In this document: one piece after another, positions 1-32,000 of the stretch
How the letters are laid out: every line of letters begins with the position of its first letter
Position numbering within the stretch: the first letter of the stretch is position 1
NCBI RefSeq assembly: GCF_000009705.1
Contig: NC_003273.1
Span: 1 to 32,000 of the forward strand
Source of the DNA: Nostoc sp. PCC 7120 = FACHB-418
GTDB taxonomy: Bacteria > Cyanobacteriota > Cyanobacteriia > Cyanobacteriales > Nostocaceae
DNA: 32,000 nucleotides
Direction of reading: 5' to 3'
Notes under the pieces: model-generated
The model's database searches: none
Told to the model about the DNA's origin: nothing
The model's input: only the letters and a program-made list of their open reading frames with translations
Translations under genes and position numbers: made by a program

Positions 1-731
1 TACGTAGTTCTATAACTAATGATGGTCATCCACCATTAGAGGCATCAGGATTAAAGTTACAAGAAAATTTGACATTGATAGAGCAAAGCTTAGATCGGAT
101 GGAAAAAAAAGTGCTTTACCACCACCTTTAATCAACCTAAAACACTTGATAGCTAAAGGATTATCTGCGACTGCATCTTTATTTTCACCTGTGAGGGTTG
201 CATATCAGTGGGTTGATAAAGCTAGTGATATTCTCAATAATAAAATAGGTCTTGATGCTGCTGGTGTCAAACAAAGTTATCAGCAACTGTTAACTCAAAT
301 GTCCCAACAAAAGCAGAAAGCTGGTACCCTGAACACTGCAATCGATAACTTTATAAAAACCACCCATAGCTACTGGTCTGGACTTTTTCATTGTTACGAA
401 ATTGAAGATTTTCCCAGAACTAATAACGACTTAGAACACGCTTTTGGTATGCTCCGTCATCATCAACGTCGTTGTACTGGTCGTAAAGTTGCCCCCTCAT
501 CCCTCGTTATTCGTGGCTCTGTCAAACTTGCCTGTGCCATCGCTACTAAACTTCATTCTTTTACCGCATCTGATTTAGCACAAGTTGATATCGTTACTTG
601 GCTCGATTTACGTTCTCAATTGCAAAAACACCACAAAGCCAGAATTGAACAGTATCGATTTCGCCGCGACCCAAAGGCTTACTTAGCTAATCTAGAGAGT
701 CGTCTTCTCTAGTGAGTTTTACCACACTAGG
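1..731 (+). mobile_element. 3-prime portion of a second, diverged copy of the IS at 6943..8620; runs off the left window edge
   Basis: 1..731 is colinear by eye with 7889..8620, with many substitutions. It ends in a degenerate right terminal repeat: tctctagtgagttttaccacactagg at 706..731 versus tctctagtaagttttgccacgctagg at 8595..8620. Confidence 0.85.
3..712 (+). pseudogene. Transposase C-terminal fragment, frameshifted
   Basis: It reads in the same frame as the intact copy (RSSITNDGHPPLEASGLKLQENL...). The A-run at 103..110 is 1 nt shorter than aaaaaagaa at 7991..7999, which gives TAA at 129..131. The homologous reading resumes in another frame as ORF 146..712. Confidence 0.75.
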
Positions 732-1133
732 TTATTTCTCTGTTTCAGTAAATGGTGAACAAATATCTATCAAACAACCATTTGGATCGACAGTTAAGAA
801 TCGACGCTGCCCATAAAACTCGTTTCTAGGTTCTTGAACGATGCGAAGCCCCATAGCTACTGCTTTTTCGTAGACTAGATCAACTGCGGGAACCACAAAC
901 GTTACATACATACCTGATGGAGCAGTTTGATACTCCTGTGGAACCAGATGATGACTGCGAAGAATAATACCAAACTCTAGTTCTTGATTAGACGGACTGC
1001 GAAGTTGAACATACCAATCGCTGTCATAACTTACCTCAAAGCCAAGCAAAGCCACATAGAAATCTCGGCTTTCTGTCAGTTGATCGGAGCAGATGTTTGT
1101 AAGAATGCGGCTCAAGCCCATAACTATTCTCAA
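732..1133 (-). CDS. VOC (glyoxalase/bleomycin-resistance/dioxygenase fold) family protein
   Basis: 133-aa ORF with paired beta-alpha-beta-beta-beta-like segments typical of the family: SRDFYVALLGFEV, GMYVTFVVPAVDLVYEKAVAMGL, EFYGQRRFLTVDPNGCLIDI. The second Met (1121) is a plausible true start. The stop abuts the IS end at 731. Confidence 0.75.
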   Translation of the reverse strand: MRIVMGLSRILTNICSDQLTESRDFYVALLGFEVSYDSDWYVQLRSPSNQELEFGIILRSHHLVPQEYQTAPSGMYVTFVVPAVDLVYEKAVAMGLRIVQEPRNEFYGQRRFLTVDPNGCLIDICSPFTETEK

Positions 1134-1660
1134 TCATTGTTCCAAGAGGGCGAACGTGTGAGCTAAAACCCGACCAACAGTTAAGTGAAGGTTAAGCCAC
1201 ACTTTTATGCAGATACGGGAGTGCATAGCTCAACGAGCGTTCCATCCGGTATCCGCAAATAAGAGACGATTTGACCAGCATAGTTTCTCCAGTGTTCAGT
1301 TCGCCATAGTCGCCTGACTCATGCAGAAACCTCTGCATATAGCTTAGTTTAAGTAGTCTCATCAATTGGTGGTGTAATACCTTTTTGGTCTTTGACCAAA
1401 AGGATCTCTGAGGTATCAAAGTACATGATGTTTTTAAGTTTTGATCTACCATCGCCTCAGCTTTGTAAATATTTTGTTATACTTGTTAATATAAGTTCAC
1501 AATCTAGGTGCAACACCACTAAAGAGGAGAATGCCCAATAGCTCAATGAGTGTACGACTACTAACCGCAGCTAGGTATTAACACTTCCTCTCCTGATTTT
1601 TAGCATTTACCAAAAAAGTTTTCCTCCAGTTGGGCGATTGAGCCTGCAATTAATCAACCT

Positions 1661-1846
1661 ATGACATTATCTTTAGAACAAGAATTTAGCCTGAGAACTT
1701 TTGCTGACCAAGTGCAGCAGATGTCCCGTGAACAAGCTCAAGAGCTTTTGCTCATGCTGTATAAGCAGATGATGATTCGAGAAACGACATACCAGGAATT
1801 GCTCAAGCATGAGTGGAAACTCGATTCAGATGCTGTCTGGGGGTAA
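1661..1846 (+). CDS. nblA: Phycobilisome degradation protein NblA
   Basis: 61-aa ORF. LSLEQEFSLRTFADQVQQMSREQAQELLLMLYKQMMIRETTYQELLKHEWKLD matches, from memory, the conserved NblA pattern and the typical ~60-aa length. Confidence 0.85.
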   Translation: MTLSLEQEFSLRTFADQVQQMSREQAQELLLMLYKQMMIRETTYQELLKHEWKLDSDAVWG

Positions 1847-1961
1847 AGACTGCTCGTAAATATCAAACCTGTTGTAGATATATAAATGTCGTGTATTTCA
1901 TTTTTTTGCATTCTAGCGATTCCACTTTTTAGGATGTTGGAGCGCCAATTGAAAGTGCTTT

Positions 1962-1993
1962 CACCGAGAGCAAATATCTCATTGCTCTCGGTG
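1962..1993. terminator. 12-bp perfect hairpin between convergent genes
   Basis: caccgagagcaa (1962..1973) pairs with ttgctctcggtg (1982..1993) around an 8-nt loop. It lies between nblA (+) and ORF 2024..2362 (-). No clear U-tract on either strand. Confidence 0.4.
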
Positions 1994-2023
1994 GAAATTT
2001 GCTATTGAATGCTTGAGACACAT

Positions 2024-2362
2024 CTATGAACTTGCGCCAGCTTCCGCTACAGTTTCCCCCACGTCTGGCTTTACCTCCTTCGCCTTCTTTTCAAAAATCT
2101 GGATTCCGGCATCAACCACCTCAAACCCTTTTTCTGTTCGTTGACCAAGCTTGCCCGATACAGCCCCAGCCCAGTCTGCGAATTCCGAGGCGCTAGTTTC
2201 TGCCTTGCGCCAACTTTTTGCATTAACTTGAGCGGTGAAGACTATGCCGTTCTGATCAGTCAACTCAATTTCCACTTTTTTGTTCGCGGCTGGTGTGGCT
2301 GTTGGTAGTTCACCACTAAATTTTATTGTGACGAGAGCTTTTGGCTGACATCGCTTATTCAA
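2024..2362 (-). CDS. Hypothetical protein (112 aa), no family recognised
   Basis: Clean ORF with no overlapping competitor and a hairpin just downstream. No motif I can name. Confidence 0.4.
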   Translation of the reverse strand: MNKRCQPKALVTIKFSGELPTATPAANKKVEIELTDQNGIVFTAQVNAKSWRKAETSASEFADWAGAVSGKLGQRTEKGFEVVDAGIQIFEKKAKEVKPDVGETVAEAGASS

Positions 2363-2504
2363 ACACCCTTCTTTTTCACATATCGTTAATATCCACTTAT
2401 ATACCAGTTCCGTAGTAGTTGAGATGTCTACGGAGAATCCCTCTGATTAATTTTAGTGATTGATAGTCCAGTAAATACGGTGAGTATTGCTGAAATGGCT
2501 CACA

Positions 2505-2544
2505 TGAACAACCGCCTCTAAAACTGAACAACCGCCTCTAAAAC
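2505..2544. repeat. Perfect tandem duplication of a 20-mer (tgaacaaccgcctctaaaac x2)
   Basis: Read directly: 2505..2524 equals 2525..2544. It sits ~145 bp upstream of the minus-strand ORF starting at 2362. Confidence 0.9.
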
Positions 2545-2926
2545 GTGATTTTTTCTCCCAGAAATTGACCAAAATTCTCCCACTATTTACCAAGTTAAAA
2601 CCAAGAAATTGAAAACTTGGCAATATTATGGAGACATGGGGGAAATTCTCTCTAGGAATTTTAATTTATTGACAATATTTTCAATAAGTCTCGGATGACA
2701 AGAATAGAAAACTGCCCAAAAGTTTCCCAATTATTGTCAAGGTTAGGGCAGAAATTACCCAGGAATAACCATAATTTTAAAATCATGGCGAAAGTAGGGA
2801 GAATATTGGTCAACACTAAAAACTTTCGCACAGTACGCAAAAAAGTTTTGCCAGATTTTTAAGTCTAAAACCAAGTCTAAAAAAATTATTTTCACAACCA
2901 ACTCGATAGTTGCTGCTACCACTACC

Positions 2927-2958
2927 GCAAAAAAATAACCCCATAAGCGTGTGGGGTT
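2927..2958 (-). terminator. Rho-independent terminator downstream of the actin-like ATPase/adaptor operon
   Basis: Minus strand reads aaccccacacgcttatggggtt followed by attttttt. It lies ~150 nt past the stop of ORF 3106..3570. Confidence 0.6.
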
Positions 2959-3105
2959 AATCATGTTTTTCAAATTCCCAAAACTACAGAAGAGCTTAGT
3001 TGCGTTTCAGTATAAATATGGACGTATATATGCCCATATTACAAACAGAAAATCTTCATGTCCTGGGTAATTACGGACTTTTTAAAATGGCTTTACGACA
3101 ACTTA

Positions 3106-3570
3106 TTAATCTCCGCCAAAAATCGCATCCAATTCAAGTGATGAAGCCTGACCCTGAACTATTGAAGCGGGTCTGATTGAATCAGCCGCTTTAGAGTCAA
3201 GCTCAGGTGACTCTAAAGCATTACTGTTGTAAGCTGGGGCATTGACCGTTACAACTGGTGCAGCCAACGCTGGCTGTGACACGACAAACTGCGGTTGTTC
3301 CACACCTAGAGCCAAACGCATATAACTACCGTGTTTATTCAAGACATCCTGTGCTTCCCAACAAGCCAAACGGATCTGCTCTGGCGTAAACGAACCACTC
3401 GAATATCGCGCCACAGGCAAGAAAGCAGCCACCAGAATATCTGCCACCTTGCGCTGTGCCTCATCCTTGGGCAGCGAGTTCAAGTAATTGACAACTTCCG
3501 CTAAAACATCCCCCTCATAAGGCTGAAGCCGCATAGTTAGAGACAAGCGTTTTTTCTTGCTAGGATTCAT
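3106..3570 (-). CDS. Putative ParR-like ribbon-helix-helix centromere-binding adaptor
   Basis: 154-aa ORF whose start overlaps the upstream stop (ATGA at 3567..3570). The N-terminus KKKRLSLTMRLQPYEGDVLAEVVNYLNSL has the basic-strand-then-helix layout of RHH proteins. Its position after an actin-like ATPase matches type II partition loci. Confidence 0.5.
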   Translation of the reverse strand: MNPSKKKRLSLTMRLQPYEGDVLAEVVNYLNSLPKDEAQRKVADILVAAFLPVARYSSGSFTPEQIRLACWEAQDVLNKHGSYMRLALGVEQPQFVVSQPALAAPVVTVNAPAYNSNALESPELDSKAADSIRPASIVQGQASSLELDAIFGGD

Positions 3571-4835
3571 TGGCTTGTCTCCATCCCCAACAAATAATCA
3601 AACATCCCGAAGCAGTCCACTAACCGCGCTGACGTACTATATCTGTACGTTTGCTCTGAATCTAAATTAAAAGTTTCTTGCACCTGAGTTATAAAACCAC
3701 TACCCCAAACCATCGGTATCATTGGCAAGTTGTTGTCTTTGGGGATGTATTGACCAGTTCTCTCGTAAATCTCTCTGTAATCAGATGTCTTCTTGAGTTG
3801 CCATGCACAATTGAAATACGCCTCCAACTCAACTTCTACATAGTAAGCAGCGCCCCCACCGATAATTACCTCGTTCAACGGTCTGGGTAATATTTTGTCC
3901 ATCCACCGATTGAGCTTATCCCAATATTGGGCTGTTGCCACATCAATAGCATGATCTATGTGAGAAATTTCTTTTTCTCTTAAACTGGGGTCTTTGGCAC
4001 TTGCTAGGGCTTGTATTTGCTCAAAAGTTATCCAATTAGGGCGTACCGAGTAATGACGGTCTTTGCTGTAGACCTTATTAATAATTTTGTAGCGTGCATC
4101 AAATAAAGCTTGTGCTACACGTTCTCGGTCTAAACCGCTAGTCATATCCAACACAATATCCAGCATATTAGCAAAGCCCAACAGTGGACTATCCCCCTGC
4201 TTGAGTTGCCCCCGGTCAAAATAAAGTGCTGTCGTGTTCCTGTGACCAAACATCAATACAGCTAGTTGGGAAGTGCGTAACCAGTCTACCCCTTGCTGTT
4301 TGATTCGCAGTGCCGCTAATCCCCCACCTTCAGGACGGCACAAGAAACGCTCTAAGTTCACCTTTAAAGACAGTTTTCGTACTGTAAAATCAGCCAGCAT
4401 TACCCGTAACTGTTCTTCAAAGCGACGGCGATCGCTGTACTCATTCCACGGCAGAAGTAACGCCAACTCCAAGTTAATTTGTTTTTTCGCCGTCACCTTC
4501 ACCTTGGTTAGTTCAACAATTAAGCCAACCGCCCCTAGTACCTTCCACAAGGCATTCTCATATTTGAGTTCCTTAATGCGGTCAAGCGGATCAAAGTTAG
4601 CCGCGAACTCACCCAATACCACCACTCTGTTATTCCACTCGACCCACAGTTGTTGGTCTGGTGAGGGGCTACCAATCCAGCCCAAGCGTTCCATAAAAAA
4701 ATTGAGTTTATCCTTAGTAATCTCTTCTATTGCAGGTGGCAGCAGAATATAACTAGGTTTAGTCTGGTCATCCACTTGATAAATTATCTTAGTTTGCGAC
4801 CCACCAACGTCCACGCTGAGATAAATGTCAGTCAT
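3567..4835 (-). CDS. Actin-like ATPase (ParM/Alp-type plasmid segregation protein), copy 1
   Basis: 422 aa. Phosphate-1-like LSVDVGGSQTKIIY at the N-terminus, phosphate-2-like AVLMFGHRNTTALYF, adenosine motif VIIGGGAAYY. Confidence 0.7.
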   Translation of the reverse strand: MTDIYLSVDVGGSQTKIIYQVDDQTKPSYILLPPAIEEITKDKLNFFMERLGWIGSPSPDQQLWVEWNNRVVVLGEFAANFDPLDRIKELKYENALWKVLGAVGLIVELTKVKVTAKKQINLELALLLPWNEYSDRRRFEEQLRVMLADFTVRKLSLKVNLERFLCRPEGGGLAALRIKQQGVDWLRTSQLAVLMFGHRNTTALYFDRGQLKQGDSPLLGFANMLDIVLDMTSGLDRERVAQALFDARYKIINKVYSKDRHYSVRPNWITFEQIQALASAKDPSLREKEISHIDHAIDVATAQYWDKLNRWMDKILPRPLNEVIIGGGAAYYVEVELEAYFNCAWQLKKTSDYREIYERTGQYIPKDNNLPMIPMVWGSGFITQVQETFNLDSEQTYRYSTSARLVDCFGMFDYLLGMETSQ

Positions 4836-4869
4836 GCCAAAAGCTGGTTAAAACGATGATTTTATGATG

Positions 4870-5040
4870 GTGCAGATTTAGAGCTAGTTGGCACTATCTA
4901 AGTGCAGATATTGCACCCATTTGGCACAATCTGGCACTCGTGATTAACCTCGCATCATGACCCTAAATGCCGATTTAGGCTTACCAAATTGTGCCAACTT
5001 GCACTAAAAATGTGCTGAGTTGCTCCAGATTCGTGCCAAG
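4870..5040. promoter_or_regulatory. Phased array of T(T/G)GCAC / TGGCAC boxes; candidate centromere (parC-like) and/or promoter region
   Basis: Forward boxes: gtgcaga 4870, ttggcac 4888, gtgcaga 4902, ttgcac 4911, ttggcac 4921, ctggcac 4931, mostly 9-13 nt apart (one 18-nt gap). Inverted boxes: gtgccaa 4991 and 5033, plus ttgcac 4999. The array lies directly upstream of the minus-strand ATPase gene starting at 4835. Confidence 0.45.
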
Positions 5041-5243
5041 AGGTCGCTTTGTGGCTGGAGTGGGTGTTGTTACCGAAGAATTTCGAGTAGGGGGTATTAG
5101 TATGGAGGTGTACTCACTATACTTCCGCGCCCTGCGGGTGGGCTGCGCCCATCCTTCGCTACGCTCAGGACGCAGAAGCTACGTTCGCCCCTGCGGGGAG
5201 TTCGCACCCCATTGGCACAACTGTAAAATCCGAGAGTAAATCA

Positions 5244-6947
5244 ATGGTAGCTTTAGCGATTCTGCGCGTTGAAAAACTCAAATCTTTCGGCAATGTTGGC
5301 GGTAGCGAGAAGCATACTGCCCGTTTACAAGATACCCCAAATGCCGACACCACTAAAAAAAATATCAGACTGATTGGCATGGAGGATGGTAAGACGCTGG
5401 AAGATTTGGTCAAAACTAAGATTGCCACCGACACCAAGCACAAACCTCGCAAGGATGCCGTGCTGTGTAGCGAGATGTTCCTGTCGGCATCGCCCGAATA
5501 TTTCCGCCCCCATGACCCATCTCTTGCTGGTGAATGGAATGATGAGCGCATGGTACTGTTTGCCAAAGCCTCCATTACTTGGTTAAAGACCAACTACGGT
5601 GACAAGTGTGTCCGGGCTGAACTGCACTTGGATGAAGCTACTCCCCACATTCATGCTTACATTGTTCCCATCAACGATAAGACCAAGCTGCTAAGTCATA
5701 AGGAAATGTTTGGTGGTGATGGTCGTGTTGGCAGCATCAAGTTATCTAAGCTGCAAGATAGTTATGCCCAGGCACTCGCTCCTTTGGGTATTGAACGAGG
5801 GGTTAAGGGCAGTAAGGCCACCCACACCAAAGTAAAGGAGTATTACCAAGCCGTTAACAGCGAACCACTCACTGCCGTCTGGTCGAATCAGAAACTTGAA
5901 CCCCAACCGCTTGAATCCGCTACAAATTACGTTGCTCGGATTCAGAATGATGACCAATTCCACGCCATCAACCACCAACTTGCTGACCGTGCTTTCATGC
6001 TTGAGAAACTAGAACGGGCAGAGCAACGGGCAAGAGCCAGCGAGAAGGAACGACAACGGTTAGAAAAAGAAGTGCGATCGCTTGAATTGAAAACCCAACA
6101 ACTACGCGACTTGGAATTATCGGATGTCGCCTGGGAGTTGGGGCTTGATTACGAGCGTGAGCGCTGGAGAGGTCACGGTCACATCATTAATATAGATGGC
6201 TCAAAGTTTTATGACTTTTCACCCGACCAACAGAAGGGCGGGGGCGGTGCGATTGATTTGGTGATGCACGTTAATCAGTGCAATTTTCGGCAGGCGGTTG
6301 TCTGGTTACATGAGCGATTCGGGGAAGCTGGGGTAGAACGTGCGGCGATCGCTCATGTCAAGAACAGGGCGGCGGACATTATCCAGACCCAAGCGCGTCC
6401 TCAATTTACCCCACCCGTTGAAGATAGAAACAACTGGCCTGCCGTTGAACGTTACCTCACCCAACAACGGGGCATCCCCTCTGATTGTTTGCAAATGCTT
6501 CAAAACCTGGGGCTACTTTACGCTGATGACCAACAAAACGCTGTCTTTGTCATGCGGAATCTTGATGGTCAGCGTAACGGTGCATTCTTACGGGGAACTA
6601 GAGGGGAGAACAACAGTTTTAAAGGCTACTCTAAGGGAACCAAACGCCGTGATAGCTGGTTTTACTTCGGTTTGGGTGGTCAAGCAACCGATAAAGCATC
6701 TCATGTTCTGCTGTGTTCTTCTCCCATTGAAGCTATTTCCAGAGCCATGCTCGAATACTTTGTTAGGGGCAATGTGCCACCTGAGCGAACCCTGTACATG
6801 GCAGTCGATAACATCAACTCTTTGCCTGTCGAGCGATTGCAGAACGTTCCTCATATACTCGTGACTTTTGGTAAAGACCAATCAACTCATGCGGCCGCAC
6901 AGCGTGTCTTACAACTACTGCCACAGTCCCAACAAGTCTTATCCTAG
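5244..6947 (+). CDS. MobV-family relaxase fused to a primase-like (DUF3991/Toprim-like) domain; 3-prime end truncated by IS insertion
   Basis: N-terminal LRVEKLKSFGNVGGSEKHTAR (HxxR) and ELHLDEATPHIHAYIVP (HxDE..PHxH), the MobV/Mob_Pre signatures. A coiled-coil follows. Then GGGGAIDLVMHVNQCNFRQAVVWL and VLLCSSPIEAIS, resembling primase-type helper domains of conjugative relaxases. The stop codon TAG (6945..6947) lies inside the IS terminal repeat. Confidence 0.8.
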   Translation: MVALAILRVEKLKSFGNVGGSEKHTARLQDTPNADTTKKNIRLIGMEDGKTLEDLVKTKIATDTKHKPRKDAVLCSEMFLSASPEYFRPHDPSLAGEWNDERMVLFAKASITWLKTNYGDKCVRAELHLDEATPHIHAYIVPINDKTKLLSHKEMFGGDGRVGSIKLSKLQDSYAQALAPLGIERGVKGSKATHTKVKEYYQAVNSEPLTAVWSNQKLEPQPLESATNYVARIQNDDQFHAINHQLADRAFMLEKLERAEQRARASEKERQRLEKEVRSLELKTQQLRDLELSDVAWELGLDYERERWRGHGHIINIDGSKFYDFSPDQQKGGGGAIDLVMHVNQCNFRQAVVWLHERFGEAGVERAAIAHVKNRAADIIQTQARPQFTPPVEDRNNWPAVERYLTQQRGIPSDCLQMLQNLGLLYADDQQNAVFVMRNLDGQRNGAFLRGTRGENNSFKGYSKGTKRRDSWFYFGLGGQATDKASHVLLCSSPIEAISRAMLEYFVRGNVPPERTLYMAVDNINSLPVERLQNVPHILVTFGKDQSTHAAAQRVLQLLPQSQQVLS

Positions 6948-8620
6948 CGTGGCAAAACTTACTAGAGAGGAGCAGAGATCCTGTAATCTTGAGCTTGTAA
7001 CGAAATAATGGTACAAAAACTTGGTAAGAAAAAGTTTAAAACCAGAGGCAACATCGTTTGAAGTACTCGATTGTGTTCAAAAAAAATGCCCTTCGTGTGG
7101 TCAAGCAATGTGGAATGAATACAATAATCCTCGACATATAAGAACGCTAAATGGGGTAGTAGAACTACAGCTAAAAATTCGGCGATGTCAAAATAAGTCA
7201 TGTATGCGGTATAAAAAAGCATATCGACCAGAGCAAGAAGGGTCACTCGCTCTACCACAGAACGAATTTGGTTTGGATGTGATTGCTTATATAGGAGCAT
7301 TACGCTACCAGGAACATAGAAGTGTTCCTCAAATACACACTCACCTTGAATTAAAGGGTATATGTATAAGTAAACGAACGGTCACACACTTAATTGACAG
7401 ATATGACGAGTTACTTTCTTTATGGCTAAAAGACCATAAAAGATTAAAAGCAATAGTGGCTAATCAAGGACGGGTGATATTAGCCATTGATGGGATGCAG
7501 CCAGAAATTGGACATGAGGTATTATGGGTAATTCGAGATTGTCTATCAGGAGAAATTTTACTTGCTAAAACTTTATTATCATCAAGGAATGAAGATTTAG
7601 TAGCGTTATTATTAGAAGTGGCTAATACACTGGATGTACCAATTGATGGAGTTGTTAGTGATGGACAACAATCAATTCGTAAAGCTGTTGGGTTAGCATT
7701 ACCTAAAATTGCTCATGGTTTATGTCATTACCATTACCTGAAAGAAGCAATTAAACCCATATATGAGGCGGATAGAAATGCAAAAAAGGAATTGAAAAAA
7801 AAAGTTAGAGGATTACGAGAAATTGAACGTAGTGTTACCAATGAAGATAAGGATTTGGTGACTATTATTGAAGATTATTGCTCGGCAGTCCGTAGTTCTA
7901 TAACCAATGATGGACATCCACCGTTAGAGGCATCTGGATTAAAGTTACAAGAAAATTTGACTTTGATAGAACAAAGCTTAGAAAGGATGGAAAAAAGAAG
8001 TGCTTTACCACCACCTTTAGTTAACCTAAAACACCTTCTAGCTAAGGGATTATCTGCTACTGCATCTTTATTTTCACCTGTGAGGGTTGCATATCAGTGG
8101 GTTGATAAAGCTAGTAATATTCTCAACAATAAAATAGGTCTTGATGCTGCTGGGGTCAAACAAAGTTATCAGCAACTGTTGACAGAAATGTCTCAACAAA
8201 AGCAGAAAGCTGGTACCCTGAACACTGCAATCGATAACTTTATAAAAACCACCCACAGCTACTGGTCTGGACTTTTTCATTGTTATGAAATTGAAGATTT
8301 TCCTAGAACTAATAATGACTTAGAACACGCTTTTGGTATGCTACGTTATCATCAACGTCGTTGTACCGGTCGTAAGGTTGCCCCCTCATCTCTCGTTATT
8401 CGTGGTTCTGTCAAACTTGCCTGTGCGATAGCTACTAAGCTTCATTCTTTTACCGCATCTGATTTAGCACAAGTTGATATTCATACTTGGCTCGAATTAC
8501 GCTCTCAATTGCAAAAACACCACAAAGCCAGAATTGAACAGTATCGATTTCGCAGAGACCCCAAGGCTTACTTGGCTAATCTAGAGAGTCGTCTTCTCTA
8601 GTAAGTTTTGCCACGCTAGG
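6943..8620 (+). mobile_element. Complete insertion sequence (~1.68 kb) with 26-bp perfect terminal inverted repeats and a 6-7 bp target duplication
   Basis: IR-L cctagcgtggcaaaacttactagaga (6943..6968) is the exact reverse complement of 8595..8620. It is flanked by tcttat at 6937..6942 and 8621..8626. It contains one long transposase ORF. Confidence 0.9.
7021..8601 (+). CDS. DDE-type transposase with N-terminal zinc finger; IS family not confidently assigned (IS66/ISKra4-like layout)
   Basis: 526 aa with a TTG start, the only in-frame start after the upstream stop. It shows CPSCG...CQNKSC, candidate catalytic ILAIDGMQ and VVSDGQQS, CHYHYLKE, and a late TNNDLEHAFG motif resembling the NNxxE box of IS66-like transposases. 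Confidence 0.8.
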   Translation: MVRKSLKPEATSFEVLDCVQKKCPSCGQAMWNEYNNPRHIRTLNGVVELQLKIRRCQNKSCMRYKKAYRPEQEGSLALPQNEFGLDVIAYIGALRYQEHRSVPQIHTHLELKGICISKRTVTHLIDRYDELLSLWLKDHKRLKAIVANQGRVILAIDGMQPEIGHEVLWVIRDCLSGEILLAKTLLSSRNEDLVALLLEVANTLDVPIDGVVSDGQQSIRKAVGLALPKIAHGLCHYHYLKEAIKPIYEADRNAKKELKKKVRGLREIERSVTNEDKDLVTIIEDYCSAVRSSITNDGHPPLEASGLKLQENLTLIEQSLERMEKRSALPPPLVNLKHLLAKGLSATASLFSPVRVAYQWVDKASNILNNKIGLDAAGVKQSYQQLLTEMSQQKQKAGTLNTAIDNFIKTTHSYWSGLFHCYEIEDFPRTNNDLEHAFGMLRYHQRRCTGRKVAPSSLVIRGSVKLACAIATKLHSFTASDLAQVDIHTWLELRSQLQKHHKARIEQYRFRRDPKAYLANLESRLL

Positions 8621-8622
8621 TC

Positions 8623-8718
8623 TTATCTAAAGCTAGTGACTGGAACCAGCAGCTTCTTGAATATGGGCGGCAGTTGAGGCGACAGCAACAGCAACAGGAT
8701 GATGAATTGAGTCTTTAA
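8623..8718 (+). pseudogene. Displaced 3-prime end of the relaxase gene, separated by the IS
   Basis: Removing 6943..8626 joins ...caa gtc tta to tct aaa gct..., which stays open in the relaxase frame for 29 more codons (KASDWNQQLLEYGRQLRRQQQQQDDELSL) up to TAA at 8716..8718. Confidence 0.75.
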
Positions 8719-8731
8719 ATATTTTTTATCA

Positions 8732-9508
8732 CTAAGATTTTTGAGAGCTTGACACTAAATTAGTAAATTCTCTCAAAATATTTTTATATCTTTGACCAGC
8801 TACCCCATAAAAATCATTATGGCTGGCGTTATCTACCCATAATTTCAACTTTGGTGACGGGGAAGCTGCATACAACTTTTGTGCATGAGTAAAAGGAATT
8901 ATCTCATCAGCTTGACCGTGCATAATTAATACTGGACAGTTCACCTTTTTGATTTTTTCTAAATTATTGAATTTATCAAATGGCAAAATTTTTATTGGTA
9001 CTACAACTTGAAAAGCCGAAGTAAAGGTACTTTCTATAATTAAACCTCCTACTGGCTGCCGAGCCGCCAAATCTACTGCTGAACCTCCTCCCACTGAACG
9101 TCCAAAAACAATAATATTCTTTGGTAGTATTTTTAAATCTTTGGTTAAATAGTTGTAAGCTGCATCAATATCTTGATAAGCGTTATTTTCCGTAGGTCTT
9201 CCTGCGCTTGTACCGTAACCCCGATAATCATAAGCCAACACATTGAACCCTAAGTCTCTTAATTGTTCTAGAAATTGTCTAATCTCGCCTAAATCTTCTG
9301 CATTCCCATGAGCATAAATAATTGTGTACTTAGCTGTAGGATTCACTAAATGAACTGCTGAAATTTTCGTTTCTCCCCCACTCTTGAGCTTCTTGATTTC
9401 TTGAGTATCAAGATAGCTAGATGGTTGAGGCAAGAAAATCATACTATCTGCTCGAAAATAAACATACACAGCCAAAAATAGATAAATAAAAATTATTGAG
9501 CTTAACAA
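8732..9508 (-). CDS. Alpha/beta hydrolase (serine hydrolase) with N-terminal membrane anchor
   Basis: 258 aa. Hydrophobic N-terminus, HGNAED, nucleophile elbow GRSVGGG (GxSxG), MHGQADEIIP and ASHNDF, consistent with a Ser-Asp-His triad. Confidence 0.8.
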   Translation of the reverse strand: MLSSIIFIYLFLAVYVYFRADSMIFLPQPSSYLDTQEIKKLKSGGETKISAVHLVNPTAKYTIIYAHGNAEDLGEIRQFLEQLRDLGFNVLAYDYRGYGTSAGRPTENNAYQDIDAAYNYLTKDLKILPKNIIVFGRSVGGGSAVDLAARQPVGGLIIESTFTSAFQVVVPIKILPFDKFNNLEKIKKVNCPVLIMHGQADEIIPFTHAQKLYAASPSPKLKLWVDNASHNDFYGVAGQRYKNILREFTNLVSSSQKS

Positions 9509-9979
9509 TCTTTTCCAGGTAAAATCACCAATTAAAATTTTTTTTCAGACGCTGTTTATCCATTTTTACTCTGTTGACTATAACTTGCCAAAATAAATTA
9601 CCAACGTTTTTTTACCTTTCCCCTTTTTGGCAAGTAGCTAACACTAGTTAAGCTAAGAGCATTAGCAACAGCAGTTAGATGATTTGAGTTTTTAAGGGAA
9701 TGACTTGATGTAGCATAAATATATCTATTTGTATTACATAGATGCTGATTGTTTTTTCTTTTTCAGTTTTGACACCAAAATATGAGGTGATTTTTTTATC
9801 AAGTTTTTTATATTAACTCTTGCTGGAGAATCCCCGCAAAAAAAAGTTGATACAACGAGTTGATTCAGCGATGCTGCTATCTAACTTCTGCCTGCTTTGT
9901 TTATAAGTGCATAAATCTCCAGACGCAAAGCTATTGAGTAAATGTAAGACATCAATTAAGACAACCACTGGAGAAAATC

Positions 9980-10213
9980 ATGTTTAACAAGAGCATTGAC
10001 AAAAACCAAGCTTTAGTAAAAAAAGCTCTCGTCGCTTGTTCTTTGATTGGTATTGTTTTAAGTAGTAACATAGCTCAAGCTAGTACCCCCATTGTAGTTA
10101 AAGGCACAAAATGTCACCCTGGTTCTCCTGTAGGATTTTGTTGCCCTAACGATGGTACCTCCAGTGGCCCATATTGTCCGGCTCGTCGCATTGCTCCCAA
10201 AACTCAAAATTGA
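9980..10213 (+). CDS. Small secreted cysteine-rich peptide (77 aa)
   Basis: The signal-peptide-like LVACSLIGIVLSSNIAQAS is followed by a ~40-aa Gly/Pro-rich region with four Cys (CHPGSPVGFCCPNDGTSSGPYC). The upstream ggaga is a possible RBS. Confidence 0.45.
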   Translation: MFNKSIDKNQALVKKALVACSLIGIVLSSNIAQASTPIVVKGTKCHPGSPVGFCCPNDGTSSGPYCPARRIAPKTQN

Positions 10214-10365
10214 GGAAAAAATTTTTGCAGCTACTTCTGCCATAAGACATTGACGCTGCATTACTTAAATCTTTAGCCTGTTCACCTACTCTTGGCCAAA
10301 GCTTCCCGTAATACTACTTTTAGAGAAAAAACTTTCTGTATGAAAGCTTGCTTTGCTTTTACTGT

Positions 10366-10430
10366 TATAGTACATTTGTCCTAGCCGTTCCTGGTTCTGA
10401 TTGCCCCACAAAATCTGTGGGGTTTTTGTT
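10366..10430 (+). ncRNA. Candidate short RNA cassette A (-10-like box plus terminator)
   Basis: TATAGTACATTTGT at 10366, then hairpin ccccacaaaatctgtgggg (10404..10422) followed by ttttt. The architecture recurs at 13239, 25342 and 27704. Confidence 0.35.
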
Positions 10431-10683
10431 GCTTTTTTGCAAGTTAGCCTTCCTTTTAGCCAAAAATCTGTATTCACATAAATTATCTTTGCCATGTTCA
10501 TACTTGCTGGCTTTTACCGACTCTGCCATCTCTGGAGCAGAGAATTTAACTACCAGCTATTAGTACACTTTTGCGTGTCAAATTAGCGACCCCAATTCTA
10601 AAATCAACAGGGATATCTCACTGCCACACAATTACTGACGCTCAGTCTCAGGTTTATTCCAATGCCTTGAGTTGCTTCACTGC

Positions 10684-10929
10684 CTAACGCTCCTGTGGGG
10701 TCAACTCTTTCCAAACAGCCGATTTAAACTCACTCGTCCATTCTTCTGTCAGCGTGGCTATCATTTCCCAAGACTGATCCGCAATACACCCTCTAATCAA
10801 TTCCACATTGCCGAGTAGTTCCTCCTCTCTGGTTAATCTCAAGGTAGAACCAGAGGTGAAACGGGAGGTGGAACACTCTTCTATTACCTGTGGTGATTGA
10901 GTTTGAGGTTCAGAAACAATTTGTTCCAC
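10684..10929 (-). pseudogene. Remnant copy of the C-terminal domain of the 836-aa primase-helicase
   Basis: The 81-aa ORF aligns with the last ~90 aa of ORF 13526..16036 (EPQTQSPQVIEECST...IATLTEEWTSEFKSAVWKELTPQER). It has TAG where the full gene has CAG and lacks everything upstream. Confidence 0.75.
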
Positions 10930-11099
10930 CCCCTGCCCCTCTAAACTTTATTACCCATTCGGTTTGAGTCTTTTAAACCTTTTTTGTAGTACTAATGTAG
11001 TTATTTAGTAGTCTTTTTTGTTGGCTATTATTTTCTTTTTCAGTTTTGACCCAAAAAACGGGAAAAACTTTTTTGCGTACTGTGCGGAAACTCAAATTT

Positions 11100-11280
11100 T
11101 TTCAACTGACATGAAATTAACGTCAATCTGACTAGGTTTTACCATAGATTTACCAAGGATTTGACATAGGTTGACTGCGCTTCTTGTTATGACTCCCATG
11201 AAATTGACATGGTTCTGACATGAAATTCACGTCTATCCAACATGAAACTGCCATAGATTTCACATAAAACTGGCATGGCA
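11100..11280. repeat. Iteron-like repeat cluster; candidate replication origin or protein-binding array
   Basis: tgacatgaaattaacgtc (11107) and tgacatgaaattcacgtc (11216), with degenerate copies cccatgaaattgacatgg (11195) and aacatgaaactgcc (11239). Also ccatagattt at 11142 and 11251 and ttgacatagg ttgactg at 11161. The setting is non-coding and AT-rich. Confidence 0.5.
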
Positions 11281-11415
11281 CACTGATGTGTTTTGTCACT
11301 CTAAAAAACACATACTTAAAGACCTAGAGAAATTGTTCTATGAGTCAGCCCACATCAGCAGTAGAAGGGGGTAGTTCTTGACTCAGTGAGAATATGACTC
11401 TCTAGCTAACAGTCT

Positions 11416-12096
11416 CTATGACTGTCGTTCAAAGATGAATAATATTGAGGCACAGGAGTTGGTCTTTGGGTGAATAGGTTCGATTAACCTGAGTAATCGG
11501 TAATTGCGCCGATGAAATTCCTCAATCCATGATGAGACTGTTCTAAAGTACCAAGGGGCCGGGTGAAATTCTTCGTTTCCTATTCCTTGCCAGTTAGTCT
11601 CGCGCCATCCATTCTCGTATGGCAACTCACCACCAGCTATGTGAGGGTGGAGTGTTTGAATAATTATTTTGCCGTTAGGCTTTAGCAAGCTTTGACTCGC
11701 CTGGGCTATCTCAGATAGGGTGTTTTCTCCCAGAAGAGAAAAGTTACAGATGAAGCAGTCAAACTGTTTTATGCTGCCAAAGCTCTGTAAGGGCAAATCA
11801 CGGTAGGAACTGACAACAAAGCGCTCATCCCCTTGGGAGCGTGCTGTTTCCACCATTTGGGCAATAGCGTCTACTCCCCAGCCGTCAAACCCACGCTTCC
11901 ATAGTTCCCGGCACAACCAACCTTCACCACACCCTATATCTAAGAACGTTCCTAGTTTCAGTTCAACAAAGGCTTCTAATATAGCGTTGTCTGTAACTAG
12001 AACACGGCTCTCTAGAAGCTTTTGCTCAACTACGCGCGTCCAAGAGTCGGCATTTATCGCCCATGAACAGAGAATTTGTTGTTCTTTATTGTCCAT
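11416..12096 (-). CDS. Class I SAM-dependent methyltransferase
   Basis: 226 aa. Motif I FLDIGCGEGWLCREL, followed by acidic-loop and post-I-like segments (GWGVDAI, FDCFICNFSL). Confidence 0.8.
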   Translation of the reverse strand: MDNKEQQILCSWAINADSWTRVVEQKLLESRVLVTDNAILEAFVELKLGTFLDIGCGEGWLCRELWKRGFDGWGVDAIAQMVETARSQGDERFVVSSYRDLPLQSFGSIKQFDCFICNFSLLGENTLSEIAQASQSLLKPNGKIIIQTLHPHIAGGELPYENGWRETNWQGIGNEEFHPAPWYFRTVSSWIEEFHRRNYRLLRLIEPIHPKTNSCASILFIFERQS

Positions 12097-12118
12097 AGTT
12101 CAACTAGTCAATGATAAT

Positions 12119-12450
12119 CCAGAGGTGGAACGGGGGGTGGAACGGGGGGTGGAACAGGGTTCTATTGCTTGTGGTAATTGGCTTTGAGCCTCAACTACAG
12201 TTTGTTCCACCCCCTGCCCCTCTAAACTTTTTTCATTTACAGGTGGTTGTATTGTTTCAACTGGTGTTACTTCTGGCGCTGCTGTTGAGGGCAGTATCTC
12301 TTGGGCAGTTTCATTACTGCTATCAAAATTTGGAAAAGTTTAGAGGGGATAGGTGGAACAGGTGGAACACTCTGGCTCTAAGTCAGTTGTAGCAAGGGCT
12401 TGGGGCTGTTCCACCTCCTGTTCCACCCCCGTTCCACCTGCTGTTCCACC
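12119..12450 (-). pseudogene. Third, decayed copy of the primase-helicase linker region (matches 13722..~14058)
   Basis: Colinear by eye with the full gene but carries stops in the homologous minus-strand frame (for example taa where the gene has caa). It retains and expands GGTGGAAC motifs: three at 12124..12155, two at ~12353..12368, and four inverted at 12408..12450. Confidence 0.7.
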
Positions 12451-12717
12451 TTTTATTGGGGTAAATATAGCCTTGATACCGTTGGCCAAATATTTCTTGA
12501 TATTTGTCACTCCGATTTTAGCTTTACTTTATTTACAAAACTTCATCAGCTTCAACTGGTGAATTATCAAGCTTTCAGGCTTTGATAGTCAGGAGCAATG
12601 TTTCGTCTACAGTATCTACGCCTAATACTATTACTCACTCTTTTTCTTTCCACAGAGGGAACACTTGTTTATTCTCACTAGCTGCAATAGAGATAGCCTA
12701 CCGTCATCTGCAATATT

Positions 12718-13152
12718 GTGACCAAACAAGTTAACGCTCAACACACTCACTCCAGTTTCTTACCTGATATTTCCTCTAGGCGCATTTTGCTAGTTGAGGA
12801 TGAGCCTGACATTGCCGAGTTGCTAATTGTTCTTTTAGAAGCTGAAGGTGCAGAGGTGATAACTTTTCACGATGCAGAAACAGCACTTGCCCAAATCGAA
12901 TCACTAAGGCCCGATATTCTCTTATGCAATGTCAAGTTACCCCATCATGATGGACATTGGTTAGTTAAAAAGCTTCGTTTGCATTCCTGCTCTTTTTTAC
13001 AACATCTGCCTGCTATTGCCATCACTTCTTATACACGGGATTTTCCCATGTCTTTGGCTTTAAACGCTGGCTTTGATCGATGTCTCTCCAAAATTGAAAA
13101 TTTAGATCAAATCGTCAGTAAGATATCTGAGCTACTCTCTGACCATCCTTAA
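12718..13152 (+). CDS. Single-domain response-regulator receiver protein with Asn at the phospho-acceptor position
   Basis: 144 aa with a GTG start. RILLVEDEPD acidic pocket, PDILLCNVKLPHHDG where canonical receivers have PDhhhhD, AIAITSY (conserved T/S), LSKI (conserved K region). Confidence 0.75.
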   Translation: MTKQVNAQHTHSSFLPDISSRRILLVEDEPDIAELLIVLLEAEGAEVITFHDAETALAQIESLRPDILLCNVKLPHHDGHWLVKKLRLHSCSFLQHLPAIAITSYTRDFPMSLALNAGFDRCLSKIENLDQIVSKISELLSDHP

Positions 13153-13238
13153 ATTTAGGCAATCTCACTACTTTTTCAGTAATACTACTAAAGCTAGAAA
13201 AATATATAGATATGAAAGCTTGCTTTCTTATCTCCGTA

Positions 13239-13300
13239 TATAGTACATTTGTTCTATGTTACTGGTTCTGATTGCCCCACACATATTGTGGGGTTTTTGT
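13239..13300 (+). ncRNA. Candidate short RNA cassette B
   Basis: TATAGTACATTTGT at 13239, hairpin ccccacacatattgtgggg (13275..13293), then ttttt. Confidence 0.35.
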
Positions 13301-13525
13301 TGTCTAGTGGCAACTCTGCCATCTCTTTTAGCCAAAAATCTGTATTTACATAAATCTGCTTTGCCATGTTCATACTTGCTGGTTTTTATCCACTCTGCCA
13401 TCTTTGGAGCAGAGAGTTTAACTACCAGCTATTAGTACACTTTTGCCTGTCAAATTAGCGACCCAGATTCTAAAATCAACAGGGAGAGCGCACTGCCACA
13501 GAATTACTGACGCTCAGTCTCAGTT

Positions 13526-16036
13526 TCATTCCAATGCCTTGAGTTGCTTCACTGCCTGACGCTCCTGTGGGGTCAACTCTTTCCAAACAGCCGATTTAAA
13601 CTCACTCGTCCATTCTTCTGTCAGCGTGGCAATCAAGCCCCAACATTGATCGGCAATAGATTCTCTAATTAGTGCCACATTACCCATAAGTTTCTGCTCA
13701 AAAGATAATTCGAGGGAAGAACCAGAGGTGAAACAGGGGGTAGAACACTCTTCTATTACCTGTGGTGATTGAGTTTGAGGCTCATCTACAGGTTGTTCCA
13801 CCCCCTGCCCCTCTAAACTTTTTTCATTTGCTTCTGTTGGTGTTGTTTCTTGTGGGGTTACGAATGGCGCTGCCGTTTGGGGCGCTATCCATTGGGCAGT
13901 TTCATTATTGCTATCAAAATTTGGAAAAGTTTGGGGGGAATTAGTGGAACAGGTGGAACACTCTGGCTCTAAGTCAGTTGTAACAAGGGCTTGGGGCTGT
14001 TCCACCTCCTGTTCCACCCCCCGTTCCACCTCCTGTTCCACCCCCCGTTCCACCTCCTGTTCCACCTCCTGTTGCGGTCGAACCCAAGGACGAATTAACC
14101 TACCGTTGACCCGTTTGCGATCGCCTCTTGTCCAGCCGTGAGAACGTAAGATAGCCGCTACACGGTTTTGTTCGGCTTTACTTTGCTTGGCTAACTCAAT
14201 CTTGAGTACATCGCTGAGGATTTCGCCGACGGATACTTCTTTTTGCAACTCAGCCCAAGCCATTACCGCCTCTTCCCATGTGTCTGTGCTTTGGTATTGT
14301 TTATTGGCTGCGTCTAACCATTCATCCTCAACCTCCGTCAGTCGCCATTGCTCACCATTGCGGTAAGCAGCGACAGCAGCAGCCCAGATTAAATCTCGTT
14401 CCTGCTGAAGCATTTTGATGGGTATTTTCTTAAACAAGACCTTAATTACCCAAAAGCGGCGTTCACCAGTGGGGTCATAGAGAAATTCATCTAGGTTGGT
14501 AGTGCCGACAAGAATGGATGGGCGAGGAAAATCCTCAATGTCAGTACCGTAGGGACGACGCATTGAGTCTTTCTTTCTCGACAGAAACGCCTTGAGTTGT
14601 GAAACATCTTTTTTCTTGTAGGAGTTCTCAAACTCGGCATATTCCAAAATCCAATACTGGCTGATTTTTAAAACCTCGTCTTTCTCTGTACCGTTGAGGT
14701 CATCTGTGAAAAATTCTTCCCCGGCTAGAATTTCCCAGAATGTGGATTTGAGTGATTTCTGCTTACCTTGGAGAATGGTAATTTCATCGTGTTTACACCC
14801 AGGCTCAAATGCCCTAGCTACAGCTGCAATTAAAGTGCGTTTCATCAGTGCTGCGTGTAGTGGGTCATTAGTGCCAAAGTAACGTTCGGCCAACTTATCT
14901 AACAAACTGACATCTACGTTGGGGTAACGCCTTTCGACTGACTGTAAATACTCAACTACTGGGCTGTATGAGTTTGCTAGAGCTAGTTCTAAGACAACAC
15001 TTTTAGCTTGTTCCTTGCTGATGTCAATATGAACATCAATCGCCACTTTTAAATCAATGCGATCAAGTGGTAGCCTTTTACCGTCTAACTCAACTTGCTT
15101 TTTGAGCATATTCCAGCGCAGGCGAGATCCCCAGACGGCACGGATAGCATTCAATTTTTGCTCCAGTTTACTTTCGGTTGGCCTGTCCCGTTCTGCCTCC
15201 AGTTCCAGAGTTTTATTAAGGGCATCAACTACGATTCGTCTATCCTCAATCGCTTGTAGGATGTCTTTGGTTGTCGCTCCTGAATCTATCCAATCTTGAA
15301 TATCTAATCCCCCATGTTTGGGTAAATGTGTCCAGTAAAAATCACTCGGTGGGGCATACAACCACTTAGCATCTGGGAAGTCAGAGTTAATATCCTCCAT
15401 GTGCTTTAGCCCTGGTTCGTCACGGTCGGGACAGAGAACTAGGTTAGCACCTTCTAAAGCACTTTGGTAGTTGCCGTATGAGCGATACTTGCCAGCACCG
15501 CCGATGTTGGTAGTGGCTGCTATGCCTCTGGCCCACAGGCTATCGGCTATGCGTTCACCCTCTACCACAAATACTGGTTTACCAGAGGCGATCGCTTGTC
15601 TTACGTCGCTGTAACGGTAGATGGTGACTTGTTGTTGATGGGAGCGTTTTAATTCAGCATTCAAATCTTTGGCTTTGGCCCAACGTTTACCGTCCCAATA
15701 TTCTTGAAAGACATCCTTATCTTTGACCTTACCAGGACGGATAATTGTCACCTTAATTAAGGGATTACCTTCTGTATTGGTGTAAACGTATTCTTCTTTA
15801 CCTTGGGGACGTGGCGATTTTTTAGCTGTGGCTGGTGCGTAGTATGGCTTGCCGTTGCGATCTCTCTTACTTGTCCTTTCCCACCCAAAGGCGGGTTCTG
15901 CGTCTCGGTTGCAGACTGTCAGTTCACCGATGGAGTAACACCAGTCTGGTTTAGAGCAGTGGGGGCATGGGCTAGTTTTGGTAACTTCTACTGGTTTATT
16001 GTTGGTAGCTGCGTCATTCAATACTTGTAACGACAT
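13526..16036 (-). CDS. Replicative primase-helicase: zinc ribbon, Toprim, VapE-like P-loop, repetitive acidic linker and C-terminal domain
   Basis: 836 aa with the strong RBS aaggagg 8-14 nt upstream. CPHCSKPDWC...VCNR; Toprim-like VFVVEGERIADSL and LVLCPDRDEPG; VapE-like ILQGKQKSLKSTFWEIL and VGTTN; then QQEVEQEVERGVEQEVERGVEQEVEQ. Confidence 0.8.
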   Translation of the reverse strand: MSLQVLNDAATNNKPVEVTKTSPCPHCSKPDWCYSIGELTVCNRDAEPAFGWERTSKRDRNGKPYYAPATAKKSPRPQGKEEYVYTNTEGNPLIKVTIIRPGKVKDKDVFQEYWDGKRWAKAKDLNAELKRSHQQQVTIYRYSDVRQAIASGKPVFVVEGERIADSLWARGIAATTNIGGAGKYRSYGNYQSALEGANLVLCPDRDEPGLKHMEDINSDFPDAKWLYAPPSDFYWTHLPKHGGLDIQDWIDSGATTKDILQAIEDRRIVVDALNKTLELEAERDRPTESKLEQKLNAIRAVWGSRLRWNMLKKQVELDGKRLPLDRIDLKVAIDVHIDISKEQAKSVVLELALANSYSPVVEYLQSVERRYPNVDVSLLDKLAERYFGTNDPLHAALMKRTLIAAVARAFEPGCKHDEITILQGKQKSLKSTFWEILAGEEFFTDDLNGTEKDEVLKISQYWILEYAEFENSYKKKDVSQLKAFLSRKKDSMRRPYGTDIEDFPRPSILVGTTNLDEFLYDPTGERRFWVIKVLFKKIPIKMLQQERDLIWAAAVAAYRNGEQWRLTEVEDEWLDAANKQYQSTDTWEEAVMAWAELQKEVSVGEILSDVLKIELAKQSKAEQNRVAAILRSHGWTRGDRKRVNGRLIRPWVRPQQEVEQEVERGVEQEVERGVEQEVEQPQALVTTDLEPECSTCSTNSPQTFPNFDSNNETAQWIAPQTAAPFVTPQETTPTEANEKSLEGQGVEQPVDEPQTQSPQVIEECSTPCFTSGSSLELSFEQKLMGNVALIRESIADQCWGLIATLTEEWTSEFKSAVWKELTPQERQAVKQLKALE
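13999..14070. repeat. Six tandem 12-nt units (gttccacctcct / gttccacccccc) inside the primase-helicase gene
   Basis: Read directly. In frame on the minus strand they encode alternating EVEQ / ERGV units. Confidence 0.9.
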
Positions 16037-16304
16037 TTTCCTGATCCTCCTTGATGTGTAGTGGAGGAATTGGAGTTATCCAAAAGTAATCTTTTATACA
16101 AATTTCAGAAATTTAAAAACATAAAATTCCTAATTTGCTTTTTCTATTTGGGTGGCCAGTGTTACAATGCCTTAATACTCCAAAAGATTTGATAAGATTA
16201 CATTAGGGATATTATTAGGCGGCAAACCCAATCCCCAATTCCAATGGAATAGAAATCAGAAAACCTCGGTCTCCCAACGGGAAACGGGGTTTTCACCTTT
16301 TAGC

Positions 16305-17030
16305 CTATTTGTACTTGGATAACCAAGCTCTAACAAAGCGGTTGACTTCAGACTCTGTAATGACAAATGCACTGCCCTTTCTCCTGAGAACTAGAACCCT
16401 CATATCTCCTATCTCCGTATAAAGATGTTCCTTGTGATTTGCTGATGCCTTTGTGGGAGGGCATAAAAGCAAAACCTTTGCTGTGGGAGTCTTTTGAGCC
16501 TCACGGGAGGTCATCAAAAACTTATCTCTATTTTTTGTGAGCCACTTTTCATAATCTGCTAACTCTACCAGTGGGCAGGGTTTCCATATTTTCAATCCAT
16601 TATTATCCTTACGCTTGACCTGTAAAACCTCCCTTGCTTCGTTGTAGACAATTTCTCTATCTCCTTTTGACCGGATCGAGATAAACAGGTGAGTTGTTTG
16701 TGGAAATCTCACAAACAAGTCTATAGGATTGTTGTTCTCTACTGGTACTGTTGGATAAACTTTGACTCCTTCTTTCTCAAATTCACGGAAAATTGAAGTG
16801 CCTATTCTTTCTAACCGTGCCAGTTTTTGAGTTACTACTAATGGCTTGTAAGCCAATCCAAAGATTAACCAACCTACCGGATGGAACATACTACCCGTAC
16901 CCATTGCAAAACCACCAGCCGTTAGAGCAAGGGTAGATTGATAGTCTATTGCCTCCCTAATTTTGTCAAACGCTGCTTGGTTATAAAGCGGGGGTTGAAA
17001 ATTTGGTGGTGGGTCTTTGAGGGTAGTCAT
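16305..17030 (-). CDS. Hypothetical protein (241 aa) with N-terminal hydrophobic segment
   Basis: Long clean ORF with a hydrophobic stretch, LALTAGGFAMGTGSMFHPVGWLIFGLAY. The C-terminal half (IDLFVRF...FISIRSKG) is vaguely nuclease/NERD-like but has no clean catalytic motif. Confidence 0.5.
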   Translation of the reverse strand: MTTLKDPPPNFQPPLYNQAAFDKIREAIDYQSTLALTAGGFAMGTGSMFHPVGWLIFGLAYKPLVVTQKLARLERIGTSIFREFEKEGVKVYPTVPVENNNPIDLFVRFPQTTHLFISIRSKGDREIVYNEAREVLQVKRKDNNGLKIWKPCPLVELADYEKWLTKNRDKFLMTSREAQKTPTAKVLLLCPPTKASANHKEHLYTEIGDMRVLVLRRKGSAFVITESEVNRFVRAWLSKYK

Positions 17031-17128
17031 TGGAGACTTTAAAGATTAATGATGATTTGAAATCAGCACTCCTGTACTGATACTAATGCTTAAAACCGCA
17101 TTTTTTAACAAATAGCTATCTATTAGTG

Positions 17129-17356
17129 TCACGCTTGGCGATCGCTTGCGTCCACTCTTTTATAAGCAGGGGGATATTTGGAAGGAAATTTAGCTCTTAT
17201 GGCCTGCTCAACAAGAAACGCTACAAGATTAGCTGTAGCTCTACCTTCTTCATCAGCCCATAATTGTAAGTCCTCATAAACTGCGTCAGGTAAAACAATA
17301 GTTGTTCTTTTGGTCATGTCGATGAAAGCTTCTGTGTTCATCGATTCTATCCTCAT
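17129..17356 (-). CDS. Ribbon-helix-helix (CopG/Arc/MetJ-type) DNA-binding protein
   Basis: TKRTTIVLPDAVYEDLQLWADEEGRATANLVAFLVEQAI is a textbook RHH strand-helix-helix. The true start is probably an internal Met (17341 or 17317). It is divergent from the second actin-like ATPase gene. Confidence 0.75.
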   Translation of the reverse strand: MRIESMNTEAFIDMTKRTTIVLPDAVYEDLQLWADEEGRATANLVAFLVEQAIRAKFPSKYPPAYKRVDASDRQA

Positions 17357-17377
17357 GTAGTAATTAACTTTGCTTAA

Positions 17378-17420
17378 TTCATGCTATCGCATTATTTATT
17401 CATGCGATTCTATGCTAACA
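17378..17420. promoter_or_regulatory. Candidate operator in the divergent promoter region
   Basis: ttcatgc occurs at 17378 and 17399, 21 bp (two helical turns) apart, and tatgcta occurs at 17411. The site lies between the RHH gene and the 17579 operon. Confidence 0.3.
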
Positions 17421-17578
17421 TACTATCATCAAGCCAAAAGCAGTCACCCAACAAAGGCAACAGAAGCCAGAAAGTGACGTTCAGGCTTGCCAAAAACTGG
17501 ATATGTGGATTTATGGCGATTGTGCCTCTAAATTCCCCAAAGTCAGAAATCTAAAGACTTTTACCAATAATCAGAACC

Positions 17579-18706
17579 ATGACAACCGCATACTTGAATG
17601 CCGAAAATTGGCTTGCTCAAGCCGACTTATTCGCCAATTCCGGGTTAACTACCATCACGGGAGGTAAAGACCCCGGTGCTGGGTATGGCAAGGCTATCTA
17701 TGGTGATTTTTCTATCATGATGCCAGCCGCATACTCATTAGTCCGTAACCGCAACATTCGCCATTACGAAACCATATCTAAAGATGGCTGCTGGGTGTGT
17801 TATGTGGACGGCGCGAGAAAGGACTTAAAAGATGTTCAATTCTTCTGGGGTAGTGCAGCGATCACACAACGCGACTACACCCTACTCCATGAGGACAAGT
17901 CCAAAAAAGCAGAACTGGCATTAGAAAGCATACTTGCAGACTTAGCAGTTCTGAATATTCCCGATGGGATGAGACTAGAGATTAGCTTGAGCAACCACAA
18001 TCCCCAACGCTGGGACAAAGAAATTAAGCGACGAGTGCAAGGTATTCACACCTTCCAACATAAACACCCCATCAATCAGCAAATTGTTACTAAAACGGTT
18101 GAGATTGTAGTTACAGGTGTTTACCGCGAAGGCTTTGGCAGTATCGCTTACTGTCTATTTGGTGAACCAATTCTCACACTTGAAGAATCAGAGGTGGCTA
18201 TCGCGCTTGATATCGGTTCATCGACTTGGTTAATTACCGTATTTAACGGCAATGGTGCAGTGATTGGCGAACATTTAATAGAGAATGGCTGCGGTGAATT
18301 GCACTCAATGATTGCCGAGGCATTAGACAAAAGAAATGACTCAGGAAGCCTAATATCCAAAGATGTCAAACATTCCCCTTCCTTAGTAAATAAAGGGATT
18401 TTAGAAGGCACTTTGACTTATGGAGGAAATCACTTAACAGGCAAGAAATTTGAATTGGAATATGCCCAGTATTTAGAGCAATGGTGGTCAAGCCAGATTG
18501 AGAAATTCGCCAACTTTGTCACCTCTAAGAATTACCTAGACCGTGCTAAATACTTGGTGGCTTGGGGTGGTGGAGTTTCCTTACCAGTAGTCGATGAGAA
18601 TCTAGCACAATTCGGCTTTATGGTCTTACCAAATCCGCAATTTATCAATGCAATGGGATTGAAGTTACTAACAGAAAGTATGACAGGAGTAGAAACAAGT
18701 GTCTGA
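17579..18706 (+). CDS. Actin-like ATPase (ParM/StbA-type), copy 2
   Basis: 375 aa. Phosphate-1-like GGKDPGAGYGKAIY, phosphate-2 IALDIGSSTWLITVF, adenosine motif LVAWGGGVSL. Confidence 0.75.
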   Translation: MTTAYLNAENWLAQADLFANSGLTTITGGKDPGAGYGKAIYGDFSIMMPAAYSLVRNRNIRHYETISKDGCWVCYVDGARKDLKDVQFFWGSAAITQRDYTLLHEDKSKKAELALESILADLAVLNIPDGMRLEISLSNHNPQRWDKEIKRRVQGIHTFQHKHPINQQIVTKTVEIVVTGVYREGFGSIAYCLFGEPILTLEESEVAIALDIGSSTWLITVFNGNGAVIGEHLIENGCGELHSMIAEALDKRNDSGSLISKDVKHSPSLVNKGILEGTLTYGGNHLTGKKFELEYAQYLEQWWSSQIEKFANFVTSKNYLDRAKYLVAWGGGVSLPVVDENLAQFGFMVLPNPQFINAMGLKLLTESMTGVETSV

Positions 18707-18962
18707 AAAAACCTCATACGAATCTCGGCGTATAACCATTTCTTACCTAGCAGTTTATGAACTGTGCCAAATGTTTGATATCCCCCAAGATGCACCAACA
18801 CAAGCATTTTCAGCAGCAATAGAGAAGCTGATATTTCAATCTGGAGTCAACAAGAGTGCATTACCAACTCCTCAAAATACTGTATCAACACCTGCACCGA
18901 TTCAACCAAATAAGGCAAGGCTATCAAGTATGGTTAATCAGTTAAACGGGGTAGCGTCATGA
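18699..18962 (+). CDS. Hypothetical small protein (87 aa), translationally coupled
   Basis: The GTG start overlaps the upstream stop (gtgtctga). It occupies the position where type II par loci encode the adaptor, but no motif was recognised. Confidence 0.45.
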   Translation: MSEKTSYESRRITISYLAVYELCQMFDIPQDAPTQAFSAAIEKLIFQSGVNKSALPTPQNTVSTPAPIQPNKARLSSMVNQLNGVAS

Positions 18963-19225
18963 ACAAGTTAAATAGGGTCTATGACAGCACACTACTAAGC
19001 AGTTCCAAAGTGTATCAAATTGACAGAAACCTGTATCAATACTTGTACAAGACAGGCACAATCCAAGCACCACAATACATCTTTCGACCACTAGCAAGAC
19101 AGCGAAAGAAAGCAGATTTGCAACTGAATCACAAAGCTTTAACTAATCGTTGTTATGAGGTGGAAGGTGCAACTACAAAGAGTTCTGTAATCAGTCAAGA
19201 ATCACTGCAATTAGCACTGTTTTGA
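18959..19225 (+). CDS. Hypothetical basic small protein (88 aa)
   Basis: ATGA start/stop overlap with the preceding ORF. Confidence 0.45.
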   Translation: MNKLNRVYDSTLLSSSKVYQIDRNLYQYLYKTGTIQAPQYIFRPLARQRKKADLQLNHKALTNRCYEVEGATTKSSVISQESLQLALF

Positions 19226-19238
19226 AGGAGCAAGAATT

Positions 19239-19430
19239 GTGAGAATTAGACAAGCAATAGGAGCTACTTTATTTCTACTTAGCTGTGTTGGTTTTGGTTA
19301 TCTTTCTACTCAAAAGTTTGGTGCAACTACCACAGCAATGATAGGTGGAGGAATGTTCAGCATAGGAGTAATCGCCCACTTACAACAAAAACCAGTACCA
19401 CGTAAACGCACTAACAAATCTGTTAACTAA
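19239..19430 (+). CDS. Small two-pass membrane protein (63 aa)
   Basis: GTG start preceded by aaggag. Two hydrophobic helices (AIGATLFLLSCVGFGYL, MIGGGMFSIGVIAHL) and a basic tail. Confidence 0.5.
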   Translation: MRIRQAIGATLFLLSCVGFGYLSTQKFGATTTAMIGGGMFSIGVIAHLQQKPVPRKRTNKSVN

Positions 19431-19441
19431 TAGGCATAATT

Positions 19442-19600
19442 ATGAGCCAATCATTAACTAGCCTAATTCAAGAGGCACAGCAAACAATTCTACAAATTCG
19501 CAACCATCCCGATTACAAGCAAATTGCACTCAACTATAGTCCCGACTTGACGCGCTTGAGATGCAACAACAGCATTGACTTACTTGCAGTGGGAAGTTGA
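19442..19600 (+). CDS. Possible 52-aa ORF, below the ORF-track cut-off
   Basis: ATG 11 nt after the preceding stop. It encodes MSQSLTSLIQEAQQTILQIRNHPDYKQIALNYSPDLTRLRCNNSIDLLAVGS and fills an otherwise empty gap in the operon. The RBS is weak. Confidence 0.3.
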   Translation: MSQSLTSLIQEAQQTILQIRNHPDYKQIALNYSPDLTRLRCNNSIDLLAVGS

Positions 19601-19731
19601 GGAGAGAACAACTATCGATGTAGCGAAGCTTGAAGCATTTTCTAGTTAGAGGGAGAGCGATCGCAGGGAGTGAGAATCTTGGCGATCGCTTCTCCAGTGG
19701 TTTTAAATACACACATAAGGATCATACCAAT

Positions 19732-20034
19732 ATGTCAAAACCTTTAGGGTACTTCACTTCAACAATGCCGGGGGATGGTTCCTACTTGGACGAACTTCAA
19801 CAGCAATACGGCAGCACATTTGAACAACTGAATAAGGTAGAGAAACTGTTGCTGCTGCAAAACATAGCCCAAACCCTGCTAGGTGCAGAAATTAACGTAA
19901 TTGGCAGCGCAGTATCAGCAGAAGCTGTCTCAACAGTCTCGCCCATTGTCCAAGGTCTTTACAAACGAGTGACCCTAGCAGACTTGTTGGGATTGGCAGA
20001 GGCATTGGTTAATCAACTCAAGTATCAGCAATAG
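19732..20034 (+). CDS. Hypothetical protein (100 aa from the internal ATG of ORF 19630..20034)
   Basis: The ATG at 19732 is preceded by aagga. The upstream part of the track ORF covers an imperfect hairpin built on two HIP1 sites (19651..19695) and is unlikely to be coding. Confidence 0.45.
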   Translation: MSKPLGYFTSTMPGDGSYLDELQQQYGSTFEQLNKVEKLLLLQNIAQTLLGAEINVIGSAVSAEAVSTVSPIVQGLYKRVTLADLLGLAEALVNQLKYQQ

Positions 20035-20043
20035 GAGTAAAAC

Positions 20044-20715
20044 ATGGCGCGTAACTATGGAACTGCCAAACTCAAAAACCATATCTCTGGTAATGCCCCT
20101 GGTACTTTGGGAGCAATGGGCAAACTGTTTGACGTGTCGGCGGAGGATTTTAACAAGGCACTTCAAGGCGACCAAACGGTAATCACCCGAATTGCAGATA
20201 TGGCGCGACTGTCGGACACGTACATAGCCAATTTACCCAAAGCATTGGAGGCATACCGGAAAATTATCGAGACAACCGGGGATGTTAATCAAGCCTATGC
20301 CGAACTGGTGCAACTGACCCAGAAGCACGGAACGCAAACCTTGAAGGCTATCAATTCATCTAAACAGGGCGAACTGCGTTTCAAGAACGAATTGACCGGA
20401 ATGCAAGCCGAACACGTTAACGCCACGACTGCGGAGGCTACCCGACACGCTCAACGCTCATCCTTAATTCAGATAGCAGGGGCCACCGCCGACCTAATGG
20501 CGATCGCAAAATACGAGGCTGATTTAATCAAGGCATCTAACAAAGTCCCAGAGGCTCAAGATGCAGCAGATCGCGCCTATGAAACTGCGGTAACTAACGC
20601 ACTGTGGACTAACGGCAGTGAAGCGAAGACCGACCGCATACCCAAACCAAACTACTCCCGCACTGCTGGAATTAGTCGTGTAGGAAATTGGTTCCGCAAC
20701 TTTATGGGCATCTAA
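20044..20715 (+). CDS. Hypothetical helical protein (223 aa)
   Basis: Good RBS (aggag) 9 nt after the preceding stop. No transmembrane segments and no motif recognised. Confidence 0.5.
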   Translation: MARNYGTAKLKNHISGNAPGTLGAMGKLFDVSAEDFNKALQGDQTVITRIADMARLSDTYIANLPKALEAYRKIIETTGDVNQAYAELVQLTQKHGTQTLKAINSSKQGELRFKNELTGMQAEHVNATTAEATRHAQRSSLIQIAGATADLMAIAKYEADLIKASNKVPEAQDAADRAYETAVTNALWTNGSEAKTDRIPKPNYSRTAGISRVGNWFRNFMGI

Positions 20716-20726
20716 GCCACAAGTAA

Positions 20727-20755
20727 AAAGCCAGAGGATGAGAGACTCTGGCTTT
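20727..20755 (+). terminator. Intra-operon hairpin (attenuator or partial terminator)
   Basis: aaagccagag (20727..20736) pairs perfectly with ctctggcttt (20746..20755) around a 9-nt loop, just after the 223-aa ORF. Confidence 0.4.
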
Positions 20756-20788
20756 CATGCCCTTTTATAGGGTTAAGAAGGAGTAAAA

Positions 20789-21367
20789 ATGAATGATTTT
20801 GACATCCTGTTATCTCAATTTCACTCCAATAATGAACAGACTCCCTCTACCAATTGGGGTGAACAGCAACACACTTTGCCGAACCCGGAGGATGAAGATG
20901 GTGAAAGGCTAGAGCAATCAATTAGGGATGTCTTCAGCAATAAACAACTCCTCAACAAAGCTCTAGCCACATTTTTGGGCGTATTCACCGCTAACACTGG
21001 AGTGAGTTTACTAACGAGTTTATCCATTGGGGCGATCGCTTCTGGGACACTAGGCAGCATTGTACTGGGTTTATTTTTCGCCAACACCCTGACCAAAATT
21101 CAATATGACGGCAGAATCCACATTGGCAAAGACTTCATAGTGGCGACTGTTCAGACTGCAAGTGTAGGGGCTTCGCTGTGGATAGCCTTTGACGAGTATC
21201 GGGTTGTAAGGGAGGCGACTAATACAGGTAAGACACGGTTCTATGAGGAAGTTAGAAACTACGAAGTTAAACCAACTCCCCAACCTGAACCCCCTTGGTT
21301 GTTAATGGGGTTAGGTGCAGTGGGGTTGTTGCTATTGGCAGTAGTGCTAAAGGGGGCAAACCAATGA
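20789..21367 (+). CDS. Multi-pass membrane protein (192 aa)
   Basis: RBS aaggag. The acidic N-terminus is followed by hydrophobic helices: FLGVFTANTGVSLLTSL, IASGTLGSIVLGLFFANTL, VQTASVGASLWIAF, WLLMGLGAVGLLLLAVVL. Confidence 0.55.
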   Translation: MNDFDILLSQFHSNNEQTPSTNWGEQQHTLPNPEDEDGERLEQSIRDVFSNKQLLNKALATFLGVFTANTGVSLLTSLSIGAIASGTLGSIVLGLFFANTLTKIQYDGRIHIGKDFIVATVQTASVGASLWIAFDEYRVVREATNTGKTRFYEEVRNYEVKPTPQPEPPWLLMGLGAVGLLLLAVVLKGANQ

Positions 21368-23091
21368 AACACAAGCAATTCGAGTCATATACAAGTTCAG
21401 GGACAGCCAACAATATTACTGTAGGTGTGCTGGCAACCATCGGCTTAATCTGTGGGGCTAAATCATTCACTGGCACTCAAATTAGTTTGGTGGAATATTG
21501 TTTCATCCCCTCTACGCTGACCTTACCAGATAACCGTGCTAAATACTGCACACCAGATAAACGCTACATAATGCCGGAGTCTGAGTTTTATGCCGAAGCT
21601 TACGCACCAGCTAACCCTGAATTTCAACGTGATAATTTTCTGCCAACCAAAGCAACCAGACTAAGGATTATTCCACCCAGTAACCCGAATAAACCGCTTT
21701 GGGGTCTAGCCGCAGTTGTGACTACTGGTGGAGCTTTTGCATTGTCTAAGGCTAGGGAATGGCGATTGATGCAACTGCTACCCTCAATCAGAAATGAGCT
21801 AAAAGCCAACTGGTTGATCAGCAAAATGCGAGAAGGGCTAAGACTCCACAAAGAAAGCTACACCGCCCAACTAGACTACGAATTTCACCAATGGAGTGAA
21901 AATCGACGGGCAAGGGCAGCGCAGTTATCAAACATGACACCCCAAGAATTAGCCATATTTACCGAACAGGTCAGGTTAAGGGCTGAGGCTGAAGCACGAG
22001 CGCAACTGCAACAAGCAAGCGGACAGCCAAGAGGTGCATTGCCGGGGCAGTCGATTGAAGATATCACTAACCCATCAGATAAGGTGACGGGTGCTGACTC
22101 TACCCAGACGATTGCTCCCAAAGACAGTTGGGTACAAAACTTAGTCAAACAAACTGCCTTAATTTGGGGCAACCAAGGGGGTGGTAAAAGTTGGCTTGCC
22201 CGTTACGTTGTTAAACAGAAAAAACAGGCAGGCTATCGAGTTATCGTCCTTGACCCTGACAGTAACCGTGCAGAATGGCGAGGCGTTGAAAGTTATCACT
22301 CTTGGGACGAGATAGAGCAGCAGATCCGTAATTACGTTAAAGAACTGGAATCAAGATTAAAAATCTTTAATAACTCAACTATGAGTGAGGAGCAATGGCG
22401 GCAGAAACTTTGGACAGAGGGTAAAGCTTTATCTCTAATTTGTGAGGAAGCAACCACCTACGCTGACTTTATAAAAGATGCAGAATTATTGGAGAAATTC
22501 GGCAAGCTGGCATTAACTAAGAGCCGTAAACAAGAAATGCCTTTAACTGTGGTTGCTCACAACAATACCCAGACTTGTTTATTCGGAATAAAAGGCTTAC
22601 ATAATCTCGTTTCTAAGATGCTTCAGGTTGAATGTTTGGCTGAAGTAGATCCAGTTACACTACAGCCAAAATCTACAGGTAGAGCTAAGGTAAAACTCGA
22701 TAGTTCTAACGAATGGCTTGATGTTATTCTGCCGAGTTTGACAGCCAAAATATCTGATTTTAGTGACACAGTAACACCAGCATCTAATCCAATTCCACCC
22801 ATAGATAAAGCCACATTAGAACGCATTTATGAACTGGAATTTAATATCGGTGGCAAGGCTGGTGATACCCCCAATGAAAAAAATAAGCTATCACCAATGG
22901 CTCAAAAATTGTATGAATATCTCACCAGAACTGAACGAATAGAAGCTGATGTAAGAGAGTTCAAAGGCAATTTTAAAGTAAACGGTGAGAGATTCACTGT
23001 TGAGCAAATCAAGGGCTGGATGTATGAAATTGTCGGCGCATCTTTAGCAGACTGGATAGGCGAGGGTGTTATCAAGCTTAATCAAATTTGA
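21364..23091 (+). CDS. Membrane-anchored P-loop NTPase; candidate coupling protein or DNA translocase
   Basis: The start is taken at the ATG that overlaps the preceding stop (ATGA at 21364). Two N-terminal hydrophobic helices and a coiled-coil. Walker A IWGNQGGGKSWLARY, then RVIVLDPD and the Walker-B-like SLICEEATTY. The C-terminal ~70 aa (KLYEYLTRTERIEADVREF...) could be a winged helix; that is inference only. Confidence 0.6.
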   Translation: MKHKQFESYTSSGTANNITVGVLATIGLICGAKSFTGTQISLVEYCFIPSTLTLPDNRAKYCTPDKRYIMPESEFYAEAYAPANPEFQRDNFLPTKATRLRIIPPSNPNKPLWGLAAVVTTGGAFALSKAREWRLMQLLPSIRNELKANWLISKMREGLRLHKESYTAQLDYEFHQWSENRRARAAQLSNMTPQELAIFTEQVRLRAEAEARAQLQQASGQPRGALPGQSIEDITNPSDKVTGADSTQTIAPKDSWVQNLVKQTALIWGNQGGGKSWLARYVVKQKKQAGYRVIVLDPDSNRAEWRGVESYHSWDEIEQQIRNYVKELESRLKIFNNSTMSEEQWRQKLWTEGKALSLICEEATTYADFIKDAELLEKFGKLALTKSRKQEMPLTVVAHNNTQTCLFGIKGLHNLVSKMLQVECLAEVDPVTLQPKSTGRAKVKLDSSNEWLDVILPSLTAKISDFSDTVTPASNPIPPIDKATLERIYELEFNIGGKAGDTPNEKNKLSPMAQKLYEYLTRTERIEADVREFKGNFKVNGERFTVEQIKGWMYEIVGASLADWIGEGVIKLNQI

Positions 23092-23100
23092 CTGCTAATA

Positions 23101-23262
23101 GTGTCTTGTGTCTGCCCCCAAAAACGCCCTTTTTTCGCGGACACAGGACACCAGACACGGCAGACACCACAGCCCAAAACCCTTATACAGCATAGACACC
23201 AGCAGACAGCACACCAGACACCGCCCAGACACCAAGTGTCTAGTACGTGTCCGCTAGACACC
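23101..23262. repeat. Dense array of (A/G)GACAC(C) heptamer-like boxes, about 9 direct and 4 inverted
   Basis: Direct boxes at 23139, 23146, 23153, 23162, 23194, 23204 (degenerate agacag), 23216, 23227 and 23256. Inverted gtgtc(t/c) at 23101, 23108, 23236 and 23247. The array lies between the ATPase stop (23091) and the regulator start (23316). Confidence 0.9.
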
Positions 23263-23315
23263 AATAATAAATCAGTCAATAAACAGCCATTTATTATTAG
23301 AAGATTATCAACATC

Positions 23316-23987
23316 ATGCTGAGAATAGTAATTGTTGAACCAGAAACATTCACGCTCTTAGGCTTCAAAGCGGCTATTGAACAATCTCCAGATATAGAAG
23401 TTACAGGGTCAGCTAATTGTGGAAAGATAGGTTTTCAGTTAATTGAACAAGTAAATCCTGATGTTGTGTTAGTTGATTTACTATTACCCGATATGAGTGG
23501 TTTAGAACTTACTCGTTCAATTAAAAGAAAGACTAATAGTAAAGTTGTCATTTTTACTAATGAGACTCATTCAGACTTTATTAACTCGGCTTTTCGTCAT
23601 GGTGCTGATTCTTATATGCTCAAGAGTGCTGATGTAGAATTGATTGAACTAGCCATCAAGAGAGCTTACTTTTATGAATGTCTACTTGACCCAAAGCTGG
23701 CTAAAAAACTGTTAGAAAGCCTTTATCAAAATAGATATATTGACCCCACCTTCGTTGATAAAAACTTGATAGATCCGCCTACCGAGCGCCAAATACAAGT
23801 CCTGCGTTTACTGGCTCAGGGTTTAGTTTTTCAAGATATTGCCAAAGAAATGTTTCTGTCTGTTAGTACGGTCAAACAATATGCCAGTGATTTGTACAGT
23901 AAATGGCACGTCAAGAACCGTTATGAGGCGATAAAAAGAGGGGCGATGCTTGGTTATATCGACTATAACTTGATTGTGAATGAATGA
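23316..23987 (+). CDS. NarL/FixJ-family response regulator (receiver plus LuxR-type HTH)
   Basis: 223 aa. The receiver has VLVDLLLPDMSG, but VIVEPE replaces the usual DD pocket. C-terminal LTERQIQVLRLLAQGLVFQDIAKEMFLSVSTVKQYASDLYSKW. Confidence 0.8.
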   Translation: MLRIVIVEPETFTLLGFKAAIEQSPDIEVTGSANCGKIGFQLIEQVNPDVVLVDLLLPDMSGLELTRSIKRKTNSKVVIFTNETHSDFINSAFRHGADSYMLKSADVELIELAIKRAYFYECLLDPKLAKKLLESLYQNRYIDPTFVDKNLIDPPTERQIQVLRLLAQGLVFQDIAKEMFLSVSTVKQYASDLYSKWHVKNRYEAIKRGAMLGYIDYNLIVNE

Positions 23988-24165
23988 TGTATTGGGCATC
24001 ACCCCATTGAATTTAACCCGTGGACAGTGCTATGAACTGATCAACCAATTGCGAACTGAACTGAACCAAACGGAGATCATAGAACGCCTCTGGCAGTGTA
24101 ACAAGGGCGGTTCAGCCGCTTGTCAGGAAGCTTATGCACAGTTCAAGGAGATTACACAGCAGTAG
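23980..24165 (+). CDS. Hypothetical small protein (61 aa)
   Basis: The start overlaps the regulator stop by 8 nt. No motif recognised. Confidence 0.3.
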   Translation: MNDVLGITPLNLTRGQCYELINQLRTELNQTEIIERLWQCNKGGSAACQEAYAQFKEITQQ

Positions 24166-24205
24166 TATAACTTCATCACTTATTAGTCTCTACGCAGGTG
24201 TTCAG

Positions 24206-25048
24206 ATGAATCCAAGTAATAATCATTTTGAAAATTTCCAAAATGAGGAGAGAAGTACAATCCAAATAATTCAACTTGCTGGTGGTGAAGAAGATGAAGA
24301 GACGTATTGGAATTATGTTTGGATTTTACGTGCGCGTGGTGGCAATGAAGAATTTGTAGCCGCGTCAAAATTATGTGAAAGTCCTAGCCCAAAAGAAAGA
24401 ACTTTAGGGGTTGATATATTAGCAATGTTAGGAATGCCACAAAGAACTTTTCCGCAACAAAGTGTAGATATTCTTTTAAAATTATTATCAAGCGAAAGCA
24501 ACAGCAATGTGCTGTCTACAATTGGATTTGCCTTTGGATATCTAAAAGATTCGAGAGGTGTTTTACCATTAATTAATCTGAAAAATCATCCCGATGTAGA
24601 TGTGAGGATGGGCGTGGTTTTTGGTTTAATTTCCCAATCAAATGAATTGGCAATTCAAGCATTAATTGATTTATCTAGTGATGAATGTGAAGATATTAGA
24701 AATTGGGCAACTTTTGGTTTGGGTTCCCAAATAGAAACTGATACGCCAGCTATTCGAGATGCTTTATTTGCTCGCGTAATTTCCGAAACAGGACAAGAGG
24801 ACACTATCGCTGAAATTCGTGGAGAAGCATTACTGGGTTTAGCACTGAGAAAAGATGAGCGGGTAATTAATCCGCTCATCGCAGAACTTGAAAGCGGGTG
24901 CGTGGGTAGGCTGGCTGTAGAAGCGGCAAAAGAAATAGGAGATGCAAGACTTTATTCAGCGTTGATTAACTTACAACAGTGGTGGGATGTAGATATTAAG
25001 TTATTACTTGAGGCAATATCTAGCTGTAACTCTAACCCAAGTTGCTAG
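24206..25048 (+). CDS. HEAT-repeat protein (PBS-lyase HEAT-like repeats)
   Basis: Repeated xxVRxxAxxGLG-type units: DVDVRMGVVFGLI, CEDIRNWATFGLG, IAEIRGEALLGLA. The start is taken at the internal ATG (MNPSNN...). Confidence 0.65.
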   Translation: MNPSNNHFENFQNEERSTIQIIQLAGGEEDEETYWNYVWILRARGGNEEFVAASKLCESPSPKERTLGVDILAMLGMPQRTFPQQSVDILLKLLSSESNSNVLSTIGFAFGYLKDSRGVLPLINLKNHPDVDVRMGVVFGLISQSNELAIQALIDLSSDECEDIRNWATFGLGSQIETDTPAIRDALFARVISETGQEDTIAEIRGEALLGLALRKDERVINPLIAELESGCVGRLAVEAAKEIGDARLYSALINLQQWWDVDIKLLLEAISSCNSNPSC

Positions 25049-25341
25049 TCAGGTAAAAAGAAGAGGCAAATTTATGAGTCAATCTTGGGATGAGGGTTGT
25101 AGCGTTTGTGGTGTCGGGCTGAATGATAAGTATGCTTTAAGCGGGTGTCATTGCTGAGGGAAGAATAAGCTTTTTGGTCGCTTAGATTGTGATTGTGGGA
25201 AAATCCCGTCCATACCTCCCTCAACCCCACATAACCTGAATAGAGTTATATTCAATTATTCAACGAAACTGTCTAGTTTGCCGCTAGTATCAGCGACGCT
25301 ATATCTACGCCTTATAGTATCTCTTGATTACTTACCCGCAT

Positions 25342-25420
25342 TATAGTACATTAGTTCTAGTCAATACCTCCTTAGCTGACCAAAAATCAAACCCCGCTTT
25401 CTTGGTGGGGTTTATTTTTG
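25342..25420 (+). ncRNA. Candidate short RNA cassette C
   Basis: TATAGTACATTAGT at 25342; hairpin aaaccccgc...gtggggttt (~25389..25413), then atttttg. Confidence 0.3.
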
Positions 25421-25508
25421 CTCACGCACACTAACAAATCTGTTGTCACAGCAGCACTCATCATGCGGCCGTTTAAGATGAAATCAGACCGCGATTAAAA
25501 AAACAATT

Positions 25509-26519
25509 ATGGCATCTGCCTCACCCACGCCGAATCAGTCTACTAATATTGAGTTGCCGCTTGTCCAACCTCAACAGGAAAAAACTTTCTTGTCAACAGA
25601 GCTTTCAAAAACTGAGGTAGAGGTAGAGCCAGCAATACAAGCCCCAACGGATGATGAGCAAGTCAATCCTGAGACCGCATCACAAGTAGATGCTATTGAA
25701 GCAACAGGAGCGATATTTCAAGCGGTTGGCGTAATTACAGGAGAGGTAAATTTAAAGTCAGAGGGCATTAGCACTGTAACTATTGGTCGAAATCAATACC
25801 CGCTTTTGTACATTGGGCAGAAACTGAGAGTATTTCAGGCTCTCAAGAAAGAAATAGAAGCAACTGGCAATCGGACTTTTAGGCTGGTTGTTTATCCCAA
25901 GGCAATTCATTTCCCCAAAAAAGAGCAACCGCATCAAATTGCTTTTCAGTTAGTAGGCTTTGATAGAGGGCGATTCCAAGATGTAGTCTCAGGAGATTTA
26001 GAAGACCTAGAGTTTAAATTTTCAGGACTGTGGCAGTTTATCCCAGTCTGCCCAACTCCGTGCATCTCTGTGTTCCGCAACTTTACAACAGAAAGACTGG
26101 AATATATTAAGCAAGCCGAACCAGCGCGGAAGGTGAAATTCATGAAGTCCAGCCATTTACCGTTGCTGTGGAAGGATGCACCTGTTCGTCCCTTTAGATT
26201 TAATCCCAAAGTCCCGAAAGAACAGCTAGGACATCCAGTATTTGTCACCCTGAAGGCGAAATTTCTACCAGGGCGTAATGTATGGGGTTTTGTGGCCCTC
26301 ACCGCACCACCACAAGAAACTGCACCCAAATTTCTCAAAGCCTCTAAACAAGATAAAGCCACAGTCCAGCAACAGTCTAAAAAGAATAAACACCAGGGAC
26401 AGCGACCATTGAAAAAAGACCATCAAAGCGGCAATGGAGAGCCAAGCAATCCTCCATCTAAGCCAATACTCAAAAAAAAGCCGCTCCCAAGTGAGGGAGA
26501 AACTGAAAATCAAGCTTGA
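25509..26519 (+). CDS. Hypothetical protein (336 aa) with acidic N-terminus and lysine-rich C-terminal tail
   Basis: Long clean ORF. The acidic Glu/Gln/Pro-rich first ~60 aa are followed by a central globular-looking part and a basic tail (KKNKHQGQRPLKKDHQ...KPILKKKPLP). No family recognised. Confidence 0.55.
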   Translation: MASASPTPNQSTNIELPLVQPQQEKTFLSTELSKTEVEVEPAIQAPTDDEQVNPETASQVDAIEATGAIFQAVGVITGEVNLKSEGISTVTIGRNQYPLLYIGQKLRVFQALKKEIEATGNRTFRLVVYPKAIHFPKKEQPHQIAFQLVGFDRGRFQDVVSGDLEDLEFKFSGLWQFIPVCPTPCISVFRNFTTERLEYIKQAEPARKVKFMKSSHLPLLWKDAPVRPFRFNPKVPKEQLGHPVFVTLKAKFLPGRNVWGFVALTAPPQETAPKFLKASKQDKATVQQQSKKNKHQGQRPLKKDHQSGNGEPSNPPSKPILKKKPLPSEGETENQA

Positions 26520-26530
26520 GCTAAAAATGA

Positions 26531-26567
26531 TTGGCACTCTCATGTTTTTAAATAATGAAAGTGCCAA
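26531..26567 (+). terminator. Hairpin after the 336-aa ORF
   Basis: ttggcact (26531..26538) pairs with agtgccaa (26560..26567); the loop is long (21 nt) and aaagtttt follows. The stems reuse the TTGGCAC box seen at 4888..5040. Confidence 0.3.
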
Positions 26568-26868
26568 AAAGTTTTATCTGAAGGGTCTTTATAATGGCTG
26601 ACCCCGTTTGAATTGAGAAATGTTAAGTTCCATTTAGATGCTCATCGAATTAATGGCGTTTTAGATTATTTAATAATTTCTTTAGATTTGTATCTCGAAT
26701 TTCATTTGTTCTCTAACTAAGGAAAGATGATTTAACTTGATAGACCCATCTGGAGATGAATAGAAACAAGCAGACTCAAGCATTACAATGCTAACAATCG
26801 ATACAAGCTCTACTGCTGGTGAAAGAGAGCTTTGGTGTCTAATAGGAGCGAAAATTTGAGGTTGGGCA

Positions 26869-27582
26869 ATGAATAAAATCCGCGTAGTTTTAATTGAAGA
26901 TCATGACCTGACACGAATTGGTCTACGTGCTACTTTGCAAAAATTAGATGGCATTGAAGTCATTGGTGATGCTAGAGATGCTGCCTCTGGTCTGAAGTTG
27001 CTTAAATCTACTCAACCAGATATTGCGATTGTCGATGTGGGCTTGCCTGATATGAGCGGCATTGAGTTGACTCAACACTTTTTCAACTCAATGGACGCAC
27101 AACAAACCCCTCAAACCAAGATTTTAATTATGACCATGCAGGATAGTGAAGATACTGTTCTAGCAGCCTTCGCGGCGGGAGCAGATTCTTACTGCATGAA
27201 AGATGCCAGTACTGATAAATTAGTAGAGGCTTTGCATCTGACTGTTAATGGTAATTCCTGGATTGACCCAGTAATCGCTCGGATCGTTTTACAGCAGACC
27301 CAAAAAGCTACAACTGCTGCCAACGCTCGACCAGACACGGTAGCGATTAATGGCTTGTCACCAGAATATAGCCACATTGTAGAAACATATCCGCTCACTC
27401 GAAGAGAATTAGATGTCTTAAAGCTGATTGTAGATGGATGCTCTAACGCTGTGATTGCCGAAAAACTCTACGTTTCCGTAGGTACAGTTAAGACTCACGT
27501 TCGCAATATTCTCAATAAGTTATGTGTTAGTGACCGGACTCAGATAGCAGTTCGTGCTTTACGAGCCGGATTAGTTGCTTAA
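26869..27582 (+). CDS. NarL/FixJ-family response regulator (receiver plus LuxR-type HTH)
   Basis: 237 aa. VVLIEDHDL, IAIVDVGLPDMSG, ILIMTMQD, GADSYCMKD. C-terminal LTRRELDVLKLIVDGCSNAVIAEKLYVSVGTVKTHVRNILNKL. Confidence 0.85.
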   Translation: MNKIRVVLIEDHDLTRIGLRATLQKLDGIEVIGDARDAASGLKLLKSTQPDIAIVDVGLPDMSGIELTQHFFNSMDAQQTPQTKILIMTMQDSEDTVLAAFAAGADSYCMKDASTDKLVEALHLTVNGNSWIDPVIARIVLQQTQKATTAANARPDTVAINGLSPEYSHIVETYPLTRRELDVLKLIVDGCSNAVIAEKLYVSVGTVKTHVRNILNKLCVSDRTQIAVRALRAGLVA

Positions 27583-27703
27583 GTACCTTTCTACAATTTA
27601 TTATCGATACAACTTTGCCAAGAGCCAAAAACCGAGGGCAAAATTTGTTTATGGAGCAGATACACTGAATTTCTTCTCGTATCTCTTGATTACTGACCCA
27701 CTT

Positions 27704-27770
27704 TATAGTACATTTGTACACACACGAGAGAACTATTAATCACAACCCCTAGTGAGCTATGGGGTTTTTT
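27704..27770 (+). ncRNA. Candidate short RNA cassette D
   Basis: TATAGTACATTTGT at 27704; hairpin cccctagtgagctatgggg (27746..27764), then tttttt. Confidence 0.35.
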
Positions 27771-27946
27771 CTTGGGAATATTTGATATATTCCTAATTTT
27801 TAATGTAGCTACTTTTCCACTCAACAGCAATTAAGCAAGTAAAAAAAATTAATACTTGTGCATCTGTTTGATATAGGAGTAGAGAATTTCGCGTTCGCCT
27901 TGTATCACGGTTCAACATAAATTGATAAGCTACATTTTTCAATCGC

Positions 27947-28279
27947 TCAGAACAAAGACAGTTGCCCCGGCGATACATTCCCCCTGCGTCGGTTATGAAA
28001 ACTGAGGTGACAAGCCGTACATAACGCGCATAAGTTTGACCGACGATTATCCTCCGGCACAAAATTAGAGTGATGCACTGTCAACGTTAATGCCATTCTT
28101 TGGGAACGGGTCAGATTGGATGTATCATCACCGGGACGAATACATTGCAACCCACACTTAGAACATCGCCAGTTCACTTCTTGTTTGACAACGAGTGCGA
28201 TATCTGACCAGTTTTGAGGATAACGTTCTCTTGATTTCTTAGGCATGGACTGGTTGAAAAACTGTGGAACGCAACTCAA
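27947..28279 (-). CDS. HNH endonuclease
   Basis: WRCSKCG...LTVHHSNFVPEDNRRSNLCALCTACHLSFH gives CxxC, HH, N and CxxCH in the HNH/zinc arrangement. The likely start is the internal Met at 28246 (MPKKSRERYP). Confidence 0.75.
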   Translation of the reverse strand: MSCVPQFFNQSMPKKSRERYPQNWSDIALVVKQEVNWRCSKCGLQCIRPGDDTSNLTRSQRMALTLTVHHSNFVPEDNRRSNLCALCTACHLSFHNRRRGNVSPGQLSLF

Positions 28280-28339
28280 GAGTAATAACGAACTTACTTA
28301 AGAAGATAACTAAAAATCAGCGATTAATACTTGGAGAGG

Positions 28340-28606
28340 TTATAGGTCAGCATATTGGGCATCTAATTCTGCCATTTCACATTCGAGTTCCCAAGCTAAC
28401 TGTTCAAAGTCTGGTACATCTTCTTCTAATTCGCGTGAGTAGCTGCTTGGTTCCACCCTAATTATTTCTGTTTCTGGTTTGACCTCAGCAATGTGGTTCA
28501 TTCGAGAACACATGGGCATTCCCGCTTCTGCGCCTACTTTTTTGTAAGTATATTTTACTTCTAGAAATTGAAATAAATCTCCAATCGCTAAATCTGAAAA
28601 TTTCAT
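28340..28606 (-). CDS. Hypothetical acidic protein (88 aa)
   Basis: Clean ORF preceded by a 43-bp box shared with the upstream region of ORF 28853..29434. Confidence 0.4.
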   Translation of the reverse strand: MKFSDLAIGDLFQFLEVKYTYKKVGAEAGMPMCSRMNHIAEVKPETEIIRVEPSSYSRELEEDVPDFEQLAWELECEMAELDAQYADL

Positions 28607-28700
28607 TCTTTAAAGTCCCTCAACATCTTGTGAACAAGTTTATCAGTTTAATTTGCCTACTACTTGAATTATTCTCATCAGCACTGTTTTGGGATGAAAT

Positions 28701-28744
28701 AGCTAATAGATTAATTCATTCAATTGCTGAATAATAATCAACTC
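28701..28744. promoter_or_regulatory. Shared upstream box, copy 1
   Basis: agctaatagattaattcattcaattgctgaataataatcaact matches 29475..29517 with about 3 mismatches. Each copy lies 40-140 bp upstream of a minus-strand gene. Confidence 0.5.
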
Positions 28745-28852
28745 AATCAGGCTTGGGTGCATTTATAAATTAATCTCTCTAGCCAACTTCCCCTATAACT
28801 TTATTTAGAAGTAATTATATTGACTCAAGGAAGTTAAACGCGCTCCCGCACG

Positions 28853-29434
28853 CTACCTCACCGGATGGTAAAGTCCACTTTCTGGGTTATACCTCCAACC
28901 CAAACCACTGGGGTCACGTCCCCTACTCCAGCTAATAAACTCCTCTGGTCTTTTGGCATTCACTCGGATACGCTCTAGAGTTTCTACATCTACCCCCAAA
29001 CGCTTTGCTAAATTTTGTAGAGTATAAGTATCTATCTTTACCTCACCCTGACCCTGGTAGTAGCGAGAGGATGCTTGTCTAGGTTTACTTTTACTATTGA
29101 GGTAGATAATCAGTTGATTATACGCCGTCTCTAGTTGCTCCACGCGTAAGCTGATAGCCGTCAGTTCCTCTTTCAACTCATCGGTAGAACCTGAAGAGTG
29201 CCGTGATTCTAGTTGGGCTACCCGTTGCTCTAATTGCTGTATTGACGTAAAAGTATCGATATCAGCAGTGCTATCTAATTTGTTTACTAATTCTTGGATT
29301 CCTTGCAGTACATCGTTTGTACGCCCTTGCCTGTGCAACCGTGACAACTCCCTTACAGCGTCTTTTAACGCAACGGGGACGCGGAGCATCTCGCTGGGCG
29401 GCGGTTTCTTGCTTTGAGTTTTCTTAGAGGGCAT
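28853..29434 (-). CDS. Hypothetical coiled-coil protein (193 aa)
   Basis: Basic N-terminus, heptad-like central region (QQLEQRVAQLESR...LRVEQLETAYNQL) and a C-terminal region (TLQNLAKRLGVDVETLERI) that could be an HTH. No family assigned. Confidence 0.5.
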   Translation of the reverse strand: MPSKKTQSKKPPPSEMLRVPVALKDAVRELSRLHRQGRTNDVLQGIQELVNKLDSTADIDTFTSIQQLEQRVAQLESRHSSGSTDELKEELTAISLRVEQLETAYNQLIIYLNSKSKPRQASSRYYQGQGEVKIDTYTLQNLAKRLGVDVETLERIRVNAKRPEEFISWSRGRDPSGLGWRYNPESGLYHPVR

Positions 29435-29474
29435 GGTGATATCAGTCTAGATATCGCTATTGTAGGACTGAAAG

Positions 29475-29517
29475 AGCTAATAGATTAATTCATTCAACTG
29501 GTGAATAATAATCAACT
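29475..29517. promoter_or_regulatory. Shared upstream box, copy 2
   Basis: See 28701..28744. Confidence 0.5.
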
Positions 29518-29708
29518 TCTGTCCGTTCTAACTCCTTTAAAAAGCCAGTTAATGCAAATGGACATTTACAACCTAGTTCTTTTTCAAGAGAATCAGCATT
29601 TAACTGGTATTCTTGACACAGAATATCAAATATATCTTCAGTAGTTAATTCTAGATTTTCATCCAGTTCCCAAAGTCATACTTCGACCCAGCTTGCTAAT
29701 TCATACAT
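29490..29708 (-). pseudogene. Small ORF (72 codons) interrupted by an in-frame TGA
   Basis: The minus strand reads MYELASWVEV, then TGA (29678..29676), then 61 more open codons (LWELDENLELTTEDIFDILCQEYQLNADSLEKELGCKCPFALTGFLKELERTEVDYYSPVE). The ATG lies 11 nt after the stop of ORF 29720..29992. Confidence 0.4.
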
Positions 29709-29719
29709 GAGTACACCTA

Positions 29720-29992
29720 CTACTGCTCAAACCAGTTCAAGTTAGGACTTGCTCCGTGTTTTCGTCGGTCAGCCTCAGCACAAGCTTTGCTATAAACTTC
29801 ATCCCAACCACGAAGAAAATCCTTTTCATAAGATGCTAAGTCTTTGTATGGTATATTACTTTCTCGCTCCACAGCCAATACTACCTCTTCAAAGGTTTGG
29901 AAGTATCCAGGCTCAATTGAAATTGCCTCGAAAAACCGCAACCAATTGTTTTTAAACTCGTGACGCAATAGCTGTAATGCTTCTGGGTTCAT
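29720..29992 (-). CDS. Hypothetical protein (90 aa)
   Basis: Clean ORF; no motif recognised. Confidence 0.4.
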   Translation of the reverse strand: MNPEALQLLRHEFKNNWLRFFEAISIEPGYFQTFEEVVLAVERESNIPYKDLASYEKDFLRGWDEVYSKACAEADRRKHGASPNLNWFEQ

Positions 29993-30060
29993 CCTCTTAC
30001 CTCGTTAACAATTACCAGATGAGCTTGAGCAGGCAAAAAATAGTAATGCGTTAGTTGATT

Positions 30061-30714
30061 TTAAATAACAGTCTTTTCTTGTTGCTGAGAAACTGAACTA
30101 AAAAACAGTTTTGGCAACAAAAGCCCAGAACGATTTTTGTAGTCATCAAACTCAGAGTAACGAGATAGAGATTTGTCCTTCTTCAACATATTTGGAATAA
30201 ATATTGTGCTGATAAAACCTCCGAGAATCAAAAATGGAAGCCAGTGTTGAGTCAGCATGGCGAAGGCAGTATAAATAAATATTTCCCCCAGATAATTGGT
30301 GTTGCGGCAACGAGCAAAGAACCCTTCTGTTATTAAGCCCTTCTGATACTTCAGGGTATAGTATTTCTGGGCATCGCTTACAAAGTGTAGAAACACACCA
30401 AAGATATTTAAAGAAATAGCTACTGCTACTAATGGTAGTGGTGGTACTGTGCCACTACTAATAAGAATAAAAGGTGCTATCCAGTATAGATTCACCACAA
30501 TAAAGATGAAAATCCCCTGTGGAACAGAAACTGGTTGCTCCCATTGTTTATCTGGGAATATGCGGTCTTTTAATAGCCACAGAAATCCATAAGTACCGTG
30601 AAGTGCTAAATACACCCAAGCTCCTATAGTGAAATTCTGGTAAACAAACATCAGGAGCAGTATGAAAAAGAAGGTTAGTCCTTTACTGAGATTGATGGCA
30701 TACTTGGTTTTCAT
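30061..30714 (-). CDS. Polytopic membrane protein of the ICMT / phospholipid-methyltransferase / DUF1295 type
   Basis: 217 aa with 5-6 hydrophobic helices. C-terminal FFARCRNTNYLGEIFIYTAFAML resembles the RHPxYxGE box of this superfamily. Confidence 0.6.
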   Translation of the reverse strand: MKTKYAINLSKGLTFFFILLLMFVYQNFTIGAWVYLALHGTYGFLWLLKDRIFPDKQWEQPVSVPQGIFIFIVVNLYWIAPFILISSGTVPPLPLVAVAISLNIFGVFLHFVSDAQKYYTLKYQKGLITEGFFARCRNTNYLGEIFIYTAFAMLTQHWLPFLILGGFISTIFIPNMLKKDKSLSRYSEFDDYKNRSGLLLPKLFFSSVSQQQEKTVI

Positions 30715-30729
30715 GATCTGAATAAAAAT

Positions 30730-30981
30730 ATGGCATTTGTATACCTATATGAGCATAGCAATTACGAAGGACGGTGGATGGAAATCCCGGCAGGTGGAGC
30801 AAGCTTTCAACCTATAAATCGACAAGAATTCGGAGTGAGTTCTATAAAAATTCCTTCAGGATTTGTAGTGGAACTGTCCAATTCTCAAGGAAGCGAATTA
30901 TATAAAGAAAGCACTCCCTATGTAGGAGATGCGATGAACGATCGTGTCGAAGGAATTGCAATTACCCAAATATATACTTAA
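30730..30981 (+). CDS. Single-domain beta/gamma-crystallin-like protein
   Basis: 83 aa. LYEHSNYEGRWMEI fits the Greek-key signature (Y/F)xxxx(Y/F)xG, and VSSIKIPSGFVVEL supplies the conserved Ser-containing strand. Confidence 0.55.
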   Translation: MAFVYLYEHSNYEGRWMEIPAGGASFQPINRQEFGVSSIKIPSGFVVELSNSQGSELYKESTPYVGDAMNDRVEGIAITQIYT

Positions 30982-31049
30982 CGCAGAGGTCTGTTAAGTA
31001 TACAGTAATTGTTTAAAAGTACTCACATTCCAAGCATCGGCTGATTTAT

Positions 31050-31232
31050 ATGGCTCCTAAATTTCGTCGCCGTGGAATTGCGCTATCACTTTTTGAAGAA
31101 GCCTTTGCATGGGGGCGCGTCAGGGGCTGTACAGAAGTTGATTTGAACGTCTTGCAAAATTCACCCGCAAAAGTGCTTTATGAAAGCTTGGGATTTGAAG
31201 TATTTGAGATTGAGATGCGGCGAAAATTGTAG
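31050..31232 (+). pseudogene. C-terminal remnant of a GNAT acetyltransferase
   Basis: FRRRGIALSLFEEAFAWGR is the acetyl-CoA-binding motif A (R/QxxGxG/A). VLYESLGFEV is the C-terminal motif. Only 60 codons are open, with an in-frame TAA at 31014, whereas GNAT domains are ~150 aa or more. Confidence 0.6.
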
Positions 31233-31257
31233 GTAATAAATACTTGCTTAAACTAGG

Positions 31258-31318
31258 CGTAGATATAGCGTAGCTGACACCAGGGGGAAGATAGTCTGGA
31301 AACTATGCTATATCTACG
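31258..31318. repeat. 12-bp inverted repeat (cgtagatatagc / gctatatctacg) with a 37-nt spacer; left arm is part of a 24-bp box also present inverted at 25289..25312
   Basis: Read directly. aggcgtagatatagcgtagctgac (31255..31278) is the reverse complement of atcagcgacgctatatctacgcct (25289..25312) at 22 of 24 positions. Confidence 0.8.
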
Positions 31319-31531
31319 TTATAGCTTTTTGAGATTGAACTAGAATTTCTGCATGAATACACTGATACTTTTTACTCAATAATTGCTTCTTGCCTACCAA
31401 AGAGTGAGCGTATTTCTTTAAAACCGATATTTCACCCACAGTCCACATTATCCTTTAAGTGACACAAAGCACAACTCTGATAAAATCAGGATTTGACTTA
31501 AATATCAAAAAACCTACTTTGAATAATTAAA

Positions 31532-32000
31532 ATGAGCAAGCTGCCAACTCTTTCTCAAACTGTCAATACTGTTGTCACCAGTATGACAGCATTTATTGTT
31601 TTAGCTACAGTTACTACAACACCTGCTGTTGCTGCTTTATTCAACTTCAAATTTGATGGCACATTAACTGGTTCTGACCCATTTGGCACTGCGGCAACAG
31701 TTTTCGGACTCAAGGGTAGTTTTGTTATAGATGCTGACGTTGCTAACTCATCTACTACTCCAATTGCCGGCAGATATAATGGAGCTATTAAAGATTTAAA
31801 GCTCACATTCGCTAGTACACCTACTCGTAATGCAGTAACGTTGAGTACAGCGAATTTTACAAGCGGAACTAATCGTAATCAAATATTTGTAGGCCCAAGG
31901 GGGACAAGAGAAGAGTTGCAATTTTTAGTTGGCAATGTTGGCTCTGCGCCTCCTTTTTTCTTACCTGACTCTTTTGGAATCATCTTTACTAACACTGACT
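31532..32000 (+). CDS. Secreted protein, 5-prime partial (runs off the right window edge)
   Basis: From the ATG at 31532 the frame stays open to the window end (156 codons). It is absent from the ORF track because it has no stop. The signal-like MTAFIVLATVTTTPAVAA is followed by a Thr/Gly/Asn-rich sequence (FNFKFDGTLTGSDPFG...). Confidence 0.55.
   Translation, partial: MSKLPTLSQTVNTVVTSMTAFIVLATVTTTPAVAALFNFKFDGTLTGSDPFGTAATVFGLKGSFVIDADVANSSTTPIAGRYNGAIKDLKLTFASTPTRNAVTLSTANFTSGTNRNQIFVGPRGTREELQFLVGNVGSAPPFFLPDSFGIIFTNTD

Follow-up and report, generated by a model that had tools for sequence, protein, structure and literature searches.

A repeat array lies directly after g9, the last gene of a nine-gene block in the 32,000-nucleotide stretch of Nostoc sp. 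PCC 7120 that we analysed (NC_003273.1, positions 1 to 32,000; hereafter the window), and its motif changes among relatives together with the C-terminal tail of the g9 ATPase. By analogy with Streptomyces TraB, we propose that the block encodes a plasmid-specific DNA translocase that would load at its own clt-like site, a reading to which we give about an even chance. The gene content, synteny, predicted fold classes, array and co-variation of the array with the g9 tail were observed. From these we infer DNA binding, translocation, the partner proteins and the destination of the DNA.

Under this proposal, the block would be a plasmid-backbone operon made of two modules: a type II partition cassette (a ParM-like ATPase, a small protein in the ParR position and a divergent ribbon-helix-helix [RHH] repressor) and a DNA-translocation unit, g7-g8-g9. 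Two predicted helices would anchor g9 in the cytoplasmic membrane, with its N-terminal domain probably touching g7 and g8. The winged helix of g9 would read the G(A/G)CA-core repeats directly 3' of its own gene, and the FtsK/TcpA-like motor, once loaded at the array, would pump the plasmid across the membrane.

All nine open reading frames (ORFs) were present on the plus strand between 17579 and 23091, closely packed as the preliminary description had reported. The ParM-like gene and g2, which starts at GTG 18699, overlap by 8 nt; 4-nt ATGA overlaps join g2 to g3 at 18959 and g8 to g9 at 21364, and the remaining intergenic gaps measure 9-131 nt. Shine-Dalgarno-like strings (GGAG, AGGAG or AAGGAG) precede g2, g4, g6, g7 and g8, and a GGGGG string precedes g9. 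The overlapping starts and stops and the ribosome-binding sites described earlier were thus confirmed, as were the motifs quoted for g1 (DPGAGYGK, DIGSST, WGGG) and g9 (GNQGGGKS, LICEE). Two decisive features lay outside that description: the winged helix at the C-terminus of g9, and the array, which begins just past the region it covered (Table 1).

Table 1. Coordinates and supporting evidence for features of the block and its flanks.
Feature	Coordinates	Strand	Evidence or remark
75-aa RHH (CopG/ParG-like) protein	17129..17356	-	Pfam RHH_5 E 6.4e-20
Divergent promoter/operator spacer (candidate)	17357..17578		short direct repeats; repeat search and sequence
g1, ParM-like actin-fold ATPase, 375 aa	17579..18706	+	PHROG 691, Pfam ALP_N
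g2, 87 aa	18699..18962	+	ParR-like adaptor candidate
g3, 88-aa soluble protein, variable component	18959..19225	+	family in 13 loci
g4, 63 aa, two hydrophobic segments	19239..19430	+	hydropathy; family in 21 loci
g5, frameshifted copy of conserved 65-91-aa family F15/F8	19442..19600	+	hhalign
g6, 100 aa	19732..20034	+	length as in most relatives
g7, 223-aa helical soluble protein, core component	20044..20715	+	conserved in loci
g8, 192-aa membrane protein, core component	20789..21367	+	hydropathy
g9 N-terminal domain, aa 1-245	21364..22098	+	AF2 model, hydropathy
g9 motor, aa ~250-470, RecA-type FtsK/HerA-superfamily ATPase	22111..22773	+	Foldseek, profiles
g9 C-terminal winged-helix domain, aa ~505-575	22876..23091	+	AF2 model, Foldseek
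Array, 12 GACAC motifs	23101..23261		motif counts; directly after g9
NarL/LuxR-type response regulator	23316..23987	+	Pfam Response_reg 1.7e-17, GerE 7.6e-13

The gene order, whose conservation on other cyanobacterial plasmids had been put forward as a check, recurred in 63 Nostocales plasmid records and 48 genome contigs; the arrangement is not due to chance. Named hosts were almost all filamentous cyanobacteria; the sole other name belonged to an Acetobacteraceae metagenome-assembled (MAG) contig, probably Nostoc DNA binned in error. The cluster is modular rather than one obligate actin-plus-ATPase machine. Two unrelated small genes replaced ParM in five loci, other small genes stood at its position in a sixth, and g7-g8-g9 were retained in each; moreover, ParM types combined freely with g9 types. 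Obligatory coupling of the actin-like protein to the ATPase is therefore unlikely.

The head of the operon resembles a partition cassette. The earlier ParM/StbA-like assignment of g1 stood: the protein matched PHROG 691, 'partition protein', over its full length (aa 29-365, E 4.8e-14) and Pfam ALP_N just under the cut-off (3e-5; 24.7 bits vs 26.3), and its homologues carry ParM/StbA annotation. This ParM family was present in 42 of 51 mapped related loci. By position only, g2 is a candidate ParR-like adaptor. It had no profile match in family searches, ParR profiles included; its type switches along with the ParM type (families g2, F27 and F30), and hhalign comparisons of these three families with one another were not significant. 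The RHH gene diverges from the operon, and its product is likely the repressor of the shared promoter region; the counterpart is annotated ParG in pCENA543c and NIES-3275, and most relatives carry a small RHH-like gene from one of three families at this position. The intervening spacer contains two copies each of TTCATGC(T/G)AT and CGATTCTAT.C, and may function as a parC/operator. As in ParMRC of plasmid R1, an actin-fold ATPase is followed by a small overlapping gene and preceded by short repeats in the upstream spacer. Unlike in ParMRC, g2 lacks a ParR profile match, an extra divergent RHH gene lies upstream, seven more genes are translationally chained to the cassette, and five to six relatives have other genes in place of ParM. 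Next to mobV, the window has another, divergent ParM-like gene, so the gene at 17579 does not encode the plasmid's sole actin-like system.

The middle of the cluster consists of variable small genes. As the preliminary description had found, the genes between g1 and g9 could not be named: no T4SS, phage or defence family was matched in profile searches, and g3 had no family match at all in these searches. Hydropathy placed the hydrophobic segments of g4 at residues 3-25 and 29-49. What had been described as a possible 52-aa ORF, g5, belongs to a real family (F15 vs F8: hhalign 88.6 %, E 2.7e-6), although the window copy is frameshifted after about codon 37, and the conserved C-terminus (DATTALTYLQWEVEERTT...) runs on in another frame at ~19565-19650. 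The 100-aa form of g6 starts at 19732; in most Nostoc loci its position is occupied by the acidic F4 protein (147-180 aa), which is not homologous to it (hhalign E 0.33).

By contrast with this variable middle, g7 (223 aa), g8 (192 aa) and g9 (575 aa) form an invariant trio. Every full-length-matching locus contained g7, at 48-94 % identity. The protein has no Pfam, NCBIfam or PDB relatives, and only 83 representative clusters were found among 1.84 billion proteins. For g8, hydropathy yielded four hydrophobic segments, in line with the four-helix membrane protein proposed earlier. Its 84 clusters, all Nostocales where an organism was named, had no informative Pfam domain, and it is homologous to the 188-aa protein of a second lineage (24 % identity, E 1e-6).

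The g9 gene starts at ATG 21364 rather than TTG 21295, and an identical 575-aa database protein exists. According to the AF2 model and hydropathy, g9 opens with two hydrophobic segments and a coiled coil, continues into a RecA-type motor and ends in a winged helix; the earlier call of a membrane-anchored P-loop ATPase was thus borne out. The hydrophobic segments (aa 13-38 and 111-130; modelled helices 14-35 and 110-218) flank a loop of ~75 aa holding the invariant C46, and the second is followed by a long coiled coil and a disordered linker. This domain diverges in step with g7 and g8, falling to 26 % identity in the second lineage. The motor carries Walker A GNQGGGKS, LDPDS..E, Walker B LICEE and TKSRK. 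Foldseek matched it to TcpA (6o1x, 5.9e-7), FtsK (2ius/6t8o, 1e-5) and EccC, so that g9 itself belongs to the FtsK/TcpA/VirD4 class, contrary to the earlier statement that no VirD4-type gene was recognisable. Profile searches gave VirB4 (0.017) and TrwB (0.049) in the PDB, AAA_10 and DUF87 below the Pfam cut-off, and TraD weakly (TIGR03743, 3.4e-4). The motor spans only ~200 aa, and an FtsK alpha domain is not clearly present. The tail adopts a predicted H-β-H-H-β-β fold (pLDDT 75-89) whose leading Foldseek matches were winged-helix domains, not significant at E >= 0.014; against FtsK gamma (2j5p), the TM score was 0.67 (rmsd 2.8). From this modelled fold, and because its sequence type predicts the downstream motif (see below), the tail is a candidate sequence-specific DNA reader.

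The array has a (C/T)AGACACC core, with eight motifs on the plus and four on the minus strand. Its 160 nt contain 12 GACAC motifs, the window background being 0.27 per 200 nt, and five of the six AGACACC copies in the window lie inside it. The layout is conserved (motif columns 90.5 % vs spacers 70.7 % conserved, p 9e-7), and each complete plasmid has one array. In the window, 16 kb separate the array from mobV. A different repeat, TTGGCAC, is present in about 6-7 copies just upstream of mobV.

Among relatives, the array motif is GACAC, GACAG, ACGGCA, CCYGACA or ATTACGAA, and it varies in step only with the final ~100 residues of g9, independently of the motor, N-terminus, ParM, replication protein and downstream regulator. 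Across 44 loci in which g9 is intact and the spacer 3' of it has been sequenced, the tail was 80-93 % identical to that of the window in all seven GACAC loci and at most 42 % identical, or undetectable, in all 34 ACGGCA loci. The two array classes overlapped in the similarity of ParM, g2, g7, g8, the g9 N-terminal domain and the response regulator, and one replication-protein type occurred with both arrays (L009 vs L015). Three natural chimeras separated the tail from the motor as the correlate of the motif: L045 has a different motor, a window-type tail and GACAC; L054 has a motor 89 % identical to that of the window, a tail only 45 % identical and GACAG; and L047 combines an L045-type motor with another tail and ATTACGAA. 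Among further loci fetched as tests, L062 had the predicted GACAG array, whereas in L060 the prediction failed in its simple form, a 63 % window-like tail accompanying GACAG instead of GACAC. The motif is therefore not set by how similar the tail is overall; GACAC and GACAG tails are told apart only by a short segment (EFKGNFKVNG vs (D/E)(I/V)QPxFKVKG). In the Coleofasciculus locus L061, likewise fetched as a test, a distinct array of CC(C/T)GACA follows the stop codon directly. Because tail and array are physically adjacent, linkage alone could produce the co-variation; the breakpoints are tight on both sides, falling at the motor/tail junction and, past the array, before the regulator gene, which lies 55 nt from it.

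By analogy with clt, the array is a candidate loading site for g9. It is flanked by the g9 stop codon and the regulator start codon, and membrane-tethered DNA-binding proteins exist, so the winged helix and array might instead form a regulatory or tethering device that pumps no DNA, with g9 holding the plasmid at the membrane or controlling read-through into the regulator gene. We consider this very improbable. Many loci keep the array without a regulator gene; the regulator is 86-92 % identical across loci of the two array classes, shows no co-variation with the motif and is probably a conserved neighbour rather than part of the machine; and the invariant Walker A residues (G272, G274, K275, S276), S300 and E304 of the DPDS..E motif, R346 and R388 argue for an active motor.

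If g9 is a motor at this site, it could serve vertical inheritance in the manner of FtsK/SpoIIIE but dedicated to the plasmid: stationed at the closing septum, it would identify the plasmid through the array, pump trapped copies into a daughter cell or trigger dimer resolution, and in this way supplement partition by ParM. The order of membrane anchor, linker, RecA-type motor and gamma-like winged helix is that of FtsK, most loci share the operon between module and partition cassette, and several relatives carry tyrosine recombinase genes 0.5-5 kb downstream of g9. However, none was found among the window ORFs of at least 100 aa scanned with Pfam, and the motif copies sit together in one place, as in clt, whereas KOPS and SRS are spread over the replicon with a polarity. 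Unlike FtsK, g9 is plasmid-encoded, has two transmembrane segments instead of four, and matches neither Pfam FtsK_SpoIIIE (at E <= 1; no sequence-level membership) nor FtsK_gamma. Additional ParA or ParM systems are frequent on carrier plasmids, so a further inheritance device seems redundant. We regard this explanation as improbable.

A serious competitor, though one we think unlikely, is that g9 is a type IV coupling protein (T4CP) of the TcpA/VirD4 kind, passing the relaxase-bound single strand of this mobilizable plasmid to a helper T4SS such as the cyanobacterial MPF_C, which sits on large Nostocales plasmids. In that case, g7 and g8 would serve in docking or in an accessory role, and the relaxosome would be recruited at the winged helix and array. 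Structurally, the motor is matched best by TcpA of Clostridium perfringens pCW3 (17 % identity), which is likewise plasmid-borne with two N-terminal transmembrane helices, a topology suited to T4CPs. The AAA_10, TraD and TrwB matches point the same way, although all T4CP family scores fall far under curated cut-offs; the PGAP name of a sister variant is 'type IV secretory system conjugative DNA transfer family protein'. The MobV relaxase noted earlier in the window was confirmed (Pfam Mob_Pre E 1.7e-30). In addition, 47 of the 63 plasmids were typed mobilizable or conjugative, at least one typed 'non-mobilizable' encodes MobV, and in L061 genes for a relaxase and a NikA-like protein lie ~2 kb from g9. 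Most complete cluster-bearing plasmids also encode a relaxase, which fits a T4CP and counts against the TraB-like reading. Against a T4CP, carriers encode relaxases of different families (MOBV, MOBP, PF03432), whose genes do not adjoin g9, and no relaxase was found in complete pCENA543c by annotation, Pfam searches of three large hypothetical proteins or tblastn. The oriT is normally expected just upstream of mobV, where the window has TTGGCAC repeats instead of the distant array. TcpA acts with a full Tcp T4SS, and profile searches found none of TcpF, TcpH or TcpC here. To our knowledge, no sequence-specific winged helix or cognate array has been reported for TcpA, nor do we know of this combination in other T4CPs.

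For g7-g8-g9 as a TraB-like translocase, the closest mechanistic model is the TraB/clt/Spd system of Streptomyces plasmids pSVH1 and pIJ101. There, the FtsK-like TraB works with Spd membrane proteins and recognises, via its C-terminus, the direct 8-bp repeats of the cognate clt; the spd genes are translationally coupled, and SpdB2 has four transmembrane helices (PMC4447253). Similarly, g9 is a predicted membrane-anchored FtsK-like ATPase whose C-terminus is matched to short repeats in cis, the accompanying membrane-protein genes are small, poorly conserved and translationally coupled, with g8 recalling SpdB2, and the host is multicellular and filamentous. The likeness is one of description rather than direct sequence comparison, with no detectable sequence similarity to TraB or Spd. 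The g9 motor is much shorter, the array repeats run in both orientations with a conserved core of 5-8 bp, and the trio is joined to a ParM operon. Speaking against the translocase, the host is enclosed by two membranes, and neither a peptidoglycan hydrolase nor an outer-membrane component is part of the module. Also by description, g9 resembles TdtA of Thermus thermophilus, an FtsK/HerA-superfamily transjugation ATPase that pushes DNA from the donor without a classical T4SS; its abstract mentions no cognate array or winged helix (PMC5365140).

DNA transfer or segregation, as first suggested, remains the best reading of the block. We found no description for cyanobacteria of a TraB/clt-like arrangement, an ATPase with a winged helix and a matching array; what is new here is the array directly after g9, changing with the g9 tail. 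By analogy, the most likely role of the block would be to move the plasmid from cell to cell, plausibly also through the septa of the filament.

All nine forward-strand open reading frames (ORFs) of the proposed machine, here g1 (ParM-like) to g9 (a membrane-anchored ATPase), were present as the preliminary description had them, with ribosome-binding strings of the GGAG type ahead of most starts. The genes overlapped by 8 nt (g1/g2) or 4 nt (g2/g3 and g8/g9), and the remaining gaps were 9–131 nt. Motifs that had been quoted, DPGAGYGK, DIGSST and WGGG in g1 among them, were found in the translations. The ORFs of g6 and g9 proved real, but both entries needed correcting, g9 in its start and length and g6 to the length shared by most of its relatives; a protein identical to g9 over all 575 aa is on record from a plasmid of Anabaena sp. 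FACHB-709. The short g5 ORF exists too, but as a frameshifted copy of a conserved family of 65–91 aa. Its conserved C-terminus, DATTALTYLQWEVEERTTIDVAKLEAFS, can still be read in a different frame (reference, the 68-aa family F15), and the frameshift represents either a pseudogene or a sequencing error. The middle products had been called unrecognizable, and g2 to g8 indeed had no match in Pfam, NCBIfam, PHROGs, PADLOC or PDB.

Features in and around the operon
Feature	Position (nt)	Strand	Product	Observation
Second ParM-like gene	3106–4835	-	422 aa	PHROG 691, E 6.6e-7, full length
TTGGCAC/GTGCCAA repeats	4860–5230			about 6–7 copies, both orientations, in mobV upstream spacer
mobV	at 5244		MobV relaxase	Mob_Pre 1.7e-30; 12 kb upstream of operon start
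ORF just after mobV	7021–8601		526 aa	weak IS66/MULE transposase matches
Low-G+C stretch	about 7000–10000			G+C 35–38% vs 40–50% elsewhere
Response-regulator gene	12718–13152
RHH gene			75 aa	divergent from operon; Pfam RHH_5, E 6.4e-20
Genes beyond RHH gene			241-aa hypothetical protein; VapE-type primase/helicase
Nine-gene operon (g1–g9)	17579–23091	+
g5 ORF with its out-of-frame C-terminus	19442–19650	+	52 aa (ORF)
g6	from 19732	+	100 aa	corrected form
g9	from 21364 (ATG)	+	575 aa	corrected start
GACAC array	23101–23261			160 nt, in spacer after g9
Response-regulator gene	23316–23987		NarL/LuxR type	follows g9
Response-regulator gene	26869–27582

The gene order recurs on related replicons. 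By blastn, we found the block in 63 plasmid records from Nostoc, Tolypothrix, Microchaete, Calothrix and Aulosira, and a g7 profile scan of GTDB genomes yielded 48 loci, often more than one per strain, with four loci each in Nostoc parmelioides FACHB-3921 and Nostoc sp. FACHB-892. Gene maps showed a modular cluster with a small divergent RHH-like gene upstream. At its head stood the ParM gene and a small overlapping gene, each in several mutually unrecognizable types; the middle held variable small genes, either g3, g4 and g5/F8 or the alternative families F7, F4, F23 and F41; there followed the trio g7-g8-g9, which was invariant, and often a response-regulator gene in last place. Among the alternative small genes, only the relation of g5/F15 to F8 held, homology being unsupported for g3 versus F7 (E 0.038) and for g6 versus F4 (E 0.33). 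In five loci (L019, L023, L029, L044 and L047), ParM and its partner were replaced, about 2–3 kb upstream of g7, by families F32 (~125 aa) and F33 (~195 aa), which had no PHROG or other profile match and by eye look like HTH proteins rather than ParA. A sixth locus without ParM, L062, had only small genes upstream of g7. A second lineage, on plasmids of CENA543, Tolypothrix and Microchaete, kept the same order with strongly diverged g7', g8' and g9 N-terminal domain, and the cluster extended beyond Nostocales to a Coleofasciculus contig and metagenomic contigs. A large group of plasmids has this module in its backbone.

Group II intron reverse-transcriptase genes lay inside the cluster at L057 (6829–8652), L008, L020, L036 and L050; the insertion at L036 was between small genes, and an intron insertion in NIES-3275 plasmid07 splits the ParM gene. 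One locus (L034), on the 4.6-kb contig CAZZZY010000572.1, had been binned in an 'uncultured Acetobacteraceae' MAG. Its g7-g8-g9 genes were 77–89% identical to those of the window and were accompanied by an ACGGCA repeat array, and the contig was most likely mis-binned, being a piece of a Nostoc plasmid in a metagenome of lichen or moss.

Within the invariant trio, the g7 family is small, with 83 representative clusters among 1.84 billion proteins; every named member was cyanobacterial, and the g7 profile matched nothing significant in the PDB. Hydrophobic segments numbered four in g8 and, among the variable genes, two in g4. The AlphaFold model of g9 (mean pLDDT 72) placed helices (aa 14–35 and from aa 110) at its two hydrophobic segments, separated by a loop of ~75 aa holding the invariant C46 and followed by a coiled coil to aa 218, a disordered linker, a RecA-type domain (aa 255–455) and a small C-terminal domain of H-β-H-H-β-β topology. 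The nearest structure to the motor by Foldseek was TcpA of pCW3 (5.9e-7, probability 1.0), and FtsK (2ius/6t8o, 1e-5) and EccC also matched. The Walker A residues, S300 and E304 of DPDS..E, and R388 were invariant, and D299 nearly so. Judged by this model, g9 is a predicted RecA-type motor of the FtsK/HerA superfamily.

Sequence profiles from Pfam, NCBIfam, PHROGs and PADLOC matched g9 at the P-loop level only. Pfam FtsK_SpoIIIE (PF01580) and FtsK_gamma gave no match at E ≤ 1, PDB sequence searches returned nothing significant, and the g9 family profile scored FtsK at E 1.0 only and weakly matched VirB4, DUF87 and TrwB around Walker A, 'DPxxE' and 'TKGRK'. Membership of the HerA-type anti-phage defence systems was not supported, the HerA match (PADLOC, E 9.7e-4) being confined to the P-loop and the partner genes having no match. 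A phage origin was rejected, since a Foldseek search against viral models returned only generic RecA and packaging ATPases. Modelled alone, the C-terminal domain of g9 (hereafter the tail) reached pLDDT 75–89 over the fold. Its leading matches were winged-helix domains, including FtsK gamma (TM 0.67, rmsd 2.8); because their E-values (≥ 0.014) were not significant, the model places the tail among winged helices as a fold class only.

The 225-nt spacer after g9 contained 12 copies of GACAC, eight on the forward and four on the reverse strand, with the core (C/T)AGACACC, against a window background of 0.27 per 200 nt; five out of six window copies of AGACACC lay in this spacer. The layout was kept across eight loci. 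A pair of inverted copies closely follows the stop codon; beyond an A/T-tract spacer come three or four direct copies, 7–9 nt apart, and then, further along, another group of direct copies. Conservation was 90.5% in motif columns versus 70.7% in spacer columns (p 9e-7). No other such cluster occurred in the window, and each of two complete plasmids had only one. The array is a candidate cognate repeat of the kind seen in clt/TRS, KOPS and SRS.

To relate tail to array, we compared 44 loci in which g9 was intact and the spacer behind it had been sequenced. GACAC (6–13 copies) was present at seven loci whose tails were 80–93% identical to that of the window, and ACGGCA (6–8 copies, layout unchanged) at 34 loci with a sister tail that was at most 42% identical or had no match. 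At L045, an unrelated motor with a window-type tail was followed by GACAC; at L054, a motor 89% identical with a tail 45% identical was followed by GACAG; and at L047, an L045-type motor with a third tail was followed by ATTACGAA. No clear repeat was seen at L048, which has a fourth tail type. Identity ranges overlapped between motif classes for ParM, g2, g7, g8, the g9 N-terminal domain and the response regulator, and one replication-protein type was found with both arrays.

We fetched three further loci to test prediction of the motif from the tail. The prediction held for L062, where an L054-type tail was accompanied by GACAG. The Coleofasciculus locus, with a fourth tail type, had an array of its own, CC(C/T)GACA, immediately behind the stop codon. 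Because L060, with a hybrid tail 63% like that of the window, had GACAG where GACAC was predicted, overall tail similarity is a poor predictor, and we replaced it with a short tail segment. In these sequences, the one-base difference between GACAC and GACAG narrows to ten residues, EFKGNFKVNG versus (D/E)(I/V)QPxFKVKG. Co-variation over the 44 + 3 loci makes the winged helix a candidate reader of the motif. Some of the co-variation comes from linkage, as tail and array are neighbours on the DNA; recombination boundaries that hug the tail-array unit on both sides argue against linkage as its sole cause. The regulator gene, 55 nt past the array, did not co-vary with the motif. Strains often held several module copies differing in tail and array specificity.

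Several other roles for the array were rejected. A response-regulator operator was discarded because the regulator was 86–92% identical in both motif classes and many array loci lacked it. A parC site for ParM/ParR was discarded because the same types of ParM (about 80% identity) and g2 (60–74% identity) occurred with GACAC, GACAG and ACGGCA, and because L015 had GACAC with a ParM only 25% identical. Replication iterons were discarded because VapE-type replication proteins 84–88% identical to that of the window occurred with both arrays (L009 and L015). An oriT for MobV is unlikely, with mobV 16 kb away and ACGGCA loci holding MobV proteins 61–71% identical to that of the window. As for the regulators themselves, two out of the three in the window had LuxR/GerE output domains, and no histidine kinase was found among the window ORFs scanned. 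The regulator after g9 was 86–92% identical across many plasmids, a conservation exceeding that of most backbone genes.

At the head of the operon, g1 matched the partition protein PHROG 691 (E 4.8e-14, aa 29–365 of 375) and Pfam ALP_N at E 3e-5 (24.7 bits, cut-off 26.3); a PDB sequence search returned nothing significant. The full-length profile match and phosphate-binding motifs indicate a ParM/actin-like ATPase. The overlapping g2 changed type together with ParM and had no profile match in Pfam or NCBIfam family scans, and upstream of g1 we saw only two short repeats, with two copies each. The second ParM-like ATPase of the window is very divergent; its gene and that of a 154-aa partner are divergent from mobV. 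The same pair adjoins mobV on pCENA543d (44% and 39% identity), with ParM/StbA as the annotation of the larger product. With this pair next to mobV, the plasmid thus has two actin-like cassettes, one tied to the relaxase.

The TTGGCAC repeats upstream of mobV differ from the GACAC array and are candidates for an oriT or a Mob operator; the motif was absent from the one other mobV upstream region compared, that of pCENA543d (MobV about 50% identical). An annotated MobV 48% identical to that of the window is encoded on pCENA543d (L059) at 25398–27134, and this plasmid was typed as non-mobilizable by MOB-suite in PLSDB; relaxases are therefore missing from fewer plasmids of this group than its 'non-mobilizable' counts suggest. 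The low G+C content beyond mobV suggests an inserted segment.

Our inference of a two-module function draws solely on sequence, predicted structure and comparative genomics. Module 1 (RHH gene, ParM and g2) would be a partition cassette whose promoter also drives the remaining operon. Module 2 (g7-g8-g9 and the array) would be a site-directed DNA translocase, a general mechanism that we consider probable: the winged helix would load g9 at the array, and the motor would then move plasmid DNA at the membrane, with g7 and g8 as membrane partners. The partner role is proposed because g7, g8 and the g9 N-terminal domain diverge jointly, a weak argument in that this divergence defines only two lineages. 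The arrangement of g7-g8-g9 and array mirrors that of Streptomyces TraB. There, the C-terminus of the cognate TraB recognizes direct 8-bp repeats within the clt site, translational coupling links the spd genes, and SpdB2 contains four transmembrane helices (PMC4447253). The likeness to Spd proteins, as these are described, is one of size, hydrophobicity and translational coupling only (PMC4447253). By this analogy, TraB-like cell-to-cell transfer may be the purpose, at slightly less than even chances.

The main rival has g9 as a type IV coupling protein (T4CP) serving the resident relaxase through a helper type IV secretion system (T4SS). The majority of carrier plasmids have a relaxase gene, TcpA tops the structural matches, and the hydrophobic segments at 13–38 and 111–130 are predicted to form the two N-terminal helices of a T4CP anchor. 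But the array is far from mobV, relaxase families vary among carriers, and no relaxase was found in pCENA543c. Matches of g9 to T4CP profiles were confined to the P-loop region and fell below the cut-offs for AAA_10 (21.6 versus 27.5 bits) and TIGR03743 TraD (19.2 versus 366 bits). The window encodes MobV; as had been claimed, the ORFs scanned included nothing like VirB4 or VirB6, a search that covered this stretch of one replicon. We consider the coupling-protein reading unlikely. As for what else g9 might do at the membrane, we think it quite improbable that it is a septal segregation pump, and highly improbable that it is a tether or regulator.

The site-directed translocase could serve filamentous cyanobacteria in a plasmid-borne, relaxase-independent, TraB-like transfer of double-stranded DNA, a scheme that we put forward as a long shot. 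The cell poles in a filament are the septa, and ParM filaments would drive copies of the plasmid towards them; there the g7-g8-g9 complex would recognize the plasmid from its address array and pump it across the septal membranes to the next cell, and the plasmid would spread along the filament. Such a system would be the convergent counterpart, in a two-membrane bacterium, of intramycelial spreading in Streptomyces. As a plasmid-specific 'postcode', the swappable pair of winged helix and array would let several related plasmids share a strain without cross-mobilization.

Each component belongs to a known kind, whether ParM, the FtsK/TcpA-class ATPase, the winged helix or the repeat array. What appears to be undescribed for cyanobacteria is their combination, in which a conserved g7-g8-g9 module is chained to a ParM operon and has matched specificities of tail and array that can be exchanged; the literature searched, whose incomplete coverage leaves absence unproven, contained no description of such a system. 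The movement and persistence of many small and medium plasmids in Nostoc, Anabaena and their relatives are poorly understood, and one survey judged that 88% of cyanobacterial plasmids are likely unable to move, given the conjugation model now in use (PMC8600333). If our reading is true, a cis element of about 160 bp and three genes would be candidate DNA-moving tools in cyanobacteria, and the matched protein/DNA series (GACAC, GACAG, ACGGCA, CCYGACA and ATTACGAA) would be a natural one for the study of DNA reading by winged helices. To our knowledge, the usual view confines TraB-type conjugation to actinomycetes; it would extend beyond them if g9 does work as a site-directed DNA pump.

Follow-up and report, generated by a model that had tools for sequence, protein, structure and literature searches.

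What reads the cluster of short repeated boxes that directly follows a membrane ATPase gene on a Nostoc plasmid, and what might such a cluster be for? The question arose from a preliminary description of a 32,000-nucleotide stretch of DNA from Nostoc sp. PCC 7120 (hereafter the window), which had offered two models, (a) a layout like that of the translocase TraB and its clt locus on actinomycete plasmids, and (b) an operator field for the neighboring NarL-type regulator gene, besides mentioning a centromere-like array. The window is Nostocales plasmid DNA, with genes for a Rep of the CyRepA1 type and a MobV relaxase that includes a DUF3991/Toprim part, and with an operon, conserved in the Nostocales and in Coleofasciculus, that begins with a ParM/ALP gene and ends with the ATPase gene. 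The features referred to below are as follows (coordinates in the window, strand, description):

21364-23091, plus strand: gene for a membrane-anchored FtsK/TcpA-like P-loop ATPase of 575 aa (ORF and translation, AF2, Foldseek)
22882-23088, plus strand: C-terminal winged-helix (WH) domain, residues 507-575 (AF2 pLDDT 83-93)
22960-22986, plus strand: residues 533-541 (FKGNFKVNG) in the a2-a3 loop, which track the choice of GACAC versus GACAG
23101-23112, minus strand: left inverted box pair, GTGTCttGTGTC, 10 nt after the stop codon
23113-23139, no strand: conserved spacer, TGCCCCCAAAAACGCCCTTTTTTCGCG, with columns mostly at least 90% conserved in 42 distinct type-A arrays
23140-23168, plus strand: first cluster of four direct boxes, starting at 23140, 23147, 23154, and 23163 (spacing 7, 7, 9)
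23180-23194, no strand: conserved element at the array center, CCCTTATACAGCATA, forming a small imperfect dyad between the box clusters, present in four of five array types
23195-23232, plus strand: second cluster of four direct boxes, starting at 23195, 23205 (degenerate GACAG), 23217, and 23228 (spacing 10-12)
23236-23262, no strand: right end, with inverted boxes at 23236 and 23247 and a last direct AGACACC at 23256-23262
23263-23298, no strand: AT-rich perfect palindrome, AATAATAAAT-N16-ATTTATTATT, outside the array
23316-23987, plus strand: LuxR/NarL-type response-regulator gene (Pfam Response_reg and GerE)

Direct reading of positions 23101-23262 gave 12 exact GACAC/GTGTC pentamers and one degenerate copy, the total of about 13 that had been described. 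Eight exact direct copies start at 23140, 23147, and 23154 (the three boxes already recognized as being in 7-bp register), 23163, 23195, 23217, 23228, and 23257; with the degenerate GACAG at 23205, where most homologues have GACAC, this makes nine direct copies, in line with the earlier count of about nine, and the four inverted GTGTC copies (23101, 23108, 23236, and 23247) lie at both edges. Six copies within the array extend to the full heptamer RGACACC, and the right-end boxes form, together with the box at 23228, GACAC-N3-GTGTC and GTGTC-N5-GACAC dyads. The placement of the array was likewise confirmed: it starts 10 nt past the ATPase stop codon (23089-23091) and ends 54 nt short of the response-regulator start at 23316. 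The preliminary description had proposed counting the motif elsewhere and comparing homologues. Across the 32-kb window, 12 of the 43 GACAC/GTGTC copies fall inside the 162-bp array, with 0.16 expected (Poisson P = 4e-19), and the densest 162-bp window in first-order Markov simulations (n = 200) held at most four. Selection acts on the boxes: in 42 distinct type-A arrays the box core columns are 96% conserved versus 83% for the remainder of the array (Mann-Whitney P = 2e-9). Since the box cores are kept among these arrays while the spacers vary and single boxes or bases are deleted, the two ORFs predicted across the array (23082-23279, minus strand; 23101-23322, plus strand) are not supported as genes and were correctly dismissed as artefacts.

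The gene directly upstream encodes a protein that, by its AF2 model and Foldseek matches, falls into three parts: an FtsK/TcpA-like motor, preceded by an N-terminal membrane and coiled-coil module with hydrophobic helices (roughly residues 18-32 and 112-127) and long coiled-coil helices (110-219), and followed by a C-terminal winged helix. The motor has a Walker A motif, GNQGGGKS (269-276), in which G272, G274, K275, and S276 are invariant among 50 homologues, and a Walker B-like LICEE (358-362). It is modeled with a pLDDT of about 90, and its best Foldseek matches in the PDB are TcpA of pCW3 (6o1x, E 7e-7), the FtsK motor (2ius and 6t8b, E about 3e-6), and EccC, the top TcpA and FtsK-motor matches spanning E 7e-7 to 1e-5. 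Sequence comparison places the protein in none of the curated FtsK, TraB, TcpA, or VirD4 families, every match falling below cut-off: those to AAA_10, DUF87/HerA, TrwB, and VirB4-like models are weak, PF01580 (TraB/FtsK_SpoIIIE) is not matched by the window protein (its homologue P0079 reaches E 0.025, below cut-off), the curated T4CP model TIGR03743 (SXT_TraD), with a cut-off of 366 bits, yields just 19, and Pfam T4SS-DNA_transf and TraG give no match. Searches of the PDB with the single sequence and with a profile returned marginal P-loop matches only, among them TrwB (E 0.023, confined to the P-loop) and TcpA (E 0.32). A PHROG terminase-type ATPase is matched at E 3e-7, PADLOC assigned no defence-system membership, and Nostoc PCC 7120 carries one homologue (P0012). 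The small proteins of the operon (o134, o223, o192, o87, o88, and o241) matched nothing in Pfam, NCBIfam, or PHROGs, and none of the scanned window ORFs resembled VirB4.

The predicted C-terminal domain has the topology a1-b1-a2-a3-b2-b3, with a1 at residues 511-522, b1 at 527-529, a2 at 530-533, a long a2-a3 loop at 534-545, a3 at 546-558, and the wing at 562-572. The identifiable top Foldseek matches of the isolated domain are all winged helices (MCM WH, Vps25 WH, ArsR/SrnR, BlaI/MecI, Fur, E2F, and FtsK gamma), each individually non-significant (E >= 0.08); FtsK gamma (2j5p) aligns with a TM score of 0.63 normalized to the target. It should be noted that the stretch 533-541 listed above sits in the a2-a3 loop, outside the canonical recognition helix.

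To follow the array across plasmids we used about 90 loci (80 genome loci, two plasmid records, and seven contigs from an exact-protein look-up), with the survey of WH domains and motifs drawn from 120 homologues listed. At about 90 homologous loci an array built in the same way begins at the ATPase stop codon or shortly behind it. Its motif has at least five versions, and every version goes with a single WH variant:

Type A: AGACACC, 43 loci
Type B: YACGGCA, 36 loci
Type C: AGACAG, three loci (L030, L086, L087)
Type D: ACCYGACA, L083, Coleofasciculus
Type E: CCTCATAA, L088

Left inverted copies, a direct cluster, the central dyad, and a second direct cluster follow one another in types A, B, C, and E alike, in spite of their differing boxes; about 12 sites must therefore have changed in concert between types. 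At the position of the left pair, type-B loci have two inverted copies of their own motif (TGCCGtacTGCCG), and inverted copies are found there in types D and E as well. The type-B equivalent of the conserved spacer is aAAAAgGGCTTTTatGGG, and the central element is present whatever the box sequence (CCTTGTACAGCAAGG in type C, CCTTGCAGCAAG in type E, CCCTGTATAGG in type B), although no clear equivalent was seen in type D (L083). With this conserved spacer and central dyad, the element comprises more than the WH boxes alone. The type-C array even runs into the last ATPase codons. Outside the arrays, GACACC occurs 2.8 times per 10 kb at type-A loci versus 2.9 at type-B loci, and ACGGCA 4.2 and 3.6 times in the same comparison; with an odds ratio of 0.8 (P = 0.16) and equal frequencies at loci of both types, both avoidance of the own motif and a KOPS-like dispersal were rejected. 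The motifs outside the arrays show a mild same-strand excess (97:55 and 95:66).

The motif version is independent of motor, N-module, ParM, Rep, and response regulator alike. Among the 43 type-A loci the WH domains are 84-99% identical, the motors just 36-93%. L030 has a window-like motor (82-89% identical) with a WH domain of 47% identity and a different motif, and no array is present in L051, a relative whose C-terminus is not a winged helix. The window's own N-module, o223, and o192 are of the kind that otherwise accompanies type-B arrays. ParM is of two types, with identities of about 78% and about 26% to the window's ParM, and each occurs with both array types, as do a small ORF after ParM (about 62% identical), Rep (87-89%, few loci), and an RHH protein (92-96%). 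No other DNA-binding protein within 7 kb was found to co-vary with the motif. Third-codon positions indicate that the WH and array segment was recently exchanged between motor lineages, and the two seem to travel together as an exchangeable specificity cassette. One type-B array (L016) is an orphan: no ATPase gene adjoins it, and the gene that it precedes is a second regulator-like one; an apparent third orphan array (L043, 14459-14549) proved to be a pentapeptide-repeat gene.

Natural WH chimeras also occur. Two independent ones, P0089 (L085) and P0049 (L090), are type-C-like at residues 533-541, where they have QPSFKVKG, in a domain whose a1, a3, and wing are window-like, and are followed by GACAG arrays; P0045 (L091), which has FKGNFKVAG with a variant a3, is followed by a GACAC array. 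For P0049 and P0045, the array predictions were fixed before their DNA was read. The two natural chimeras thus appear to map the choice between GACAC and GACAG to residues 533-541.

Since the WH codons and the array are physically adjacent, most of this co-variation could in principle reflect mere genetic linkage, the boxes being bound by another plasmid or host factor or serving as CyRepA1 iterons. Crossovers between the two are rare because only 10 nt separate them, and both the recent joint exchange and the orphan array of L016 would fit. We nevertheless regard this as highly improbable. In the two chimeras the array type goes with the internal WH segment and departs from the coding DNA closest to it, that of a3 and the wing, which argues against pure linkage, and all boxes were replaced in concert with the layout kept; only these two observations speak beyond linkage. 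A linkage or iteron reading must also accommodate a Rep that is nearly the same with both array types at the few loci compared and lies 7 kb from the array, the absence of another co-varying DNA-binding protein over that distance, and the loss of the array where the WH domain is replaced; the CyRepA2 minimal replicon, moreover, is the rep region itself (PMC10079941), which we count against iterons. Model (b) of the preliminary description fares worse, as the response regulator, its HTH half included, is about 90% (85-94%) identical beside AGACACC and ACGGCA arrays and is often missing, many array loci having no detectable regulator (e.g., L007, L012, L019-L021, L025, and L027). That the array lies upstream of the regulator gene, has three boxes in 7-bp register, and precedes a regulator-like gene also as the orphan of L016 does not make an operator field credible, and the perfect palindrome between the array and the regulator start, which is kept beside both array types whenever a regulator gene follows, is the likelier operator or promoter region. 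The regulator is the array's neighbor, not its reader. It is barely conceivable that the region acts as RNA, forming a structure in the 3'-UTR, a terminator, or a sponge for proteins where the ATPase transcript ends: the left inverted pair could pair with the first direct boxes (15 nt, 87% complementary, 21-nt loop), and L006 has the same substitution in both arms (GGTGAGGA / TCCTCACC), but there is no T-run after the stem, no Rfam model matches the array (two chance matches outside it at E <= 1), and scans of 22800-23600 for sigma-70 promoters and intrinsic terminators found none. The spacing of the arms varies, being 7 nt or, in L020 and type B, 8 nt, and L070 and L077 are substituted in one arm only, so that the hairpin or terminator reading of the left repeat was rejected; boxes in both orientations and in dyads fit sites in duplex DNA.

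Two further alternatives take their lead from the plasmid context. A parC-like centromere of the ParM system, with a ParR-like adaptor or the membrane ATPase itself linking it to ParM filaments, would suit an operon opened by ParM/ALP and the two direct-repeat clusters around a central element, which recall parC of R1. This option, too, now seems highly unlikely: neither the ParM type nor the ORF after ParM discriminates between the array types, 4.4 kb separate the array from the parM stop codon upstream of it, with other short repeats and the RHH gene directly upstream of parM, and single strains have three to four modules with the same array type, and one contig has two (L045, L065). Partition incompatibility would be expected of centromeres that share a strain or contig in this way; for a transfer site such coexistence is harmless. 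More weight has to be given to the possibility, in our judgment still unlikely, that the array is part of an oriT for relaxase-mediated mobilization, with the ATPase as type IV coupling protein, the boxes (or the central dyad as nic region) assembling the relaxosome, and perhaps an accessory protein in place of the WH domain binding the boxes. The MobV relaxase of the window, the PF03432 relaxase and NikA-like protein 2 kb from the array in L083, the mobilizable typing of 28 of 41 related PLSDB plasmids, the NCBI name of the type-B ATPases ([quoted passage not shown]), the best structural match to the coupling protein TcpA, and the conserved small dyad at the array center all favor it. On the other hand, the module accompanies different relaxase families and occurs on plasmids typed as non-mobilizable (13 of 41; pNPM5, for example, has no annotated relaxase), the central dyad is common to plasmids with unrelated relaxases, and mobV lies 16 kb off with its own cluster of TTGGCAC boxes directly upstream, in the region 4888-5218; a search for inverted repeats upstream of mobV found none. 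The motif, furthermore, tracks the WH domain and no other protein within 7 kb, and wherever the WH domain is the reader the oriT alternative overlaps with our preferred explanation.

That explanation is that the array probably is a cis-acting recognition or loading site, clt-like in kind, of an FtsK-family plasmid translocase encoded just upstream. The strict co-variation of box and WH sequences, the array statistics, and the ATPase and WH folds were established computationally, and model (a) of the preliminary description is strengthened by them: the motor is FtsK/TcpA-like in fold, the last ~70 residues form a winged helix, and the motif co-varies with this domain alone in five classes. We infer that the WH domains of an oligomeric motor would bind the 7-bp AGACACC boxes (about nine direct and four inverted, in two clusters around the small dyad), and that this multivalent binding would place the membrane-bound motor at a single spot on the plasmid. 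From there the motor could pump plasmid DNA, either dsDNA or a relaxase-bound strand, the likeliest purpose being cell-to-cell transfer or mobilization; parallels for the pumping step are TraB acting from clt on Streptomyces plasmids and FtsK gamma from KOPS. WH domain and array would together form the exchangeable specificity unit. With MobV in the window and a PF03432 relaxase in a distant relative, a relaxase-free, TraB-like mechanism is not implied. A bolder proposal, which we consider doubtful, is that filamentous cyanobacteria have a Streptomyces-like plasmid transfer and spreading system, in which a single membrane translocase of the FtsK family, docked through its WH domain on the clt-like array, would pump unprocessed dsDNA between neighboring cells of a filament or between filaments with no need for a relaxase or T4SS. 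The small membrane proteins o192 and o223 of the operon would then be Spd-like, and plasmids would alter or share their transfer specificity by trading WH and array cassettes.

How plasmids are transferred among cyanobacteria has hardly been studied; according to a 2025 review, only the computationally defined MPF-C is known and functional work is lacking (PMC12282955). We found no description of a cyanobacterial TraB/clt-like system in the literature, and yet the module is common, many Nostoc strains having several copies. If our explanation is correct, Nostoc and Anabaena, which are model and symbiotic strains, offer a concrete cis site with its protein by which plasmids could be moved or tracked. 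At least five natural WH/7-mer pairs with a mapped nine-residue determinant would then be available for studying the evolution of DNA-recognition specificity, and a multicellular bacterium might provide a second, independent example of plasmid transfer driven by a translocase. The WH/array pairs could also yield orthogonal "address tags" for vectors used in cyanobacteria.

Among known systems, the heptamer operators of NarL/LuxR regulators share with the Nostoc array a 7-bp unit and an adjoining NarL-family gene, but the NarL heptamer is TACYYMT, which the boxes do not resemble, and neither the sequence nor the presence of the regulator has a bearing on the array motif. In the type II partition system of R1, two direct-repeat clusters flank the central element of parC, and a ParM homologue is likewise found in the operon; the Nostoc array, however, lies at the far end of the operon, is independent of ParM and the next small protein, and coexists with arrays of the same type. 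TcpA of the Clostridium perfringens plasmid pCW3, to which ConQ of ICEBs1 and Orf21 of Tn916 are comparable, is the best fold match, is plasmid-encoded, begins with transmembrane helices at its N-terminus, and acts together with a relaxase, in keeping with the MobV gene of the window, but to our knowledge it has no C-terminal winged helix and no cognate repeat array. FtsK and SpoIIIE combine an FtsK-fold motor with a C-terminal winged helix, and short oriented motifs direct the FtsK motor; KOPS and SRS are polar and dispersed over the chromosome, whereas the Nostoc motif is concentrated in one 160-bp array and neither enriched nor avoided elsewhere, and the Nostoc system is plasmid-borne with a much smaller motor (about 200 residues).

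The nearest parallel is TraB/clt (pSVH1, pIJ101, and pSG5), in which the clt repeats lie at or near the end of TraB's own gene and the motifs are plasmid-specific. The Streptomyces clt regions contain direct 8-bp repeats recognized by the cognate TraB through its C terminus (PMC4447253), whereas the Nostoc boxes are 7 bp long, include inverted copies, and are accompanied by a conserved central dyad and spacer. Unlike TraB, homologues of which have been reported only in Actinobacteria as those of TcpA only in Firmicutes (PMC3548315), the window ATPase has no detectable membership by sequence, its gene ends a ParM-led operon, and many such plasmids, that of the window included, carry a relaxase. 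What the two systems have in common is a plasmid-encoded, membrane-associated FtsK-like ATPase, a C-terminal domain for DNA recognition (in Nostoc the putative role of the predicted winged helix), a cis locus of short repeats beside the gene, and a multicellular, filamentous host.

The AGACAC(C) boxes form a dense array at 23101-23262, which begins 10 nt past the stop codon of the ORF at 21364-23091 (+), encoding a 575-residue ATPase, and ends 54 nt before the ORF at 23316-23987; the preliminary description of its copies and position was accurate. Counted in the sequence, the boxes are:

Starts 23140, 23147, 23154, 23163, 23195, 23217, 23228 and 23257, + strand: exact direct GACAC pentamers, eight copies
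Starts 23101, 23108, 23236 and 23247, - strand: inverted GACAC copies, four
Start 23205, + strand: degenerate direct copy GACAG, one

Six copies show the full RGACACC heptamer. Outside the array, the remaining 31.8 kb contain only 31 pentamers, and the count over the 32 kb bears out the suspected enrichment: 0.16 pentamers are expected per 162 bp (Poisson P = 4e-19 for the array), and in 200 Markov simulations the densest 162-bp window held at most four copies.

The window, with a G+C content of ~41%, is a Nostocales plasmid; a plasmid of Anabaena sp. FACHB-709 encodes a protein with 100% identity to its ATPase, and 41 plasmids of Nostoc, Tolypothrix and Microchaete match the region at 77-87% identity. 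The surrounding features are:

5244-6947: MobV relaxase with a DUF3991 part
IS66-like transposase
13526-16036, - strand: VapE/CyRepA1-type Rep
17129-17356, - strand: RHH_5 (CopG-like) gene, Pfam E 6e-20
17579-18706, + strand: ParM/ALP gene, first of its operon
23263-23298: perfect AT-rich palindrome AATAATAAAT-N16-ATTTATTATT, 18 nt before the start of the response-regulator gene
3' of the array: LuxR/NarL-type response regulator (23316-23987), HEAT-repeat protein, second regulator

The operon runs on the + strand from ParM/ALP through the small ORFs o134, o223 and o192 (the last with two hydrophobic segments) to the ATPase. Short direct repeats (CGATTCTAT.. and TTATTCATGC.. at 17342-17425) between the RHH_5 gene and parM (region 17129-17578) are a candidate parC or partition-gene operator. 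Of the eleven TTGGCAC heptamers in the window, five (three in direct and two in inverted orientation) cluster with one CTGGCAC within 400 bp directly upstream of the MobV gene (4888-5218), a candidate oriT or relaxosome-binding region. On the related plasmid pNPM5 (L089), for which no relaxase is annotated, a series of genes at 22217-27302 codes for cell-wall enzymes: an SH3-domain protein, an M15 peptidase, a family-10 glycosylhydrolase, a weak GH25-like protein and a peptidoglycan-binding protein.

The sequence matches of the ATPase are all sub-threshold (AAA_10, DUF87/HerA, SXT_TraD, TrwB and VirB4-like P-loops, and a PHROG packaging ATPase), and no curated sequence model assigns it to TraB, FtsK_SpoIIIE, TcpA or VirD4. 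In an AlphaFold2 model built on an alignment of 50 homologues, two hydrophobic helices, the first of them N-terminal, enclose a small domain that has two invariant cysteines; long coiled-coil helices come next and lead through a disordered linker to a compact P-loop domain (pLDDT ~90), which a further linker joins to the C-terminal a1-b1-a2-a3-b2-b3 domain (pLDDT 83-88). The best Foldseek matches in the PDB were TcpA, the coupling protein of pCW3, and the FtsK motor (E 7e-7 to 1e-5), ahead of EccC. The C-terminal wHTH that had been thought possible is indeed predicted as a winged-helix fold: modelled alone, the last 95 residues reach a pLDDT of ~90 across the fold, and their Foldseek matches are winged-helix domains (MCM WH, Vps25, ArsR/SrnR, BlaI/MecI, Fur, E2F, FtsK gamma), none of them individually significant.

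A scan of one genome per species yielded 80 loci with ATPase relatives, and in every locus extending beyond the ATPase stop codon a repeat array begins there. Type A arrays, with AGACAC(C) boxes, occur in 43 loci and type B arrays, with (C/T)ACGGCA boxes, in 36, including the two plasmid records read first. The two types are positionally homologous: in both, two inverted copies just past the stop and a conserved A5..GCCC..T5 spacer precede two clusters of direct copies, the first of three or four in ~7-bp register and the second of about four at 10-12 bp spacing, with a small conserved element between the clusters (CCCTTATACAG in A, CCCTGTATAGG in B), and both share an AT-rich segment. From this homology, about a dozen sites were replaced in concert with the scaffold kept. 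Across 42 distinct type-A arrays, conservation is 96% in the box cores vs 83% in other columns (P = 2e-9), and indels are box-sized or single-base; the pattern is consistent with protein-binding sites in duplex DNA and rules out the two ORFs predicted across the array, already suspected to be artefacts. The array is real, conserved and functional. Four of the five array types have a small central dyad between their box clusters, independent of box sequence:

Window 23180-23194: CCCTTATACAGCATA
Locus L087, 3323-3345: CCTTGTACAGCAAGG
Locus L088, 1887-1900: CCTTGCAGCAAG
Locus L002, about 8906-8916: CCCTGTATAGG

Possible roles of the dyad are binding of a second, conserved factor or processing, and the conserved spacer together with the dyad may bind another factor. 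In L018 (9780-9990) a second, truncated tail coding for the winged helix, with its own type-A array, lies 1.1 kb past the first.

Every window protein of the neighbourhood was compared with every locus. The motif is independent of the ORF after ParM, the RHH protein, Rep and the response regulator, and both array types occur with each of two ParM types. It is also independent of the ATPase N-terminal 285 residues, o223 and o192, whose window versions share 63-94% identity with those of type-B loci; most type-A loci lack them or match at ~25%, and the window, L003 and L004 are thus recombinants. The ATPase is a three-part mosaic (window 20044-22218 vs L003-L082), and co-variation of its N-terminal 285 residues with upstream o223 and o192 (membrane protein), independently of motor and winged helix, suggests a separate protein-protein interaction module. 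Across the 43 type-A loci the motor is 36-93% identical and the last 95 residues 84-99% in all, whereas the winged helix of type-B loci is only 28-43% identical to the window's where detectable; it is still homologous, with a profile-profile alignment spanning the domain and a two-residue deletion in the a2-a3 loop. Third-codon-position identity in the divergent lineage is ~0.8 for the winged helix vs ~0.44 for the motor, so that the segment of winged helix and array is younger than the motor and was exchanged as a cassette.

Further variants served as predictions of this pairing. L030 combines a window-like motor (82-89% identical) with a winged helix 47% identical and (T)AGACAG boxes (type C), and the same kind of winged helix in P0050 (L086) and P0053 (L087) also accompanies AGACAG arrays, which reach into the last ATPase codons. 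Here the GACAG repeats overlap the end of the reading frame (L086 3270-3297; L087 3290-3324), the array itself encoding the ...NQTDGQNGQN tail of the proteins. Other winged helices accompany ACC(C/T)GACA(A/G) boxes in the Coleofasciculus relative L083 and CCTCATAA in the metagenomic relative L088, and in the Calothrix relative L051 the ATPase ends in an unrelated helical tail and the array is absent. Two independent proteins, P0089 (B-like motor) and P0049 (A-like motor), have a chimeric winged helix in which a1, a3 and the wing are window-like and QPSFKVKG replaces the window's FKGNFKVNG (residues 533-541); both loci have GACAG arrays (2/2), and P0045, with FKGNFKVAG and a variant a3, has a GACAC array. 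The determinant of the box type maps to a loop, not the canonical recognition helix. That the array type in the chimeras is not the one expected from the coding DNA adjoining it is our main argument for an association beyond linkage. Elsewhere, an 11-nt unit (TCAATATTTCG) is repeated four times in tandem ~300 nt downstream of the type-C array of L030 (9108-9150). In L090 the ATPase stop and the GACAG array are not adjacent: the ~190 nt inserted between them (2995-3180) contain a GC hairpin and short repeats of their own (gattgaag, gattgcag, caatct). The scaffold that carries this module measures 718 kb, so that its location is chromosomal or on a megaplasmid.

That the array is an operator field of the NarL-type regulator, as had been proposed, is contradicted by a regulator that is ~90% identical beside both motifs and missing from many array loci. 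The palindrome at 23263-23298, conserved beside both array types wherever the regulator follows, is the better candidate for its operator or promoter. The centromere-like option is weakened in the form of a ParM centromere, as the array is independent of ParM and 4.4 kb from parM, which has separate short repeats and an RHH gene upstream, and several same-type modules coexist: Nostoc sp. FACHB-892 has four type-B modules, and one 63-kb LEGE 06077 contig (NZ_JADEWI010000041.1) has two (L045 and L065). Single strains with three or four same-type modules are seen among the loci of FACHB-892, FACHB-393, FACHB-838 and FACHB-3891.

Rep iterons are unlikely, given that both array types accompany near-identical Rep and that the origin of CyRepA replicons lies at rep (PMC10079941), and an RNA element or terminator is not supported; in the left inverted repeat the geometry of the arms is not conserved. 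An oriT role is conceivable and would overlap with our reading if the ATPase were a coupling protein; against it, the module accompanies differing relaxases (MobV in the window vs PF03432 in L083) and plasmids typed non-mobilizable (13/41, e.g., pNPM5), and the MobV gene has its own box cluster. In favor of a factor other than the adjacent ATPase is an orphan type-B array in the type-A plasmid L016 (10900-11020), which lacks the left inverted pair and an ATPase and lies upstream of a second regulator-like gene.

We consider it fairly probable that the winged helix of the ATPase reads the array. For binding, oligomerization, substrate and biological role we infer the following, as the account with the best support: the winged helices of a membrane-bound, presumably oligomeric motor would bind the boxes, which would load the motor at one plasmid site, and the loaded motor would translocate DNA. 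Relaxase-free movement of double-stranded DNA by the system seems rather doubtful. By analogy, ATPase and array would work like TraB and clt of Streptomyces plasmids or FtsK-gamma and KOPS. FtsK and TraB have the layout predicted here, a membrane anchor, an FtsK-like motor and a C-terminal winged helix, although the ATPase lies outside the curated families of either, and of TcpA and VirD4. Reports of FtsK-like conjugation ATPases have been confined to Actinobacteria (TraB) and Firmicutes (TcpA) (PMC3548315), and our literature search turned up no account of a cyanobacterial module of this kind. The best reading of array and ATPase is that of a new variant, present in cyanobacteria, of the theme of an FtsK-family translocase plus its cognate repeat locus.
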